A program made the position numbers and the translations under genes. A DNA stretch of 60,018 bases, counting the filler. It is 6 parts of 6 records of this genome, joined end to end, with 100 filler letters (N's around TTAATTAATTAA, not from the genome) between each part and the next. Parts side by side here need not be neighbours in the genome. Positions count along the whole stretch, not along the records: positions 12,847 to 32,085 come from DRR378314_1854; 5 more parts are not named here. One strand, written 5' to 3'. Numbering within the stretch: the first letter of the stretch is position 1; every line of letters begins with the position of its first letter. Below are positions 1-60,018 of the stretch, piece by piece. The notes beneath the pieces were generated by a model. It was not told where the DNA came from and did no database searches. It saw only the letters and a program-made list of their open reading frames with translations.

Positions 1-32
<32 letters not shown>

Positions 33-101
33 TTTGGCTGCCGCAAAGAAAATACTTTTTCCAACATAATCAAAGTACAATTACAGCTAATTCCAAATTT
101 C

Positions 102-899
102 TTAATCTTTCTTTACACTTAGGACCAAAACAGGTACCGGGGCATAAAATTCCGATTTAAGGATTGTATTCCTTTCCCATAGCTTTTTGAAGAATCCCCT
201 TTTTCTCCTAAAAACACATAATAAGTCTGGATGTTTGGCTTCAAAATGCTGCAGCACCCCCAAATAGGTCGATGGGTTTTCAGATTGGGTAAGTTCAGAA
301 CTCAGGCCCATTAAGGACATGTTTATTTTAAGGTCTTCCTTAGTGTAGCCAGGGGTTTTTACAAACAACAGGCTCACCTTGGAATCGAATTTTTTCTTGA
401 TTTCAACCAATGGGTATAAAATACTTTTCTGCTTTAATACCCCGGATTTAAAGGCGGTCAAAATTGTTTTAAACGGTTTAAAAACGGTCCCTTTTGGTAC
501 AATAAGGGTAGGAATATCGGTTTGTTTAACTATTTTTCCAGAAGTATTTCCTAGGTAATATTCTTCTTGGATGTCATTACTCCTGGGGGCCAAAATAATT
601 AGATCAATCCCCAAATCCCTGTCAATATCCTTAAGTCCATCAACAATATCACCATTATAAGTGGCAATCTTTATGTTAATATTCCTCGCATCCACTTTGT
701 CTATGACCCCTTTTATGTGCTCCTTGGTGCGTTCGTCCAGTTTTTCCCTGATATTGGCCAAACTGCTGGCACTGGAACTTACACTAAATACTTCCATTAC
801 ATAAATGTTGGAGTCAAATTCGGTAGCAAAATCCACCGCATATTGTAATGTTTCATGGGCATTTTCAGAGGTTCCTATAGGAACAAGGATATTTTTCAT
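102..899 (-). CDS. Universal stress protein (UspA family)
   Basis: 265 aa; N-terminal MKNILVP, internal LGNTSGKIVKQTDIPTLIVP and C-terminal PVPVLVL are typical of tandem Usp domains. Confidence 0.9.
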   Translation of the reverse strand: MKNILVPIGTSENAHETLQYAVDFATEFDSNIYVMEVFSVSSSASSLANIREKLDERTKEHIKGVIDKVDARNINIKIATYNGDIVDGLKDIDRDLGIDLIILAPRSNDIQEEYYLGNTSGKIVKQTDIPTLIVPKGTVFKPFKTILTAFKSGVLKQKSILYPLVEIKKKFDSKVSLLFVKTPGYTKEDLKINMSLMGLSSELTQSENPSTYLGVLQHFEAKHPDLLCVFRRKRGFFKKLWERNTILKSEFYAPVPVLVLSVKKD

Positions 900-1055
900 C
901 GGTTCAGTATTAATTGTTTTTAGCGCCTATACTTGTTTGTTGGTCAGACATGGCGTAGTTAAACATCTTGGTTATTACCAAATAAGGGGATCTTCCCTTA
1001 TTTTGATATCATTATTCATGAATAGCATAAATTTACAAATTAAATTCAACCGTTC

Positions 1056-1556
1056 ATGATTCGATTGGCAAAGATATTGGAAATTCCGGATATTCTGAAT
1101 ATTACACAAGCATGTGCAAAAAGCATGATAGACCAGGGCATTTATCAATGGAACGAGTATTATCCTTCTAAACAAGCCTTTGAAAATGATGTTGCCCGCA
1201 AGGAGCTTTATGTTTTGGAGGAAAATGATGAAATAATTGGGACAATAGTAGTGTCCACGCTAATGGATGGGGAATATTATCCCATTAATTGGTTAACGCC
1301 CAATAGAAATAATGTTTACATTCATCGCTTGGCAGTGCATCCTAAAAAACAAAGAAAAGGCTATGCCCAGGATTTAATGAATTTTGCAGAGGATTATGCC
1401 CGTAAAGGCGGGTTTATTTCCGTAAGGCTTGATACCTATAGTAAAAATAGCCGCAATAATAAATTCTATCAGGCCCGGGGGTATCAGCAGCTTGGGGATA
1501 TATATTTCCCCAAACAGAGTGAATTTCCCTTTCATTGTTATGAGCTAATTTTATAA
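1056..1556 (+). CDS. GNAT family N-acetyltransferase
   Basis: 166 aa; YIHRLAVHPKKQRKGYA acetyl-CoA motif A and VRLDT...N...FY...GY motif B. Confidence 0.9.
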   Translation: MIRLAKILEIPDILNITQACAKSMIDQGIYQWNEYYPSKQAFENDVARKELYVLEENDEIIGTIVVSTLMDGEYYPINWLTPNRNNVYIHRLAVHPKKQRKGYAQDLMNFAEDYARKGGFISVRLDTYSKNSRNNKFYQARGYQQLGDIYFPKQSEFPFHCYELIL

Positions 1557-1568
1557 AATATTTCTTTT

Positions 1569-2903
1569 TTGAAGACCCCGATCAATTTTAAAACGATTAA
1601 TAATCTTGCCATTCCCGCTACTATTGCGGGCATTGCAGAACCAATACTATCTATAACCGATACGGCCATAGTAGGCAACATTCCCCAAGACGGCATGGAG
1701 TCCTTGGCGGCAGCAGGAATAGTGGGTTCATTTTTGTCTATGTTGATTTGGATATTAGGGCAGACACGTAGCGCCATTTCCGCTATAATTTCACAATACT
1801 TGGGCGCGGACAAGTTGGAAAGGGTTAAAACCCTTCCGGCACAAGCCATTTTCCTGAACATTGTGTTGAGTATTGTGATTCTCCTTTCTACCGTTTTTGT
1901 CGTGGAGGAAATATTTGTTTTGCTCAACGCTTCCGGTAAAATTCTGGAGCTCTGTATTTCTTACTACTCCATAAGGGTATGGGGTTTTCCCTTAACCTTG
2001 TTCGTATTTGCCGTTATGGGAATTTTTAGAGGTTTGCAGAATACCTATTATCCTATGTTGATTGCCATTACCGGAGCTGTTTTAAATATAATTTTGGATT
2101 TTATTCTGGTATATGGGGTGGAAGGGATTATTTCCCCCATGTATTTGGAAGGGGCGGCATGGGCCAGTTTAATTGCCCAAGGTATAATGGCTGTCATGGC
2201 CTTTGTACTCCTGGTTACAAAAACAAATATCAGCCTTAGACTTAAATTCCCCCTACACCCGGAATTGGGTAGATTGGTGGTCATGAGCCTAAACCTTTTT
2301 GTAAGGGCGCTGGCCTTGAACATTGCCTTAATTTTGGCAGTTAGGGAGGCAACTGCCCTAGGGGACAAGTATATAGGGGCACATACCATTGCTATTAATC
2401 TTTGGCTTTTTTCGGCTTTTTTTATTGATGGCTATGGTGCTGCCGGGAATATTATGGGAGGTAAGCTATTGGGTGCCAAAAACTATGACGGACTTTGGGA
2501 TTTGGCGAAAAAAATAATGCTCTACGGTTTTGTGATTAGTTTGATACTTGCTGCGGTGGGCTTCTTGTTCTATAGGCCCATTGGGCGTATATTTTCCAAT
2601 GATCTAACGGTATTGCAAGCCTTCTATTCCATATTTTTTATCCTTATTCTTGGAATTCCAATGAATATGGTAGCCTTTGTTTTCGACGGACTTTTTAAAG
2701 GTTTAGGGGAAATGAAATACCTTAGGAATGTTTTATTGGTGGCCACTTTCCTAGGCTTTGTTCCTATACTCTTTCTTGGAAAATTCCTGGGTTGGGGCCT
2801 CTATGGCATATGGATAGCCTTTACTCTTTGGATGTTTATTCGTGGTGGGGCCTTGGTATGGAAATTTAGGCGAAAGTTTCGTCCGCAACTTCAAAACGTT
2901 TAA
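1569..2903 (+). CDS. MATE family efflux transporter (DinF-like)
   Basis: 444 aa, about 12 hydrophobic segments, DTAIVG, FRGLQNT, GAAWAS motifs; TTG start. Confidence 0.92.
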   Translation: MKTPINFKTINNLAIPATIAGIAEPILSITDTAIVGNIPQDGMESLAAAGIVGSFLSMLIWILGQTRSAISAIISQYLGADKLERVKTLPAQAIFLNIVLSIVILLSTVFVVEEIFVLLNASGKILELCISYYSIRVWGFPLTLFVFAVMGIFRGLQNTYYPMLIAITGAVLNIILDFILVYGVEGIISPMYLEGAAWASLIAQGIMAVMAFVLLVTKTNISLRLKFPLHPELGRLVVMSLNLFVRALALNIALILAVREATALGDKYIGAHTIAINLWLFSAFFIDGYGAAGNIMGGKLLGAKNYDGLWDLAKKIMLYGFVISLILAAVGFLFYRPIGRIFSNDLTVLQAFYSIFFILILGIPMNMVAFVFDGLFKGLGEMKYLRNVLLVATFLGFVPILFLGKFLGWGLYGIWIAFTLWMFIRGGALVWKFRRKFRPQLQNV

Positions 2904-2985
2904 ATTTGAAACAGCGCACTTTGTTTTTTAGAAAAATTTCGAAGGTGTAGGAATATTTAATTTGAATACCACTAACCATAATAAT

Positions 2986-3756
2986 ATGGGCACTAGCCGA
3001 TCTAACGGAAGTTTATATACCAGCATCGTCAATGGTGTGGCCACAGTAGAATTTGGACATCCTGCCAGCAATTCATTTGTATCGGAACTATTGGAAAGGC
3101 TCACCAAGACCTTGGGGGAATTATCCAATAAGGAGGAGGTCTCGATAATTCTATTAAAATCTGAAGGGAATAGGGCATTCTGTGCCGGAGCCTCCTTTGA
3201 TGAATTATTGGAAGTGGACAATTTATCCGAAGGTAAAATATTTTTCAGTGGGTTTGCCCATCTTATCAATGCCATGCGGACCTGTAAAAAGCTTATAGTG
3301 GGCAGGGTACAAGGTAAAGCCGTTGGCGGAGGGGTAGGAATTATAGCTGCCTGCGATTACGTATTTGCCGTAGAAGCGGCTTCCATTCGCTTATCAGAAC
3401 TAACCATAGGTATAGCGCCTTTGGTGATTGCACCAGCGGTACAGCGAAAAATTGGTGTTGCCGGCTTGTCGGAACTGTCGCTTTCCCCCAATGAGTGGAA
3501 AAATGCCTACTGGGCAAAGGAAAAGGGGCTGTTTTCCAAGGTCTTTGATAAACAGGATGAAATGGACAAGGAATTGGATATTTTTACGGAAAAATTGGCC
3601 AAGTATAATCCCGAAGCTATGGAGGAATGGAAAAAAGTGCTTTGGGAAGGTACGGGACATTGGGACACTTTATTGACCAACAGGGCAGAAATAACCGGAC
3701 GTTTGGCAATCTCTGAAGAAACTAAGCAAGCATTGGAAAAATTCAAAAATAAATAG
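2986..3756 (+). CDS. Enoyl-CoA hydratase/isomerase (crotonase) family protein
   Basis: AFCAGASF and GKAVGGGVGIIAACDY motifs. ATG at 2986 preferred over the TTG at 2962 in the ORF track. Confidence 0.9.
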   Translation: MGTSRSNGSLYTSIVNGVATVEFGHPASNSFVSELLERLTKTLGELSNKEEVSIILLKSEGNRAFCAGASFDELLEVDNLSEGKIFFSGFAHLINAMRTCKKLIVGRVQGKAVGGGVGIIAACDYVFAVEAASIRLSELTIGIAPLVIAPAVQRKIGVAGLSELSLSPNEWKNAYWAKEKGLFSKVFDKQDEMDKELDIFTEKLAKYNPEAMEEWKKVLWEGTGHWDTLLTNRAEITGRLAISEETKQALEKFKNK

Positions 3757-3759
3757 ATT

Positions 3760-4236
3760 ATGAGCAAGTTCCGCATTGAAATTAAATGGGCCATTATTTT
3801 TGCATTGGCAACCCTGCTTTGGATGGCCTTTGAGAAATCTATGGGCTGGCACGATGTACTCATAGAAAAGCACGCTATATATACCAACTTTTTTGCTATC
3901 ATAGCCATAGCAGTTTATGTATTGGCCCTATTGGACAAAAGAAAGGTGGATTACAATGGAAAAATGAGTTGGAAACAGGGATTTATCAGTGGTATCATTT
4001 TAAGTGTGATCATTGCCGTAATAAGTCCGTTGACACAATACATTACGAGTAATTTTATTACACCTGAATATTTTACAAATATTATTAATTTTGTGGTGGA
4101 TTCGGGGAAAATGGATCAAGAAGCTGCGGAGAGTTATTTTAATTTGAATAGCTATATAATTCAAAGTCTTTTTGGTGCATTGACCATGGGAATCGTTACT
4201 TCGGCGATTGTGGCGTTTTTTGTGAAGAAGCAATAA
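3760..4236 (+). CDS. DUF4199-like membrane protein
   Basis: 158 aa, four hydrophobic segments, ITPEYF motif; starts 3 nt after the crotonase stop. Confidence 0.75.
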   Translation: MSKFRIEIKWAIIFALATLLWMAFEKSMGWHDVLIEKHAIYTNFFAIIAIAVYVLALLDKRKVDYNGKMSWKQGFISGIILSVIIAVISPLTQYITSNFITPEYFTNIINFVVDSGKMDQEAAESYFNLNSYIIQSLFGALTMGIVTSAIVAFFVKKQ

Positions 4237-4275
4237 CTGGAACAGTTCACCGTTTTATTTTTTTAAACTTTTCTA

Positions 4276-4389
4276 ATGGATATTTTATCGTTCTTGAATG
4301 GGAACTTCGTTTTCCCTCTACTAGCCTTGGTTTTATTGGTAGTTTATTTCGTTAATCGAATTAAAAACAATAGAAAATATAAAAGATAA
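4276..4389 (+). CDS. Small single-pass membrane protein (37 aa, below ORF-track cutoff)
   Basis: MDILSFLNGNFVFPLLALVLLVVYFVNRIKNNRKYKR*: one hydrophobic helix plus basic tail; fills the gap between two genes and stops 5 nt from the convergent stop. Confidence 0.6.
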   Translation: MDILSFLNGNFVFPLLALVLLVVYFVNRIKNNRKYKR

Positions 4390-4394
4390 GTCGG

Positions 4395-5039
4395 TTATCT
4401 GGTCTTTAACCACCCAGTGATGCTAAGTCGTTCGCGATGGGCAGGTTTTACCTCGTGCTCCAATTCTTGACTTTCAAAAATAACGACCCTTCCCGGAAAG
4501 GGGGCAATATGTTTTGCCTCTTCCCCGTTTTCCGTGGGCAAGTATAGTACCAATTCACCACCATCTTTTTCTGATACCCAATCTGGTTCATTTAGATAAC
4601 AGACCATGGAAAGTTTACGCCTATCATCATTCTGAAAGGTGTCCAAATGCCTTTTATAAAAAGTGCCTTCAGGATAGATGGCATAGTGAAACTCTTTGTG
4701 CATGATTCCCATAAAACAAGTCTTGTTCAGATAATTGGCCAATTCATTTATTTTAAGAAAAAATTGCTGTTCCAGTACATCCTTACTGCTTTCATCCATC
4801 CAAAGGATAAAATCGCCACGGATAGCCTTAATGATCAATTCGTTGACACGGTTCCCGATAGCTGCTTTTTTAAATTGGTCCTCTTCATACTTGGCCAATA
4901 GGGAATCCCTTAATTGGGCCACATCTTCCGGCGAGAAAAAATTGTCTACAATACTGTATTTCTGGATTAGGATATCATCTATCACTTTTTCAAAAAGAGG
5001 ATTCTCCTTAAACTCCAGTTGTTCAAATAGTTCTGCCAA
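4395..5039 (-). CDS. 2OG-Fe(II) oxygenase (prolyl-hydroxylase/SM-20-like)
   Basis: YKRHLD (HxD), GGEL, HEV and R-x-S-x-x-x-W motifs. Confidence 0.9.
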   Translation of the reverse strand: MAELFEQLEFKENPLFEKVIDDILIQKYSIVDNFFSPEDVAQLRDSLLAKYEEDQFKKAAIGNRVNELIIKAIRGDFILWMDESSKDVLEQQFFLKINELANYLNKTCFMGIMHKEFHYAIYPEGTFYKRHLDTFQNDDRRKLSMVCYLNEPDWVSEKDGGELVLYLPTENGEEAKHIAPFPGRVVIFESQELEHEVKPAHRERLSITGWLKTR

Positions 5040-5234
5040 GTTTGTGTGGTTTTAAAAATCGGACAAAAATAAACGAAAATGCCATTGGTTTCACACAGTG
5101 TGTTAAGTGTGTATTAATTGTCCCTATACGCGCATTATGTAATTGTAATGTTTATTGTTGATTTTTATCTTATTCCCTGATTTCTAATACATTTTCATTA
5201 ACTTTTGGGCTTCAATTTCCAAATGACTCTATAA

Positions 5235-6443
5235 ATGAAACATGTTTTACCCTCTATTTTGTTAATTATGGCTTTCCTAATGGAAAGCTGTGGAGATAGT
5301 AATAAAAGTACTGATACAGCTGTAAATAAAAAGTGGTACAAAGGTAATCTTCATACCCATTCCTTCTGGAGTGATGGGGACGAGTTTCCTGAGACTATTC
5401 TGGAGTGGTATAAGTCGCACGACTATCAATTCATTGCCCTATCGGACCATAATACCGTTTCTATGGAGGAAAAATGGATACAGGTCAGGGAAGATTCCAT
5501 TTATCAAAAAAGCTTTGAGAACTATTTGGCAACTTATGGGGAGGATTGGGTAGAGCATAAAACGGACTCCGGAAAGGTGCATGTAAAATTAAAGACGTAT
5601 ACGGAGTATAGGGATCTTTTTGAGAAACCGGAAGAATTTTTAGTCATTCATTCGGAAGAAATTACGGACAGGTACGAGGACAAACATGTACATATGAACG
5701 CTACCAATATTCAGGAAAAAATAGATCCCCAGGGAGGTAATAGTATTTCGGAAGTCATGCAGAACAATCTGGATGCGGTACTTAAACAACGGAAAGAAAC
5801 GGGAGTTCCTATTATGCCACATATAAATCATCCCAACTTTTATTACAGTATTAGTCTTGACGACATGATATCCTTGAAGGGAGAGCGCTTTTTTGAAGTG
5901 TACAACGGTCATCCCATGGTTCATAATATGGGAGATTCAACACATATTTCTACGGAGGAAATGTGGGATCAGATCAATATATCCTATATAACGGCCAAAA
6001 AACCCATTATGTATGGTTTGGCAACCGATGATTCCCATAATTACCATAAAATGGGTAATAAATGGAGTAATTCCGGCAGGGGTTGGGTAATGGTACAGTC
6101 CGATACCTTATCTGCTCCCTCATTGATAGAGGCTATGGAAAGGGGCGACTTCTATTCTACCACTGGGGTTACCCTTAAAACTTTGGAATTTGGGGACAAG
6201 ACCTTGAAGGTGGAAGTGGAACCGGAAACAGGTATTGAATATAATATAACTTTTCTTGGATGTCTTAAAGGGGAAACCGAAGTCAAGGAGTTGAAGGCTG
6301 TGAAGGGAGGTTCTGCCAGTTTTGAGCTAACGGATGATATACTCTTTGTACGGAGTAAAATATCTTCTACAAAACTTCAGAAAAACCCAATAGAGGACAT
6401 CAAATACGAATCTGCTTGGACACAGCCCATACTCAATGATTAG
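5235..6443 (+). CDS. PHP-fold metallohydrolase lipoprotein (CehA/McbA or histidinol-phosphatase-like)
   Basis: Signal peptide with lipobox-like MESC; GNLHTHS, SDHN, NHP, EVYN, DDSH metal-binding motifs. Confidence 0.8.
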   Translation: MKHVLPSILLIMAFLMESCGDSNKSTDTAVNKKWYKGNLHTHSFWSDGDEFPETILEWYKSHDYQFIALSDHNTVSMEEKWIQVREDSIYQKSFENYLATYGEDWVEHKTDSGKVHVKLKTYTEYRDLFEKPEEFLVIHSEEITDRYEDKHVHMNATNIQEKIDPQGGNSISEVMQNNLDAVLKQRKETGVPIMPHINHPNFYYSISLDDMISLKGERFFEVYNGHPMVHNMGDSTHISTEEMWDQINISYITAKKPIMYGLATDDSHNYHKMGNKWSNSGRGWVMVQSDTLSAPSLIEAMERGDFYSTTGVTLKTLEFGDKTLKVEVEPETGIEYNITFLGCLKGETEVKELKAVKGGSASFELTDDILFVRSKISSTKLQKNPIEDIKYESAWTQPILND

Positions 6444-6458
6444 TTTCCCAGAATAAAT

Positions 6459-6466
6459 TACCTTTG
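6459..6466 (+). promoter_or_regulatory. Bacteroidota -7 promoter element (TAnnTTTG) upstream of queD
   Basis: TACCTTTG followed by C, 17 nt before the queD ATG. Confidence 0.55.
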
Positions 6467-6483
6467 CAGTCCAAATAAATAAT

Positions 6484-6933
6484 ATGGGCAACATTCGTAT
6501 TACCAAACAGTTTAATTTTGAAACTGGACATGCCTTGTTCGGTTATGATGGTAAATGTAGAAATGTACATGGGCATAGTTATAAGCTTTCAGTAACCGTA
6601 ATTGGGAAGCCTATTACCGATACTGCCCACGTAAAATTGGGAATGGTCATAGATTTTGGGGATTTGAAGAGAATTGTGAAGGAAGAGATTGTGGATCAAT
6701 TTGACCATGCTACAGTTTTTAATAAAAATACTCCGCATGTGGAATTGGCACAGGAACTAACGGATAGGGGGCACAATGTAATATTGGCCAATTATCAACC
6801 TACCAGTGAAAATATGGTTTTGGATTTTGCAGATAGAATAAAGGCCAGATTGCCAAAAAACATCAGCCTACATTCTTTAAAGCTACAGGAAACCGACACC
6901 TCCTTTGCAGAGTGGTACGCTTCTGATAATTAA
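6484..6933 (+). CDS. queD: 6-carboxy-5,6,7,8-tetrahydropterin synthase
   Basis: CRNVHGHSY, DFGDLK, FDH, PTSEN and ET motifs. Confidence 0.92.
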   Translation: MGNIRITKQFNFETGHALFGYDGKCRNVHGHSYKLSVTVIGKPITDTAHVKLGMVIDFGDLKRIVKEEIVDQFDHATVFNKNTPHVELAQELTDRGHNVILANYQPTSENMVLDFADRIKARLPKNISLHSLKLQETDTSFAEWYASDN

Positions 6934-6943
6934 AAAGGCCTGC

Positions 6944-7720
6944 ATGAAAACTATTGACGTTCCCGCGGGCAAGAAAATATACTTCTCTAGTGATAATCAT
7001 TTGGGGGCTCCTACCAAGGACCTTAGTTTTCCACGAGAAAAGAGGTTTGTGGCTTGGTTGGATACCGTAAAAGAGGATGCTTCCGCTATTTTTCTCCTTG
7101 GGGATCTTTTCGATTTTTGGTTCGAGTATAAAACGGTAGTGCCCAAGGGCTTTACCCGTACCTTGGGGAAATTGGCAGAAATTACCGATTCGGGCATTCC
7201 GGTATACTATTTTGTGGGGAACCATGATTTATGGATGAACGGATATTTTGAAGAGGAGTTGAACATTCCTGTATATCACGAACCACAATCCTTTTTATTA
7301 AATGGTAAGTCATTTTTAATTGGACATGGTGATGGTTTGGGTCCTGGGGACAAAGGGTACAAGCGGATGAAAAAAGTATTCACTAACCCCATATCCAAAT
7401 GGCTGTACAATTGGTTGCATCCCGATTTTGGCGTAAAACTGGCCCAATATCTTTCCGTAAAGAACAAAATGATTTCCGGGGATGAGGATATTAAATTTCT
7501 TGGGGAGGAGAACGAATGGTTGGTGCAATACTGTAGACGAAAACTGGAACAGCAGCACTATGATTATTTTGTTTTTGGGCATCGGCACCTGCCTTTGGAA
7601 ATACCCTTAAATGAAAATTCAACCTATGTGAATCTAGGGGATTGGATTTCCTATTTTACTTACGGCGAATTTGATGGGTCTTCCTTATCCCTGAAGAAAT
7701 ATGAGTCTTCCTTAAGCTGA
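6944..7720 (+). CDS. lpxH: UDP-2,3-diacylglucosamine diphosphatase
   Basis: SDNHLG, LGDLFDFWFE, GNHD, HGD, GHRH, NLGDW calcineurin-like phosphoesterase motifs; ATG at 6944. Confidence 0.88.
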   Translation: MKTIDVPAGKKIYFSSDNHLGAPTKDLSFPREKRFVAWLDTVKEDASAIFLLGDLFDFWFEYKTVVPKGFTRTLGKLAEITDSGIPVYYFVGNHDLWMNGYFEEELNIPVYHEPQSFLLNGKSFLIGHGDGLGPGDKGYKRMKKVFTNPISKWLYNWLHPDFGVKLAQYLSVKNKMISGDEDIKFLGEENEWLVQYCRRKLEQQHYDYFVFGHRHLPLEIPLNENSTYVNLGDWISYFTYGEFDGSSLSLKKYESSLS

Positions 7721-7864
7721 AATACAAGAGATTTTGCGGTCCATCTAGAGGGAAAATCGGAATACTGTTGATTTACCTGCTTGGCATAGTACAATTCGTA
7801 CTAAAATTTGTAGTTGCAGCCTGTTAATAGTACAATTTATTGATGCATATTAGTTATCAAAAAA

Positions 7865-9583
7865 TCAAAATTGATAACTATCATGTTCTTTTAGGTCCTT
7901 TAACTTCATTTGAAGGGCTATTTTACCCTGCCATTCGTTTTCATCCAATGTAAAAACGGCGCTAACGGTTTTGCTTGATACCGTAGGTAAATGCTTACCT
8001 AAATTAAACCCAATTGCATCAATTCCCGACCTCCTGGAGCCGTTATTTTTATCAAAAAGCTTACATTTTAAATGTTTTCCTTCTTGGCCAACCACTTTTG
8101 CGTAGCCGGTGTCGTTGAGATTTTCTACCATGAAAATAGGCGTCATATTTCCTGGGCCAAAGGGAGCAAATTGTTTAATAATGCGCATTAATTTTGGGGT
8201 AATTTGATCCATGCCAATTATACCATCTACCATAATTTCAGGAGACATTAGATTTGGATCCATGGTATTGGCAACCACTTCCTCAAATTTGGCTTTAAAG
8301 GCCTCGTAATTCTCTTCAAGTAAAGTTAATCCGGCGGCATACATATGCCCGCCAAATTGTTCAATGGTATCGGAACAGCCCTCCAAGGCCTCATATACGT
8401 CGAAACCTTTGATGGATCGAGCAGAGGCTGCCAATTTATTGCCGCTCTTTGTAAAGACCAAAGTGGGCCTATAATAAGTTTCAATGAGACGGGAGGCTAC
8501 AATTCCGATTACCCCCTTATGCCAGGTTTCATTGTATACGACCGAGGTAAAACCTTCCTCTTCTTTGTTTTCTTGTATCTGTAATAGGGCTTCTTGGGCA
8601 ATGATCTGGTCTAGGTTTCTTCTGTCCGTATTATATTTCTCTATTTCGGCAGCAAAAAATTCGGCCCGTGCCAAATCGGTTTCCTTTAACAGATTAACCG
8701 CGTGTTGCCCGTGCTCCATGCGCCCTGCAGCATTAATTCGCGGAGCAATTATAAAAACCACGTCTGTAATGGTAAGGACTTGCTTTTTTATCTGATTGAT
8801 GATTGCCTTAAAACCGGCTCTCGGATCTTGGTTGATTACTTGCAGCCCCCAATAGGCCATAACCCGGTTTTCCCCTGTAATGGGCACTATATCTGCCCCT
8901 ATGGCTGTAGCAACCAAATCCAAATAAGGAACTAAATCTTCAATAGTTTCCCCTTTATTGCTCCCCAATGCCTGGATCAATTTAAATCCTACCCCACAAC
9001 CACAAAGTTCGTCATAAGGATAGGAACAATCCGCTCTTTTAGGGTCCAAAACAGCTACTGCATTTGGTAAAGTATTCCCTGGCCTGTGGTGATCACAGAT
9101 AATAAAGTCGATACCCTTTTCCTTTGCATATTCAACCTTTTCAATGGCCTTTACCCCACAATCCAAGGCAATTATTAAGGAAAAGCCGTTATCCTCTGCG
9201 AAATCTATGCCTTGATAGGAAACCCCATAGCCTTCGTTATATCTGTCCGGTATATAGGTGGCCACGTTGGGGTAGGTGCTTTCCAAATAGGAAGAAACCA
9301 AGGCTACTGCCGTAGTGCCATCCACGTCGTAGTCCCCAAAAATTAATATATTTTCCTGCTCAGAGATTGCCTTTTCTATACGTGCCACTGCCTTGTCCAT
9401 ATCCTTCATTAGAAAAGGATCGTGAAGGTCTGAAAGCTGTGGCCTAAAAAACCTTTTGGCATCCTCATAGTTGGCAATGCCACGCTGTAATAATAGTTGC
9501 GCTACCAGATCTTCCACGTTTAGGGCCGCGGCTAACGCGTCAATTTGTGGTTGTTCAGGTTTTGGTTTAATGGTCCATCGCAT
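7865..9583 (-). CDS. recJ: Single-stranded-DNA-specific exonuclease RecJ
   Basis: GDYDVDG, DHH, PRINAAGR, GGH...AAG motifs. Confidence 0.97.
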   Translation of the reverse strand: MRWTIKPKPEQPQIDALAAALNVEDLVAQLLLQRGIANYEDAKRFFRPQLSDLHDPFLMKDMDKAVARIEKAISEQENILIFGDYDVDGTTAVALVSSYLESTYPNVATYIPDRYNEGYGVSYQGIDFAEDNGFSLIIALDCGVKAIEKVEYAKEKGIDFIICDHHRPGNTLPNAVAVLDPKRADCSYPYDELCGCGVGFKLIQALGSNKGETIEDLVPYLDLVATAIGADIVPITGENRVMAYWGLQVINQDPRAGFKAIINQIKKQVLTITDVVFIIAPRINAAGRMEHGQHAVNLLKETDLARAEFFAAEIEKYNTDRRNLDQIIAQEALLQIQENKEEEGFTSVVYNETWHKGVIGIVASRLIETYYRPTLVFTKSGNKLAASARSIKGFDVYEALEGCSDTIEQFGGHMYAAGLTLLEENYEAFKAKFEEVVANTMDPNLMSPEIMVDGIIGMDQITPKLMRIIKQFAPFGPGNMTPIFMVENLNDTGYAKVVGQEGKHLKCKLFDKNNGSRRSGIDAIGFNLGKHLPTVSSKTVSAVFTLDENEWQGKIALQMKLKDLKEHDSYQF

Positions 9584-9588
9584 GGTAA

Positions 9589-11499
9589 TTACTCCTTTAG
9601 CCTAATTCTATTTTTAAATACTTCTTTGCCGTCTATTACAACTTTTAGATAGTAGCGCATTTTAGGCAAATAGGAGAGGTCATATGTAAAAATACCCTTT
9701 TTGAAATTTAAGTAGGTATGGGTTTCCACTATTTTTGTCTCATCCTCCTGTTGGGTAATAATGACCTCCATATTTTTTTCGTCATTGGCAAAATAATCCA
9801 ATGTTACTGGACCCTCGGTTCTGGCGGGGAACATATTTATGGACGGTTCATTGTCCAAATGATAGGTAACCCCAGGTTCTACTCTAAAGTTATACATAAT
9901 ATGGCTCCCAAAGTCGGAATTGAAATGTTTTATGGCCTGCCCCAAAGTATCCAATAGTTTAACGCTACCATTGCCATCCTTGGCCTTGAACCAAAACTCA
10001 AGTCCATCCCCTCCTTTATCATGTAACTTAAAAGTATAGTTGCCCTTTCGAAGTCTCAGGGTATCCGAATAGATGGTGTTAGGTTTAAGATCTACACTAT
10101 CTCTTTTGAATATTGGCTTTCCGTAGCTATCGGTAACGGAATATTCATTTTGGCCGGGCTTTTTATTCGTCTTAAAATAGATAATAACGGACTCGGGCAA
10201 GATATTGGGTTTAGTATAGACCGAGCTTTTGGAATTATCCAAACCGTAACCATCTTTTTTGCCATTAGGCCTTTTTAATTCTACAAAAAAGCGGGTAGAC
10301 TCTTTATCACTAAATATCTCTTCGGGCAAGGTTAATAAGGCGGTTTCCCCAAAAGGAATGTCTCCTTGCCATTTAAATTCTTTTGGTTTCTGCCCCTCTA
10401 GAAAATATTTTATTACCAAAGATTTTAAATTGTTCTGGCCATTATTCTTTATCCGGATAATGGGTAAAGCTCCCGTTTCATTTTTTCTACTGTGTATTTT
10501 TTCGTTGGAAGGGGATATTATATCCACTAAAGCAACGTCATTTTCGGAATTTATCTTGCCATATTCCAGAACATAGGCCACTAAAAGTTCTTTTGCACTT
10601 GGCTTTTCCGTTTCATAGGGTTCCATATTAAGGTCAATGGTAAATTCTTGTCCTGAATTTAAGTCAAAACTTACCTCATCTGGCTGCAATAAATAACCAG
10701 GGCACCAATTGGCACGGTCAAAGATCCAGGTCCCGGCCTGTGGGTATAAGGGGTTATCTCCACATTCCATCCACAATTGTTTTCTGTCGATGACTTTGCC
10801 GTTATACAGTATGTCACGGTATTTGTCACAAAATTCGCCGCAGCCATTGGCATCCATCCCATGTCCTGTCTGATGAATTTTTACCTTTCCAAAGGAGGAT
10901 TGGGTACTGGCCTTTAAAGCAACTGGTACTAAGTGATTTTCAATGGGATCTGATTTATCTCCATAACTATAATTGCCATCGTAGACCTTATGTATGGCCA
11001 GTTGCTCCGCAACGGGTTTTCCGTAAGTAATTTCAAAATCCACGGTAACTTTCCAGCCACGGCTCTTATTGTCCTCGTAACCTGTATGTATATAATCTAC
11101 CTCGAGGCTATCCCTTAAAATGGGACTAAAATCCGTAATATCCACTTTCCAATCAAATCGCCAGTTTTCATGAAATCTTCCGCCGTATGGCGTGAGCATT
11201 CTGGCAATTTCGTAGTCGATAGTGTCATTCTTTTGCCTCACTTTAAGATGGTCAACATAATCCCAGTCTGCACAGCGCATATTGTCCGGGCATTCAAAAG
11301 TAAGATTTAAGATTATCTGCCGAATTTCCTTGTTTTTGGGAGTAAAAACGGCCCAGTTCTTATAACTATTTTCACCTTTTGACGGATCGGTAACAATGGT
11401 TTCCTGGTTGTGGGATATTATATTTTCTGTAGCTTGGGCACGCAAGTTTTGTTGTACCAGTATAAAACCGGCTAACAGATATAGAAATCTTTGGATCAT
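9589..11499 (-). CDS. Peptide-N-glycosidase F-related secreted protein
   Basis: Signal peptide; DWDY, EIARMLTPY, TGHG...GEF and RANWCPG PNGase F-like motifs; C-terminal beta-rich extensions. Confidence 0.85.
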   Translation of the reverse strand: MIQRFLYLLAGFILVQQNLRAQATENIISHNQETIVTDPSKGENSYKNWAVFTPKNKEIRQIILNLTFECPDNMRCADWDYVDHLKVRQKNDTIDYEIARMLTPYGGRFHENWRFDWKVDITDFSPILRDSLEVDYIHTGYEDNKSRGWKVTVDFEITYGKPVAEQLAIHKVYDGNYSYGDKSDPIENHLVPVALKASTQSSFGKVKIHQTGHGMDANGCGEFCDKYRDILYNGKVIDRKQLWMECGDNPLYPQAGTWIFDRANWCPGYLLQPDEVSFDLNSGQEFTIDLNMEPYETEKPSAKELLVAYVLEYGKINSENDVALVDIISPSNEKIHSRKNETGALPIIRIKNNGQNNLKSLVIKYFLEGQKPKEFKWQGDIPFGETALLTLPEEIFSDKESTRFFVELKRPNGKKDGYGLDNSKSSVYTKPNILPESVIIYFKTNKKPGQNEYSVTDSYGKPIFKRDSVDLKPNTIYSDTLRLRKGNYTFKLHDKGGDGLEFWFKAKDGNGSVKLLDTLGQAIKHFNSDFGSHIMYNFRVEPGVTYHLDNEPSINMFPARTEGPVTLDYFANDEKNMEVIITQQEDETKIVETHTYLNFKKGIFTYDLSYLPKMRYYLKVVIDGKEVFKNRIRLKE

Positions 11500-11522
11500 A
11501 GTAAAAAGAAGAAGGGAAACTA

Positions 11523-11942
11523 TTATTTATTAAAATAAGTCTTAATCTCCAAGGTTGCGAATTGACGGAACATTTCCATTACCCCACAATATTTTTCAAC
11601 GGAAAGATCAACCGCTCTTTGCAATTTTTTTTCGTTGAGGTTAGCTCCAGTAAAATGATACTCTACCACTACCTTGTCGTAAAATTTAGGGTCCTCATCT
11701 GTTAGGTTGGCAATAGTCTCTATTCTAAACTCTTCCACCTCCAATTTCATTTTTTTTATTAGTGAAGCCACATCAAGACCTGAGCAGCCGGCCAAGGCGG
11801 TAAGCATTAGAGCTTTTGGTCTATATCCCATACCTTCTCCACCATTTTCGGGAGCTACATCTATAATTAGGTTGTTTCCGGAAGGATTATTGCTTTCAAA
11901 GGCCATATTGCCAAGCCATTTGGTAGTGATTTGATTTGTCAT
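11523..11942 (-). CDS. OsmC/Ohr family protein
   Basis: ALAGCSG and SVEKYCGV cysteines; ATG at 11942 preferred. Confidence 0.9.
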   Translation of the reverse strand: MTNQITTKWLGNMAFESNNPSGNNLIIDVAPENGGEGMGYRPKALMLTALAGCSGLDVASLIKKMKLEVEEFRIETIANLTDEDPKFYDKVVVEYHFTGANLNEKKLQRAVDLSVEKYCGVMEMFRQFATLEIKTYFNK

Positions 11943-11997
11943 GTAGGTGTTTTTTTCGTTACTTGTATAGGTCAAAAATACGCATAATTCACAAATC

Positions 11998-12588
11998 ATG
12001 TCCCTTGTAGACCCTTTAGATGCCGATCACGATTCAGCGACCAAAAAGTTGGCCGAATTTTTTAATGAAACTTTGGGTTTCTGTCCCAATTCGGTATTGA
12101 CTATGCAACATCGGCCCGCTATTTCCAAGGCATTTATTAATCTGAATATGGCGGTTATGGCAAATGAAGGAAGGGTTAGTTCCGCCTTAAAAAGAATGAT
12201 GGCCTGGGTAAGCAGTAACGCCACTGGTTGTCGGTATTGTCAAGCGCATGCAATAAGGGCCGCAGAACGTTATGGGGCGGAGCAGGAGCAACTGGATAAT
12301 ATATGGGAGTACAGGACGCATTCTGCATTCTCAGAAGCCGAACGGGCGGCCTTGGATTTTGCATTGGCGGCTTCCCAAGTACCAAATACTATGAATTCAG
12401 AAATAAAGAAGGCCTTATACAAGCATTGGGATGAAGGTGAAGTTGTGGAAATGTTGGGGGTCATTTCTTTGTTCGGATTTTTAAATCGCTGGAACGATAC
12501 CATGGGCACTAGCTTAGAGGATGGTGCCATAGAGAGTGGGAAGCAGTATTTGGAAAAATATGGTTGGGAGAGGGGCAAACACCTTTAG
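11998..12588 (+). CDS. Carboxymuconolactone decarboxylase/AhpD-like peroxidase
   Basis: CRYCQAH (CxxC-x2-H), ERAAL, FLNRWND motifs. Confidence 0.88.
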   Translation: MSLVDPLDADHDSATKKLAEFFNETLGFCPNSVLTMQHRPAISKAFINLNMAVMANEGRVSSALKRMMAWVSSNATGCRYCQAHAIRAAERYGAEQEQLDNIWEYRTHSAFSEAERAALDFALAASQVPNTMNSEIKKALYKHWDEGEVVEMLGVISLFGFLNRWNDTMGTSLEDGAIESGKQYLEKYGWERGKHL

Positions 12589-12692
12589 CGAAAATACTTT
12601 CTGTTGCAATGAGGGAACCGTCCCATAAAAATCAATTTGTTTTTTTGGGAAGTTCGTTATTCCATAATATCATTACAGATTTGGGCGAAAAT

Positions 12693-12721
12693 AAAAAGGC
12701 AGAGCATAGCTCTACCTTTTT
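12693..12721 (-). terminator. Intrinsic terminator hairpin (possibly bidirectional)
   Basis: AAAAAGGCAGAGC-ATA-GCTCTACCTTTTT; the single mismatch becomes a U-G wobble on the minus strand; T-runs follow on both strands. Confidence 0.7.
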
Positions 12722-12746
12722 CCCCAAATCTTACCATGAACTTAAC
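12722..12746. repeat. att-like core, copy 1 (end of contig 1)
   Basis: CCCCAAATCTTACCATGAACTTAAC matches 32016-32039 except for one deleted T. Confidence 0.75.
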
Positions 12747-12846
12747 NNNNNNNNNNNNNNNNNNNNNNNNNNNNNNNNNNNNNNNNNNNNTTAATTAATT
12801 AANNNNNNNNNNNNNNNNNNNNNNNNNNNNNNNNNNNNNNNNNNNN
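12747..12846. other. Artificial contig spacer
   Basis: 44 N + TTAATTAATTAA (stops in all six frames) + 44 N. Confidence 0.98.
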
Positions 12847-12847
12847 T

Positions 12848-12964
12848 GTGGCCACCGATGTCATTAGTGAATCCTTGGGGCATCAGAATTTAGGGGTTAC
12901 ACAAGCCTACCTAAAAGAGCTAGATACTGAGATTGTAGATAAGGCGCTTGAGGTCCTATTATAA
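12848..12964 (+). CDS. C-terminal fragment of a tyrosine recombinase/site-specific integrase (5' part lost in gap)
   Basis: Manual translation VATDVISESLGHQNLGVTQAYLKELDTEIVDKALEVLL* contains box II LGH and the catalytic Tyr. Confidence 0.85.
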   Translation: MATDVISESLGHQNLGVTQAYLKELDTEIVDKALEVLL

Positions 12965-13306
12965 CTCTAATAATAAGTGGGTAAGGCGGAACTCAAAGTA
13001 AATTCAAACACCATTATTACAACAATTATTGTTATGTGTTCATTAAAATAAAAAGTTCAGCAACAATGAACACGTAAAAATAATGAACGGCAAGTATTCA
13101 CTGAATCGCTATGACTAAACCCCATTGTTTACAAGCCTTTTTAAAAAAGTTTCTGCAGAAATTTCACTAAGCCAGCCATTCTTTTTAAACTTTTATTGAT
13201 TATAGAGCTTCTATTTTAGCTTTAACTATCTATTTAAATTAAACATGTATAATACTTATATCGCCATACCTTCACCTGTACAGGATGAAGCTGCCGCTTT
13301 AATATT

Positions 13307-14377
13307 TTACCTATTTCGGTCACTTAATGGATTCAACCTGTTTATGACTTTTCTTGCCCAGGCCAGGTAATTCTCAGTAATTGGATTCATTTGGTTTTTT
13401 AGAATAGCCTGCTTTTCCATTTCATCAATATAACGCTCCACCACTACTGCCCTGTTCCAATTTTCTGCATCTGTAAACAATTGATCTACTTTGGCCTTTT
13501 CCAATTCCTTTTCCTTTTTAATAGCTTCAAGTTTCTGTTCCTGCAATAATCTTTTGTTTTTTTCAATAGCTTGTTGGGCCCTAAGATCGTGCCAATACTT
13601 ACAGTCTCTTTCAATCCAAGCTATTATTTCGGACAGATATTCCTCAAGTTTTCGTTTATCCTTGTCAATCCACTTTTTTTGTCGGAATGAGGGGCCGGCC
13701 TGAAACTCAAGTTTGTCCGATTTCTTCCAAGATTCACGGCCCCACCCACTTTCATCTTTATCTCGGATTCTATATACTTTTTGTCTTAGATTAATTTCAG
13801 TCATCTGCCCAAACATTTCCACATGACAGCGACTATATTCAAATGTTATATTATGCCCCATTGCTTCCACAATTTGTATCAGTGTATTCATAAATCTAAG
13901 AGCCCTTGTTCTTAATGTTTTATCAGTATGAATTGGCAATATGTCCTTCTCTTGGGACACTTGCCGGAATTTAAACTTCTCTTTACTATCATCGATATTA
14001 TCCAAGAGTTTCTTTGAACTTCTGACTATTGGATGATACTTAGAAATGCTTCCTGGAACTATAAACTTTAATTCCTTTCGTTGTTCCAGTTCATAGGCTC
14101 GTTGATGATAATCCGTTCTAAATTTCCGAGTCTTTGGACCCGAATTAAGGTTTATGTGAGCAATACTATTCTCCATTTTGGGCAATGAGGTTTTAACTAC
14201 CTTTTTCTTGAACCTAACCTTGGACCAATAGCCACGATTTGGTAACGGAATTTTATTTTCCGAACAAATATCCTTTAAGCTTTGTGGTTCTATATTAAAC
14301 ATTTTCGCAAGTTTGCTTATGGGTTGGTCCCAAACTAGATTATACAATTCCTTTCTTGAAAAGCTATTTTCTTTCAT
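13307..14377 (-). CDS. Hypothetical protein with N-terminal HTH-like region and C-terminal coiled coil
   Basis: 356 aa; SRKELYNLVW..P...LA...C....IPLPNRGYW N-terminus of a type often seen beside island integrases; function unknown. Confidence 0.7.
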   Translation of the reverse strand: MKENSFSRKELYNLVWDQPISKLAKMFNIEPQSLKDICSENKIPLPNRGYWSKVRFKKKVVKTSLPKMENSIAHINLNSGPKTRKFRTDYHQRAYELEQRKELKFIVPGSISKYHPIVRSSKKLLDNIDDSKEKFKFRQVSQEKDILPIHTDKTLRTRALRFMNTLIQIVEAMGHNITFEYSRCHVEMFGQMTEINLRQKVYRIRDKDESGWGRESWKKSDKLEFQAGPSFRQKKWIDKDKRKLEEYLSEIIAWIERDCKYWHDLRAQQAIEKNKRLLQEQKLEAIKKEKELEKAKVDQLFTDAENWNRAVVVERYIDEMEKQAILKNQMNPITENYLAWARKVINRLNPLSDRNR

Positions 14378-14795
14378 TATTAAAATTATCTTAGTAAAAA
14401 TTCGAGTTTACACCCAAAAATTGGTCATTTACTCGAAAAAATTCTAAAGTTTGATTTTATTAGAATAATTAAAAGTATGAAGCAAAGGAAATTATCTTTT
14501 TTAAACGGGATGAACTCAGTAGTTCAATTGTTAAACCTGTAACTGCATTAAAAAAGAGGTAACTTATCTCACTGCTAAAAAGGAGTTCATTGCCTTGAGA
14601 TAGTATTTTTATTTGGTTATACCCCCAAAGGTATTCGCCATAGGACAAACTCCCATCACAACTTATGTACACATCAAGGAGCTGCCAAATTATGTAGTAT
14701 AACCCAATATGCAACCAGCTATGTAGCTCAACATAGTTTTACCTGTTATCTCATACTGGAAGTGTTACTGTAACTATATATCACACACCTTTAAT

Positions 14796-15491
14796 TTATG
14801 CCATTAATGTTTCCAACTTTTCCTTCCACTTTTTCCATTCTGGAAATTCCTTTTCTTGTAACTCAAAAAAAGCTTTGTTATGATCAAGGTGTACCAAATG
14901 ACATAATTCATGGACAATGACGTACTCAACACAAGCCTTAGGGGCCTTTATCAATTCATTGTTTAATAGAATTCTACCTTTTGCCGAACACGAGCCCCAA
15001 CGGTATTGCATTGGTTTAATTTCAATATTATTGGGGCTTACCTTATATTTTTTAAACCTAATTATCAAAGGCTCGGCAATTTTAGGAAACCATAATTTTG
15101 CCTTTTCTAAATACCAAGAGTTAAGCAGGACATGAACATGATCTAGATGAATAACATGGACTTCTATAAATCGCCCAGTGTATTTTACAAACTCATTGGA
15201 ATCAATAATCACTTTTAATTGATATTGTCTCCCTAGATATAAATGTGTTTCTCCTGAAATATATTTTCTTTTAGTAGTTCTTGGTTCAAACGAAAGGAAG
15301 TAATCTTTTTGTTTAAGTATCCAAGGGGCCTTCTTTCTGACTTTTTGTTCGATTTTCTCAAGACTACTTCCTTCAGGAGCTTTTACAATAGTGCTTCTGT
15401 CCGGATATACGCTAATTCCCAGTGATTTTCGATTAGTAAATTCTATGGCATAAGAAATAGCTTCTGATCCATACTGAATAGTCTTAATCAT
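14796..15491 (-). CDS. M48/SprT-like zinc metallopeptidase (YgjP/DUF45 family)
   Basis: RWGSCS and YVIVHELCHL (HExxH); start overlaps the hsdR stop. Confidence 0.9.
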   Translation of the reverse strand: MIKTIQYGSEAISYAIEFTNRKSLGISVYPDRSTIVKAPEGSSLEKIEQKVRKKAPWILKQKDYFLSFEPRTTKRKYISGETHLYLGRQYQLKVIIDSNEFVKYTGRFIEVHVIHLDHVHVLLNSWYLEKAKLWFPKIAEPLIIRFKKYKVSPNNIEIKPMQYRWGSCSAKGRILLNNELIKAPKACVEYVIVHELCHLVHLDHNKAFFELQEKEFPEWKKWKEKLETLMA

Positions 15492-18400
15492 GACTTATAT
15501 CTGATTTTAGCTATTTCAACTAGACGCTCGGCAATTTTATCGATATCCTCAAAACCTAGTTTTAATTGATGCTTATCCCTTATCTCATCAATAATGTAAT
15601 CACCAATGAGAAATACCATCTTTTTAGGGATATCTACACTTTTGTACCAATCTACTTTGCGGAGTGAATTGATAATTCTATCCGCCTCCAAAGCTAAAAG
15701 TTCGGATACCCTTTCTGTAACTTTGATATCCTCGGATACTTTTGAGAATTCTTCTTTACTAATACCGAAAAATGCTCTTGCCACATCTTTATCTTGAAGA
15801 GAACTGGGGATTTTTGAATCTGTTTTACTTAAAACACTTTCCATAATTTCCTGTATACGTTTTAGATACTCCGTCTCATTTATCCGTTTTTGAAGATAGT
15901 CCTGAATTGTCTCCTTTATAAGTTGTGAAAAACGTTTATAAAATGCCGGATCTTCATCCATTTTTTCTGAAATGTGCTTTGCTGTTCGGGATGCTATCAT
16001 ATCTGCTTTTGCCGCCTTCCCTATTACTTTTTCAACTTCTTCTTCAAAGGCATTCTTGTCAAAAATATTGACCAGATCAGTTAGTGTTACAACATCGGAT
16101 GTGGCAATATGTGTATCTATTAGCTTTTGTATCTGTCCTTCATATTTCTTGTAGTCTATTTTATCTGAATATCTTGAAGATACTGCAGAACGTAGTTTCA
16201 TAAAAAACGCTAAGTCTTCTTTGTATTTTAATATCCTTTTTTCTTCAGTTGTATTATGAAACAAAATAGAGGAGAGGGCAAGTTTAAGAATTCTAGCATA
16301 CTTGGCAAGTTTATCATAAAACTTGTTTCGTAAGGCCTCATCCCTTAATAATTGTTGATATTCTTCTGCATCCCTCTTATTGGTAATGCCAGTAAAAATA
16401 TTCCATAGCTCACTATGAACTTGCGGTAGAACATCAATTTCCTCATTAATATTTGTCAAGGTTCCCATTAACTGCTCTTCATCAAAATCTTCAAAGGCAG
16501 AATACGTTTTTAAAGCAGAATCCAATTCTTCAAGTACACCATAATAATCTATGATGTAGCCGTAGTCCTTATCAGTATTAACCCTATTGACCCTAGCTAT
16601 GGCCTGTAATAAGGTATGGCCTATAAGCTTTCTAGTTAGATAAAGAACAATATTATTAGGTGCGTCAAAACCAGTAAGAAGTTTGTCCACTACTATTATT
16701 AATTCTGGCTCGTGGTCGTTCTTAAACTGGTTGACGATGTTTTTCTGGTACTTTTTTGGGGTACCATGCTGATCCATCATTTTATGCCAAAACTGCTTTA
16801 CTAAATCTGATGTTTTGCCATAAGCCGAATCTTCCCCTTCACGTTCATCAGGGGGTGATATGATAAGTGCAGAGGAAACTCTGCCAAATTCATCCAAAAA
16901 GTTCTTATACTTTACTGCAGCTGCTTTTGACTGGCATACGACCTGGCCTTTAAACCCCGTTCCTTGGAAGTTCTTAACGTAATGGTTCGTGATGTCCCAG
17001 GCAATTGCATAAATCTTTTGATCTGCTATATTCAATTGATCTGCCCTACTAAATTTTTTCTTTAAATCAGCTTTTTCGTAATCTGATAATGGTTCAGAAA
17101 CCATGTTGAAAAAATTATCAATAGGGGCCGCGTTAACGTCCTGCATTGCATGGCGACCTTCATATAACAGTGGAACAACCGCTTTATCCTTTACTGCCTG
17201 GTCTACGGTATAGCTGTCTATAAGTGTTCCGAATTTGGACAGCGTATTTTTGTCTTTCTTGAATAAGGGAGTTCCGGTAAATGCGATAAAACAGGCATTG
17301 GGTAATGTTTTTTGCATTTCAATATTGAAAGTGCCGTGTTGTGTTCTATGACCTTCATCTACTAAAACAAAAATATTTTCGCTTTCTAGGGGTGTTTTGA
17401 TCTTACGAACAGCTGTCTCAAACTTGTTGATGACGGTTGTCACTACGGCATCACTTTCGGTTTTCAAAAGACCGACCAGTTGAGAACCTGTTTTAGCGTT
17501 ATCTACATCCATACCACACTTTTTAAAGGTACCTGTAATTTGAGTGTCTAAATCGGTTCTATCGGTTACGAGAATAATTTTCGGGTTTTTAATAGTGGAT
17601 TCCATGGCAATTGCCTGTGCAAGCATCACCATTGTTAAAGACTTACCACTGCCTTGCGTATGCCAAACGACCCCTCCAATACGTTTTCCGTTTTTCTTCC
17701 TGGTTAATTGGGCCATTGCTTTTTTAATGGCAAAGAACTGCTGATAGCGCGCTATTTTTTTTGCACCATTATCAAATAACGTAAAATCGTAAGCAAAATC
17801 AAGTAACCGTTCTTTTTGGCACAAGCAAAAGATATATTCATCTTGTGGTGTAACTTTAACTTGCTCCTGATCAAATGCCTCAAAATAGGTTCTTACATTT
17901 TTAAATCTTTCATTAAACATCTTTTCCTTCACCTCTTTTGATAAAGGAATATTTTTAAGTTGTGCTAATTTTTGTTTAAAATGAGTTTCTTTTTCTCTGT
18001 TTATTGACCCATCTGTATTCTTAAAATCTTCTTGCCATTTGGCCCAAAATTTTTCTGGAGTACCTGTGGTTGCATAGCTACCCTCATTGACCGTTATCGA
18101 AAGTACCAACTGGGCCATGGCATATAAGTTTCGAATACCGTCTTCTTGCTGATTTCTAAGATGTTGAGATATGGCCTGCTCTAATGGGTCCTTTATATCT
18201 GGTCGCTTACATTCTATGACACATAAGGGAATACCATTAACAAAAAGTACGATATCTGGCCTGTAATGTTCTTTAAGGCCGGAGCGTAAAACACTATACT
18301 CCTCAGTAACATGGAAAACATTATTTCCTGGAGTTTTCCAATCAATATAGTGTAAGTCAAAACTTTTACGATTGCCATCTACACTTTGGTCTAAAGATTT

Positions 18401-18715
18401 ACCAAGTGTCAACAGTTCATATATTTTTTGGCTTGTGCCCATATAGCCATCGACCATAGGGATGTCCCTTAAGGCAATTATGCCCCCTTCTATATTACTG
18501 TCTGAAAAGGCAACGGCTGTGTTGGAAGATACCCGAGCCTCATTTATTTTTTTTAATTGTTTTCTTAAAATACCTTCTAGCAAAACTCCAGAAGTTCTAC
18601 CGCCACGTGCGTTTAGGGCTTCTTCCTGATTTAAATAGGTGTACCCCATATTAATCAATAGCTGTAGCGCAGGTATCTGTGAGATATGGTCTTCTTTGAA
18701 TGAGGGTGTTTGCAT
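15488..18715 (-). CDS. hsdR: Type I restriction enzyme subunit R
   Basis: RPDIVLFVNGIPLCVIECK nuclease motif, WHTQGSGKS Walker A, DEGH, FTGTP, LLTGFDAP, QAIARVNR. Confidence 0.97.
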   Translation of the reverse strand: MQTPSFKEDHISQIPALQLLINMGYTYLNQEEALNARGGRTSGVLLEGILRKQLKKINEARVSSNTAVAFSDSNIEGGIIALRDIPMVDGYMGTSQKIYELLTLGKSLDQSVDGNRKSFDLHYIDWKTPGNNVFHVTEEYSVLRSGLKEHYRPDIVLFVNGIPLCVIECKRPDIKDPLEQAISQHLRNQQEDGIRNLYAMAQLVLSITVNEGSYATTGTPEKFWAKWQEDFKNTDGSINREKETHFKQKLAQLKNIPLSKEVKEKMFNERFKNVRTYFEAFDQEQVKVTPQDEYIFCLCQKERLLDFAYDFTLFDNGAKKIARYQQFFAIKKAMAQLTRKKNGKRIGGVVWHTQGSGKSLTMVMLAQAIAMESTIKNPKIILVTDRTDLDTQITGTFKKCGMDVDNAKTGSQLVGLLKTESDAVVTTVINKFETAVRKIKTPLESENIFVLVDEGHRTQHGTFNIEMQKTLPNACFIAFTGTPLFKKDKNTLSKFGTLIDSYTVDQAVKDKAVVPLLYEGRHAMQDVNAAPIDNFFNMVSEPLSDYEKADLKKKFSRADQLNIADQKIYAIAWDITNHYVKNFQGTGFKGQVVCQSKAAAVKYKNFLDEFGRVSSALIISPPDEREGEDSAYGKTSDLVKQFWHKMMDQHGTPKKYQKNIVNQFKNDHEPELIIVVDKLLTGFDAPNNIVLYLTRKLIGHTLLQAIARVNRVNTDKDYGYIIDYYGVLEELDSALKTYSAFEDFDEEQLMGTLTNINEEIDVLPQVHSELWNIFTGITNKRDAEEYQQLLRDEALRNKFYDKLAKYARILKLALSSILFHNTTEEKRILKYKEDLAFFMKLRSAVSSRYSDKIDYKKYEGQIQKLIDTHIATSDVVTLTDLVNIFDKNAFEEEVEKVIGKAAKADMIASRTAKHISEKMDEDPAFYKRFSQLIKETIQDYLQKRINETEYLKRIQEIMESVLSKTDSKIPSSLQDKDVARAFFGISKEEFSKVSEDIKVTERVSELLALEADRIINSLRKVDWYKSVDIPKKMVFLIGDYIIDEIRDKHQLKLGFEDIDKIAERLVEIAKIRYKS

Positions 18716-18718
18716 AGA

Positions 18719-21700
18719 TTATCTATTTTCTACATTATCATGATCAAAATCTGGAGGTGTATTTTTGAATATTTTAGTATCCTGGCCGGAGACCCTATTT
18801 TTTTGGAATTCGCGAAGTTTTTTAATATTTACATTTCCTAGTAACACTACACTGTTTTCTCCTCCTTTTAATCTAAGAATATCTTTGGTTTCAGTTTTAG
18901 ATGGTGCCGTAATCCTTGAATCACCAAAATCGGAGCTATTAGCTTGTACGAAATAACAGTGTACATCCCTTGTTACAGTCTCAACTATATTTGAGAAGTA
19001 ATTAATATCTTGATTGTATTCCGAAGCAAACAATAAATCTACTTTAGACTTAAATAGTGCTCTATGATCAATATCTGCCAATTCGTAGCAATTGTAATTG
19101 CTAAAATGGATACCACCCCAAACAAATAGATTATAGAAGGCATTTTTGACATTTGGGACCCTCTTTCCCTTATCTATAATAGTTTTAATCTCATGTGGTG
19201 AATAGTGATTTTTAAGCCTCAAATTGACCACTACATCCTTTATGCCGTTATGTTCCATTGGCAGTAAAGTGGCTAAAAAATTATAACATATATTTCCAAT
19301 TCTAATATGTTCTAGGCCAACAATTATTGTTCTTTGCTTTCTTCTAGCTTGATCAGCTAAAATTGGAAGCCATCTATATGGAGTACTAACTTCAGGTAAA
19401 ATTAGAATATCCGATTTTACTTTTTCAGCATCATTTAGCAAATTAATGAATTCCCTACGTCTATCGATATCCGTATTTGGTTTACCAAATAAAGACTTTT
19501 CAATATTTAAGGTGTGGACCTTAGTATTGGCTACAGCAATTCGTAGGTTGTCAAAAATTCTCTTTGACTGTGGTATTTCAATTCGATTATAACTTAACTT
19601 ACTATTCGTAGTTTTATGACCTTCCTCAATTTTAAAGTAATAGTTTTTTAAATTATTAAGATGATCATTAATCTCTTTCTCTCTTTTATCAGTATAAAAA
19701 CCATTTCTTTGAGTATAGTTCACATTAAAAAACTCCTTAAAACTTTGGTCAAAAAGTGTTTGTCTTGAGGGCTCAAAGAAATCACCATCTCCATTCTTAG
19801 AGCTTGAAATCAAACTCCTCACAAAATCAATCAAATTGAATTCAAAGAGATAAATAAACCGGGGAGCGTATTTGAGTTTTCTTTTATCATATTCTAAAAC
19901 GCCGTTCTCAAAACCAATGGCAATATCACGGAGATAGTCATATTTTATGAGATTGGTCTTGTCATTCTGTGCGATATTTAAATAATTTAACAATGGAACA
20001 ACTACAAAGCTATTTCTCAATAAACTGGATGATATATAATCATTTTTAAGAGCATACACTTTTTTGTGAAAACTCTTGTTCAGCCAGTTATATCTGAAAT
20101 TTTTACATCGACTCTCCCACCAATTTTGGTCAACAAAGTTTGGGTTTAATGAAGTTGCAAGTGCACAGCAATTCATTAAGTAGTTGCCTAAATAGTCTTT
20201 AACACCTTCAACTGTTTTAGAGTTAATTTTCCTTTTATCTGAAGACTTTATTTTTTCAATAGAGGACACTGTTTCTTTAAAAAATCTCCAAAAAGCTTCC
20301 CTATCATTTATAATAACGAAATAGGTCAATACCTTTTCCCAAAGGTTAGAAAATTCCAAATTAACTATTCCTTTGAAGAAAGTAAGAATCTGTTCGGTTG
20401 TTTTGTCATCCTTTCGGTTATCGGACAAAAGGCTAACCTTTATTCGTTTTGCAAGGAAAATTGAAGCTCCATATTTACTTTGTTTAATATCTGCAACACT
20501 CCTTAATTTGTTAATTGTATCCGTATAAGTTAGTTCATAAACGCTTTCATCAAAATCATCATTAATATCACTCTCGTTGGGCAAGAACCAAAAAGCACTC
20601 GAGTTTTGTTCTATTTTCTTTTTGAACATATCCAGAACCGCCTGAGATTCTTTGCTTTCAAAAGAGTAAATCGTTATTTTTTCCTTTTGAATTCTTATTT
20701 TTTCATCATCCTTAAAATGATAAGTAAGCTCCCGGTCCTGTATTGATTTTTCCGTATTATCTGGAATAGCCTTGAAAATATTCCTTTCAATGAAAAATTT
20801 ATTTAGAAATGCCTCCAACGGGGACTTAAATTTATTTTTATCAAAATCCTTTGAAATTTTCGTATTACTTAAAACAATCAAAATGTCATCAACATACCTG
20901 CCATAGTAGGCCGGTGAAAGTTCTTCTTTGATTTTATTGTCGAATTCCTTTAAATACCAATTGGCTAATATCCCCGAAGATAAAATACCAATGGGCATTA
21001 TAGCCATGGAATCCTTAGGACATTTTGTTTGATAGACTTCATTAATTTTGAATATCATTTGTGTAAATAACAACCCACTTACACCTAATCCACTTGCAAT
21101 TCTCTTATGCAGTTTGTCTTGAAGATTTAAATCATACCCTATATTATAATAGTATTCTTTAATATCGAGTGAAAGTATAACAACATCGGTATCCTCTGCA
21201 ACGATACTTTTGGCAAGATCCACTCCTTTATCACGCCATTTTTGATACTGTTCAAAGTAAGGTTTGAATAATCTCAGACCATCAACAACGTTACCGTTTT
21301 CAGAATTTAACTCTAAGAAGTATGCATAATTATCCTTACTATAATCTTTGTGCAATATGTATCCTTCTCTAATTATCCATAAAATAGAAATTAGATGCAA
21401 CTCAACAGGTCCCTGAAAAAAATAGTTTATTTTTTTTAGATCATAATTCTTTTCCGAAAAATTATTGCTTATAATATTATCCCCACCAAAAACCTGTTCT
21501 CTCACAAAAGTTTTTGGAGCAATGAAGTAATCAATCGATTTTAATAAATCCTCAAAATATTTTTTCTTTGTTACCGGTGCATTTAAAAAGGCGACCAAGG
21601 CATCTAGTTTACCCTCAAAAACTTCTTCAATAGCTTCAAATTCTGCCAATTGTTGGCGAAGCAATAGTGAGAAGTTGTCATAATATACGTAACTCTTCAG

Positions 21701-21742
21701 TTTCCTATATGCTAAATCTATATCTTTCCTTTTAAATGCCAT
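18719..21742 (-). CDS. Reverse transcriptase fused to C-terminal nitrilase (carbon-nitrogen hydrolase) domain; DRT1/UG1-UG5-UG6-like defence RT
   Basis: RT motifs LSLDIKEYY, MPIGILSSGILANWYL and YYGRYVDDILIV (YVDD at 20885-20896). Nitrilase E-K-C triad: ILPE (E at 19391-19393), RLKNHY (K at 19211-19213), NCYE (C at 19088-19090). Confidence 0.9.
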   Translation of the reverse strand: MAFKRKDIDLAYRKLKSYVYYDNFSLLLRQQLAEFEAIEEVFEGKLDALVAFLNAPVTKKKYFEDLLKSIDYFIAPKTFVREQVFGGDNIISNNFSEKNYDLKKINYFFQGPVELHLISILWIIREGYILHKDYSKDNYAYFLELNSENGNVVDGLRLFKPYFEQYQKWRDKGVDLAKSIVAEDTDVVILSLDIKEYYYNIGYDLNLQDKLHKRIASGLGVSGLLFTQMIFKINEVYQTKCPKDSMAIMPIGILSSGILANWYLKEFDNKIKEELSPAYYGRYVDDILIVLSNTKISKDFDKNKFKSPLEAFLNKFFIERNIFKAIPDNTEKSIQDRELTYHFKDDEKIRIQKEKITIYSFESKESQAVLDMFKKKIEQNSSAFWFLPNESDINDDFDESVYELTYTDTINKLRSVADIKQSKYGASIFLAKRIKVSLLSDNRKDDKTTEQILTFFKGIVNLEFSNLWEKVLTYFVIINDREAFWRFFKETVSSIEKIKSSDKRKINSKTVEGVKDYLGNYLMNCCALATSLNPNFVDQNWWESRCKNFRYNWLNKSFHKKVYALKNDYISSSLLRNSFVVVPLLNYLNIAQNDKTNLIKYDYLRDIAIGFENGVLEYDKRKLKYAPRFIYLFEFNLIDFVRSLISSSKNGDGDFFEPSRQTLFDQSFKEFFNVNYTQRNGFYTDKREKEINDHLNNLKNYYFKIEEGHKTTNSKLSYNRIEIPQSKRIFDNLRIAVANTKVHTLNIEKSLFGKPNTDIDRRREFINLLNDAEKVKSDILILPEVSTPYRWLPILADQARRKQRTIIVGLEHIRIGNICYNFLATLLPMEHNGIKDVVVNLRLKNHYSPHEIKTIIDKGKRVPNVKNAFYNLFVWGGIHFSNYNCYELADIDHRALFKSKVDLLFASEYNQDINYFSNIVETVTRDVHCYFVQANSSDFGDSRITAPSKTETKDILRLKGGENSVVLLGNVNIKKLREFQKNRVSGQDTKIFKNTPPDFDHDNVENR

Positions 21743-21752
21743 ATGGTAATTT

Positions 21753-23000
21753 TTAATATTTTAACCTTTTCTTCCCCGTCAACAATTGCTGCATAAGGCC
21801 TTTCTTTTGTTTTTTTAATTGTTTCAGATGTTTTTCAAACAATTCAATTTCTTGGTCAGCTGATTTTAAAATTTTAGCAATCGCCACTTGCTCATCGTAT
21901 GGAGGTATTTTGATTTTAAGCTTGTTTAGTTCCTTTTTACTCAAAACCCTGTTTCGGCCAGCGCCACCTGGAGATATTAATTCTAATAAGTATCTAAATC
22001 GTTTGGATTGGATGAATTGTTTAAAAAAATCAGTATCACTAATCCCATCTTTAAATGTATAAGTTGGAAAACGATGCGAAACCAATGCTCCTGCATCTTT
22101 ATCTTTTACAATTGCCACAGCGCCCTCCCAAGCGAACGTGATATTCACAATTAAATCTTTTGGTTTAACTAAGTACAGTGTGTCAATCGCAATTTCCTCT
22201 GGTTCAAAACCCAAATTTTGGAAAGTACCTTTACAATGACTTCGAATCCCCAATTTTATAAATGCCGCTTCTGGTTTTTGAACAGGTCTTGGCGTATAAT
22301 CCAAGAAAAAATCAAAACGATTTATTTTCCAATCCTTTTCAAACCCTGACAAGCGTTTTTTACCAGAAAGCAATTTCTGCATTAATGCTTTTTTAAGTTG
22401 CTTTTTGGTGGCAATTAACTTAGTTTGTTTGGTAATGGCCGCATCCCAAACAGAAAGGCAGTTGGCTATCGTTTCTTGTTCTGGCAGAGGTGGAAGAGGA
22501 ACATTCAACCCACCGTATTCTTCACCATTAATGCCTGGTTGTCCACTTCGAACCGACATAACATTCACCCATTTCCAATAATTTTCAGACTGTGTAAAAT
22601 ACTTCAAATAAGAACTATTTAATATAGATTCTTTTATGGAAAACTTTATCAAAAATCCTGCATAAACCAATTCACCATCTTTAAGGTCATATAAATATGT
22701 TTTTCCTACGGTTGCACCTGTTCTAACAAAAACAACGTCGCCTTTTTGCAAAATGAAACTCTCATAATTTGGATCATCAACAGACATTTTTTTCTTTCTT
22801 GAAAAATTCCCCTCGTCATCAATATCCGTTATTCTCAGGTAGGCCGGTAAATCCTCCCTATAAGAAACAGCAGAAGCATTTATACCATAGGAACCTTTTG
22901 AATTACATAGCTCAACTAGTTTCTGAGTTTCCCAATCCATAGGAATCCATCCTAATTTGGTTTTTTTTAAGCAATTACTTTTCGTTTCTGCCTCTTTCAT
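21753..23000 (-). CDS. hsdS: Type I restriction-modification specificity subunit (two TRDs)
   Basis: LGWIP-DW N-terminus, LPPLPEQ and IPPYDEQ conserved repeats, KKALMQKLL and KKGLMQQLLTG helices. Confidence 0.95.
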   Translation of the reverse strand: MKEAETKSNCLKKTKLGWIPMDWETQKLVELCNSKGSYGINASAVSYREDLPAYLRITDIDDEGNFSRKKKMSVDDPNYESFILQKGDVVFVRTGATVGKTYLYDLKDGELVYAGFLIKFSIKESILNSSYLKYFTQSENYWKWVNVMSVRSGQPGINGEEYGGLNVPLPPLPEQETIANCLSVWDAAITKQTKLIATKKQLKKALMQKLLSGKKRLSGFEKDWKINRFDFFLDYTPRPVQKPEAAFIKLGIRSHCKGTFQNLGFEPEEIAIDTLYLVKPKDLIVNITFAWEGAVAIVKDKDAGALVSHRFPTYTFKDGISDTDFFKQFIQSKRFRYLLELISPGGAGRNRVLSKKELNKLKIKIPPYDEQVAIAKILKSADQEIELFEKHLKQLKKQKKGLMQQLLTGKKRLKY

Positions 23001-24346
23001 ATACCCGTTTCATTTTTATTTTCCACTAGGGCATTCAACTTTTGAACCAGTTGCCGAACACTCTGTTTTACGCTAGAGGTTAGAACTTCCAAATCTATTT
23101 TTTCATTGTACAAGTGCTCACTTTTTAAGTGATCAGGATAGTGGTGTTCAATCTCAAACTTATAATCGTGAAAATATAAAGTGAAGCCCAGGCTTAAACT
23201 TTCTTGCTTTGGAAGTAAAGGCTTAAATTCTTGTAAAAAGATGCGAAACTGAAGGTAGTCAATGGTAGCTAAATCATAACTTCCCCAATATTCTTCACGC
23301 TGATCTGGTAACCATTCAAATTTTTGGGCTTTTCCATTTTTGGTCATTATTTCAGCTTTATTAATGATAAATTTATCACGGAGCTTAGCCCATTGCCTAT
23401 CATATTCAAACAATACCGGAAGAAATACGGCAATTAGCACTTGATTAATATGATTATTTGACCTTCTTGGGACTTCTTTATTGCTGCCATTTATTTTCTG
23501 TTCAAGCAGTGCTAATTCCTTTTCTAAATCATCTGGTTCATCTATCGATTTTCCTTGAGCTGCGGCAATGGCTAATTCTGTTGTCTTTAAGGACTCTGTC
23601 GCAATCAGCTCCGCTAAAGGCAATGGATTCTCTAAAGAACTCAAGTTCAACATGCTGTAGTAAGTGTCCCTTTCCTCTAAACGGATAATTGCCGGTGTAT
23701 AGCCGCACTGCATCAAAATTAGATTGCCCAAAATACGAGATAATCTGCCATTACCATCACCGAAGGGATGTATCTGAATAAAGCGAACCTGGAATGCGGC
23801 TGAAATCAGAATGGGATGTAGATTGTATTTTCTCTTTTTCCGCTTTGGCTTTTCAATTTGATTATTTAGCCAATTAATAAGTGTATTCAATTCTTTAACC
23901 ACTTCTTCAGGAGGCAAAAAATCAATCCTTTCACCCGTGATGGTATATAAATAATTGGGTTTTGTCTTATATTTTCCAGGGGCTATTTCTGTTTTATCAT
24001 CGGTAAACGGCTCTACCAGGATCATCTGGTGTAAATCCATAATGAGTTTTTCAGATATCATTACATCTTTATCTACAAGACCAGTAAGCTTTTTCAAGGT
24101 TTCGTTATGGCCACGCATCTCAATATAGTCTCGAAATGGTTTACCTTTGGCGGTAATCCCATGCAGGATAAATGCCTTGGTTTCATGAGCCGTAAGGGTA
24201 TTACCTTCAATACTATTACTGTGGTAATTCCAATCCAGACGTAACTTTTGCTCAAGTTTATTTTGTTGTTCTTCACTTAATGGTCTTAATAAATCCAATT
24301 CAGATTTTTTTGCATCAAGTGCACTTATAATTTCAGGTAATTCCAT
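22997..24346 (-). CDS. Fic family protein (intact FIC motif, N-terminal autoinhibitory motif)
   Basis: HPFGDGNGRLSR canonical motif; SNSIEGN (S/T)xxxE(G/N) motif; stop overlaps the hsdS start. Confidence 0.93.
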   Translation of the reverse strand: MELPEIISALDAKKSELDLLRPLSEEQQNKLEQKLRLDWNYHSNSIEGNTLTAHETKAFILHGITAKGKPFRDYIEMRGHNETLKKLTGLVDKDVMISEKLIMDLHQMILVEPFTDDKTEIAPGKYKTKPNYLYTITGERIDFLPPEEVVKELNTLINWLNNQIEKPKRKKRKYNLHPILISAAFQVRFIQIHPFGDGNGRLSRILGNLILMQCGYTPAIIRLEERDTYYSMLNLSSLENPLPLAELIATESLKTTELAIAAAQGKSIDEPDDLEKELALLEQKINGSNKEVPRRSNNHINQVLIAVFLPVLFEYDRQWAKLRDKFIINKAEIMTKNGKAQKFEWLPDQREEYWGSYDLATIDYLQFRIFLQEFKPLLPKQESLSLGFTLYFHDYKFEIEHHYPDHLKSEHLYNEKIDLEVLTSSVKQSVRQLVQKLNALVENKNETGI

Positions 24347-24367
24347 ATTTGCATTGTTTGATTAGAT

Positions 24368-25897
24368 TTACTCTAAACCAAGTTCTTTTAAATAATTTTT
24401 CATTTCCGCTTGCACTCCGGCCAATTCCTTCTCCAATTGATCAATTTCTTGCTGAACCGCAGTAATATCTATTTCCTCCTCTTCCTCAAAAGTGTCTACA
24501 TACCTTGGTATGTTCAAGTTAAACTCATTCTCCATCATCTCGTCAAAAGGAGCTACATAACTATACTTATCCTCTAGAACACCCGCTTTGAGGTTACCCT
24601 TTTTAAAATTATAATAGGTATCTACAATGCGGTCAATATGTTTTGGAAGCAATTCATTCTGGTTTTTACCGCTGGCATATTCTTCACTCGCATCAATAAA
24701 CAGCGTATCCGTTCTTTTCTCTTTACCTTTATTGAAAATTAATATCGCTGCTGGTATACCGGTTCCAAAAAAGAGATTGGCGGGTAGGCCAATAACGGCA
24801 TCCAATAAATTATCTTCAATCACTTTTTTACGAATTCTTCCCTCTGCACTTCCCCTAAAGAGTACACCATGTGGTACAACGACTCCGATCATTCCAGTAT
24901 CATCATAGGCGCTTTCGATCATATGTAAAATAAAGGCCCAATCGGCTTTACTTTTTGGCGGAACTCCTCGCGAAAATCGGTGATATTTATCGTTCTCAGC
25001 ATCCTCAGAACCCCATTTGTCCAATGAAAAAGGTGGGTTTGCCACAACAGTATCGAACTTCATAAGATTGTCTCCCTCTGTATGCTTGGGGTTTCTAAGG
25101 GTATCTCCCCATCTTATGGAAGCATTGTCAAAACCATGTAAAAACATATTCATTACCGCTAATGCCCATGTACTGCCATTCGCTTCTTGCCCATAAAGCG
25201 AAAAGTCATTACCTTCCACTTGTTGTCCTGCTTTAATCAATAATGAGGCTGACCCACAAGTAGGATCGTAAATTCGTGCTCCTGGTTTCGACTTAGTCAA
25301 CTTGGCCAATAAAGTAGAAACTTGTTTTGGGGTGTAAAATTCTCCCGCTTTTTTCCCGGCATCACTAGCAAAATTTGAAATTAAAAATTCATAAGTATCA
25401 CCCAAAACATCTTGCCCATCAAGTGATGAAGGTTTTAAATCCAATTTGTTAAAATCGGTCAACAAGTTTTTAAGCCTCGCGTTCTTGTCTTTTTTATCAC
25501 CTAAATTACTGCTATTGAAACTAATATTCCTAAAGATACCGGCACCGTCAGAGCTTGTTAACTTTTCCCTATTCTGTTCTTCCAGGTCCGCAAGGGCAAT
25601 ATCTATTAGTTCGCCTATATTGGGTTCGTTTCGCTTGTCATAAAGATCACTAAAATGACTATGTGAAGGAACAATAAATCGCTCAGAAGCCATGGCTCTT
25701 TCCGCCCTGCGGACATCACCATCATATTTAATTAGGTGTTTTTGATATCGTTCCGTGTAGGTATCAGAAACATACTTTAAGAAGAGCATGACAAGAATAT
25801 AATCCTTGTACTGACTAGGATCAATAACCCCTCTAAAAGTGTCGCATGCCTGCCAAACCACCCTGTTTACATCCTCTGACGTAAGTTTTTTACTCAT
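24368..25897 (-). CDS. hsdM: Type I restriction-modification methyltransferase subunit M
   Basis: GEFYTP, DPTCGS, NPPF (m6A MTase motif IV), GVLFRG, NLNIPRYVD. Confidence 0.97.
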   Translation of the reverse strand: MSKKLTSEDVNRVVWQACDTFRGVIDPSQYKDYILVMLFLKYVSDTYTERYQKHLIKYDGDVRRAERAMASERFIVPSHSHFSDLYDKRNEPNIGELIDIALADLEEQNREKLTSSDGAGIFRNISFNSSNLGDKKDKNARLKNLLTDFNKLDLKPSSLDGQDVLGDTYEFLISNFASDAGKKAGEFYTPKQVSTLLAKLTKSKPGARIYDPTCGSASLLIKAGQQVEGNDFSLYGQEANGSTWALAVMNMFLHGFDNASIRWGDTLRNPKHTEGDNLMKFDTVVANPPFSLDKWGSEDAENDKYHRFSRGVPPKSKADWAFILHMIESAYDDTGMIGVVVPHGVLFRGSAEGRIRKKVIEDNLLDAVIGLPANLFFGTGIPAAILIFNKGKEKRTDTLFIDASEEYASGKNQNELLPKHIDRIVDTYYNFKKGNLKAGVLEDKYSYVAPFDEMMENEFNLNIPRYVDTFEEEEEIDITAVQQEIDQLEKELAGVQAEMKNYLKELGLE

Positions 25898-26448
25898 TGT
25901 ATTTTACTTTTTAATTGATATTCAAGTTTAATATTCCTTAGACTTTCTAATTTTAGAATTAATTTCGATTCATGTTTTTTTAGTTTATCCAAAGCAACGA
26001 TTTTTGTCTGGCTTGTCAAATCTGTCAGTTCAATGTCCAAGTCCCCAAGTATTCTTTTGTTAATGGCCGGTAATGCCGAACCACGACCATAACTTGTCAA
26101 TACTTCCTGAGTGGACCTTAAATTAATATACCAAGCCAAATACTCTGGAAGAACATTGGAGTTGATATTCCTTAATACCATAAAAATAGATGAAGCCACT
26201 GCAGGAAATTTAACCCCTTGGTAACAATGAGCTGAAAAACCATTGTGCCCTTTTGATAAAACTAAAACATCTCCCTTTTCCAAAAAATGTTTGTCCAGTT
26301 TTGAGGAATGAATAATGCCTGGTTCCATTAGCGGATCAAGTTTGTGAACTTCAACAAAATCGCTACCACCCAAGTAGAACACAGTTCCTTGAGGGTTTCT
26401 TCGCTCATTTATTCCCGAAGATATAGTTGCAATTTCAGATAATTTCAT
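25894..26448 (-). CDS. Half-size HsdS-like protein (single TRD-CR unit)
   Basis: MKLSEIATISSG, LEKGDVL, AVASS, LPEYLAWYIN, GSALPAI, then helix; ATG at 26448; stop overlaps the hsdM start (ATGA). Confidence 0.8.
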   Translation of the reverse strand: MKLSEIATISSGINERRNPQGTVFYLGGSDFVEVHKLDPLMEPGIIHSSKLDKHFLEKGDVLVLSKGHNGFSAHCYQGVKFPAVASSIFMVLRNINSNVLPEYLAWYINLRSTQEVLTSYGRGSALPAINKRILGDLDIELTDLTSQTKIVALDKLKKHESKLILKLESLRNIKLEYQLKSKIQ

Positions 26449-26498
26449 TTTAGTCGTTGTTATCAATGTACAAATATTGAAATTATATTTCGATTACA

Positions 26499-26506
26499 CA
26501 AATTTA
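26499..26506 (-). promoter_or_regulatory. Candidate Bacteroidota -7 promoter for the R-M/RT operon
   Basis: Minus strand TAAATTTG about 50 nt upstream of the first ATG; a chance match is possible in AT-rich DNA. Confidence 0.4.
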
Positions 26507-26619
26507 TTTTATTGTTATTAGCGTACAAATACTATCCTAGATAAGATTAAGCAGAGTGTTTTTAACCTTTTTGTATTTAAAAGACTCAGCATCTGGTCAA
26601 GTGAGGCACATTAAAATAT

Positions 26620-26685
26620 CCAAGTCTTACCAGTAAACTTTGCGCCTAGATCCTGTCCGATTTTTGTTGTGTTCGGGAAAATAAT
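26620..26685. repeat. Degenerate att-like core plus 45-nt conserved arm (copy A)
   Basis: 26641-26685 matches 32041-32085 at 41/45 positions; preceded by CCAAGTCTTACCAGTAAACTT, which resembles the att-like core. Confidence 0.85.
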
Positions 26686-26687
26686 CG

Positions 26688-26704
26688 TACCTGCCCGGCA
26701 GGTA
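26688..26704. repeat. Short perfect inverted repeat (REP-like)
   Basis: TACCTGCC-C-GGCAGGTA, 8-bp arms. Confidence 0.6.
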
Positions 26705-27027
26705 GAAGGCAAAAAACGGATAGGGTTCACATGCTTATTTAATTAGGAACGATATCACTTTTCGTGGTAGCAAGAACACGTGTGTTGGCAAGATTAAAGG
26801 CATGAGACGCACTTTTTCTAAGTTACATGCTTTTATTAGCGAGCCAATGGGGTTTGGAAAATCCAAATGAAATCGAGTCCATATTATTGGCAATTATGAG
26901 CTAGGAGAACTCAATACCATTACATACTCTAAAGTAGAAAACAACTTATAAGAGCCTACTTTCCCATATATACATAGGTATTTGATAATGACCGAATAAT
27001 ACCTATTTTTAAATCAAATAACATTGG

Positions 27028-30000
27028 ATGAAAATGATACCTAGAGGGTTGGCTGTTTTGGGCACCCTGGCTACATCGACCCTCATTTCGTTTTTAATTG
27101 ATGGTGGAACCACCGCTACATTAGGATTCACCACAAAAGTGCTACATAGTCTCGGAGGAATATTAAAAAATAACTTGGATGGATCTTTTTTCAACCAATT
27201 ATTAGATGCCAAAAATAATTATTCCGCTGTTTTAAACCATGATCTTGAAAAGGCCTACAAGGCATCACTTAAAAATACATTTAATGAATTGAGAAAGGAG
27301 TTTTATTCCGAAGTAGGCATTTCCATTAGCCTGGTAGCGCAAATAAAAATTAGGTTCAACAATATTACCACTGAGGATTTCAATAAGAAAACATCAATTG
27401 AACGCCTATTCTTTAAGCCATTGGAACTAGCCCTATCCAATCCAGAACTAATAGACTCCATTTTTCGTGATAAAAAAGAAGTTCAACTGGATACCATTGT
27501 TAAAGATATATTGCTAAACTGCCCCAATGTGGAATATCCTTATTTCGTTGATACTGAAAAGGACAAGGAAAAATTACTGGACATTATATGTAGGGACTTC
27601 AATAAAAAATTCTTGTCCCATTTCAACAATGAACTAAAATTAAATAAGAATGCCGAGACCGTTTATCACACCAACTTACTCCAAACCTGTGTAAAGAACC
27701 TTACCGAAATCATTGATGGACAGACAGCAATTTTATCCAACCAAACCGATTTAAAAAGAGATCTAAAAGAGCTTATAAAGTTTTCCAGTTGGAACAAATT
27801 GGACATGGAAATCCTAAAAAGTCAAAATTCACAAATCCTTACCCAGATTAATGAAATAAAAGAAATACTTACAACAAACTATTCTCCAGTTCTAAAAATA
27901 TATGATAAAAGACCTGAAAATGTTAATATTAAGGACAGGTTTCTATACGAATCTCTTTTTACCAATTTCGTAGGTCGAGGAAACGAGCTAAATTTAATTT
28001 ATGACTTCCTAGAGGAAGACCAAAAATTTTCCTGGTTAATGATAGAAGGACCCAGTGGATCTGGAAAAAGTAGATTTGCCAATGAAGCATGTCTCAGAGC
28101 TAGGGATATTGGATGGGATAGTGGTTTTGCTCCTATTGGTCATAATAAAGATTATAATTGGGGCAATTTTAGACCGGTCAATGATACCTTGATCGTCTTC
28201 GACTACGTAAGGTCCAGAAAGGACGATATTCGTCATATTCTGGAATCATGCAAAATTATAGAGGATATTGCCAAAGACAAATTATTTCCAAAACTTCGAA
28301 TATTGTTATTGGAGCGGTTTTTTGATTCTAAACTGATTAATGCTCTGGACAATGTCAATGTAAGAAATAATTACTTCCGATTTAATGGACATGAAAATTT
28401 GGCTTACCCATTGCCAGAGTTGGAAGAAGATTCTCGATGGAATATCCTAAAACAAATTTTTCGAGGTAATATCCTAGAGGAAAGTTTGATAGAACAAAAA
28501 AATGAGATTCTATCCCAAATCCAACAACAAGATCCATTAAATAGACCATTGTTTACTTTTTTCAGTGGGATTGCTTTGGTGGAAGGTGAAAATATTAAAG
28601 GTTGGGATACAAATCAAAACTTACACTATCATTTAAATAGACAGGAAGTCAATTTATGGAGTAAAAACCCATTATGGGAATTACATCAGAGAGCGTTAAA
28701 GAACTTAATTTGGCTTGCTACCATGTGTGAGTACATAACTCCAAAGGATGTACTTGATTACATTGCAATCGATCAACGATTAATTGATTTTGAATTAAAT
28801 AAAAAAAATAGGGAATGCATTGAAGAACTATTTAAAGTGGTAAATGAAAAAAATGACCATGAAACATTTTACGGAATAAAGCCAGATATTTTTGGTGAGT
28901 ATTTTATTGTAAATTACTTGGAAGAAATAGAAGAAGACAGTTGGGAGTCTAGGGAGTTGGCTCCACAATTATTTGTGACATCTTTCCTTATTGACCCCGA
29001 GAATGCAGCCAGTTCCATAAGTATTACTTCGGACAATTTTTTTCACTCTAAGGGATTCAATATACTTGAGGATTTCTTGAAGACTTATTATAACGCCGAT
29101 TTCATTCCCGAGAGCATTGAGTTCGGATTTTTATTAGCAGATATTGGAAATCGTCATTATATGCAGAATAATGTCCAAGAGGCGCAAACTTACCTTTTAT
29201 TGGCAGCGGAATTGCAAACCGCATATGCATATATAGGTTTGGCTTTGATTTATCAGCACGATGGCAATTTCGACCTTGCTGTAAAATGCTTTTTGAAAGC
29301 TATACAACTCTGCGATAATGATCCTTTTTCAAATTTAAGTTGGGTTTACTATCAGTTTGCCAAATTTTATAGGGACAATAACAATTTTGAAGAAGCAAAA
29401 ATTTATTATGGTAAGGCCATGGAATTTGAAACAGAGGGCTCGCTGGAATCGATTGTAGCTTTAGCGGAATTGTTTTTGAAGGAAGGAAACGAGAAAGAGG
29501 CGGAAAGAACACTTTTGATTGGGCTGGAACGTGATGATGCCAAATCTATTCACTCCCTAGGAATTCTTAAAAGATCTCATGGGAACATGGCAGAAGCTCA
29601 GAAATATCTGCAAAATTCTTTGAATCTAAATAATTTCGAGTCTGCCATTAGTCTTGGCTTAATCTATGTTGATCAAAATGAAATTGCCCTGGCGGAACGG
29701 GTTTTTCTCAAAGCAATTAATTCTAAAGACTCAGCACCAATAGCCTATCGAAATCTAGCCTTTCTGTACTATAAGACCAATCAAAAAAAGGAACAATCAT
29801 TGGAATATATTAACCGTGCCGTTCAATTGGATGAAGATTCACTTATCAACAAATTTTGTAGACAAATAATTTATTTATGGTGTCATAAATTAAATGAATT
29901 TGATTCAAATAATAAGGAACTAGAGACGGAATATGACAAAATTGAATTGCCACTATTAGAAGAATACATATTCCACTTATTAGTTCATAGACAAATTAAT

Positions 30001-30174
30001 TACCTTTTAAAGCAATTTCGTTACGGGGTTGCTCGTGATTACCTAAAATCCTCTTTACCACTATACCATAAAACTCTAGTTTGTACTGAATTCATAGAAG
30101 GAGCAACAATTCCAGAAGACGTAACTCAATTATTCCAGGAAATAAAGAAAAGACGAAATTACTATAATGTCTAG
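27028..30174 (+). CDS. NLR/STAND-like P-loop ATPase with C-terminal TPR/Sel1 repeats
   Basis: FVGR..EL, GPSGSGKS Walker A, TLIVFD Walker B, RILLLER sensor-like strand, NRPL; C-terminal TPR-like helices (AYIGLALIY...A...F.KA, AYRNLAFLY). Confidence 0.8.
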   Translation: MKMIPRGLAVLGTLATSTLISFLIDGGTTATLGFTTKVLHSLGGILKNNLDGSFFNQLLDAKNNYSAVLNHDLEKAYKASLKNTFNELRKEFYSEVGISISLVAQIKIRFNNITTEDFNKKTSIERLFFKPLELALSNPELIDSIFRDKKEVQLDTIVKDILLNCPNVEYPYFVDTEKDKEKLLDIICRDFNKKFLSHFNNELKLNKNAETVYHTNLLQTCVKNLTEIIDGQTAILSNQTDLKRDLKELIKFSSWNKLDMEILKSQNSQILTQINEIKEILTTNYSPVLKIYDKRPENVNIKDRFLYESLFTNFVGRGNELNLIYDFLEEDQKFSWLMIEGPSGSGKSRFANEACLRARDIGWDSGFAPIGHNKDYNWGNFRPVNDTLIVFDYVRSRKDDIRHILESCKIIEDIAKDKLFPKLRILLLERFFDSKLINALDNVNVRNNYFRFNGHENLAYPLPELEEDSRWNILKQIFRGNILEESLIEQKNEILSQIQQQDPLNRPLFTFFSGIALVEGENIKGWDTNQNLHYHLNRQEVNLWSKNPLWELHQRALKNLIWLATMCEYITPKDVLDYIAIDQRLIDFELNKKNRECIEELFKVVNEKNDHETFYGIKPDIFGEYFIVNYLEEIEEDSWESRELAPQLFVTSFLIDPENAASSISITSDNFFHSKGFNILEDFLKTYYNADFIPESIEFGFLLADIGNRHYMQNNVQEAQTYLLLAAELQTAYAYIGLALIYQHDGNFDLAVKCFLKAIQLCDNDPFSNLSWVYYQFAKFYRDNNNFEEAKIYYGKAMEFETEGSLESIVALAELFLKEGNEKEAERTLLIGLERDDAKSIHSLGILKRSHGNMAEAQKYLQNSLNLNNFESAISLGLIYVDQNEIALAERVFLKAINSKDSAPIAYRNLAFLYYKTNQKKEQSLEYINRAVQLDEDSLINKFCRQIIYLWCHKLNEFDSNNKELETEYDKIELPLLEEYIFHLLVHRQINYLLKQFRYGVARDYLKSSLPLYHKTLVCTEFIEGATIPEDVTQLFQEIKKRRNYYNV

Positions 30175-30179
30175 AGTGC

Positions 30180-30896
30180 TTATTTTTTAGATTGAATGAT
30201 GTAAGGCTTATTTGTATCCAAATCCTTTTTATAAATATCAGATGACACGAATTCGTGTTGGAACCGATCCTTTGTCCGCCCATATTTCAACAGATTAACA
30301 ATCCCTGCATCATCTAAGTCTTTCCGGAGCCATTCCTCCTCAAAGGACCTATCCAGCACCACAGGAACTCGTTTTCCCTTTTCCTGTCCGTTATCATAAG
30401 GACATTCCTGTTGTGTAGTTAAAATCGCGCAATTGTAAACTCTACAACTCTCCTCATAAATTCCCGCGAATGAAAATATCGACCTACCTTCGAAGTTATC
30501 CTCATTTTTTTGGTAATAAAATCTGGGCTGATCTTTCCTATTGTAAAAATCCGGACTAAAGTAACCATCGGCAATAATTAGGCATCTCTTATTGCGGACC
30601 AATTCTGCATATTTATGGTTCTGAAGGCAATATTCACTTTCCACTTGATAAATCTTTTGAAACTGCACCGCCGTATTTAAATCCTCAGTTGGTCCCCAGT
30701 TTAAGATATTACCCCAAAAGGAAAAATTCAAATGATTGGGTCTGTCCATAGGCACTATCATAAGTTCATCGGACATATATAATCCACATTTATGATAGGT
30801 TGGAAAATAGAACCAATCCATCTCTTCCTCGAACGATCGATCGTATCTATCTATAATTTCCTCATGAAGGGCATTTAGAGAAATATGAAGACACAT
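30180..30896 (-). CDS. SOS response-associated peptidase (SRAP) family protein, divergent
   Basis: N-terminal MC, WG, KRCLIIADGYF, FSFAGIY, ILTT, RVPVVL...EEEWL. Confidence 0.82.
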   Translation of the reverse strand: MCLHISLNALHEEIIDRYDRSFEEEMDWFYFPTYHKCGLYMSDELMIVPMDRPNHLNFSFWGNILNWGPTEDLNTAVQFQKIYQVESEYCLQNHKYAELVRNKRCLIIADGYFSPDFYNRKDQPRFYYQKNEDNFEGRSIFSFAGIYEESCRVYNCAILTTQQECPYDNGQEKGKRVPVVLDRSFEEEWLRKDLDDAGIVNLLKYGRTKDRFQHEFVSSDIYKKDLDTNKPYIIQSKK

Positions 30897-31315
30897 GGTT
30901 ATTGTTTTTAGTCTAAAAATAATGAAACATCCTTATTCTTTAATCTAAAGGCTAATTTATTAGTTTCTTGGCTCATGCTGTGTTGTATAAATGTTACAAT
31001 TCTCCGGGATTCTTCGCACTTGAACGCCCCCATGGCTTTCATGCAAATTAATAGAAATTAAACAGATTCTATTTATAGCCCACCTTGATAACTATTCTGA
31101 CTCACTACAATCTGTAAATAAAGGATTATGCACAATTTGACCAAACAGAATTAACCATTATGAGGAGTAACCTAAATAAACTATTTTAGTAAATATAAAG
31201 GGAATATGGCTACCAATTATATCCAATGGTTAGGTGTTAAACAGACCTCTATAAGGTAATCTAAAAGACAAAAAATGGTATTTATGGCAATTAAAAATTT
31301 ATTAAAACTTGTATC

Positions 31316-31768
31316 ATGAAAAATATTGTTTTTGTATTACTGTTTGCAACAATACCGACTCTTACATTTGCTCAATTAAATGATGATGGTAAAGCGAGCA
31401 ATAGCTCAATCAATGAAAAAGTAGGTTCAGAATATAAAAACACTTTGATGTATAATTCTCACATACCATTTAGCCCATTTGGCATTAAGTATTCATATTG
31501 TAAATCTTGGGGGTTTTATATAAGTGCAACATATGATTTTGAGATGGTGGAGGGTGATGCATTCTTAACTGCTGGTGTTGTTAAATCTGTTTCTGAAAAA
31601 GTGCGTTGTTATTTTGGCTCAGGTTATAACCCTATTTGGGAAGAAGCAAGTGTGGAAACTGGGGTAATTTTTATTTTTGGAAATTTTGCTTTAGATATTG
31701 GAGGAGGATTTAACTTTATTGCACCTGAATATAGCTACGCAAATTTAGGGGTTGGATTTAATTTTTAA
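31316..31768 (+). CDS. Secreted small outer-membrane beta-barrel-like protein
   Basis: Signal peptide ending FAQ; alternating aromatic/Gly strands; terminal NLGVGFNF with C-terminal Phe. Confidence 0.65.
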   Translation: MKNIVFVLLFATIPTLTFAQLNDDGKASNSSINEKVGSEYKNTLMYNSHIPFSPFGIKYSYCKSWGFYISATYDFEMVEGDAFLTAGVVKSVSEKVRCYFGSGYNPIWEEASVETGVIFIFGNFALDIGGGFNFIAPEYSYANLGVGFNF

Positions 31769-32015
31769 CTAATACCTACCTAACATTTTGAATAGGTAAT
31801 GGCAGGACTGGTAAGAGCCCTGACAAGTTAAAGCACTTTTCTATTATGACGGTAAGCTACTCGAAAAATTAAATTACACAATAACATTCGCAGATTCAAG
31901 AGGAATTACTGTATTCATTTGAAATTCTAGAATGAAATTAATTTGCACACATAAATATTAAAATTTTCGATTTTAGAATACCGCCTAAACGATTGTTTAA
32001 CAGATCTTGCAAGGC

Positions 32016-32085
32016 CCCCAAATCTTACCAGAACTTAACCTGCGCCTGGATCCTATCCGATTTTTGTAGTGTTCGGGAAGATAAT
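32016..32085. repeat. att-like core plus 45-nt conserved arm (copy B, end of contig 2)
   Basis: CCCCAAATCTTACCAGAACTTAAC matches 12722-12746; TGCGCCTGGATCCTATCCGATTTTTGTAGTGTTCGGGAAGATAAT matches 26641-26685. Confidence 0.85.
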
Positions 32086-32185
32086 NNNNNNNNNNNNNNN
32101 NNNNNNNNNNNNNNNNNNNNNNNNNNNNNTTAATTAATTAANNNNNNNNNNNNNNNNNNNNNNNNNNNNNNNNNNNNNNNNNNNN
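32086..32185. other. Artificial contig spacer (bacterial to eukaryotic junction)
   Basis: Same N/TTAATTAATTAA/N linker. Confidence 0.98.
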
Positions 32186-32212
32186 GATCCCGGGCATTGA
32201 CAGGCTGTGTAC

Positions 32213-35200
32213 TTACTTGATGTAATGCAATGCCAATATTTCGTTTTCTTCCTCGGTTTTTAGATTGTCCGAGCCTCCAAGACGTACATCCGGGATGTCA
32301 TTGCAGTGGAGCAAGAATGGCTCACTGAATTTGGTGGACTTGTGTATGACGTACGAGTTCAGCAGGCTTCGAAGCGAGCGCGCGCAGACGCATAGCGGCT
32401 CACGATCTCGCCGGTACCGCTTGATCTTTCGTATGTGCGTGTGCCTCGCCTTCATTTCTCTACGATGAAGTACGATCCACTCCTTTGATGCGCAGCACTA
32501 ATAAAAGATGATAATGTGAATGCGCAAGTCTTAGGTTTCCTACTTTCATGATCCACGTACTGTATCCCGCATGCTGCGCGCAGCGTGTCCGCCTTCTTGG
32601 CTAGGGTGCGAGCCCTGCTCCATCCATTACGTCTCACCCTCCAATCTTGAATCGTCCCTGATAAAAGACAGATGTTCTCTTGCGCACAGAAGGGTATTCT
32701 CGCCGGTGGCAGTAGCGGGCCTTGATCGGTATTGTGGGTAGATGTTATGATGGATTGAAAGCATGATTGCCGCTGGCTTCGCGTTACAATCAGTCGAAAT
32801 GCCCGGTCGCTGCACGGGACACGTAATTGCTAGAAGCTCTCGCAGTTGAAGAAATTAAGATCCGTTCCTCCTATCACGGGTGATAATTCTGTATTTTTGT
32901 ACCCTTGCATCATTTCGAGGAGCTCCACCAGGTCAGTGGCGGAACGGATGGACCCTGACTGCTAGACCGGGCTCGCGCGAGTTCGCGAGCTGCGCTTCTC
33001 GTCCTCCAAGAGTACCTGCCAATCGTGTGGTCGGTACTGGCGCTGATAGTACGCGCCGGCCTGTGGAACACACGAAATTACAAAGAGTGGTGTGAAAATA
33101 ATCCGCTTCGATTAGAATGCGCTGCGTACTCCTCGTTTTCATTATCTCTTATCACTGCATCGCGTGGCGCAGATTGCAGACGGGGCTGCGCGCATGCTTC
33201 GCCTGTGCTGGCACGGCCTCGTTCGGCAAGCGCAGTCATACTTGTCTTGGATGCAAGTGAATGGGTTTTCCGAGACCTGCAACATACCATATCTAGCAAC
33301 GCCACTGTAATAATTATAGCCAGAGTCCCCAGAATGGCATGCGGAGAATACAGAATCGGATGTGTATACCCGTAGAAGAAAGAACCCCTACAAAGCATTC
33401 GCCGCGCCAGAAACCAAATGGACCGTGTCAGTTGCGATCATGCAGTCTCCTCCGCGAACCTCTCCACATATGCAAGCGTGCATGTCTTTGTGCGTGCAAC
33501 GATATTGTTCATCGTTTTCCATAAATGGGCAACGCACCGATATAGAGAATACACAAGCACAAATACGAAGAATAATACGAGCGAAAGAAGGAGCAGCCCC
33601 GAGGTTAGGACTGTGTGTTGGCGAAGTCGGAATGCGAGTTTGATGTGCACGATGAGCACGATGACAAGACTCGAAAAGAGCGAAAATGACACAAAGTCTT
33701 CGCTGCGACCTTCCTTCGATAACACTCCAGATCCATGGAATATCGCAAACGATCCATAGAAGCATGCTGCACGAGAGCAGCACAATGGCGCGAATCGATA
33801 CGCAAAGACACGACCACAGTTGTATACCAGTTGCAACCGTTAGGTATTCGCAGAGGTAGAGCGAGTGAATTGCCCTGCCCACATCCTACACACTCGCGCA
33901 AAGTGCACCCAATGTGGGAAAATATTCAAGATCGCAACTTGACTGACTTGTATTATCAGTGGTAGATCATTATACCAAAAATTAGAAACGGTGCGCCTCT
34001 GTATGCTTTGCAGAGGGGCCAGCAAGCGGCAGCAGGGATTCTGGTCAGCACATGCATGCCAGAGAAAGGGAGCATTGTGGTCTTCTGCCCGCGCACGTTA
34101 CAACCACTTGCTTTACTCAATCTTCAATACCTACATAGGTCTGCATACAATAATCAGGCGGGCTACTCCTTCTCAAAAAAAAAAAATTGAATGGATTTGG
34201 ATGAGTACACGCTAGGAGCAGACCACAGACAACCTGCAACAAAATGCCGCATAGGCTTGTCGAACGCGTCCACCCACTGCGTACCTGCCGCGTGCAGTAC
34301 GCCGCTGGCGGCCCACCGTAAAATAGTGTGGGCATTGAAAAACCCATGTTGCCTGATGTGCCCATACGTTTCTGGAAACTGCGTCCACACGGAAAGAGAA
34401 GGGGTGTGACGGGATTAGTACAAAAAAAGCTAGTGCGCACCAACCAAAGCCCAGCAGCGCAACAGCTCGGGAGAGTTGTTCCGTGGACGAAGCATCTACG
34501 CAATCCATACTTATTGCGTTTCCCTATCACACAGACATGGATACAATATGCAAAATCAGAATTCCAATAGTGGACTCTGTGAATGGCCCCACATCGTGCG
34601 TACCTTGAGCAGCATACTGTCGTCGAGGTCTTGCTCGACACAGCCAAGGAGCATCGGTGGCAAGGCGGTAAAAACCATATTGAATCCTTGAATTAGCCAC
34701 GAATCGAACAGTGTCTGCATCAAACGTTCACACAAGAGAGTGTGTGACAAATGCCATCAGTCAATATCCTGCCTCACAAAAGTTTGACACGCGCCACAGC
34801 CACACGGGCTACTCTTCTGGGCGAGAGAAGAAGGCAGCCAGAGGACTAGGACATCCATCCAACTGCGGCCGCGGGAAACGATAGCCTTTCTCTGCAAGGG
34901 CCCTTTCCCTCAACAAAAGCGCAGGAGATTTGTGAATATTGATCTCCTGTATACGAGTGGATATAAAAATAAAACTGCGAGCAAGATGATAGCGACTAGC
35001 GGGGGAGCGCTTACTATATCGGCACGTCCAGGACCTGAAAAGTAGCGCCTTGGCGAGCGTACTGCGCGACGCACCTGGGCGGAGAACCCCGTGTACAGGG
35101 AGTAGAAGAAGAGATTCAGAGTAAAAGCAATGTTTTTGTAGAAAAAGTAGTGTACTAAATCTGCCTGACGGAGTCGGCTCTGACGGCCATGAACCAATAT

Positions 35201-38200
35201 TAAGCGAGCGAGGTCTTTGAAGCGCCCAATCGCGAAATCGGCCGCGCGCACGGCCTGCAGCGTAAGCACAGAAACACCTCGCGCACATCAGTACGTATAC
35301 ACGGAACGGAGAATGCGCACAAGTAGGCCTTTCAAGAAATGCTCATCTCCAATAATTCTGCTCAGTACCCGGTACAATAGCGTATCGTATGTACGTAAGT
35401 ACGTGAGTGCGTGAAGCACAAATCAGAAGAGTAAGACAGGAATAACTGTACATGTGACGGGCTAATTGCGCCCGGTACGTGGCGCAGCGCGAGGTCCGTC
35501 AACGAAGCAGCGCATGATGGTACCAAAGGAAGTTACGGGCTTCCCTATCCCCGCTTCGCAGGAATGCGCTGAAATTAGCCAGTGCACCCTACAGAAACCT
35601 ACGAATATCTCCCCCTCCACAAAATCGAAGCCTCACGCGTGATCGAGTCCTATTGCCAAGATGCTTTTTGTTCGAGTTGTAAGCAAAAAGAGGACCACTG
35701 TGTTGCAGCATTTCGCTTGCCAACGTCGCCAAGCGCGCGATGCGACTCGCGCGGCGGCTCGCAGCAGCGCCCCACGGGCCCCTGCCGCATTGGTGCATAC
35801 CGCGTGGTGGAAACAAATCTCCATTGTGTACATCCTAATCCTTACCTGTGTTCCCTCTTCACCTGCGACGCCGACGCCGACGTCTGCTTTTGTGATCATG
35901 GCGACGTCGTTTGCCCCGTCACCAATAGCAAGAACATGAGCGGAAGTAAACTCCTTCACCAGCACCACAATGTCAGATTTTTGTTTCGGTGTGACACGGC
36001 AGCATATCACAGCATGTGCATGCGACAAAACCTAGGAAACGATCGTACCAAGAGGCCGGGCGTAGCACACGATTTCCGGTCAGCGAAAATGAAATCACGA
36101 ATCCGTTGCACGGTGCAACTGCGCTGTCAAGGAACAGTCGGTTTGCCATTCAAAAAGGTCAGTACAACCCTTGATCATTCCGATACACTTACTTTTGTGC
36201 TACAATTGCTATTCGCCACACTATGGAGACTAAGAATAGCCCTCCCGCCGTCGACACTTCCCACATTCCCTGCTGCGATGGACCCGCCCCCACGTATTTT
36301 CGTTTGCAGAAGCAACGCCCCTAAATTCCTGAGAGACTCTGTCGTCGGGTTGCGCAGGATTGTCACACACCTTGAAGAATTTATCTCGATACGATGAGGT
36401 AAGTAGGACCCGCAGCGCTCCTCCTGATACCACAATTGACCGATTGTGCCCACTCGACTCGTATTCTGCGAGCAAGTGTTCGACTTGTCGGATGCATGCG
36501 GATTCCGTTGACGCATGTACCCGGTCAATGTCACGTCCCCGTGCTAACAAGCCGCAGGAATACCCAATGTTGATAGCGGTCTCCATTTTATCACCTGTCA
36601 GCATCCAGAACTTGATTTTTGCGCGAAGAAACCGACGAATCGTCTGCAACACGTGACAATGGGGAAAGGTCCTTGTCATTGCACTATCTAAGGTTTGCAT
36701 GACTGCTGCTTTTCTTCATTCGTCTGTTCCTCCCAGCACGCTGAAATTCTAGAGGCCCAAGGGTATCCTCTCGCTCATATATTCCTCGATGTACAACCCA
36801 ACTCATAACTGATTGTCTATCTTTCTTATGTGGAAGTGATATAACGGGAAACATCATGTCGAGAACAATACCTGCTCTGCATGGGCTTGAAGTCGGTCTT
36901 CTACCGCTGTGCAGCCCATGAGCGTGAGGTCGCGCTCGATTTCCGCCGAGACGCGAGCGACTTCGCGTTCCCTATTTGTCAACGAAGAGGAAGCAATGAC
37001 AAACCGCTCTTCCCAAGCGGTGTATGTCGGTAGATCAATATCACGATAAGCGTACACCAGCGTCCGAAGCCCCGATTCGGCGCATGCTTCGATATGCGCC
37101 TTGGTGGCCCGCAGAAGGGAGGGGGAATTGCTTTCCGCAAGATTGGCGAGCACAACGCTGTCAGCGCCCTTGACGTACAAGCGAATGGTCCCGTCCGGAA
37201 GTCGAACAACTACAGACATGCGACATCGCTCACTCGTAAACTCAAGCGTATTAAGTATTTCGTAGGAAATCGCTTGTTTGCCTTCCGCCAGTAGCACGTG
37301 CATGCCACTTCGTCGAAGTAGGGTGACTTGAAAATCTGACGCGGCGGTTACCAGCGCAACCTCGTCGGGACTTTGTGCACGATACTGAATTTGTGACTGG
37401 CCATCGATGGTTTCAAATGTGCCCGCGTCGCTCTCAGCATTTACAAAGGTATTGGTATCGTCAGCGTTTTGAAGTGAACCCGGTGCTCTTGCGCTGGCTT
37501 GCATTGAAGCGCGACTGGAACTTGGCGGCGCACGTTGCGATGGAGTCTGGTCAGCGGCAGAGAGCGTACATTGTCCAGTGGGAGAATGAATGCCATCGCC
37601 CTGCGCATTGTCACCCGATTCCGAGACGAACGTCCTTGGTGTGACACTCCGTCCCTTCGCACTATCATCGGCATGACCCTTGGGAAATGTAAGAGGTGTC
37701 GGCCGAAGGAAGCTAAGCCTGTCAAATTCTGGTGCAAGCGCTTCCTTGGTAAGAATGGACGAGTGTGCGTATGGTCGAGCGCGTCCGTTTTGCCGCGGAC
37801 TTTCCGCTCCAAGTCGTGGATCTCGCCCGTCACCATCAAAATGGTTCGGAGGTATTGCACACGAGGAAAATTGAGAAGTACTTCTCAAGTCCCTTTTCTG
37901 CCCACTAGAGGTAATCACAGATGAGCTTACGCAAACAGAGATTGGATTCGGTGATCGTTCGACGGCGTTGGCGATTGAATGCCGCCGCCTCTTTGCGTAC
38001 GTCGTAGTTCCATCACCAATGTCGCTGCGCTTCTCCGCATGGACTGTGTGACACAGGGCCATTGCGCGGAAGAATTCACGTATTGAGTCTCTGCGCTCAT
38101 TGGCAGATGCAGTGAACATAGCATTGTACAATTCTCCTGCCATATCAACAGCATCAAACATCTCGCCTGCGATGGAGCACCGAACAAATTCCATCCGATT

Positions 38201-39859
38201 TTCCGTTATTGTACCTGTCTTGTCGGAAAGAATCACGTCTACTGCTCCTAAATCAAATGCCAAATTGCTAGCTCGCACAAGACAACCACATGTGCGAGCA
38301 CAGGAGATGTCAGTGTCGTTCAGCGCGGTGGGCTCGCTTGGGAATGTTACCGATGCTACTTCGCCAGTATCGCCCACCTCCTGCACTTGCTGCTGCGCGC
38401 GGAAGTATGAAAGAAGGCGACTGCGGCGCCGAGGCGTTTCACTGTCTACTTCCTGCGGGCTTATCGCAAACGATGATCTCCGCACATGATATCCCTGCGC
38501 TCTATGAGGAAGGCGAGCGCGGGCTGGACGGGGCAGCATTCGCTTTCTCGCCACGTGGTCCGTGCGCGGCGTTGGCGCGTCGGTGTTCTCGTTGACGTCC
38601 TTGATAGGTCGATCCTGGTCAGTGCGCCTATCAAAAAACATCGAGCAGTCCCACTCCATAAACTTGCTCTGGAAAACACGCACGATCTCCAATGAGACCA
38701 TGAGGGACATCGGTATTAACGAGTTGAACAAAATTACGTATGCGACGAGATTCTGGCCAAACCGCGCTGCCAGTGATATCTCGTTGCTGGCGAGAGAGTC
38801 AGAAAGTAAAATGCGCTGCATAAACGCAGCTTTGTTCCGTTCAAACTGCACGCTCGCCAATGAACACCCGACGCTTAGTATTATTTGAATTATAAGCGCA
38901 ACCACAATAAAGCGGTTGATCACACGTTCCAAGTGAGTGAACTTGGGACGAGCTGTTGCTTGGTTCCGCGCCACTCGTGTGTCGGGACCAGCGTACAGAA
39001 CCAGTCCACACATCCAGTTCGTATTCTGGAGCCTCGACCCCCGAAGTGCCACATCACTGAGATTAAGTGGCAGTTGAATCGATTGATCAGCTTCATCGCC
39101 GGTTGCGGATGGAATTTTGGCATAAAACTGACCAACAAGTTCATGGAGCTTGGCGTTTGGCTCCTCTGCCCGCACCTTGCCGGAGATGTGCACCAGATCC
39201 TCCGGTACAAGGTGACGTAGCGCATGTAAAGCAGTCTTCTTTTTCAGATTGGCCTCTCCATCTAGGTTTGCAGTCTCAAAATAGCACTCGGAGTGAGGAG
39301 AGCTGGACAGAAGAAGAACAACGTCTGCGGGTACAACTTCATCATTCCGCACGAGGACGATACTGCCACATTGGACACTTTCCGTCTTCGTTTCAACAAA
39401 TTCACCCGTAGCAGCTCGCTGTATACGGGCAGGACGCCGATTCTGCTCTTGGTCAGCCCGGAATCGACTGATTGCTTCGAGTGCATCCTTGACTGCGGAC
39501 ACTGTCAGGACAAATAGCAGCGCTAATATCGAAGTTATCGGCGAAAGCGGACTCGGACTCGGCAGAAGCTGTAGGCAAACAATTATTAAAAAGTAAAAAT
39601 TCGCAAGGCGCCGAAACTGCTCGAACAGGTTTTTGGGAAGAAAATTCCACAATGTATACTTGGAGCTCCGAATCGCGTTGTTTGGTCGACCAGCAGCACG
39701 ATTTGCCTCCGCATTGTTTATGAACACAGCATACTCTCCACTGGTATCGCCAATTTCAATACTTTGTATTTGAGGCGCTGATTTCGCCCTATCACCGACG
39801 TTACATGTCGCCGGCATAGGAGGCGGAGTGCCAGAGTGCGCAGCTGTTCCGTGGAGCAT
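32213..39859 (-). CDS. Eukaryotic phospholipid-transporting P4-type ATPase (multi-exon; start and 3' end approximate)
   Basis: KY...[74 protein letters not shown] exons about 39859-36872, 36643-36371, 36031-35846, 35254-35075, 34714-34604, plus less certain exons down to about 32213. Confidence 0.9.
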
Positions 39860-40193
39860 CGGATCGCTAGGAGGTCGATATCCTCTCTACAGTCAGTATT
39901 GGCAATGATCCAAACGCTTTTAGCCATAAGGACAGCGAACAACAATCGCGAGGCAGTATGCTGCGTGCACAGCATAGGAGAATAATTACGACGATGCCTA
40001 CTGATTACCGACAGGTGCTCATTGCAACGTCTTAGCTGCCACAATTCTGGTACCCGTCGAAAGGATATCGCATGTTGACTTCCTGGCAGAAAACTTTCGA
40101 CATGCGCTATCAATATTGACATTTTTTCTTCGCTAAGCTCATTATGTACGCTCTCTTCGTACGCTCTCTATGTACTTTCTCTCTATGTACTTT

Positions 40194-40293
40194 NNNNNNN
40201 NNNNNNNNNNNNNNNNNNNNNNNNNNNNNNNNNNNNNTTAATTAATTAANNNNNNNNNNNNNNNNNNNNNNNNNNNNNNNNNNNNNNNNNNNN
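40194..40293. other. Artificial contig spacer
   Basis: Same linker. Confidence 0.98.
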
Positions 40294-41908
40294 TCGCCCA
40301 TCGATGCAGTGCAGAAAATTTCAGAAACAACATCTCTCAAACATGAACTCTGTTCACTGAATTCTAGCACATGGGGTGACAAAAGATTTCTGGGCGAGAA
40401 GAGAGCTCGTGTAAGCAAGAAGTGGTCCAGTAGCGTCCCGGCTACACGCTTCGCGCAACAGCGTCCGTCCCACGCGCTGGGCGAAAGAACGCTGGAGGCA
40501 GTGTTCGCAGATTGCGCGCCGGCTGCTCATAGCGCTTGTTGCTGATGGTAGTTTCTAGGCCGTTATATCCCAAGGAATACACAATAGCGGCGTGAGAGCA
40601 TCTTTGCAACGTACTGCTTCGGTTTCGGTTTCGACGTCGTTGGCCTCGCGCCTCCATCTGAAGACGCGACTGTTCGCCGTCGCGTAAACATCAAGAAATC
40701 AACGGCTGGTCTGCACGAGCTAAAGCGAAGAGTCGTAAAGGGCACGAAGAAACCTCATCGCGTCATCCATGTACATCACGATGCGTTCTCTTGATCATAC
40801 GGATTAAGCGCGGAAAGTATCATCTTCGCGGGAAAGTCGGGGATGTTGCGCCTTTGCTCTGCCGGACGCGTCCGCGACAAGAGCAACCGAGCGCGTGCAG
40901 GAACAATGACCAACGCAGAGAAACCGAGCATCCCGACCGTACGGGAAAGCAAGCGCAGCGCGCGTGCACGAAGAACACGAGCGCCTACGCAAACAAAAAC
41001 ACATGTCCCTGCGCGATATTTCTCTTACTCTACGCACCAAAACTATCCTTTGGGGCAGCTGATCCGCCACCGAGCTGCAGGCGGGGAGGAGTCACAAGCT
41101 CAGTCGGCACGCAGGAAGCAGCCGGGAACAGCTGGTGCTCACTCCTGTTCCGGCAACGGTCGCTACGCGCGGCGCGACGGAGTGAGTCCGCCACGATACT
41201 CTCAGCGCGCACAGCCGCCGTCGCAGCGAAATCTCTCGAGCGCATATGATCACGCTAATACGATTGTAAACGATGAGTTCTTCAATAACAAAATTATCGT
41301 AGTGCTGTGAAAAAACGCGCTCGCAAACGCGCATTCCACGCTAACGCCCAACGCGCGCGACAGGCTATCCTCTTACACGCGCTCGGATGACTGCGCGTTC
41401 GCGGGCGCGCAGTTGCGCGCGCATCACACAGGGGAGACTGCGCCGCTCCAGGCTCAACGGCACGGGCCTACAAGAAAGCAAGAATGACCCGTATCGATTA
41501 AACAGATCCATCGTACCGATTCTAAGGACACAAGGCGACCACGGGGCCGGAAACCCACCGCTCCGCAGGGAAAATACAGGGCGGCGACCTCAGCGAACTA
41601 CCGCCGCTATGGAGCGCTGCTGTGCCGCGGCGCGACGCGAAGCGTGCTGCTAACCCTACCCCTCGCCTGTGAGCCTACGCCGCGCCGCCCACGCCCGGTC
41701 CTCGAGACACCCGTCAGGGCCGTTCATGGAGCGTAGTTGTCCACAGTGTCGGCACACTGCCGCAGGGACGTGAACGTACCTGAAGGAAAACGACGCGAAT
41801 GTCTAGATTCGCAGTGCTCACGCCTGCGTAGAGAATATTCTTGAAGTTGACCTGGCCCCGCTGGGGCGCATAGCAGGCGCGAACGCTGAGGCCTGCTGCC
41901 CTGCAGCG

Positions 41909-44900
41909 ATGGCGTCCCTCACGGAAGCGCAGGCCGCGCACTACAAGACTTTCTTTAATCGTTATTCAGAGAGATACTGCGGATATATTACTGCAGAGGA
42001 ACTATTTTATATCATGGTACGTGCAAAGGCCTCCTTGGGGAGGAAATGCAAAGTGGGCTCTCCCAGCAGATGCCAGCGCCTGTTGCCGCATGGCGACCCC
42101 CGCATCGGAGTGCGGGCGGCTACGCCATCGTGACGGCTTCTTTGTTTCTCCAGCAGCACGTGTAGGCTTGCACGACCGCACCGATTTACTCTATATCTAT
42201 AGGAATAGAGACTCGGGGCAATATCGGTGTGTTTGCCTGAAGGTCCCATGTTTATCTTCGTGCTCTTCCTTCCAAAAATAGCGCGGGAGCATAGGCTCCC
42301 GAGGGTCCTTGAAACGCCTGTGGCGGATCGAGTGGTAACGTTTCACCCGCCGCTGCTGCACTTGCACTCATCGAGACGCAGTAGACTCAGAGCGAGCAGT
42401 ATCTTCCCAATACGCAATACGCTTAAAACGCATGCGCGATCAGCACATTAGGAGTATAAGGCGTTGGTGTGCCGTAACGCATGGACTAAGAGGGCTAGAA
42501 AAGGCGCACGTCATAAGCCGTAAGGAAAAGACAGCACCTCCTTACACTGTGTTCGGCTAGCTGGTAGAGACATTTTGATGGACGCGCACCACAGCCGCAT
42601 ACTCTCTGCACATTCTCATCTTAATACAGTCTGCCATACAATTGCGAAGAAATTTATTTTCCCACTATCGGTGCGGGCCTTAAGTGCGCCTCGCTTGGTT
42701 TCTGCAATGGTGGAACAGGGAACTGAAGAGGGAGAGAGCTCTCCGCGCGCAGCACTCAGTGCAGCCTCTCTGTCAGGCGCCCGAACACTTGACATACTAT
42801 GGCATAGCATTTGCACGTAGCGAGCCATGAGCCATACTTCCCCTTCCGCACAGCTCTGCTCCTCACATATGAACCGTGCATTTTCCTTTTGTCATTTGCT
42901 TTGTATTCCTCTCTCAGCCATACTTTGGTCGAGAACTCAGTTTATCGCGCACAAATGCTCTGGTGGAGGCATATGGGAGAAACGGAACGTGCAACTTTGA
43001 GGAATTTCTGCAACTACTGCAAGATTACGAGCTCTGCTTAGACGAAGAGCGAAGCGACGCTCAGCAGGCTCTTGAGCGTGTCCTCAAGAACCTTTCTGCC
43101 AATGGGAAACAAATTTCCATGCACACATTGGAAGAAGTGCTCAAGAGTGGGGCAGACCCACTATCTGACACAGAAGCGTCTAGCGTGCTCCAAGAGCTGG
43201 GCCAGAGATTCAACTTCGATGGGCACATGGCCTCGCTTCGCGCGAAAGACCTGCTCGCCGTACAAGAGGAAAGCGGTCAGCTAGCATGGATAGCTCCTGA
43301 GACCAAGCAGTCCATCTTTGAGACCACTGCATATCCCATTCGCCTTCGTATTATGCGCATTGTAAACTTGTCGGCCAAGGCCCGCGTAAAGTATCGCCGA
43401 GGTCAGGGCATCGAGTTCCGGTCACTAGATCCGCTGCTCGCCGTCGTCGTCGACAACCAGACCATCGCAACCACGCCGATCTTGACCGGTCACACCGAAG
43501 CTGAGTGGAATGTCGACGTAGTCTTCACCGTGAATCTTCCATCCATTCGCATACACGAAGCACAGCCCTGGATACAGGTACGTTTCCTGTACAACTCGAA
43601 GCTTTGCAATCCACGCGAACGGCCTGCTGTCCCCTTACTGGGTTGCGTTGGACCTCTATGCGGATATGCTGACTCATTCCTCCGCGAAGTGCACGCACAC
43701 GTTTTCTCCCATCAATACTTCCATTTAGGCTCAAGAACTACACCTGCTGATCTTCGACGCGTGCAACGGAGGGGTCGTCCCGCACATGGAATGGGTGGGG
43801 AAAGCGTCCGTCCCTCTGACCGCAATTCTGCGCCAAAACGTTGGCCTGTCCGACCTCGTCGAAGTGCCGCTCGTCGCGCCTTTCCTCGACAACTGCGACG
43901 ACAGCGTGCAGATCGAGTTCTCGCTGGAGCGACTGCCAACGCCTGGGACCGGAGACAGCATTCCTCTTTGCACAGAGCTGCTAGAGCGACACGAGGAGGT
44001 GCGAAGTTTTACATAATTTCGCATTTGTTGAATCGGACTGCCCTGAGCTCTTTCGCAAAAGGAAAACAGCACTGGAAGTGGATTAGATTGCGCGAATGTT
44101 GGCAATCAGTTTTGTTAGCCACTCATTTGAGTTCGCAGGAGGCGTGCAAGCCTCTCCTGCGACGTGTGTACGAGCGCGCGCTCTCAGTCACCCCCCTCGG
44201 CACTCGATTGCACTTCACGAATGCTTATACACATGACGGCTTCTCCGAACTGATACCTTGCAGATCCTTCGAAAATTCTTTACCGACAAAATCGAGCGAG
44301 ATCTGGCGCGCGGTCTGGCGAGAAACGCAGCGGAGGAAGCAGGCGACTCTGGATTATTCAACTACTATACGGAATTCGTCGAGCAAACTATGCCGCTCTT
44401 CCGCCGTCGCAACATCCGAATCCTTGGTCTTGATGAAACCGACACATTCCGTCTTATGTGTACATTTCTTCGCCCTACATCTTTCGGCGTGTCAGAGGAG
44501 CATGTGCAGTCACGGGAAGATGCAGCGCGCGCAGTCTCCCGCCTAAAGAACTGTTTGCACGAGGGCATCCCCTCCGTCCGCACGCGCCCGCCTCCTCTCC
44601 AAATACTCTCACCGTGGAATATCCTTTATCGAGGCGTAGCCAGTCCACTGGAGGCATCTATCATCCTTTGCAATATGTTTCTTTATCAAGGAGTGGACGC
44701 ATATGTGGCGGTCGGAAATTGCAGTGCGGGCTGCGAATGCTGTTGGGTCGTTTCCATCGACACCGTCACCAGCGAGGGCGTGTGCGCGCGCAGCAGCCCC
44801 GGAGCTAGCGAACCGACCGACCGATCTGCAACGTTTGCTGAGCGCTCGCAGTGTCCGCCGAGCAACTATGCTGCAAATCCCGACAATGAGATGACGCAAC

Positions 44901-46519
44901 CAAAGACCGCGATATCCCGTGAAGCCGTGAAAGGCACCGCCACTGCTGCCCTTCGGGAAAAGCTCGCGTCATTGCGCGCGAGAATGCGCGAGCAAGGACG
45001 CGCCAAGTTTCGCCAAACAGCTACAGCAAAGGACCGCTCTACAAAGGAAACGGTAAGGTCAACGAACAGCCTCAGCAATGCATCGGGCATGACAATAATC
45101 CAGACTCTTAAACCCAAGTGTAGCCCAGTACTGGATGCGTAGACGCCGTTTGCAGGGCTGCAGCCTTTGGACGCCACGCAGCTGCAGCCTGGGAACGCGA
45201 GAACAGGAGCGCTGGATAGCTTGCTTGGGAGATCTGCTCCACCACGTACTCGGTTCCACCGCACTGTATCACGTTCTCCAGATCACAATTGAGGTAGCAT
45301 CTACATATTTGGATGGAAATTTGAGTGCAAAATGGTCGATTATCTTCTGTTCCAAGGGATAGGTGTGACAAACGCGCGCGGCGCAAAAAGTTAGCGGCGT
45401 GCAGGCATCCAACTCTTCCAGCCTGCCTCGCTCCTCAGCTCTCGCTGGCATCGCCGAGAGGGTTTTCGCGCTACTTCCAGGAAGGACGCAAAATGCATTC
45501 TGACGGTTTGATCATGTATGTCTGTGTATAAAATTGAACGCGAATAGGCAGGAGAAATAACGAATCGGAAACTATTGCGCAAGCAAAGCCGCGCAGCCAT
45601 TCCCATTTCGCGCGAGGATCTGGCGGCGAGACGTGACCGACCCACAGTTGACGGAGCTGTGTCGGTGTCCGTCCTCGGGGAGTCGACAGGGGAGGATTCA
45701 CGGTCACCAAGAGGCTCTTTGCACGCGATTAACTCGCCTCGTCACAGCCGACGACCAAAGTCTTTCTTAAGCGAGGACAGATCATCTGAGCGAAGCGGGG
45801 AACCAGGAGACGCCCAGAACAAATTTGTAACGCATTGGAATCCAGTCACTGGCGAGGCGCTGACAGATGACAGCGACCCAGCGTTCCCATTCAAGCATAT
45901 AGGGAGCTTGTTTAACGACAGGAACATATGGCTGAACGTAAGTCTTTCAGGTCTTACCGAAGACTGTTTGTGGGACCTCCTTGACGAATCGCAATGGCTC
46001 CCTTTCCTCTGCAGGGAAGCAGCCGAGGAGTACGGGCAAGTTGTTTGCTGGTACGACGACTTTGACTGCGGGGAAATCCGGGCACTGTCTGAGCCGCCCA
46101 TGCCAAGCCAGGTGCTTGCCCAAGAGCTGTTGGACGCTATTCGCCTCTACCGCCGGAACGTGTTATACGTACCAGAGACTCGGTTTCAGCGAGACTTTTC
46201 CCAGGTACTACAGCAATCCTTGCAAGACTGCGAAGAGGCCTGGAACACGCGGGACCCGTCCTTCTTGGAGAGCATCGAGCGCCAGCTGCAAGAAGATCTT
46301 CCTGATCACGCCATCTGGCACGGAATACCCATTCACTTCAAGACGCCAGATATTAGTACCATTATGCAAAAGCTAGTGTGGAGTGGTATTTTGGATGTGA
46401 CGGTACCCCAGGCTACGTATGTTCTTGCCGCACGGGTGTTCCGGCACCCTCTTCGCCTTGTCTCGGTCTGGGTATGGGTAGGCTACCTGATTGACCTGAA
46501 TCATATTGTAAAGCAATGA
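41909..46519 (+). CDS. Eukaryotic EF-hand-like + C2 + CEP76/CC2D2A-like protein (multi-exon)
   Basis: Exons about 41909-42016, 42918-43577, 43729-43998, 44264-45052 and ~45550-46519. Calmodulin-like N-terminus (GYITAEEL, GTCNFEEF), C2-like DP...TT......WN...F, then ILCNMFLYQGVDAYVAVG...WVV and HWNPVTG...IGSLFNDRNIWLN...WDL...W as in CEP76/CC2D2A C-termini. Confidence 0.7.
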
Positions 46520-47225
46520 AAAAAAAATAAACCAAGAAGCATGTGTCGTCTATTCAAGATTATTTTTATCATGAAAATGAACCAGAACACCCAGTGGTAC
46601 AGTCGCGCTACCTCTTTGAGCAATGCTTCGTGAGTTTGAGGAAGCCAGGAGCAAGAGAAGCAGTTCGGCCACGCCGTCGCGCACACAAAAAAAGCACGCC
46701 CCAGCGCTCACTTGTATATTTCAGAGCTCTTGGTGACGTACGCCGTGTGTTGGTGTGGCTCATATGATGTCTCACGCACGTACTATGCAGCCTAGTGTGA
46801 TTTTTTCATTGGCACGCGAAGCGGTAAGGCCTCGATGCAGTGCCGCCAGTTGCGGTGTTGACCAGGACAGACTATTGCGGCTGTGGCAGCTTTTCAAGCG
46901 CGCAGAAATTGAGAGGCGATGTTTTCCTCGCAGACCGCCCAAGGGGCGGAACAGGCCTGGGTTTGGCCTGCGGCGACGGGGTGGCGCTTCGCAGCAGTAG
47001 AACTTCTCCTGTCCAGATCAGATGTAATTGGTATCATCCGTGCACTCCGTTTTTGTCATCAAGCTCCAGTCATTGCCGACTCCAGTCCTTCGAGGAGGCA
47101 AGTGCTTGCACAGCAACCCACTGCACTCGGCACCCGGCGCCTTTTGACTCTTCAGCGCGGAGAGCATCCAGTTCCAAGCGCTTGTCCGTCAAACGTGGTA
47201 CACACACACACGCGCGCGCGCGCGC

Positions 47226-47325
47226 NNNNNNNNNNNNNNNNNNNNNNNNNNNNNNNNNNNNNNNNNNNNTTAATTAATTAANNNNNNNNNNNNNNNNNNN
47301 NNNNNNNNNNNNNNNNNNNNNNNNN
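47226..47325. other. Artificial contig spacer
   Basis: Same linker. Confidence 0.98.
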
Positions 47326-47816
47326 ATTCTCTTCCATTCTCTTCCATTCTCTTCCCTCCACCATGATGCGGTTGGTCTGTTCTGGTACTTTCCCCGACTT
47401 TCCCGCCGATATGCCGTACCTGCATTCATCCCCGTTCCCTGCGGAATGATTACGATGGACATGGTGGGAACGTTGGAAAGAGAGCCGGTGGCTTCCACCA
47501 TGAGCGACTGTGCGCCCTGTTGCTTCGCACCGACGGAGAGCAGCGGTTGACCGAGCTGCGTGCGAACACCAGGCGTATCCGGAAGATGAACCTACGAGAA
47601 CCACGAGGCAGCAGAACGAAGCGGGGGAAAGGCACCGTGAGCGCCATAGGCGGTGTCGCGGTACGAGCAGAGCGCGCTTGAGGCACACGGATGCGACGGC
47701 GGCGGGAATGGGTCCGTTGGCCCGTCCGTTACATCGAGTGCCAGTTCCTCCACAACGCACAGTCACGGCCCACAAGCACAAGATGATGATGATCGAAGCT
47801 GTGGAAAGCAGCTCAC

Positions 47817-50800
47817 CTTGACGCTGGAGAAGAACGTATCGGTTTTGTTACCGACATAGATCGCCATGCGGCCCTGGCGACCGCGGAACTCGCTCTTGCA
47901 TCCGATCTGGACGGCTTCGCTCTCAAAGAGGACTCCGTTGAACGCGGTGGCGAACGAACGCAGCCAGCGATCGTTGGTCTGCACCGAGGACGCGGCGCTG
48001 CACGAGAAAAGAACGCGGAGAAACACAGAACAAGGTTGTGAGCGAGCAGAGACGCCCATCGCGCTCGCGCGCTTTCGCCCAACCATGAACGGATGCAACT
48101 CGGCTGCTTACGCGACGAAGCTTCTCGAGCGCTCGACATTCACCGCCACGCTGCTTCACCGCCACGCTGCTTCCCCGCGTCCACCACAGCGACGTACCGA
48201 GGACGAGCTGGCGCACCGAGGTGACCGTGGAGGTCCTTCTGGTTGTTGTAGAGATCGTTGTGGTCGAGGTCGTCGATGAGTGACGCGTTGGTAGCGGGTC
48301 CAGCGCCCGGCGCCTCCGCCTGCTCCTGCTGCGCAGCGCCGCCGCCAATACCGAGCGCAGCGAGATCCGATGCGATGTCCGACGGCTGCGACGCGGCAGC
48401 CGCCGGCGGCGCATCGTCCATGAGATCAAGCAGCGACCCCGCGTTCGCCTGCTGGGCCGGTGCGGGCGCTGGTGCCGCTGCGGTGTGTGTCGGTGCGGCG
48501 CGGTGCGGCGCATCCGGTACTTTGTCCAGCGACACGGTCTGGCCCGAGCGCTCGCCCTCATCGGCATCCTCATCGCCGTTGTCCCACGAGGCGAACTCGT
48601 CCTCGCCAGAAGACTCTTTAATGTGCCTGTGACACAACGCACAGCGAATCAGCAGCGACGCGACGAGGAACGGGCGTGCTTGCGTGAGAGAACTTCGCAC
48701 AGAACGCAGAGAGGGATTCCGCGTGTACGAGGGTTCACAAGTGCAATACACCGAGAAACCGACGTGCTCCCAGCGAGCAGCCGCGGTGGGAGATGCGAAG
48801 CACCACTGCTATTCTCCGCGCAACGGTACTTGCACTCCATTACACGGAAGGATCTCGCAGAAGCATATTCGAGCGATCGCAGGATGATTGTTGCCGCGAC
48901 CGAGCGCACTCGCGCTCCCTCGGTCGTTCTCCAGCTCGCGGCACTCGCACCGCCGCACACCACCGCTTCTCGACCGCGGTACTTGATACGAACATAAACC
49001 ACCGCGCGGTTCAGGGAGGCGCTTCCGCGGCGCAGACACTCGATCGTGACCAGCCCGCCTGCGTGATGCGGCACGGATTGTGTGCCATGGACCACTGTAA
49101 CGCGCTTCTCTCCATCAACGTACTTGAGAAGGCGATTCTCGCGCTCTTCCGGGAAGTTTGGCATCTGGTCCAGCACAGTCGCCGTCACGTTGTTGAGCGA
49201 GGAAAGGTGCTCGTACTCCACAGCGCGCTGCTGCAGCTCCGCGTCAATGGACGCGTTGTAGCTGCGCAGCGTTTGCAGGACACGGTCTTTCACCTCCGGA
49301 TACAGGTTGGCAAACTTGGCGAGCGAGGAGAGGATAATCGCCTGCAGAGTAAAAGGAACGCGCATTCGCCCATGCACAGCAATGAGGATGAGGGAGCGAG
49401 ACGCGTCGTCACGCGACACGAAAGGCAACGCGGATTGGCGGACACAGACGTGCACGCCATAGACAACGGTCCACCGTGGCCATTTCGTGCATAGGGCGGC
49501 GATGTGAGAAGAAAGGAGCGTATACAAGAGGAGAGGGAAGAGGTGACCGTTACAAAGAGCCACAAGTAGAAGAGCCGGTGAACGAAGAGTCAGCACGAAG
49601 CGAAAACGCTGAGCATGCGCAGTGCATTCAAGGCTTCCGTTACCGTTATTCAACGAGTATACGCTTTGCTCTGCGTGTGCAATACGCTTTGTGAGCACCT
49701 ATGGCGGCATTCGTTACCACAGTATCGAGAACGTTGCGCTCTATCACCGCGACCAACGGCAACACCCAGCACGAGATCGTGCTGGTTTGCGGCGTCTTTT
49801 TCTCCGCAATGATCACTGACCTTGACACGAAGACCGCTCGACTGCAATCCATTCATGAGCAGCTCAAACTGCTCAGCGGGTGAAAAACCAGGCTTATCCG
49901 CCACAAGATGACCAAACTCGCCAAGAATGTAAGAGCCAACCTGCACAGCGGCGATGAAACAGGGTAATGCGCGACAATGAGCACGATAACGAGCTCGATG
50001 GGCGATAAGAAAATGACAAACACTTGTCTTTCCTACAGTGTCTGATTCGTAGTTCCTGCACGAGAGCGATGTGCGAGAACTGCGCGCACTGTGGAGAATG
50101 AGGTGGCGATCGAACCTTGAACATTGTCTCGTTAACGGTCGGCGATTTGAGCTCGTAGAAGATCTTCTCCGCCGCGTACGCCTGCATTCCCTCGCGATTG
50201 GTAATGATTCGTACGACACGGCTGCACAAAAGAGAAAAAAATACCGGAGTAGAACAGCAGATGTGAGATATACATTTGATTTTGTCTCAGTGCGAACATG
50301 TGACAAAATATACACCAACAAGTACATAGAGCATTCGCGATCGAACGAGCGAAGAACCAACAAAAAATAACTACGTACGAAAGCGGCGGAAGCGGATGCG
50401 TTACGCTGATCCGAATACACCTTTGCTGTTCACACAACTCCCAGAAGCAGAACAAGCAATGAAGGCGTCGCCGTTGTAACGGTCAGCCGTTGCACACAAA
50501 GCAGGCATGCGTTCTTCGCACAACGACTCAGCCGTTACACCCACAACCCGTGTACCCATTCCTCGCGCAACGGTTAGCCGTTAGACGAAAAGCGGGCAAC
50601 CACCTCTCTTGCAGCGTGCAGCCGTTACGCAGTGCACCACGACGACAAACGTGTCTACTCTTCATTTCGTCTTCGTGACTCTGTACGTATCCTCCCAACG
50701 CGCACAAACACCGCGAAACCGCTCTTCCGCGTCTCATCCGCTCCGCCTCGTCCATCAACCCCCTCACTTCCCTTCTCCAAACGCAATTCGCGAACGAACC

Positions 50801-53734
50801 TGGATACGTCATCCGATACCGCGTCACCTGCCTGCGCGATCAGCTCCAGCACCGTGTCTACATACCACTTGAGATCGGTGGCGAAGTTCTCTGCGAGAAT
50901 AGCAGCGCGCAGGACGAGTTCCTCGCTATTCCGCGGAAGAGCGACGTGGCGACCACGACGGACAAGTGAGGGAGAGGAGATGATAACGGCGGTGATGACG
51001 ATATCGCTGTTGTTCACAATGATTACGACAACAGCGAAGAAGACGAAGATGATGAACGAAGAGACACTGATATCCGCGCCCGCGCGCGAGATGAAGAGCA
51101 ACGTACGATGTGAATGTTCTGAACAGCGAGTAGAACACGGATATAGAGAAGGGAAAACAGAGGAATGTAGGCAGAAACGAGCGAGTTGGGACACCTGTCC
51201 GCGATCTCACGTACCGAATGTCGAAGTCTCCGGACTGGAGATAGTTGACCATTTCGCCCACGATTGCGCGAGAATTCGACTCGTCGCACATGTTGTACAT
51301 GAGATCGAGCGCGCGACGACGAATCGACACATCCCTACAAATAAAATCGGGAAAAAAAACAGCGTGGAAAGTAGAAAGAAAATAACGTAGAGTCCAACAA
51401 GAACCACCATCGTGTGAGAAGAAGCCCAGAAAGATGGACCACACGATCGCGCGACGCCTTCGACGGCACGAAAAGAAAGGAATTCCACGCGCGAAAAGCA
51501 TTGTAACAACACAAACGAGCGCATAATGAAGCTACAAGTATCGTATGGAGCTTGTTTCTCCACACGGAACAGCTGATGTGAATGAAGTAACAAAACGATG
51601 AGGATTCTCTCAGCGATAAAACGAGCACACAACCAACGAGCGATCAAGAAACATGTTCTCTTTCGGGCTGTTCCGTCAACGAAATGATAGAGAAACGGAG
51701 AAAAGAACTCGTCACAATCACACGAAATGCAGGATCTCACGGAGCTATGATGCAACACATCGGACGTTCTCCCCCACTTCGATCGTGGACAGTTCCGCAC
51801 AAACCCAACAGTATCGAAGCTGAAATGTCTGCTAAGCACCTTCATGCACGACAAAAAGAAACATGAATCTCGCTATTTCGCCACAACCGTGAAATTCCTA
51901 TCCGCTTCCGCGTTCTACCTCGTTCGTTTCATGAACGAACGAACAACATGACATCAGTACCTCGTCCTTTTGCAACGGAACTCCTTCAGCGCGTAACGGC
52001 AACCTCGTTGCCCATCTCCCTCTACAACAACTCATACGTGCTTTCCTGCTCTTTTCATACGTACCTATCACGAAGAGCGCGAGTCGTTTGCGCCAAATAC
52101 TGCTGCAGAGACTCCTTCATTCCTTCCACAGCACTCAAACGGCACATCGTGTCCAGAGCGAGATAACGGACGTTTGCGATCGGGTCTTTCGCGGACATGA
52201 ATTTACCGACGTGGTTCACGGCAGCAATGAGGATGTCGCGATCAATGTGCGCGTCATAGTGCAGGCACAGGTGAATCGCTTCGAAAAGAATCGCATGCGT
52301 GATGTTGATCTGTACACACGGTGGTGAAGCAGCAGTTCCGTTACAAACGCAACGCGTCAGTTGAAGAGCAGCACTTCCAGGAGGGGAAAAGGGCAACCAG
52401 CGACTCGCCTACCCCGTGATACGAGTGGAACGAGGACGGAAATGAAGTGTAATACAGCGATGTTTCGCATTGTTGAATTGTTCGCGTGCGTGTTCCCGTT
52501 AGTGTTTCACGGAGCTTCATGAAGACCGAGCGATGGGGAAAGTAACGGTCGTAACGATAGACGGAGTAGAGTGAGTTTCCGCTCTGCACCTCTCTACTTC
52601 AATCTGCTCCACGACCTCATCAGAACCCATTGTACCGCAATCTTTCCTCTCTCTGTCGCCTATACGTAGCTTTCATGTACATAATAGCTAGATGGAGTAC
52701 AATACAGTGCCAATCGTACCCGACTAACGGAGGTTCGGCGACCACGAACGCGATTTCCGCCACTCGTTTCACTCTGGGTGATGATCCGGTTCAGGATATC
52801 ACGGATTTTACCGGCGAGTTTCGGATCGTCGGGATGCGGGAAGAACTGCAAGAAGCGCAGCGCTTTCACCTACAAACGAAAAAGAAAGAGATAGCAGGTG
52901 TACAAAGAGAGAGGAATCAGCACAACTAAAACAGCACAACAAAACGAAGGTATCGAGAAGGGGACTTGGAGAAATATTCTCACGTTTCACATTCGTTTCC
53001 GCATTGCCATCGACTGCAGTTTCGACAAATACTTTGCTCTGTTCTCTCGTCATCTACATACGACGATGATGCCCATCTCGTACACAACAGCGATTATCTT
53101 ACTCTTCTCGTACTATCGTGCCATCGTTTTCGATCAATCGCGTCCACTGTCCCTCTCTGTCTCACTCACTTTCGTAGTCTCTCTCCCCCATTTTCCTACT
53201 CCCAATAATTCAAACAAGCAAAGTCGCTCTTACGCCCACACTCGTAGTCTCTCGCCCATGCTCTCTCGCCCACGCTCTCTCGCTCTCTCGCCCACGCTCT
53301 CTCGTCCACGCACTCCCACGCTCTCTCGCCCACGCTCTCACACGCACTCCCACGCTCTCTCGCCCATGTTCTCTCGCTCACGCTCTCTCGCCCACTCTCG
53401 TAGCCTCTCTTCACCACCACCCCATCAACCTTTCCCCCCTTGCGCGATCAATGCGCTACTGTACCTGCAGCCACGGGCACGGGAATCCCGCGTAACGGTA
53501 CTCCGCGGGAATATCATGCGGATCCAGCACGAGGCGGCCGAGTAAATGCACGACGAGCGGAACCGCCTCCACCCACGGATCCGGAGTACGCTGCGCAATC
53601 CCGCTAATCAACGTAAGCATGCAATTGACAACGCCCATGTGTTTCTTGGTTTCCAGCATCTTGAGTACCGAGGAGATGAACTCTGGGCTAATGTCGATAA
53701 TGTCGCTGTGTCGGCGATACATCCTGTGCGATAC
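47817..53734 (-). CDS. AP2A: AP-2 complex subunit alpha (alpha-adaptin), partial, multi-exon
   Basis: Successive exons encode [104 protein letters not shown], a low-complexity hinge and ear start GVLFE...QIGCKSEFR. Both ends lie outside the contig. Confidence 0.92.
53248..53400. repeat. Imperfect intronic minisatellite (unit like CTCTCTCGCCCACG)
   Basis: Repeated CTCTCGCCCACG/CTCTCTCG variants inside an AP2A intron. Confidence 0.8.
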
Positions 53735-54215
53735 GACACGAACAGACGAACGATGGAAACGAAGTGAGTTCGTTCATGGACATACAGCAGGGAGAAATAG
53801 CGACGAATACTGCAATCGCTATGCGTGTTCTCCATTATGCTAAGGAGAAGAAGAACACTACGAATCGGTGCATTGAACCTTGCTACAGCAAAATGAAGAG
53901 AGAAAAACAATAATTCACGGAAATAAACATACAGAGAGAAGGAAGACCCATCTACCCGCCATTCCATTGACGTAACAGCAAGGGACATATCGTAAGGACG
54001 TCACGACCACAAAGAAACAGAATACAAGTCCAGGTGCGGAAGATGGAGCAGAAATACGGATCACATGCAGCATGGAGCGGTGATTCTCGCGCAGAGGTCT
54101 ACCGTTATTCCTCTCAGAACCGTTTCTGGGGCGTTATGAGGATTCTCACACATCAATTGAATCCCTTCACACGCTGTAACACTATTTACGTCTACGCAAG
54201 ATGAATGAAAAGCAC

Positions 54216-54245
54216 AGAGAGAGAGAGAGAGAGAGTACGGGAGAG
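54216..54245. repeat. (GA)n microsatellite at contig end
   Basis: AGAGAGAGAGAGAGAGAGAG run next to the spacer. Confidence 0.8.
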
Positions 54246-54345
54246 NNNNNNNNNNNNNNNNNNNNNNNNNNNNNNNNNNNNNNNNNNNNTTAATTAATTA
54301 ANNNNNNNNNNNNNNNNNNNNNNNNNNNNNNNNNNNNNNNNNNNN
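54246..54345. other. Artificial contig spacer
   Basis: Same linker. Confidence 0.98.
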
Positions 54346-57199
54346 CCCCCCCCCAAACAAGAAGAAAGAATGGGTTGAGACTGGGCATACGCGGGTAGCA
54401 TAGCGGCTGCAAAAGCACATTGCAAGGGTGGCCCTGGTGTACGCACTACCGCAAACCGAGCAACAGAGACCAGAATGCCGGACCACTCTGTTAAAACGCC
54501 ACCTACGCGCGAACCTGAACAAAAAGGACGAGCACTTCCAGGACAACGTGCACATCAACAGGAGATGGCAAATCTCGTACAGTGAAAACAACAACTGCTG
54601 CTGCTGCGCTGTACTGTACTGCACTGTTACTCAAAATGATCGATGTAGGCCAGGAGGGATGAGAGTGGACAGGAAATGCGCATTCGTTTGGTGTGCATAC
54701 GCATACGTGCGCGCAAAGCGTGCGTACTTGCTTTTCCGCTCCCCGCACTGCGCTGCCGAACGACACGTTGAATGCGGGACGCTGCGTCGTTCGAGAGACT
54801 TTTCTCGGCGCTCTTCACGATTTTATCGTATTCCTCCGGATCTTCAATAGCCAAGCGATCCAAGTCGCGAAGCGATAGACGGCTCTGCAGTGATGGGCGC
54901 GATGCTGTACGGTTTACAGGAAAGCAAACAATGGACGTGTTGGAAGGCGCCGCGCTGAGCCGCTGGCGTTGCTAGGTGCCAAAGCCAACGCGCGAGCTTG
55001 TACAAGAACTCCATATCAGATACGGACATCCGCGCTGTTCTACTTGGAATCACAAACTGTCTCTACCGTACTGATTGGGATAAAACGCGTGAGCAAAAGA
55101 AACGTGCTGTTCCATACAGACCAGTTGTGGATCAGGAACTGCGGGAGAATACTTCATCGCATGACAATACTCCGACGGGGACAGGGGTGAAGCAGCTCAG
55201 CCACGCGACGATCGAAACGTCGGGCGCCGCACGCAGCCAGACGCGACAATTGTGCGAGTAATGAGGATCGCTCCTCGCACGAATTCTCAGAACAGAGGCA
55301 CACCACTAGTCTGGACGAAGAGTTAATTCGATACATATACCCAACCCCCTTTACGTACTCGATGGAGCAGGTTCAGCCCCGCCTAAAAAGTCGTCAATAG
55401 CTTTCCGAGCCTGCGGCGCCTTGTGGCCTTGAGAGTCTATGGACCGAGTCGCGACGGACGTGGGTGAAGCCAAACGCAGCAGATTAGTTAGCCAGTTTTT
55501 CGCGTCAATGCCCCATTCACTTTACGGAGTATAATGAAAAGAAATCATTGTCAGCCTACGCCTGGATGGATGGGCGAAGAGGCGGCGAGGCGTAAAGGAG
55601 AGCACGAAGTATGGGATACGTGCGCAAACGAGCGGTCCGGCACGGATTTCAGCGCACCAACGTTTCCGTTGCTCTCGACACGGTCGCACAGAATGTTTTT
55701 TTTTTTCTTTTATCGCACTGCCACCCTTTTTGCACAACATCGATCCCTCTACGACAGCTACCGCTTGCATATAAGGACTAACATGCATCCTATCGAGGAA
55801 TATACGGTTCGTTCCTTTGCCGGCAAGCAGCCTCTTTTCTCATTGCTGCTCCTCCAGAGTTGCCTACATGTGCGCTATCTCAGCCGCTCGCAGAGCAGAC
55901 TTGCACTAACGAGGACGGAGCTCAAGCAGAGTTTCAACAGTCGCTCTGCGCGAGTTTGCACTCCCCCGTCTTTCGTTTCCCGGCGCTTCCGAGCAGTGAC
56001 GACGCAAGCATGCCCATACAGCTCTTAACTACATTTTTGGCACCATCAATTGAAGCCAGGCTACGGGATATGAGCGTTGCCGCCCGAGCGAGGCGTGAGT
56101 ACGCGCAGAGTACGGCAGCCGGCGAGGCACACCACGAGAATCGCGGTTCCACAGCGGTACGCTCCGCGTTCGCAGGTGCAGCCCCAGGCCACTGCCACGC
56201 ACGGCAGCGGTGCCCAACTGCACGCAAGTGCCAGACACTGCCTTTTCGTTTCCGAATACAGAGCCCTCCAGGGGTAACATGGGTATCCTCCTAACCCGTC
56301 GGTGGCCCTTTCTATCCTTTGAGCACGGAGCAGAAGAAGGGGTCCCGGGGCAGGGCGGCGCGGTACGTGCCATCCGCGGATACTTGGCTGTGCAAGGCCT
56401 TGCGAGAGTTGTACAAGCGAGCAACAGCACCGCAGCAGGAACGGCCACCCGCGGCCTGTGCGCAGCCGGAAGTCGGAGTCCCGCCCGCACGCATGCCGAT
56501 TCCATTTCATGCACTCAAAACCCTGGGGGTACACTCACTTATATATATAATCACAATTCAAGGCCTATCCAAGGCGCAACGGGTTCGATAAAGGGAATAG
56601 ATGCTCGCTTGCCGCGCACTGCAGAAGTAACGAGGAACGGCAGCGCGAAGGCAAGTGCTGCCCAAGGCGACGGAGCTGCATGTGCACCGCCCAGCCAACA
56701 CGCGGCGAAAGAGCGGATCGGAACGCAGTAACCATCGCAAAGCCGCACAACTCTCTCACCCTACAACCGCGTAAGTATCCCTACAATACATACAACATGT
56801 TTACGTACGAGAGTTACCGCTCATAAATGTCCCTGACAGAGAATGCTGGGTAGTGTCCTGCCAGGCCTGTACGAGTCCGGGCGGTCAGACGCGCTGCGTT
56901 CACCAGCTGCGGCCCGTCCGGGTAGACCCAGCAAGCTCGAGTGGGTTGTCGTAGTAGGGGAGAACCACCTGTATTTGCAGAGTGACCCGGGCGCTTTGCG
57001 AAGCGGAAGAATCTAAGCAAAACAAGAGCACCGCTCCCAGAAGAGCCCATCAGATTCGGCATGTTTCCGCGATTGATTTGGCGTTGCAAAGCGCGTCGCG
57101 CTTGATTATAAAACGTGCTGCTGTATGCTCTGGTTCAGGGCAGAAAAATGGGACTTGTAAATTAGAAAGCACGCAGCATATCCGCTCGGCGGAGCTCAG

Positions 57200-59964
57200 C
57201 GCTGCGGGAATGACCAGGCACAATGAGGATGGAAATAGCACTCCGTTATGTCCTTCCAGTTTCCGTCATAGCACGAGCGAAGGTACGAATGCCTTCGAAT
57301 CATAGGCTCGTGTGTGCGCCAGAATCCCTGCATACGGTCAACCAGGTGATTCAACCGCGGTAGGGTCGTCAGAGTACTGATTGCTTGCGAGGGAAAGAGT
57401 GTCGCACCCGCAATGCCACACTGAGCCGCAACGCACAGAAACTCCCTCGTTTCGGCGCTTCCGCGCCGCACAGGAAACTCACCGCAGCAGGTGGCTCGTC
57501 AAATTCATGCGACGAGGCTACGGAACATTCCGATCCTTCGATTCTGGTTTCGTGAACCCAACCAGGCGGGAAGACTATCATCTCTCCAGCACGCAGCACG
57601 TCTTCGTAAACAGGCACCCATGGCCGTCCCGACGGCGTCAACGATCCATCGGGTTGAAGCGGGCCAAGGCGCCACCGCTTTGCGCCGGTGTATTGAGCGC
57701 TGCGCGTCAATAAACCGTAACAGATGCTGTGGCATAAGATGAACAAATATTCAGCTTCATATATATTTCAGCGCTCAAACAAACAAAGGCTGCACCGCAG
57801 CTTGCGAATAGTCAGCGAAGAGTGCCATGCAACGCTTTGTCGTAGTTTTCCCAGCGCCTCTGGTGGCAGGCAAACTATCCCATGACGCAATACGAAGGGC
57901 GTCGCGCGGGCATGCAAACAGGAGAAATAAGAACCAAGCAGGCAAAACTCCAAATCACGTGCCGTACTTCGAACCGAAGTAAACAAACGCATACTCGAAA
58001 GCTGCGAAGCTGCTAGCAAGACCCAGGCGGGTTCGGGAGCTTGGGTGCACTCTTTCTCTGAATCGAAACGATACCCCGCAGAAGCCCGTCACAATGGTAG
58101 CCAAGAGATTCTGTTCGCCTTTCTCGTGACAACAACACAATGCATCAGTGCAACTCGGCGCCTTCCAAGCGCACCTATAGTATTGACCGCTGCAGATCTT
58201 ATCGACGTGTGTGTCCGCACCAGCCCCGTCGTATCCCCAAAAAATTTCCAGATGGTGGGCATGCCACCACCTATTCAATGGCGTATCCGGAAGAAAATAG
58301 GGGAGCCCAATGTCGCGTAAGACCTGCAGCACCGTCAAGACCAATATAAAGAATCGACAGAGCGCGCACTTCGTTATTTCCGTCCGATTGATCTCCGGAA
58401 AGTAGCACTCACTAGTCCCGAATAGCGACGACCAGTTTGCGGCCGATTCCATCTGTATTCCGCAAAGGAACTTCATGGCACAGGACGTTATGTAGCCCTT
58501 CGTGGTAGCTCTGCCAAAACAGCTCGCCTCTCGCTGCTACAGCTTTCCGAATGAACAGTGCAGTTGAGAGTGCCCATCATAAAGCAAGGCGACCGGGTGC
58601 GCGCAACTGGCACTGCGAGTACGTACGGGAGAGCCGCACGCATTCTAGCGCAGGCAGCACGGACGTGACCCATACGGTGCGGACTGCAAACGGGTCAAGT
58701 CAGGATATCATACCTGTTCTTTGCGGGCATTCGTCGTGGTGTCCGCAGATGCTCCTTTCAGATCCCAGTACCACGTGACGTGGGTCGGCGAGCGGCGGTC
58801 TTTGTGCGGATCGCGCCGCTGCCGCAACTGCGCGCGCCCTCCGAGAGCGTCGCCGAGTTTCGCTGGCTGACGGCCGTCATAGAACCCGATCACGTCGACA
58901 TCGCTGTACTCTGTGCGAAAGAAGTCGCACGTCCATTTCGACTTTGCTCCCCAGTGCGTCATCGCGTCCGTTATGATGACGGGGATGCCGGGTATCGCGA
59001 AATCATTGGCAAATTCGTCTAAGGTTAGATTCGAACGCCGAGGTATCGGGAGCGGCCTGCCCTGCGATGCTGCTTTGCGCGCATCGCGCGCTAGCGAGAG
59101 CACAGGCAAGTGAGGGTTCCTTCGAGTTTTGCGCTTGTACAAGGGTACTTGTGCGACGTATTTCCGGACAGGGTGATGTTGCGCTACCAAAAGATGCTTG
59201 TAATTTAGCTGCGCCTGCTCTAAATCAGGCTGGATCTCGATCGCGCGCCGGTAGAGCGCAAGGGCCCTCCCTGTCTGCCCCAGACGCTCCAGTGCCAGGC
59301 CAAGGTTCACCATGGTCGGCGCATGACTAGGGTATCGTGAGAGGCTTTCCTCGTAGAATGATATTGATTCCCTTTGTCGACCGCATTTGGTGAGAAAAAG
59401 GCCCAAGTTGAAATGGATCATACCAAGAGCTTCGAGCTCGATTGGACTGGCGCGCTGCAGCGCGTGCTCCGCTAGCATCACCGCTCGGAGATAGCTGCCT
59501 TTCTTATAGGCCGCCATAGCCTCTTCGCCTGCTTCACGCACAGAGCGTACTCCACTCGGGCGATGGCATACCACGCGGTCCAATGTGCTGTTGAGCGTGA
59601 GCGACTGCCATGGACTTAGTCGCGCGGCCTCAATGTTCCCCACAGGAACGTACAGCTCCAGATCAGAACGCACAGCATCATACGAATCCAGGATCCGGTG
59701 TACGAGCCGTTCGGTATCCTGCGGCGCACGCTCTTCAGCAGCCACGGGTAAGGCAGCGTCTTGCCGAACTTCTGCTGCGTTCGATCCGATATCATAAAGA
59801 CCTGGGATGTTGACAGGGAGAGCAAAGACGCTCTGAAAAATTGCCGGCCCGTCCTGGGTAGTGGACTGCGTCGCACCGCGTGCCCTGCCTCCTTCCATCG
59901 TTGCGCCACTTTGCCGGCTTTGCCCGTGCTCTTGCTGCGCGTTGGTCGAGCGCGCAGCGGTCAA
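57200..59964 (-). CDS. Eukaryotic TPR-repeat + JmjC (cupin) 2OG-Fe oxygenase, multi-exon; boundaries approximate
   Basis: Large exon has TPRs (HFNLGLFL...Y...L, VNLGLAL...YRRAIEIQPD) and the JmjC lead-in PVIITDAMTHWGAKSKWT. Later exons give IFWGYDGAGADTHVD (HxD), GAKRWRL and LRAGEMIVFPPGWVHET (distal His). Confidence 0.8.
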
Positions 59965-60018
59965 CTCTTCCTCGTAGTTACTTGTACTTGGTGAATATTC
60001 TTGAGAATCTAGAGCAAA

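Follow-up and report, generated by a model that had tools for sequence, protein, structure and literature searches.

A widespread type I restriction-modification scaffold carrying a Fic-domain protein and a UG5-large reverse transcriptase-nitrilase in two variable slots

Defence genes are found embedded in type I restriction-modification (R-M), BREX, DISARM and Hma systems, a pattern introduced as "guilt by embedding" by Payne et al. (bioRxiv 10.1101/2024.01.29.577857, 2024 preprint). The clusters behind each PADLOC candidate (PDC) model from that study contain one or more sequences lying within a BREX, DISARM or type I R-M system (bioRxiv 10.1101/2024.01.29.577857). In the main text of that preprint, the embedded DRT that is named is a single DRT type III instance (bioRxiv 10.1101/2024.01.29.577857). 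A second effector also lies between hsd genes, as at the locus described here, in PrrC-EcoprrI, in TgvAB of V. cholerae VPI-2 and in the Rlo genes of Campylobacter. PrrC itself rarely occurs outside such loci, and the R-M enzyme masks it physically. Class 3 DRTs, including DRT5S and DRT5L, are described as carrying out template-free protein-primed synthesis, and DRT1 is described as protecting E. coli by itself (PMC13275509). A UG5-large reverse transcriptase (RT)-nitrilase alone is reported to give Abi-like immunity in S. meliloti with no ncRNA involved (PMC13436386). A transmembrane-protein gene downstream of UG5-large RTs is a minority arrangement in the account of Mestre et al. (31/299), and it is dispensable, the S. 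meliloti DRT11 protecting without one (PMC13436386).

The locus analysed here consists of seven co-oriented genes on the minus strand at positions 14796-26448 of the window (the whole stretch of DNA that was analysed, 60,018 nt long), which encode a small HsdS, HsdM, a Fic protein, a full HsdS, a UG5-large RT-nitrilase, HsdR and a YgjP-like zinc peptidase. The corresponding ORF intervals on the minus strand were 25894-26466, 24368-25897, 22997-24346, 21753-23000, 18719-21742, 15488-18715 and 14796-15491. Junctions computed from these coordinates comprised 4-nt overlaps between the small hsdS and hsdM (ATGA), between fic and hsdS, and between hsdR and the YgjP-like gene, and gaps of 21 nt from hsdM to fic, 10 nt from hsdS to the RT gene and 3 nt from the RT gene to hsdR. 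The gene order and all six spacings agreed exactly with those proposed in the sequence-only reading, as did the occupation of both slots, by Fic between M and S and by the RT-nitrilase between S and R; its further claim of intact active sites was borne out by a motif search and alignment, which recovered all catalytic motifs in Fic, HsdM, the RT, the nitrilase, HsdR and the YgjP-like protein, and its gene calls for R-M, Fic and RT/nitrilase were supported by Pfam and PADLOC profile matches. The arrangement resembles the embedding described by Payne et al. in that same-strand cargo, made of known or PDC defence genes that vary among relatives, is nested within a multi-gene system; unlike the examples described there, two slots are filled at once, with Fic and a UG5-large RT-nitrilase (bioRxiv 10.1101/2024.01.29.577857). 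At the contig start we observed a C-terminal fragment of 38 aa resembling a tyrosine recombinase, for which neither Pfam nor PADLOC gave a match.

The restriction-modification core showed the features expected of a type I system, namely an HsdM methyltransferase with NPPF, a two-TRD HsdS, and an HsdR with a PD-(D/E)xK nuclease and an SF2 motor. The hsdM gene (24368..25897, minus strand; 509 aa), coding for a type I N6-adenine DNA methyltransferase, was identified by Pfam (N6_Mtase, PF02384, 4.5e-106; HsdM_N, PF12161, 9e-26), by NCBIfam TIGR00497 (307 bits, above the cut-off of 242.75) and by its NPPF motif at residue 287. The full, two-domain specificity subunit (hsdS, 21753..23000, minus strand; 415 aa) matched Methylase_S (PF01420) over two stretches (1.2e-26) and PADLOC Specificity_I over residues 19-414 (8.4e-70). 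The restriction/translocase subunit (hsdR, 15488..18715, minus strand; 1075 aa) contained the Pfam domains HSDR_N, SWI2_SNF2 (1.7e-78), ResIII, T1R_D3-like and T1RH-like_C, matched PADLOC REase_I (8e-204) and TIGR00348 (460 bits, above the cut-off of 284.55), and carried GSGKS at 355, DEGH at 453 and E168-x-K170 (ECK at 168). The first gene of the operon codes for a small single-domain HsdS-like protein ("halfS"; 25894..26448, minus strand; 184 aa from the ATG at 26448), whose stop overlaps the hsdM start by 4 nt and which matched Methylase_S over one stretch (7.2e-06) and PADLOC Specificity_I (2.8e-15). Its identity to the N-terminal half of the full HsdS is just 23%, so it is neither a recent duplicate nor an inversion partner of that subunit. 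Its family is uniform, with a length of 184-188 aa in nearly all of 60 matches, most of them 51-84% identical, and the small S occupies the equivalent position in three related genome loci (L003, L016 and L053) and in 8/10 plasmid scaffolds. An hsdS shufflon was also considered and rejected, the repeat search having returned only short matches of low identity.

The cargo between hsdM and hsdS is a Fic-domain protein of 449 aa (22997..24346, minus strand), composed of a Fic core (residues 1-260) followed by about 190 C-terminal residues assigned to no family. The core matched Pfam Fic (PF02661, 3.3e-16), with HPFGDGNGRLSR at 193 satisfying HxFx(D/E)GNGRxxR, as well as PADLOC PDC-S04 (PDLC04840, 1.1e-29, residues 35-240) and SoFic (2e-23), and its relatives in the PDB were 3cuc (1.1e-39) and FICD (9e-25). 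SNSIEG at residues 43-48 fits [ST]xxxE[GN], the Fic inhibitory-helix motif. The protein thus shares with SoFic and the class II, FICD-like Fic AMP-transferases both the core with its HPFGDGNGRLSR motif and an N-terminal motif of the [ST]xxxE[GN] type; it differs from SoFic in its additional C-terminal ~190 aa and in falling far under the NCBIfam SoFic equivalog cut-off (NF046030; 25.3 bits versus 550), a score that rules out a SoFic orthologue while leaving it a Fic protein. The C-terminal part gave no Pfam family and no informative ESM atlas match, and tblastn against plasmids found 324 records, none of which extended beyond the Fic core or covered more than 51% of the query. Its family membership is what points to a role in defence.

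The cargo between hsdS and hsdR (18719..21742, minus strand; 1007 aa) is a fusion of a UG5-large reverse transcriptase, a class 3 UG/Abi RT, to a C-N hydrolase (nitrilase). It matched PADLOC RT_UG5-nitrilase (PDLC03780, 3.5e-256) over residues 3-1002, that is full-length, with the RT motif YVDD at 283-286 and a nitrilase triad E784/K844/C885 that was invariant in 22/22 aligned sequences. The search for homologues returned 722 proteins, the best 80% identical, and the nitrilase part matched the DRT1 structure 9yfd (7.8e-09). The full-length profile, YVDD, the E-K-C triad and a length of ~1000 aa are shared with the UG5-large class 3 RT-nitrilases (DRT5L; "DRT11" of S. meliloti), as is the lack of room for an ncRNA beside the RT. 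The differences lie in context and distance. Known UG5-large genes are free-standing or followed by a transmembrane-protein gene, whereas here the RT is nested between hsdS and hsdR, with no transmembrane-protein gene downstream and hsdR beginning 3 nt past the RT stop. Identity to the S. meliloti protein is ~30% in the nitrilase part; tblastn of the RT against plasmids found 3 records, all from S. meliloti and all restricted to the nitrilase part (30.5% identical for the pSymA locus). The GC content of the RT gene is 31.4%, compared with 36.7-39.2% for hsdR and hsdM. By these profile matches, each cargo gene falls into a family of stand-alone defence genes, PDC-S04/SoFic-like for the first and class 3 UG/Abi RT ("DRT5L/DRT11") for the second.

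The last gene (14796..15491, minus strand), whose start overlaps the hsdR stop by 4 nt, codes for a YgjP-like (SprT/WLM-type) zinc metallopeptidase of 231 aa that matched PF01863 (4.5e-52, profile positions 1-205 of 207), gave weak SprT-like and WLM matches, and carries HELCH (HExxH) at 194; PADLOC and NCBIfam gave no match. The "M48 metalloenzyme" of the sequence-only reading was therefore correct as to a zincin, with its HELCH and its YgjP/SprT/WLM likeness, and unsupported as to the family, no Peptidase_M48 Pfam match being found at E<=0.001. Type I R-M loci annotated by PGAP with an "SprT family / M48 family" metalloprotease carry the same family without difference, the downstream proteins there being ~230-250 aa long with HExxH and a start that overlaps, or lies a few nt from, the hsdR stop, as here. 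A YgjP-like gene lay directly 3' of hsdR in 6/6 YgjP-type genome loci and 10/10 plasmid scaffolds, and in 17/17 scaffolds examined. It is a conserved accessory of the R-M scaffold, separate from the cargo; we found no described function for the YgjP-like peptidase of type I R-M loci in the literature searched. A link to COG1451 is reported from earlier comparative work.

We searched the same region for transcription signals. A candidate promoter (26499..26529, minus strand), consisting of TTTG, 19 nt and TAAATTTG, precedes the first start codon by 51-81 nt. TTTG-N19-TAAATTTG, the Bacteroidetes-type promoter consensus, had 4 matches in the whole window versus 1.71 expected, and the candidate is the sole minus-strand match in the 19-kb bacterial contig (and in 13000-27000). 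The scan of this strand found no full -33/-7 pattern inside the operon; lone -7-type motifs (TAnnTTTG) occurred there 9 times, with ~7 expected, and one of them sits 97 nt upstream of hsdS, so that internal promoters may exist. A sigma-70 scan, which looks for a kind of promoter unsuited to Bacteroidota, was uninformative (59 sites against 57.1 expected). Terminator-like hairpins numbered 6, fewer than the 9.1 expected from shuffled sequence, with weak hairpins plus T-runs inside hsdM (24793-24776) and hsdR (18594-18574). Past the YgjP-like gene, the operon may end at a terminator formed by the hairpin at 14401-14437 and the U5 behind it; folding of the spacer between this gene and orf356 was unexceptional (z = -1.25), and orf356 itself hit only unnamed clusters or scores <0.8 in the ESM atlas. 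No Rfam family reached its gathering threshold in the whole window, and no ncRNA candidate for the RT was found, the 560 nt preceding the operon giving two sub-threshold, chance-level Rfam matches. From these signals, a single transcript for all seven genes is plausible.

Comparison with other genomes identified a widely distributed type I R-M scaffold, smallS-M-[slot]-S-[slot]-R-YgjP, whose slot contents change freely. The order M-S-RT-R-YgjP was found in L001, L003, L004, L010, L016 and L053, loci that span Bacteroidota, Campylobacterota, Ignavibacteriota and Gammaproteobacteria. A chance ORF pattern can be rejected, since the order of the scaffold genes turns up again in distant genomes and on plasmids. 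In a comparison set of 10 unselected plasmid scaffolds of the same HsdR/YgjP family (HsdR 36-47% identical), the S-R slot was filled in 10/10, with Abi, TIGR04141 (twice), Shedu plus HAD, DUF6119, HAD, Shedu plus DUF3800, Fic, DUF3800 plus a hypothetical gene, and YecA, and the scaffold could therefore need a partner there. The M-S slot was filled in 9/16 evaluable scaffolds, by Fic, a 134-aa ORF, RhuM (five times, once together with a PLD-like gene and two small ORFs), MazEF and GIY-YIG. Slot genes of relatives matched PADLOC PDC-S05, S02, S13 and M66, and genes just past YgjP matched PDC-S14 and PDC-S18. The operon had been proposed to form one composite multi-enzyme system, a view that would call for stable slots and for co-occurrence of Fic and RT. 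The comparison supports neither this view nor a fixed seven-part system: Fic was present inside the R-M operon in 0/15 other R-M-associated RT loci, the RT was present in 0/10 plasmid scaffolds, and in the closest relatives (RT 71%, HsdM 79% identical) the M-S slot was empty (L004) or held an unrelated 134-aa ORF (L001). The accompanying remark that the combination is not a named system stands, but the principle of embedding in type I R-M is already published (bioRxiv 10.1101/2024.01.29.577857).

A census of the RT was based on the best 65 of 585 relatives, not a random sample, 43 of which had flanks of 5 kb or more to either side. Among these best 65 of 585, the UG5 RT lay in or beside type I R-M in 15 loci (12/43 with full flanks) and was nested between R-M genes in 11 (9/43 fully flanked), while 31 of the 43 fully evaluable loci had no adjacent R-M. 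Linkage to R-M was scattered over the RT tree, its state changing 9 times among the 61 rows, and involved many RT lineages, two R-M families and both slots (M-RT-S in L014). Within the RT clade of this locus the R-M partner itself differs, HsdR in L002 and L007 being only 24-26% identical, and the RT-R-M junctions were tight by coordinates in every nested case. Identities to the present locus were 69% for HsdM, 57% for HsdR and 36% for the RT in L016, where the RT falls among other lineages of the tree, and 58%, 43% and 56%, respectively, in L003; RT and R-M have not co-diverged. This frequent R-M linkage of UG5 RTs is a mildly new result.

Several other explanations of the locus have to be weighed against these observations. 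Its tight spacing might reflect compact insertion only, with several transcription units, for example an M-S methylase unit and an R unit. The lone -7-type motifs, the weak hairpins with T-runs in hsdM and hsdR, and the precedent of EcoKI and other classical type I loci, where hsdR and hsdMS have separate promoters, speak for such a division, which we nevertheless consider highly improbable: with three junctions overlapping by 4 nt and the others separated by only 3-21 nt, no promoter would fit between the genes, the operon contains no full -33/-7 pattern and fewer terminator-like sites than its shuffled versions, and embedded genes are generally oriented like their host system (bioRxiv 10.1101/2024.01.29.577857). 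It is also very unlikely that the cargo consists of selfish addiction or stabilisation modules which hitch-hike in a mobile R-M cassette and maintain the island rather than defend against phage. A MazEF toxin-antitoxin pair does fill the M-S slot of a Deinococcus plasmid scaffold, some toxins of toxin-antitoxin systems are Fic/Doc proteins (the Fic here has a weak DOC_P1 match), the RT gene has a GC content below that of its neighbours, and the recombinase-like fragment marks the contig start; yet that fragment lacks Pfam support, ORF calls and junctions revealed no antitoxin-like small gene beside Fic or RT, Fic has its own inhibitory-helix motif, and anti-phage activity is reported for UG5-large and DRT1 (PMC13436386, PMC13275509).

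A functional link between cargo and R-M deserves more attention, although we regard it as unlikely. In a coupling of the PrrC-EcoprrI type, the RT-nitrilase and/or Fic would be held inactive by R-M, or would sense it, and fire on phage anti-restriction (guard-and-backup). The position of UG5 RTs next to R-M above naive independence leaves room for such coupling, which would also agree with the PrrC precedent, the spread of linkage over the RT tree, two R-M families and both slots, the exchange of the partner family within the RT's own clade and the tight nested junctions. However, 15/65 among the best 65 of 585 may simply reflect defence-island clustering and a general embedding habit, most UG5 loci lack adjacent R-M, and the UG5-large RT-nitrilase in S. 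meliloti and DRT1 in E. coli are reported to protect alone (PMC13436386, PMC13275509). An obligate form of the coupling was rejected at the family level, UG5 RTs being mostly free-standing, in contrast to PrrC. A broader version is rather unlikely too: UG5 RT-nitrilases would be preferential partners of type I R-M, having made several independent entries into the hsdS-hsdR slot (once hsdM-hsdS) across two R-M families and no fewer than five phyla, with a linkage outlasting the change of R-M family. Such a preference would be in keeping with a guard circuit where a protein-primed abortive effector is gated by the R-M complex, or by the loss of its activity to phage anti-restriction proteins, as PrrC is by EcoprrI.

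Taken together, the gene identities, intact motifs, tight packing, scaffold recurrence and cargo variability, all observed directly, are best accounted for by a type I R-M operon of widespread scaffold whose slots hold two anti-phage genes that act independently and can be exchanged horizontally, an explanation that we consider probable with good confidence. In such an operon, the promoter upstream of the small S would drive all seven genes, and near-abutting or overlapping stops and starts would link their translation. M2S would methylate host DNA, and R2M2S would translocate on and cut unmodified incoming DNA. Fic may be a self-inhibited class II-type AMP-transferase (PDC-S04/SoFic-like) acting, once triggered, as a separate toxic or abortive effector, and the RT-nitrilase would act as in class 3 UG/Abi RTs, independently of an ncRNA, which agrees with its 10-nt and 3-nt flanks. 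Purely on its place as a scaffold member, we infer that the YgjP-like peptidase probably controls or clears HsdR complexes. Co-transcription would then provide layered defence and linked inheritance rather than a single biochemical pathway.

The locus is a new combination of described parts and no new kind of system. As a natural case of stacked immunity it is a clean one: a marine Flavobacteriaceae-like bacterium combines DNA restriction with two predicted abortive-type effectors under a putative single promoter. Notable parts are the ever-present YgjP-like peptidase, the unusually conserved small S and the frequent R-M linkage of UG5 RTs, which may or may not reflect coupling. The two or three slots of the scaffold (small S, M, S, R and YgjP peptidase) act as a rack for defence-gene cargo, and the scaffold is therefore a practical bait for new defence genes.

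An ORF scan found seven consecutive co-oriented ORFs on the minus strand at 14796–26448, as the sequence-only reading had claimed, and the junctions proposed there were reproduced exactly on recomputation (−4, 21, −4, 10, 3 and −4 nt). Pfam, PADLOC and NCBIfam searches of the translated ORFs identified, from the first gene to the seventh, a 184-aa single-domain HsdS-like protein (small S), HsdM, a 449-aa Fic protein, an HsdS with two domains, a 1007-aa reverse transcriptase (RT)-nitrilase matching PADLOC RT_UG5-nitrilase over its full length (3.5e-256), HsdR and a 231-aa YgjP-like zincin (PF01863 at 4.5e-52). The last gene had been labelled M48, and Pfam replaced this assignment with a YgjP/SprT/WLM-like protein. 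Motif searches located the catalytic motifs in all enzymes, so that the active sites were intact as described, and nitrilase E784/K844/C885 and RT YVDD showed no variation across 22 aligned homologues.

The Bacteroidetes-type promoter pattern had a single minus-strand match in the contig, at 26499–26529 just 5′ of the first start. The pattern scan gave zero matches inside the operon, lone −7-type motifs occurred at chance level (9 versus about 7 expected), and terminator-like hairpins were rarer than in shuffled sequence. These signals make one transcript for all seven genes likely. A hairpin followed by U5 at 14401–14437, beyond the last gene, may end this transcript; a sigma-70 promoter scan was uninformative.

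Artificial N50-TTAATTAATTAA-N50 linkers (about 50 N on each side) at 12747–12846 and 32087–32185 indicated that the window was three contigs placed end to end, and that adjacency across the linkers was not real. The operon's contig was 19.2 kb long (12847–32086; GC 34.8%), and the top protein matches of the RT and small S were from Flavobacteriaceae, among them Yeosuana, Tenacibaculum, Dokdonia and Winogradskyella. To the left of this contig, the recJ/OsmC genes lay on a separate one. The 28 kb to its right (32186–60018; GC 53%) is DNA of an organism other than that of the bacterial contigs; the ORFs there were fragmented and had domains of eukaryotic type, namely a P4 phospholipid flippase N-terminus, CEP76 and adaptin. 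The operon shared its contig with a 356-aa protein of an unnamed family (13307–14377, minus strand), a divergent 1048-aa STAND-like AAA_16 and TPR protein (27028–30174, plus strand) that had no PADLOC match, and an SRAP/YedK-type peptidase (30180–30896, minus strand). A 45-nt dispersed repeat, 91% identical between copies, was found upstream of the operon promoter (26641–26685), beside a GC-rich hairpin (26688–26704), and at the very end of the contig (32041–32085); its first part also ended the preceding contig (12722–12746), and a multi-copy element probably interrupted the assembly at this point. The contig opened with the final 38 codons of an ORF (12848–12964, plus strand) ending ...SLGHQNLGVTQAYLKE..., which we take to resemble a tyrosine recombinase C-terminus. 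This very short piece had no Pfam or PADLOC match; if it is real, the R-M island would adjoin an integrase.

The R-M genes formed a scaffold whose slots carried varied cargo. A tblastn search of plasmids with HsdR returned 630 records, and 10 of the top 19 were examined and re-scanned with local profiles. In these unselected scaffolds (L066–L075), a YgjP or 'SprT family' gene followed hsdR in 10/10, and a small-S ORF lay upstream of hsdM in eight of the ten. The S-R slot, between hsdS and hsdR, was occupied every time (10/10), by Abi, TIGR04141 (twice), Shedu with HAD, DUF6119, HAD, Shedu with DUF3800, Fic, DUF3800 with a hypothetical protein, and YecA; none of the 10 held an RT there. The M-S slot, between hsdM and hsdS, was filled in five of nine evaluable plasmid scaffolds (RhuM three times, MazEF and GIY-YIG). 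Among RT-bearing loci, it was empty in L004, L010 and L053; L001 had a 134-aa unknown there, L016 had RhuM, and L003 had RhuM together with two small ORFs and a PLD-like gene. A Bro-N/PDC-S13 gene between small S and hsdM of L053 marked, in effect, a third slot. Slot genes of the relatives matched the PADLOC candidate families PDC-S05, S02, S13 and M66, and genes immediately 3′ of YgjP matched PDC-S14 and PDC-S18.

An RT-alignment profile search of genome contigs confirmed 585 relatives, and the best-scoring 65 loci were searched with the window proteins (phmmer) and then with profiles made from the matches. Among these best 65 of 585, same-strand type I R-M genes adjoined the RT in 15, or in 12 of the 43 whose RT was flanked by ≥5 kb of sequence on each side. 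The RT was nested between R-M genes in 11 of the 65. Six of these had the window's order M-S-RT-R-YgjP (two Tenacibaculum, Aquimarina, Sulfurimonas, Melioribacteraceae and Marinomonas), four, from Sideroxydans and three Verrucomicrobiota, had a split RT and nitrilase within a second R-M family, and one had the order M-RT-S. Identities to the window were unequal: 69% for HsdM, 57% for HsdR and 36% for the RT in L016; 58%, 43% and 56% in L003; and 26–33%, 24–26% and 58–59% in L002 and L007. Cargo and scaffold therefore had separate histories. On a 61-row RT tree (quick method, LG+G4; five rows with a first RT ORF of <600 aa left out), the R-M-association label needed nine changes.

Several RT loci had features of their own. 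Full-length UG5-type RT-nitrilase genes from Methanoregulaceae archaeal MAGs (L025, L026, L027 and L062) formed a separate starred clade in the RT tree. At L008:9983–14099 of Ochrovirga pacifica, an RT-nitrilase gene beside type I R-M was in three pieces, interrupted by an IS-type transposase (HTH_38 and rve). In Chryseobacterium aquaticum (L024:3492–6993), hsdS was separated from hsdR by a second hsdS in inverted orientation plus a tyrosine recombinase gene. This stretch lay immediately 5′ of hsdR and the RT and looks like a phase-variable specificity shufflon. In two Verrucomicrobiota (L034:10698–11966 and L051:7237–8496), the split RT and nitrilase were followed, still within the R-M operon, by a gene resembling pPIWI-associated nucleases (PADLOC Aga_Nuclease, about 1e-57); L051 also carried a HipA-like/DUF3037 pair (PDC-M66).

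Fic and RT, which the sequence-only reading had treated as one layered system, did not recur together: Fic was in the operon at 0/15 other R-M-linked RT loci (best 65 of 585). A Fic-like gene in L034 lay 2.4 kb upstream, outside the operon, and two Fic genes in or beside plasmid scaffolds had only the Fic core in common with the window's protein. The latter combined a complete catalytic motif with an N-terminal SNSIEG, presumably the class II Fic inhibitory-helix motif. Its nearest solved structures were 3cuc and FICD, and NCBIfam ruled out a SoFic orthologue. It was a member of PADLOC PDC-S04, introduced among candidate families that were defined by embedding within BREX, DISARM or type I R-M (bioRxiv 10.1101/2024.01.29.577857).

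The YgjP-like gene was a component of all 17 scaffolds examined. Its product could control or remove HsdR complexes; a SprT-like domain also occurs in the anti-restriction protein ArdC, where protease activity is described as dispensable (PMC7213743). Small S (25894–26448) had 60 homologues across Flavobacteriaceae genera, nearly all of 184–188 aa and most 51–84% identical, and its position was unchanged in distant scaffolds. This length, identity and position countered its reading as a decayed remnant. Such conservation is unusual, far above what is typical of specificity domains, and hints at a fixed target or structural role. Small S was facultative, since L001 and L004, the closest RT-bearing relatives, were without it.

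In published accounts, a UG5-large protein alone gave Abi-like protection, requiring both active sites and no ncRNA (PMC13436386), and class 3 DRT1, DRT5S and DRT5L synthesised protein-primed, template-free DNA, which in DRT1 both assembles the nitrilase and keeps it silent until infection (PMC13275509). By analogy, published work supports the RT-nitrilase as a self-contained abortive module, and such a module without ncRNA would account for the tight 10-nt and 3-nt flanks of its gene.

Defence genes embedded in type I R-M are already in print (bioRxiv 10.1101/2024.01.29.577857), with PrrC, Campylobacter Rlo genes and V. cholerae TgvAB as older cases. A literature search of main texts found neither UG5 inside hsd operons nor the Fic and RT combination described. 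The affinity of UG5 RTs for R-M, and the invariant YgjP together with the always-occupied S-R slot, are worth pursuing.

Follow-up and report, generated by a model that had tools for sequence, protein, structure and literature searches.

A type I restriction-modification operon with a UG5-large reverse transcriptase-nitrilase gene as cargo between hsdS and hsdR

When a type I restriction-modification (R-M) operon contains a reverse transcriptase (RT)-nitrilase gene between its hsdS and hsdR genes, does that gene act together with the restriction enzyme, or is it carried there as an independent defence gene? The question is raised by a stretch of 60,018 nucleotides (the window), which is composed of several contigs joined through 44N-TTAATTAATTAA-44N linkers; the RT gene belongs to the contig at positions 12847-32085. 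That the sequence at 32-60 kb stems from the same organism was considered and dropped, separate contigs standing behind the linkers. The familiar precedent is the PrrC anticodon nuclease, a defence protein other than Hsd whose gene stands between hsdS and hsdR of EcoprrI; it is kept latent through EcoprrI and is activated by Stp of phage T4. The initial annotation of the window had proposed that a DRT1-like RT-nitrilase occupies the same place and acts as an R-M-coupled guard.

The RT gene extends over positions 18719..21742 on the minus strand and, in the ORF listing of the window, starts with ATG and encodes 1007 amino acids plus the stop. The RT motifs LSLDIKEYY (D193, K195), PIGILSSGILANWYL at residues 250-264 and YYGRYVDD at 279-286 are read in the translation, as are the nitrilase residues E784 (LILPEVS), K844 (LRLKNHY) and C885 (YNCYEL). 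These RT motifs, with the YxDD catalytic motif intact as YVDD at residues 283-286, and the nitrilase residues E784, K844, E851 and C885 are invariant across 89 aligned homologues, which bears out the intact RT motifs and nitrilase triad described at the outset. The best of 794 homologues is 80% identical over full length, and coverage of the ORF is 100% against homologues of 36-80% identity. The top PADLOC profile is RT_UG5-nitrilase PDLC03780 (E 3.5e-256, residues 3-1002, profile positions 21-893 of 907), and PADLOC RTasNitrilase matches residues 712-1000 (E 1.2e-34). The next other UG/Abi group, Drt1a, follows at E 2.9e-27 and over residues 158-368 only; with these values and a length of 1007 aa, the assignment to a DRT1-like class had to be given up. 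The intact ORF belongs to the UG5-large RT-nitrilases, which are class 3 UG/Abi RTs of the kind named DRT11. That it is an antiphage gene, as initially proposed, is supported, and by analogy a phage resistance dependent on both the RT and the nitrilase sites would be predicted for it. Against Pfam, at E 0.01, the ORF gave no match, and against NCBIfam only a sub-threshold match to Drt3a. The GC content of the gene is 0.31, compared with 0.33-0.38 in hsdR and hsdM.

Three regions can be delimited in the protein, all encoded on the minus strand. The RT core (approximately aa 137-361, positions 20660..21334), which carries the YVDD motif, is defined by a profile alignment to the solved DRT1 structure (9yfd_A), in which residues 137-323 are aligned and YGRYVDD stands opposite YCRYVDD of DRT1. 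It is followed by a middle region (approximately aa 362-703, positions 19634..20659) that is mostly helical according to DSSP of an AF2 model with a mean pLDDT of 87.8 and a pTM of 0.88. The C-terminal nitrilase (C-N hydrolase) domain (approximately aa 704-1007, positions 18722..19633) contains E784, K844, E851 and C885 and is supported by Foldseek, profile and alignment; C885 aligns with DRT1 C1116. At the top of the Foldseek matches of this domain stand amidases of the nitrilase superfamily (E about 1e-8, TM (target) 0.5-0.66). DRT1 itself was not returned by Foldseek, its entry possibly postdating the April 2026 cut-off of the library, but it was found by the sequence profile. Within the middle region, a loop at aa 381-420 is conserved but modelled with low confidence (pLDDT 54-67); S382, L387, P388 and Y406 are invariant in it and S415 is nearly so, and we infer that the priming residue may be located there.

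The operon comprises seven genes on the minus strand, halfS-hsdM-Fic-hsdS-RT-hsdR-ygjP, with successive gaps or overlaps of -4, 21, -4, 10, 3 and -4 nt. Its first gene (25894..26466) encodes a half-size HsdS-like protein of 190 aa (Methylase_S E 7.2e-06; Specificity_I E 2.8e-15), the end of which shares 4 nt with the start of hsdM. A comparable small HsdS-like ORF is present upstream of hsdM in 14 of 16 related operons, the region being out of view in L181 and L182. The methyltransferase subunit gene hsdM (24368..25897; 509 aa; N6_Mtase E 4.5e-106, HsdM_N E 9e-26) scores 307 bits against TIGR00497, above the curated cut-off of 242.75. At a distance of 21 nt follows a gene for a Fic-domain protein (22997..24346; 449 aa; Fic E 3.3e-16), which matches PDC-S04 (E 1.1e-29) and SoFic (E 2e-23) in PADLOC and overlaps the start of hsdS by 4 nt. 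The hsdS gene (21753..23000) encodes a full-length specificity subunit of 415 aa (Methylase_S E 1.2e-26, in two stretches; Specificity_I E 8.4e-70). The restriction subunit gene hsdR (15488..18715; 1075 aa; SWI2_SNF2 E 1.7e-78, HSDR_N E 2.1e-32) scores 460 bits against TIGR00348, likewise above the curated cut-off. The last gene (14796..15491), which overlaps the end of hsdR by 4 nt, encodes a YgjP-like metallopeptidase of 231 aa (E 4.5e-52) and also comes after hsdR in each of the 16 mapped relatives of the operon. The type I R-M flanks named in the initial annotation are confirmed by these TIGR00348, TIGR00497 and Methylase_S scores. The nesting of the RT gene also stands, while the operon content has to be extended by the Fic gene, a second embedded gene, between hsdM and hsdS.

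Between the hsdS stop codon TAA and the ATG of the RT gene there are 10 nt, and the RT stop codon TAA is separated from the hsdR ATG by TCT, so that both spacings given originally, and with them the location between hsdS and hsdR, agree with the sequence. Gaps of this size leave no space for an adjacent ncRNA, as had been noted. A small transmembrane (TM) partner downstream of the RT gene is likewise absent, hsdR beginning there, and such a partner is optional in this class, being reported for only 31 of 299 UG5-large members (Mestre 2022, PMC9226505). A UG5-large gene without membrane partner or ncRNA is normal. An Rfam scan of the window gave no matches and ARAGORN no tRNAs, whereby neither an ncRNA nor an integration site is indicated. 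A sigma-70 promoter scan showed no enrichment over shuffled sequence (56 sites against a shuffle mean of 51.9) and says little about an organism that may use other promoter types; in the same scan no terminator-like sites were found in the intergenic gaps of the operon. The RT gene is very probably transcribed together with the type I R-M operon.

Is the position between hsdS and hsdR peculiar to the RT gene? A close HsdR is present in 17 of 401 Flavobacteriaceae genomes, and in 15 of 16 operons that belong to this R-M family but lack the RT, non-hsd ORFs lie directly upstream of hsdR. They include pAgo, CBASS, PycTM, Schlafen-like ATPases, DUF3800 and Fic; the Pfam matches are to PycTM, Piwi, patatin plus SMODS, SLFN_AlbA_2/HATPase_c_4, DUF3800, Fic and AGS_C. 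At least eight unrelated cargo types occupy the slot upstream of hsdR (slot 2), and the slot between hsdM and hsdS (slot 1), which holds the Fic gene in the window, is filled with RhuM, Metallophos or small ORFs in related operons. The RT gene of the window fits the description of R-M-embedded cargo: it is a non-hsd gene of defence type within one co-oriented operon, the relatives of which carry other cargo. From this variety it follows that the RT-nitrilase is real but largely ordinary. DNA homology between the window and the RT-less operons restarts at the hsdR ATG; a shared recombination site at this point was considered and dropped, as no conserved motif was present upstream across the carrier operons. 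A second control is provided by the SMODS cyclases of CBASS in the same 401 genomes, 9 of 30 of which have hsd genes no more than 8 kb away, with 2 of 30 placed between hsdS and hsdR; with a CBASS linkage rate that is similar, no RT-specific excess is shown. Both controls, the RT-less operons and the CBASS cyclases, argue against a special relationship between RT and Hsd.

A neighbourhood survey of homologues, proposed along with the guard role, found that S-RT-R synteny recurs across phyla, namely in Bacteroidota, Ignavibacteriota (as labelled), Gammaproteobacteria and Bacillota. Linkage to type I R-M was found for 17 of 80 genome loci of UG5-large (63 unlinked), for 13 of 80 metagenome loci (67 unlinked; 11 of the 13 operonic), for 27 of the 126 clusters that remained at a de-replication threshold of 90% identity, and for five of eight matches from two samples, each of 401 genomes, that were not biased by similarity. 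The Pfam scan covered 152 of 353 unlabelled neighbour ORFs, so that R-M was recognised mainly through HsdM and HsdS and the counts are lower bounds. The EcoEI-type HsdR of an operon with a UG5-large gene in a Roseburia MAG (L077) was overlooked by phmmer with the window HsdR and recovered by Pfam; when added as a seed, it yielded no extra loci. The RT occurs in the orders S-RT-R, R-M-S-RT, M-S-R-RT and M-RT-S, so that no single Hsd neighbour is constant. The RT tree tracks host taxa, the S-RT-R label requires at least four changes on well-supported branches, and R-M-linked RTs are closely akin to unlinked ones. All seven members of the window's own RT clade are R-M linked, in three gene orders, and their HsdR proteins have only weak matches to the window HsdR (E 1e-28 to 1e-40), a pattern that would be expected of a selected association. 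Between the RT stop and the hsdR start there are 1-5 nt in the window and in L001, L004, L030 and L041, by which hsdR expression may depend on the cargo.

The reading that we prefer, with a probability of about 0.7, is that of an autonomous RT-nitrilase defence that is carried as cargo in an R-M hotspot and works by a template-free, protein-primed mechanism without a tie to Hsd. The identity and intactness of the gene, the layout of the operon, the recurrent linkage and the promiscuity of the slot are shown by the data above; its autonomy and its biochemistry we infer from related systems. On this view a single protein would suffice for defence by abortive infection. If it behaves like DRT1 and purified class 3 enzymes, its RT domain would synthesise DNA without a template, with the protein itself as primer. 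The resulting DNA adduct would promote assembly of an oligomer in which the nitrilase effector is kept dormant, and a phage replication factor would free the nitrilase, upon which the infected cell would be halted. Neither an ncRNA nor a membrane partner would be required. The linkage to R-M would reflect a hotspot that allows co-transfer and co-expression of layered defences, and would not mean that the protein must bind the Hsd complex or be regulated by it.

Cooperation without contact is a possible, if doubtful, alternative. Here the RT-nitrilase would sense products of restriction or of phage counter-measures, such as DNA ends, ssDNA, helicases or changes of the nucleotide pool, and selection, rather than the hotspot alone, would keep it adjacent to R-M. 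High linkage in several samples is in line with this, as are two published observations: in V. cholerae, the embedded TgvAB alone is 10- to 100-fold less protective than the entire cluster against several phages (PMC11411939), and DRT1 activity requires a phage ssDNA helicase (PMC13275509). The similar linkage of the CBASS comparator and the majority of UG5-large genes without R-M speak against it. The broader proposition that UG5-large is functionally wired to type I restriction, be it as a guard held by Hsd or by being tuned to signals made by restriction, we consider improbable. If true, it would explain why at least a fifth of the sampled family lies in type I operons of several families and phyla, and why the window's clade retained its linkage through three gene orders.

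A PrrC-like guard, in which the RT-nitrilase would be latent on the Hsd complex and released when a phage anti-restriction protein attacks the complex, is very unlikely. The position attributed to PrrC in the initial annotation, the repetition of the linkage in several type I families and phyla, including the EcoEI-type L077 operon, the complete linkage of the window clade and the tight RT-hsdR spacing are compatible with it. They are outweighed by the promiscuity of the slot, by CBASS cyclases with the same linkage rate, by the varied RT position and by the near kinship of linked and unlinked RTs. Moreover, Payne et al. 2024 (bioRxiv 10.1101/2024.01.29.577857) describe PrrC as a gene that occurs almost only inside type I R-M, which does not hold for the mostly unlinked UG5-large family. 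DRT11 and DRT1 protect as single genes moved to other hosts, Hsd being unmentioned in the parts of the two sources that bear on them (PMC13436386; PMC13275509). Were the guard reading true, the PrrC paradigm would be extended to a polymerase-based effector, but the two controls make such a role unlikely. That the gene is an inactive passenger, a decaying insertion without present function, can hardly be right: among its relatives L062/L197 is broken into three pieces and contains an inserted ORF, and L200 is split in two, whereas the window ORF is full length, keeps all invariant residues and has a confident fold.

The window gene is a member of a known defence class in a known type of defence-cargo hotspot. 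With it, a class validated only recently (DRT11, 2026) gains an example that is R-M-embedded, marine and Flavobacteriaceae-like, and it offers a natural test case for cooperation between embedded cargo and the R-M system that carries it. The more useful by-product is the carrier family itself, halfS-hsdM-[slot 1]-hsdS-[slot 2]-hsdR-ygjP, with a cargo boundary at the hsdR ATG; several cargo ORFs in this family have no Pfam match and are candidates for unknown defence genes.

Among known systems, DRT11 (UG5-large) of Sinorhizobium meliloti RMO17 belongs to the same PADLOC class, UG5-large. It defends with RT and nitrilase only, without TM protein or ncRNA (PMC13436386), and neither it nor the window gene has such an element adjacent. 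Both proteins consist of an RT, a helical region and a C-terminal nitrilase, with YVDD and the catalytic Cys in each, and they are nearly equal in length (1005 and 1007 aa), but their identity is 24.4% over 80% of the length. The DRT11 locus (NZ_CP009145.1, 109356-112313) was among the five records found when plasmids were searched by tblastn with the RT protein at E 1e-5; at E 1e-30 this search gave no matches. In contrast to the window gene, DRT11 is not part of a type I operon; it is located on a megaplasmid, in a variable region with AbiE-like and TA modules as neighbours (PMC13436386).

DRT1 (UG1, solved as 9yfd) is likewise a class 3 UG/Abi RT-nitrilase fusion, and its RT palm and nitrilase Cys region align with the window protein. 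DRT1, 'DRT5S' and 'DRT5L' are reported to form template-free covalent DNA adducts by which the nitrilase is gated, activity being dependent on T4 Dda (PMC13275509); 'DRT5S/L' we read as UG5, an equation that the text of this source, as far as consulted, does not state. YVDD D324/D325 and nitrilase C1116 are the DRT1 residues that were mutated (PMC13275509). DRT1 is the likely model for a nitrilase that is gated by template-free, protein-primed synthesis. It differs from the window protein in its profile match, as given above, and in its length of 1229 aa (9yfd_A), which lies in the range of 1200-1300 aa of UG1 (Mestre 2022, PMC9226505); its priming residue S402 is reported not to be conserved in other class 3 DRTs (PMC13275509).

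PrrC shares the hsdS-hsdR position with the RT gene, but the protein is unrelated to RT-nitrilases, and its near-exclusive embedding differs from the linked fractions of UG5-large given above. A parallel in organization is found in defence genes embedded inside type I R-M, BREX and DISARM, from which PDC candidates were derived by 'guilt by embedding' and then added to PADLOC (Payne et al. 2024, bioRxiv 10.1101/2024.01.29.577857). UG5, nitrilase and reverse transcriptase are unnamed as embedded cargo in the main text of that work, as far as consulted, and may be listed in its supplementary tables. The cargo described there and TgvAB of V. cholerae VPI-2 (PMC11411939) are autonomous defence genes within a type I operon, as the window gene probably is, and the Fic protein of the window matches one of the PDC families, PDC-S04.

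The RT-nitrilase gene is an ORF of 1007 amino acids on the minus strand (18719..21742, ATG start), lying between hsdS (415 aa, 21753..23000) and hsdR (1075 aa, 15488..18715; TIGR00348, 460 bits), both also on the minus strand. The hsdS stop codon TAA is followed by 10 nt and the ATG of the RT gene, whose own TAA is separated from the hsdR ATG by TCT. The ORF list, the translation, and the junction reads agree with the initial annotation as to location, spacing, and motifs of this ORF. According to Pfam, PADLOC, and NCBIfam, the remaining genes on this strand are, upstream, a half-size HsdS-like gene (190 aa, 25894-26466), hsdM (TIGR00497, 307 bits), and a gene for a 449-aa Fic protein (PDC-S04/SoFic) preceding hsdS and, downstream of hsdR, a gene for a YgjP-like metallopeptidase (14796-15491). 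The Fic gene, which the initial annotation did not contain, is the second embedded gene. Intergenic distances are, in order, -4, 21, -4, 10, 3, and -4 nt (negative values denoting overlaps), and from this spacing the seven genes would constitute a single operon. The GC content of the RT gene is 0.31 versus 0.33-0.38 for hsdR and hsdM.

The window is a chain of several contigs, joined by linkers of the type 44N-TTAATTAATTAA-44N (six-frame stops) at 12747-12846, 32086-32185, 40194-40293, 47226-47325, and 54246-54345; the gene context of the RT-nitrilase holds only inside its own contig, 12847-32085. On this contig, a protein of 1048 aa is encoded divergently to the R-M operon (27028-30174, plus strand); it has TPR repeats and a P-loop (weak AAA_16), found no match in PADLOC, and could be a STAND-type defence NTPase. 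The region 32186-60018 has a GC content of about 0.5 versus 0.31-0.39 in the bacterial parts, sparse table-11 ORFs, and eukaryote-type domains (P4-type phospholipid ATPase, 36854-39859; CEP76, 45575-46519). The record resembles a mixed bin or a eukaryotic assembly that contains bacterial contigs.

The translation contains LSLDIKEYY, PIGILSSGILANWYL, and YYGRYVDD as well as the nitrilase residues E784, K844, and C885. While the reading as an RT-nitrilase is upheld, the assignment as DRT1-like is not, since the PADLOC profile RT_UG5-nitrilase matches residues 3-1002 with an E-value of 3.5e-256, far better than Drt1a (UG1; 2.9e-27, residues 158-368 only), which places the protein in the UG5-large class. 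Among 7,999 scored candidates, 794 homologues are found at E ≤ 0.001, the best having 80% identity along its full length and being from Yeosuana marina according to NCBI, followed by Tenacibaculum proteins (71-72%). Y283-V284-D285-D286, E784, K844, E851, and C885 are invariant in 89 aligned homologues, and so are the C-terminal residues K993, P996, and P997. A profile of 20 homologues aligns with solved DRT1 (9yfd_A) at E 1.1e-23, YGRYVDD being opposite YCRYVDD of DRT1 and the C885 motif opposite C1116, residues which were mutated in the DRT1 study (PMC13275509). AlphaFold2 gives a confident model (mean pLDDT 87.8, pTM 0.88), the C-terminal third of which resembles amidases of the nitrilase superfamily (target TM 0.5-0.66 and E about 1e-8 in Foldseek); the loop 381-420 reaches a pLDDT of 54-67 only, although S382 and Y406 are invariant. 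The DRT11 locus (NZ_CP009145.1, 109356-112313), which has been validated by experiment, aligns with 80% of the query at 24.4% identity (E 8e-26).

The lack of a small membrane partner and of an ncRNA had been regarded as peculiar. UG5-large proteins, consisting of an RT and a fused C-N hydrolase, are followed by a transmembrane protein in only 31 of 299 members (Mestre et al. 2022, PMC9226505), and DRT11, a UG5-large system, guards S. meliloti from phages via RT and nitrilase alone, the transmembrane protein being reported as unnecessary and an ncRNA as undetected (Sanchez-Nieto et al. 2026, PMC13436386); their absence is, therefore, normal for the class.

The gene-neighbourhood survey suggested in the initial annotation reveals synteny of the RT with type I R-M genes to be recurrent, with four samples in agreement. 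A scan of genome contigs yielded 565 relatives among 600 pattern matches, of which the best 80 were kept; neighbour ORFs were searched with the Hsd proteins of the window, using iterated HMMs and multiple seeds, and Pfam was run on 152 of 353 unlabelled ones. Type I genes adjoin the RT in 17 of these best 80 loci, 16 being co-oriented and one, archaeal, convergent (L079); L031, whose fused M/S gene lies on the other strand, was left out of the count. With M, S, and R standing for the hsd genes, the orders are S-RT-R (L001, L004, L030, L041, L044, L077), S-SIR2-HerA-RT-McrB-McrC-R (L067), R-M-S-RT (L002, L003), M-S-R-RT (L018, L050, L062), M-RT-S (L015), and S-RT with R out of view (L016, L058, L065). 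In the metagenome sample (best 80 of 531 relatives among 597 matches), hsd-like genes flank the RT at 13 loci, 11 operonic (L081, L089, L101, L105, L107, L112, L140, L148-L151) and two loose (L100, L104). When both samples are pooled and de-replicated (90% identity), R-M linkage is seen in 27 of 126 clusters; restricting the count to loci flanked by 4 kb or more on each side gives 12/49 (genomes) and 5/24 (metagenomes). Two further samples were drawn without regard to similarity to the window and searched with the RT_UG5-nitrilase profile (PDLC03780). Matches are present in five of 401 Flavobacteriaceae genomes, two being linked (G001, G239) and three unlinked, and in three further genomes of 401 from the phylum, all three linked (L198, S-RT-R; L199, M-S-S'-x-R-RT; L200, M..RT-S-R), giving 5/8 in combination.

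In the Bermanella locus (L067:5662-20406), the hsdS-hsdR interval is filled by SIR2-like, HerA-like, RT-nitrilase, McrB-like, and McrC genes in series, which is a small defence island within a single type I operon. Gut metagenome loci L148-L151 and the Bacteroidota locus L199 have the order M-S-R-RT with extra opposite-strand hsdS copies between hsdS and hsdR, which suggests phase-variable specificity beside the RT gene. Decayed R-M-linked UG5-large genes are seen in L062/L197 (G239; three pieces and an inserted 334-aa ORF) and L200 (G673; two pieces with stops).

In a tree of 76 of 81 RT rows (quick search, LG+G4), omitting L055, L062, L063, L066, and L078 (longest RT ORF <850 aa), the RT of the window belongs to a seven-member clade (SH-aLRT 100), all R-M linked, with three gene orders and HsdR proteins whose matches to that of the window range between E 0 and E 3e-28. 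Outside this clade, linked RTs are dispersed among unlinked relatives from the same host groups; L044 and L067 group with unlinked gammaproteobacterial L037, L045, and L034, and L030 neighbours unlinked L009 and L011. To explain the distribution of S-RT-R, at least four changes on well-supported branches are needed.

Seen from the R-M side, close relatives of the window's HsdR (E ≤ 1e-150) occur in 17 of 401 Flavobacteriaceae genomes, and 16 of them (all but L001) were mapped. These operons (L178-L193) and the window share the layout halfS-hsdM-[slot 1]-hsdS-[slot 2]-hsdR-ygjP. An RT was found in 0/16. In all 16, hsdR is followed by ygjP, and in the 14 with hsdM in view (not L181, L182), hsdM is preceded by a small HsdS-like ORF; this half-size gene (about 190 aa), conserved among the related operons, appears to be a regular part of the family and not a leftover. 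The YgjP-like gene, often overlapping the hsdR end, is also present in gammaproteobacterial and Ignavibacteriota S-RT-R operons. Non-hsd ORFs of at least 90 aa lie directly upstream of hsdR in 15 of 16, comprising 14 of 15 operons with hsdS in view and the truncated L182 (Peptidase_M78 ORF); L180 has an empty gap of 429 nt. Pfam, run on 47 slot ORFs, identifies in slot 2 a PycTM effector, Piwi (pAgo) with partners, patatin with an SMODS/DncV cyclase (CBASS), SLFN_AlbA_2/HATPase_c_4 proteins, DUF3800 pairs, Fic, AGS_C, and several unmatched ORFs, and in slot 1 RhuM and Metallophos. Cargo ORFs unmatched at E 1e-6 (e.g., 770 aa, L179; 332 aa, L178; 335 aa, L188; most of 1246 aa, L185) are candidate new defence genes. 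DNA homology of the window to RT-less L178-L180 (about 72% identity) restarts at the hsdR ATG to within a few bases (18715-18720). Upstream of this ATG, no conserved sequence is seen across the carrier operons. The hsdS-hsdR slot is a promiscuous cargo site, the RT being one among many alternative fillings.

From the cargo side, the SMODS cyclase (PF18144), unrelated to the RT, is matched 30 times in the same set of 401 Flavobacteriaceae genomes (29 genomes with a match), with hsd genes within 8 kb in 9/30 and a position between hsdS and hsdR in 2/30. This rate is similar to that of the RT, so that R-M linkage reflects the gathering of defence genes at type I operons here, not the RT. A synergy with R-M, kept by selection without contact, would accord with the wholly linked clade; set beside the cyclase rate, it is rather improbable. 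Still less credible is the initially proposed PrrC-like guard of the R-M system, for which the hsdS-hsdR position would speak. PrrC is almost exclusively embedded, and for DRT type III a single embedded case is given versus 1,273 non-embedded homologues (Payne et al. 2024, bioRxiv 10.1101/2024.01.29.577857). That the intact gene, with its invariant motifs, is a dead passenger, as decayed copies elsewhere might suggest, is highly improbable.

The preferred reading, to which we assign a probability of roughly 0.7 as a whole, is that the RT-nitrilase of this operon would work autonomously as an abortive-infection protein of the DRT1/DRT11 type. It would make a template-free, protein-primed DNA adduct, with the priming site perhaps in the conserved loop 381-420; its nitrilase domain would mediate assembly into a dormant oligomer, and the conserved C-terminal tail may be reminiscent of the domain-swapped lid of DRT1. 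A phage replication factor would cause release, and the R-M system and its cargo would represent a layered defence moving together. For DRT1, covalent DNA adducts lead to tetramer and filament assembly, by which the nitrilase is kept dormant, and T4 Dda helicase is required for activity; protein-linked DNA is also made by purified 'DRT5S' and 'DRT5L' (Neville et al., PMC13275509), which we read as UG5-small and UG5-large, an equation absent from the accessible text of that paper.

A literature search found no paper describing UG5 within a type I operon, and the accessible main text of Payne et al. mentions neither UG5, nitrilase, nor reverse transcriptase, which its supplements may do. That study surveyed embedded genes of type I R-M, BREX, and DISARM systems. 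The RT-nitrilase gene is a real feature; its embedding in an R-M operon is of a kind already known, at a hotspot that is demonstrably promiscuous.
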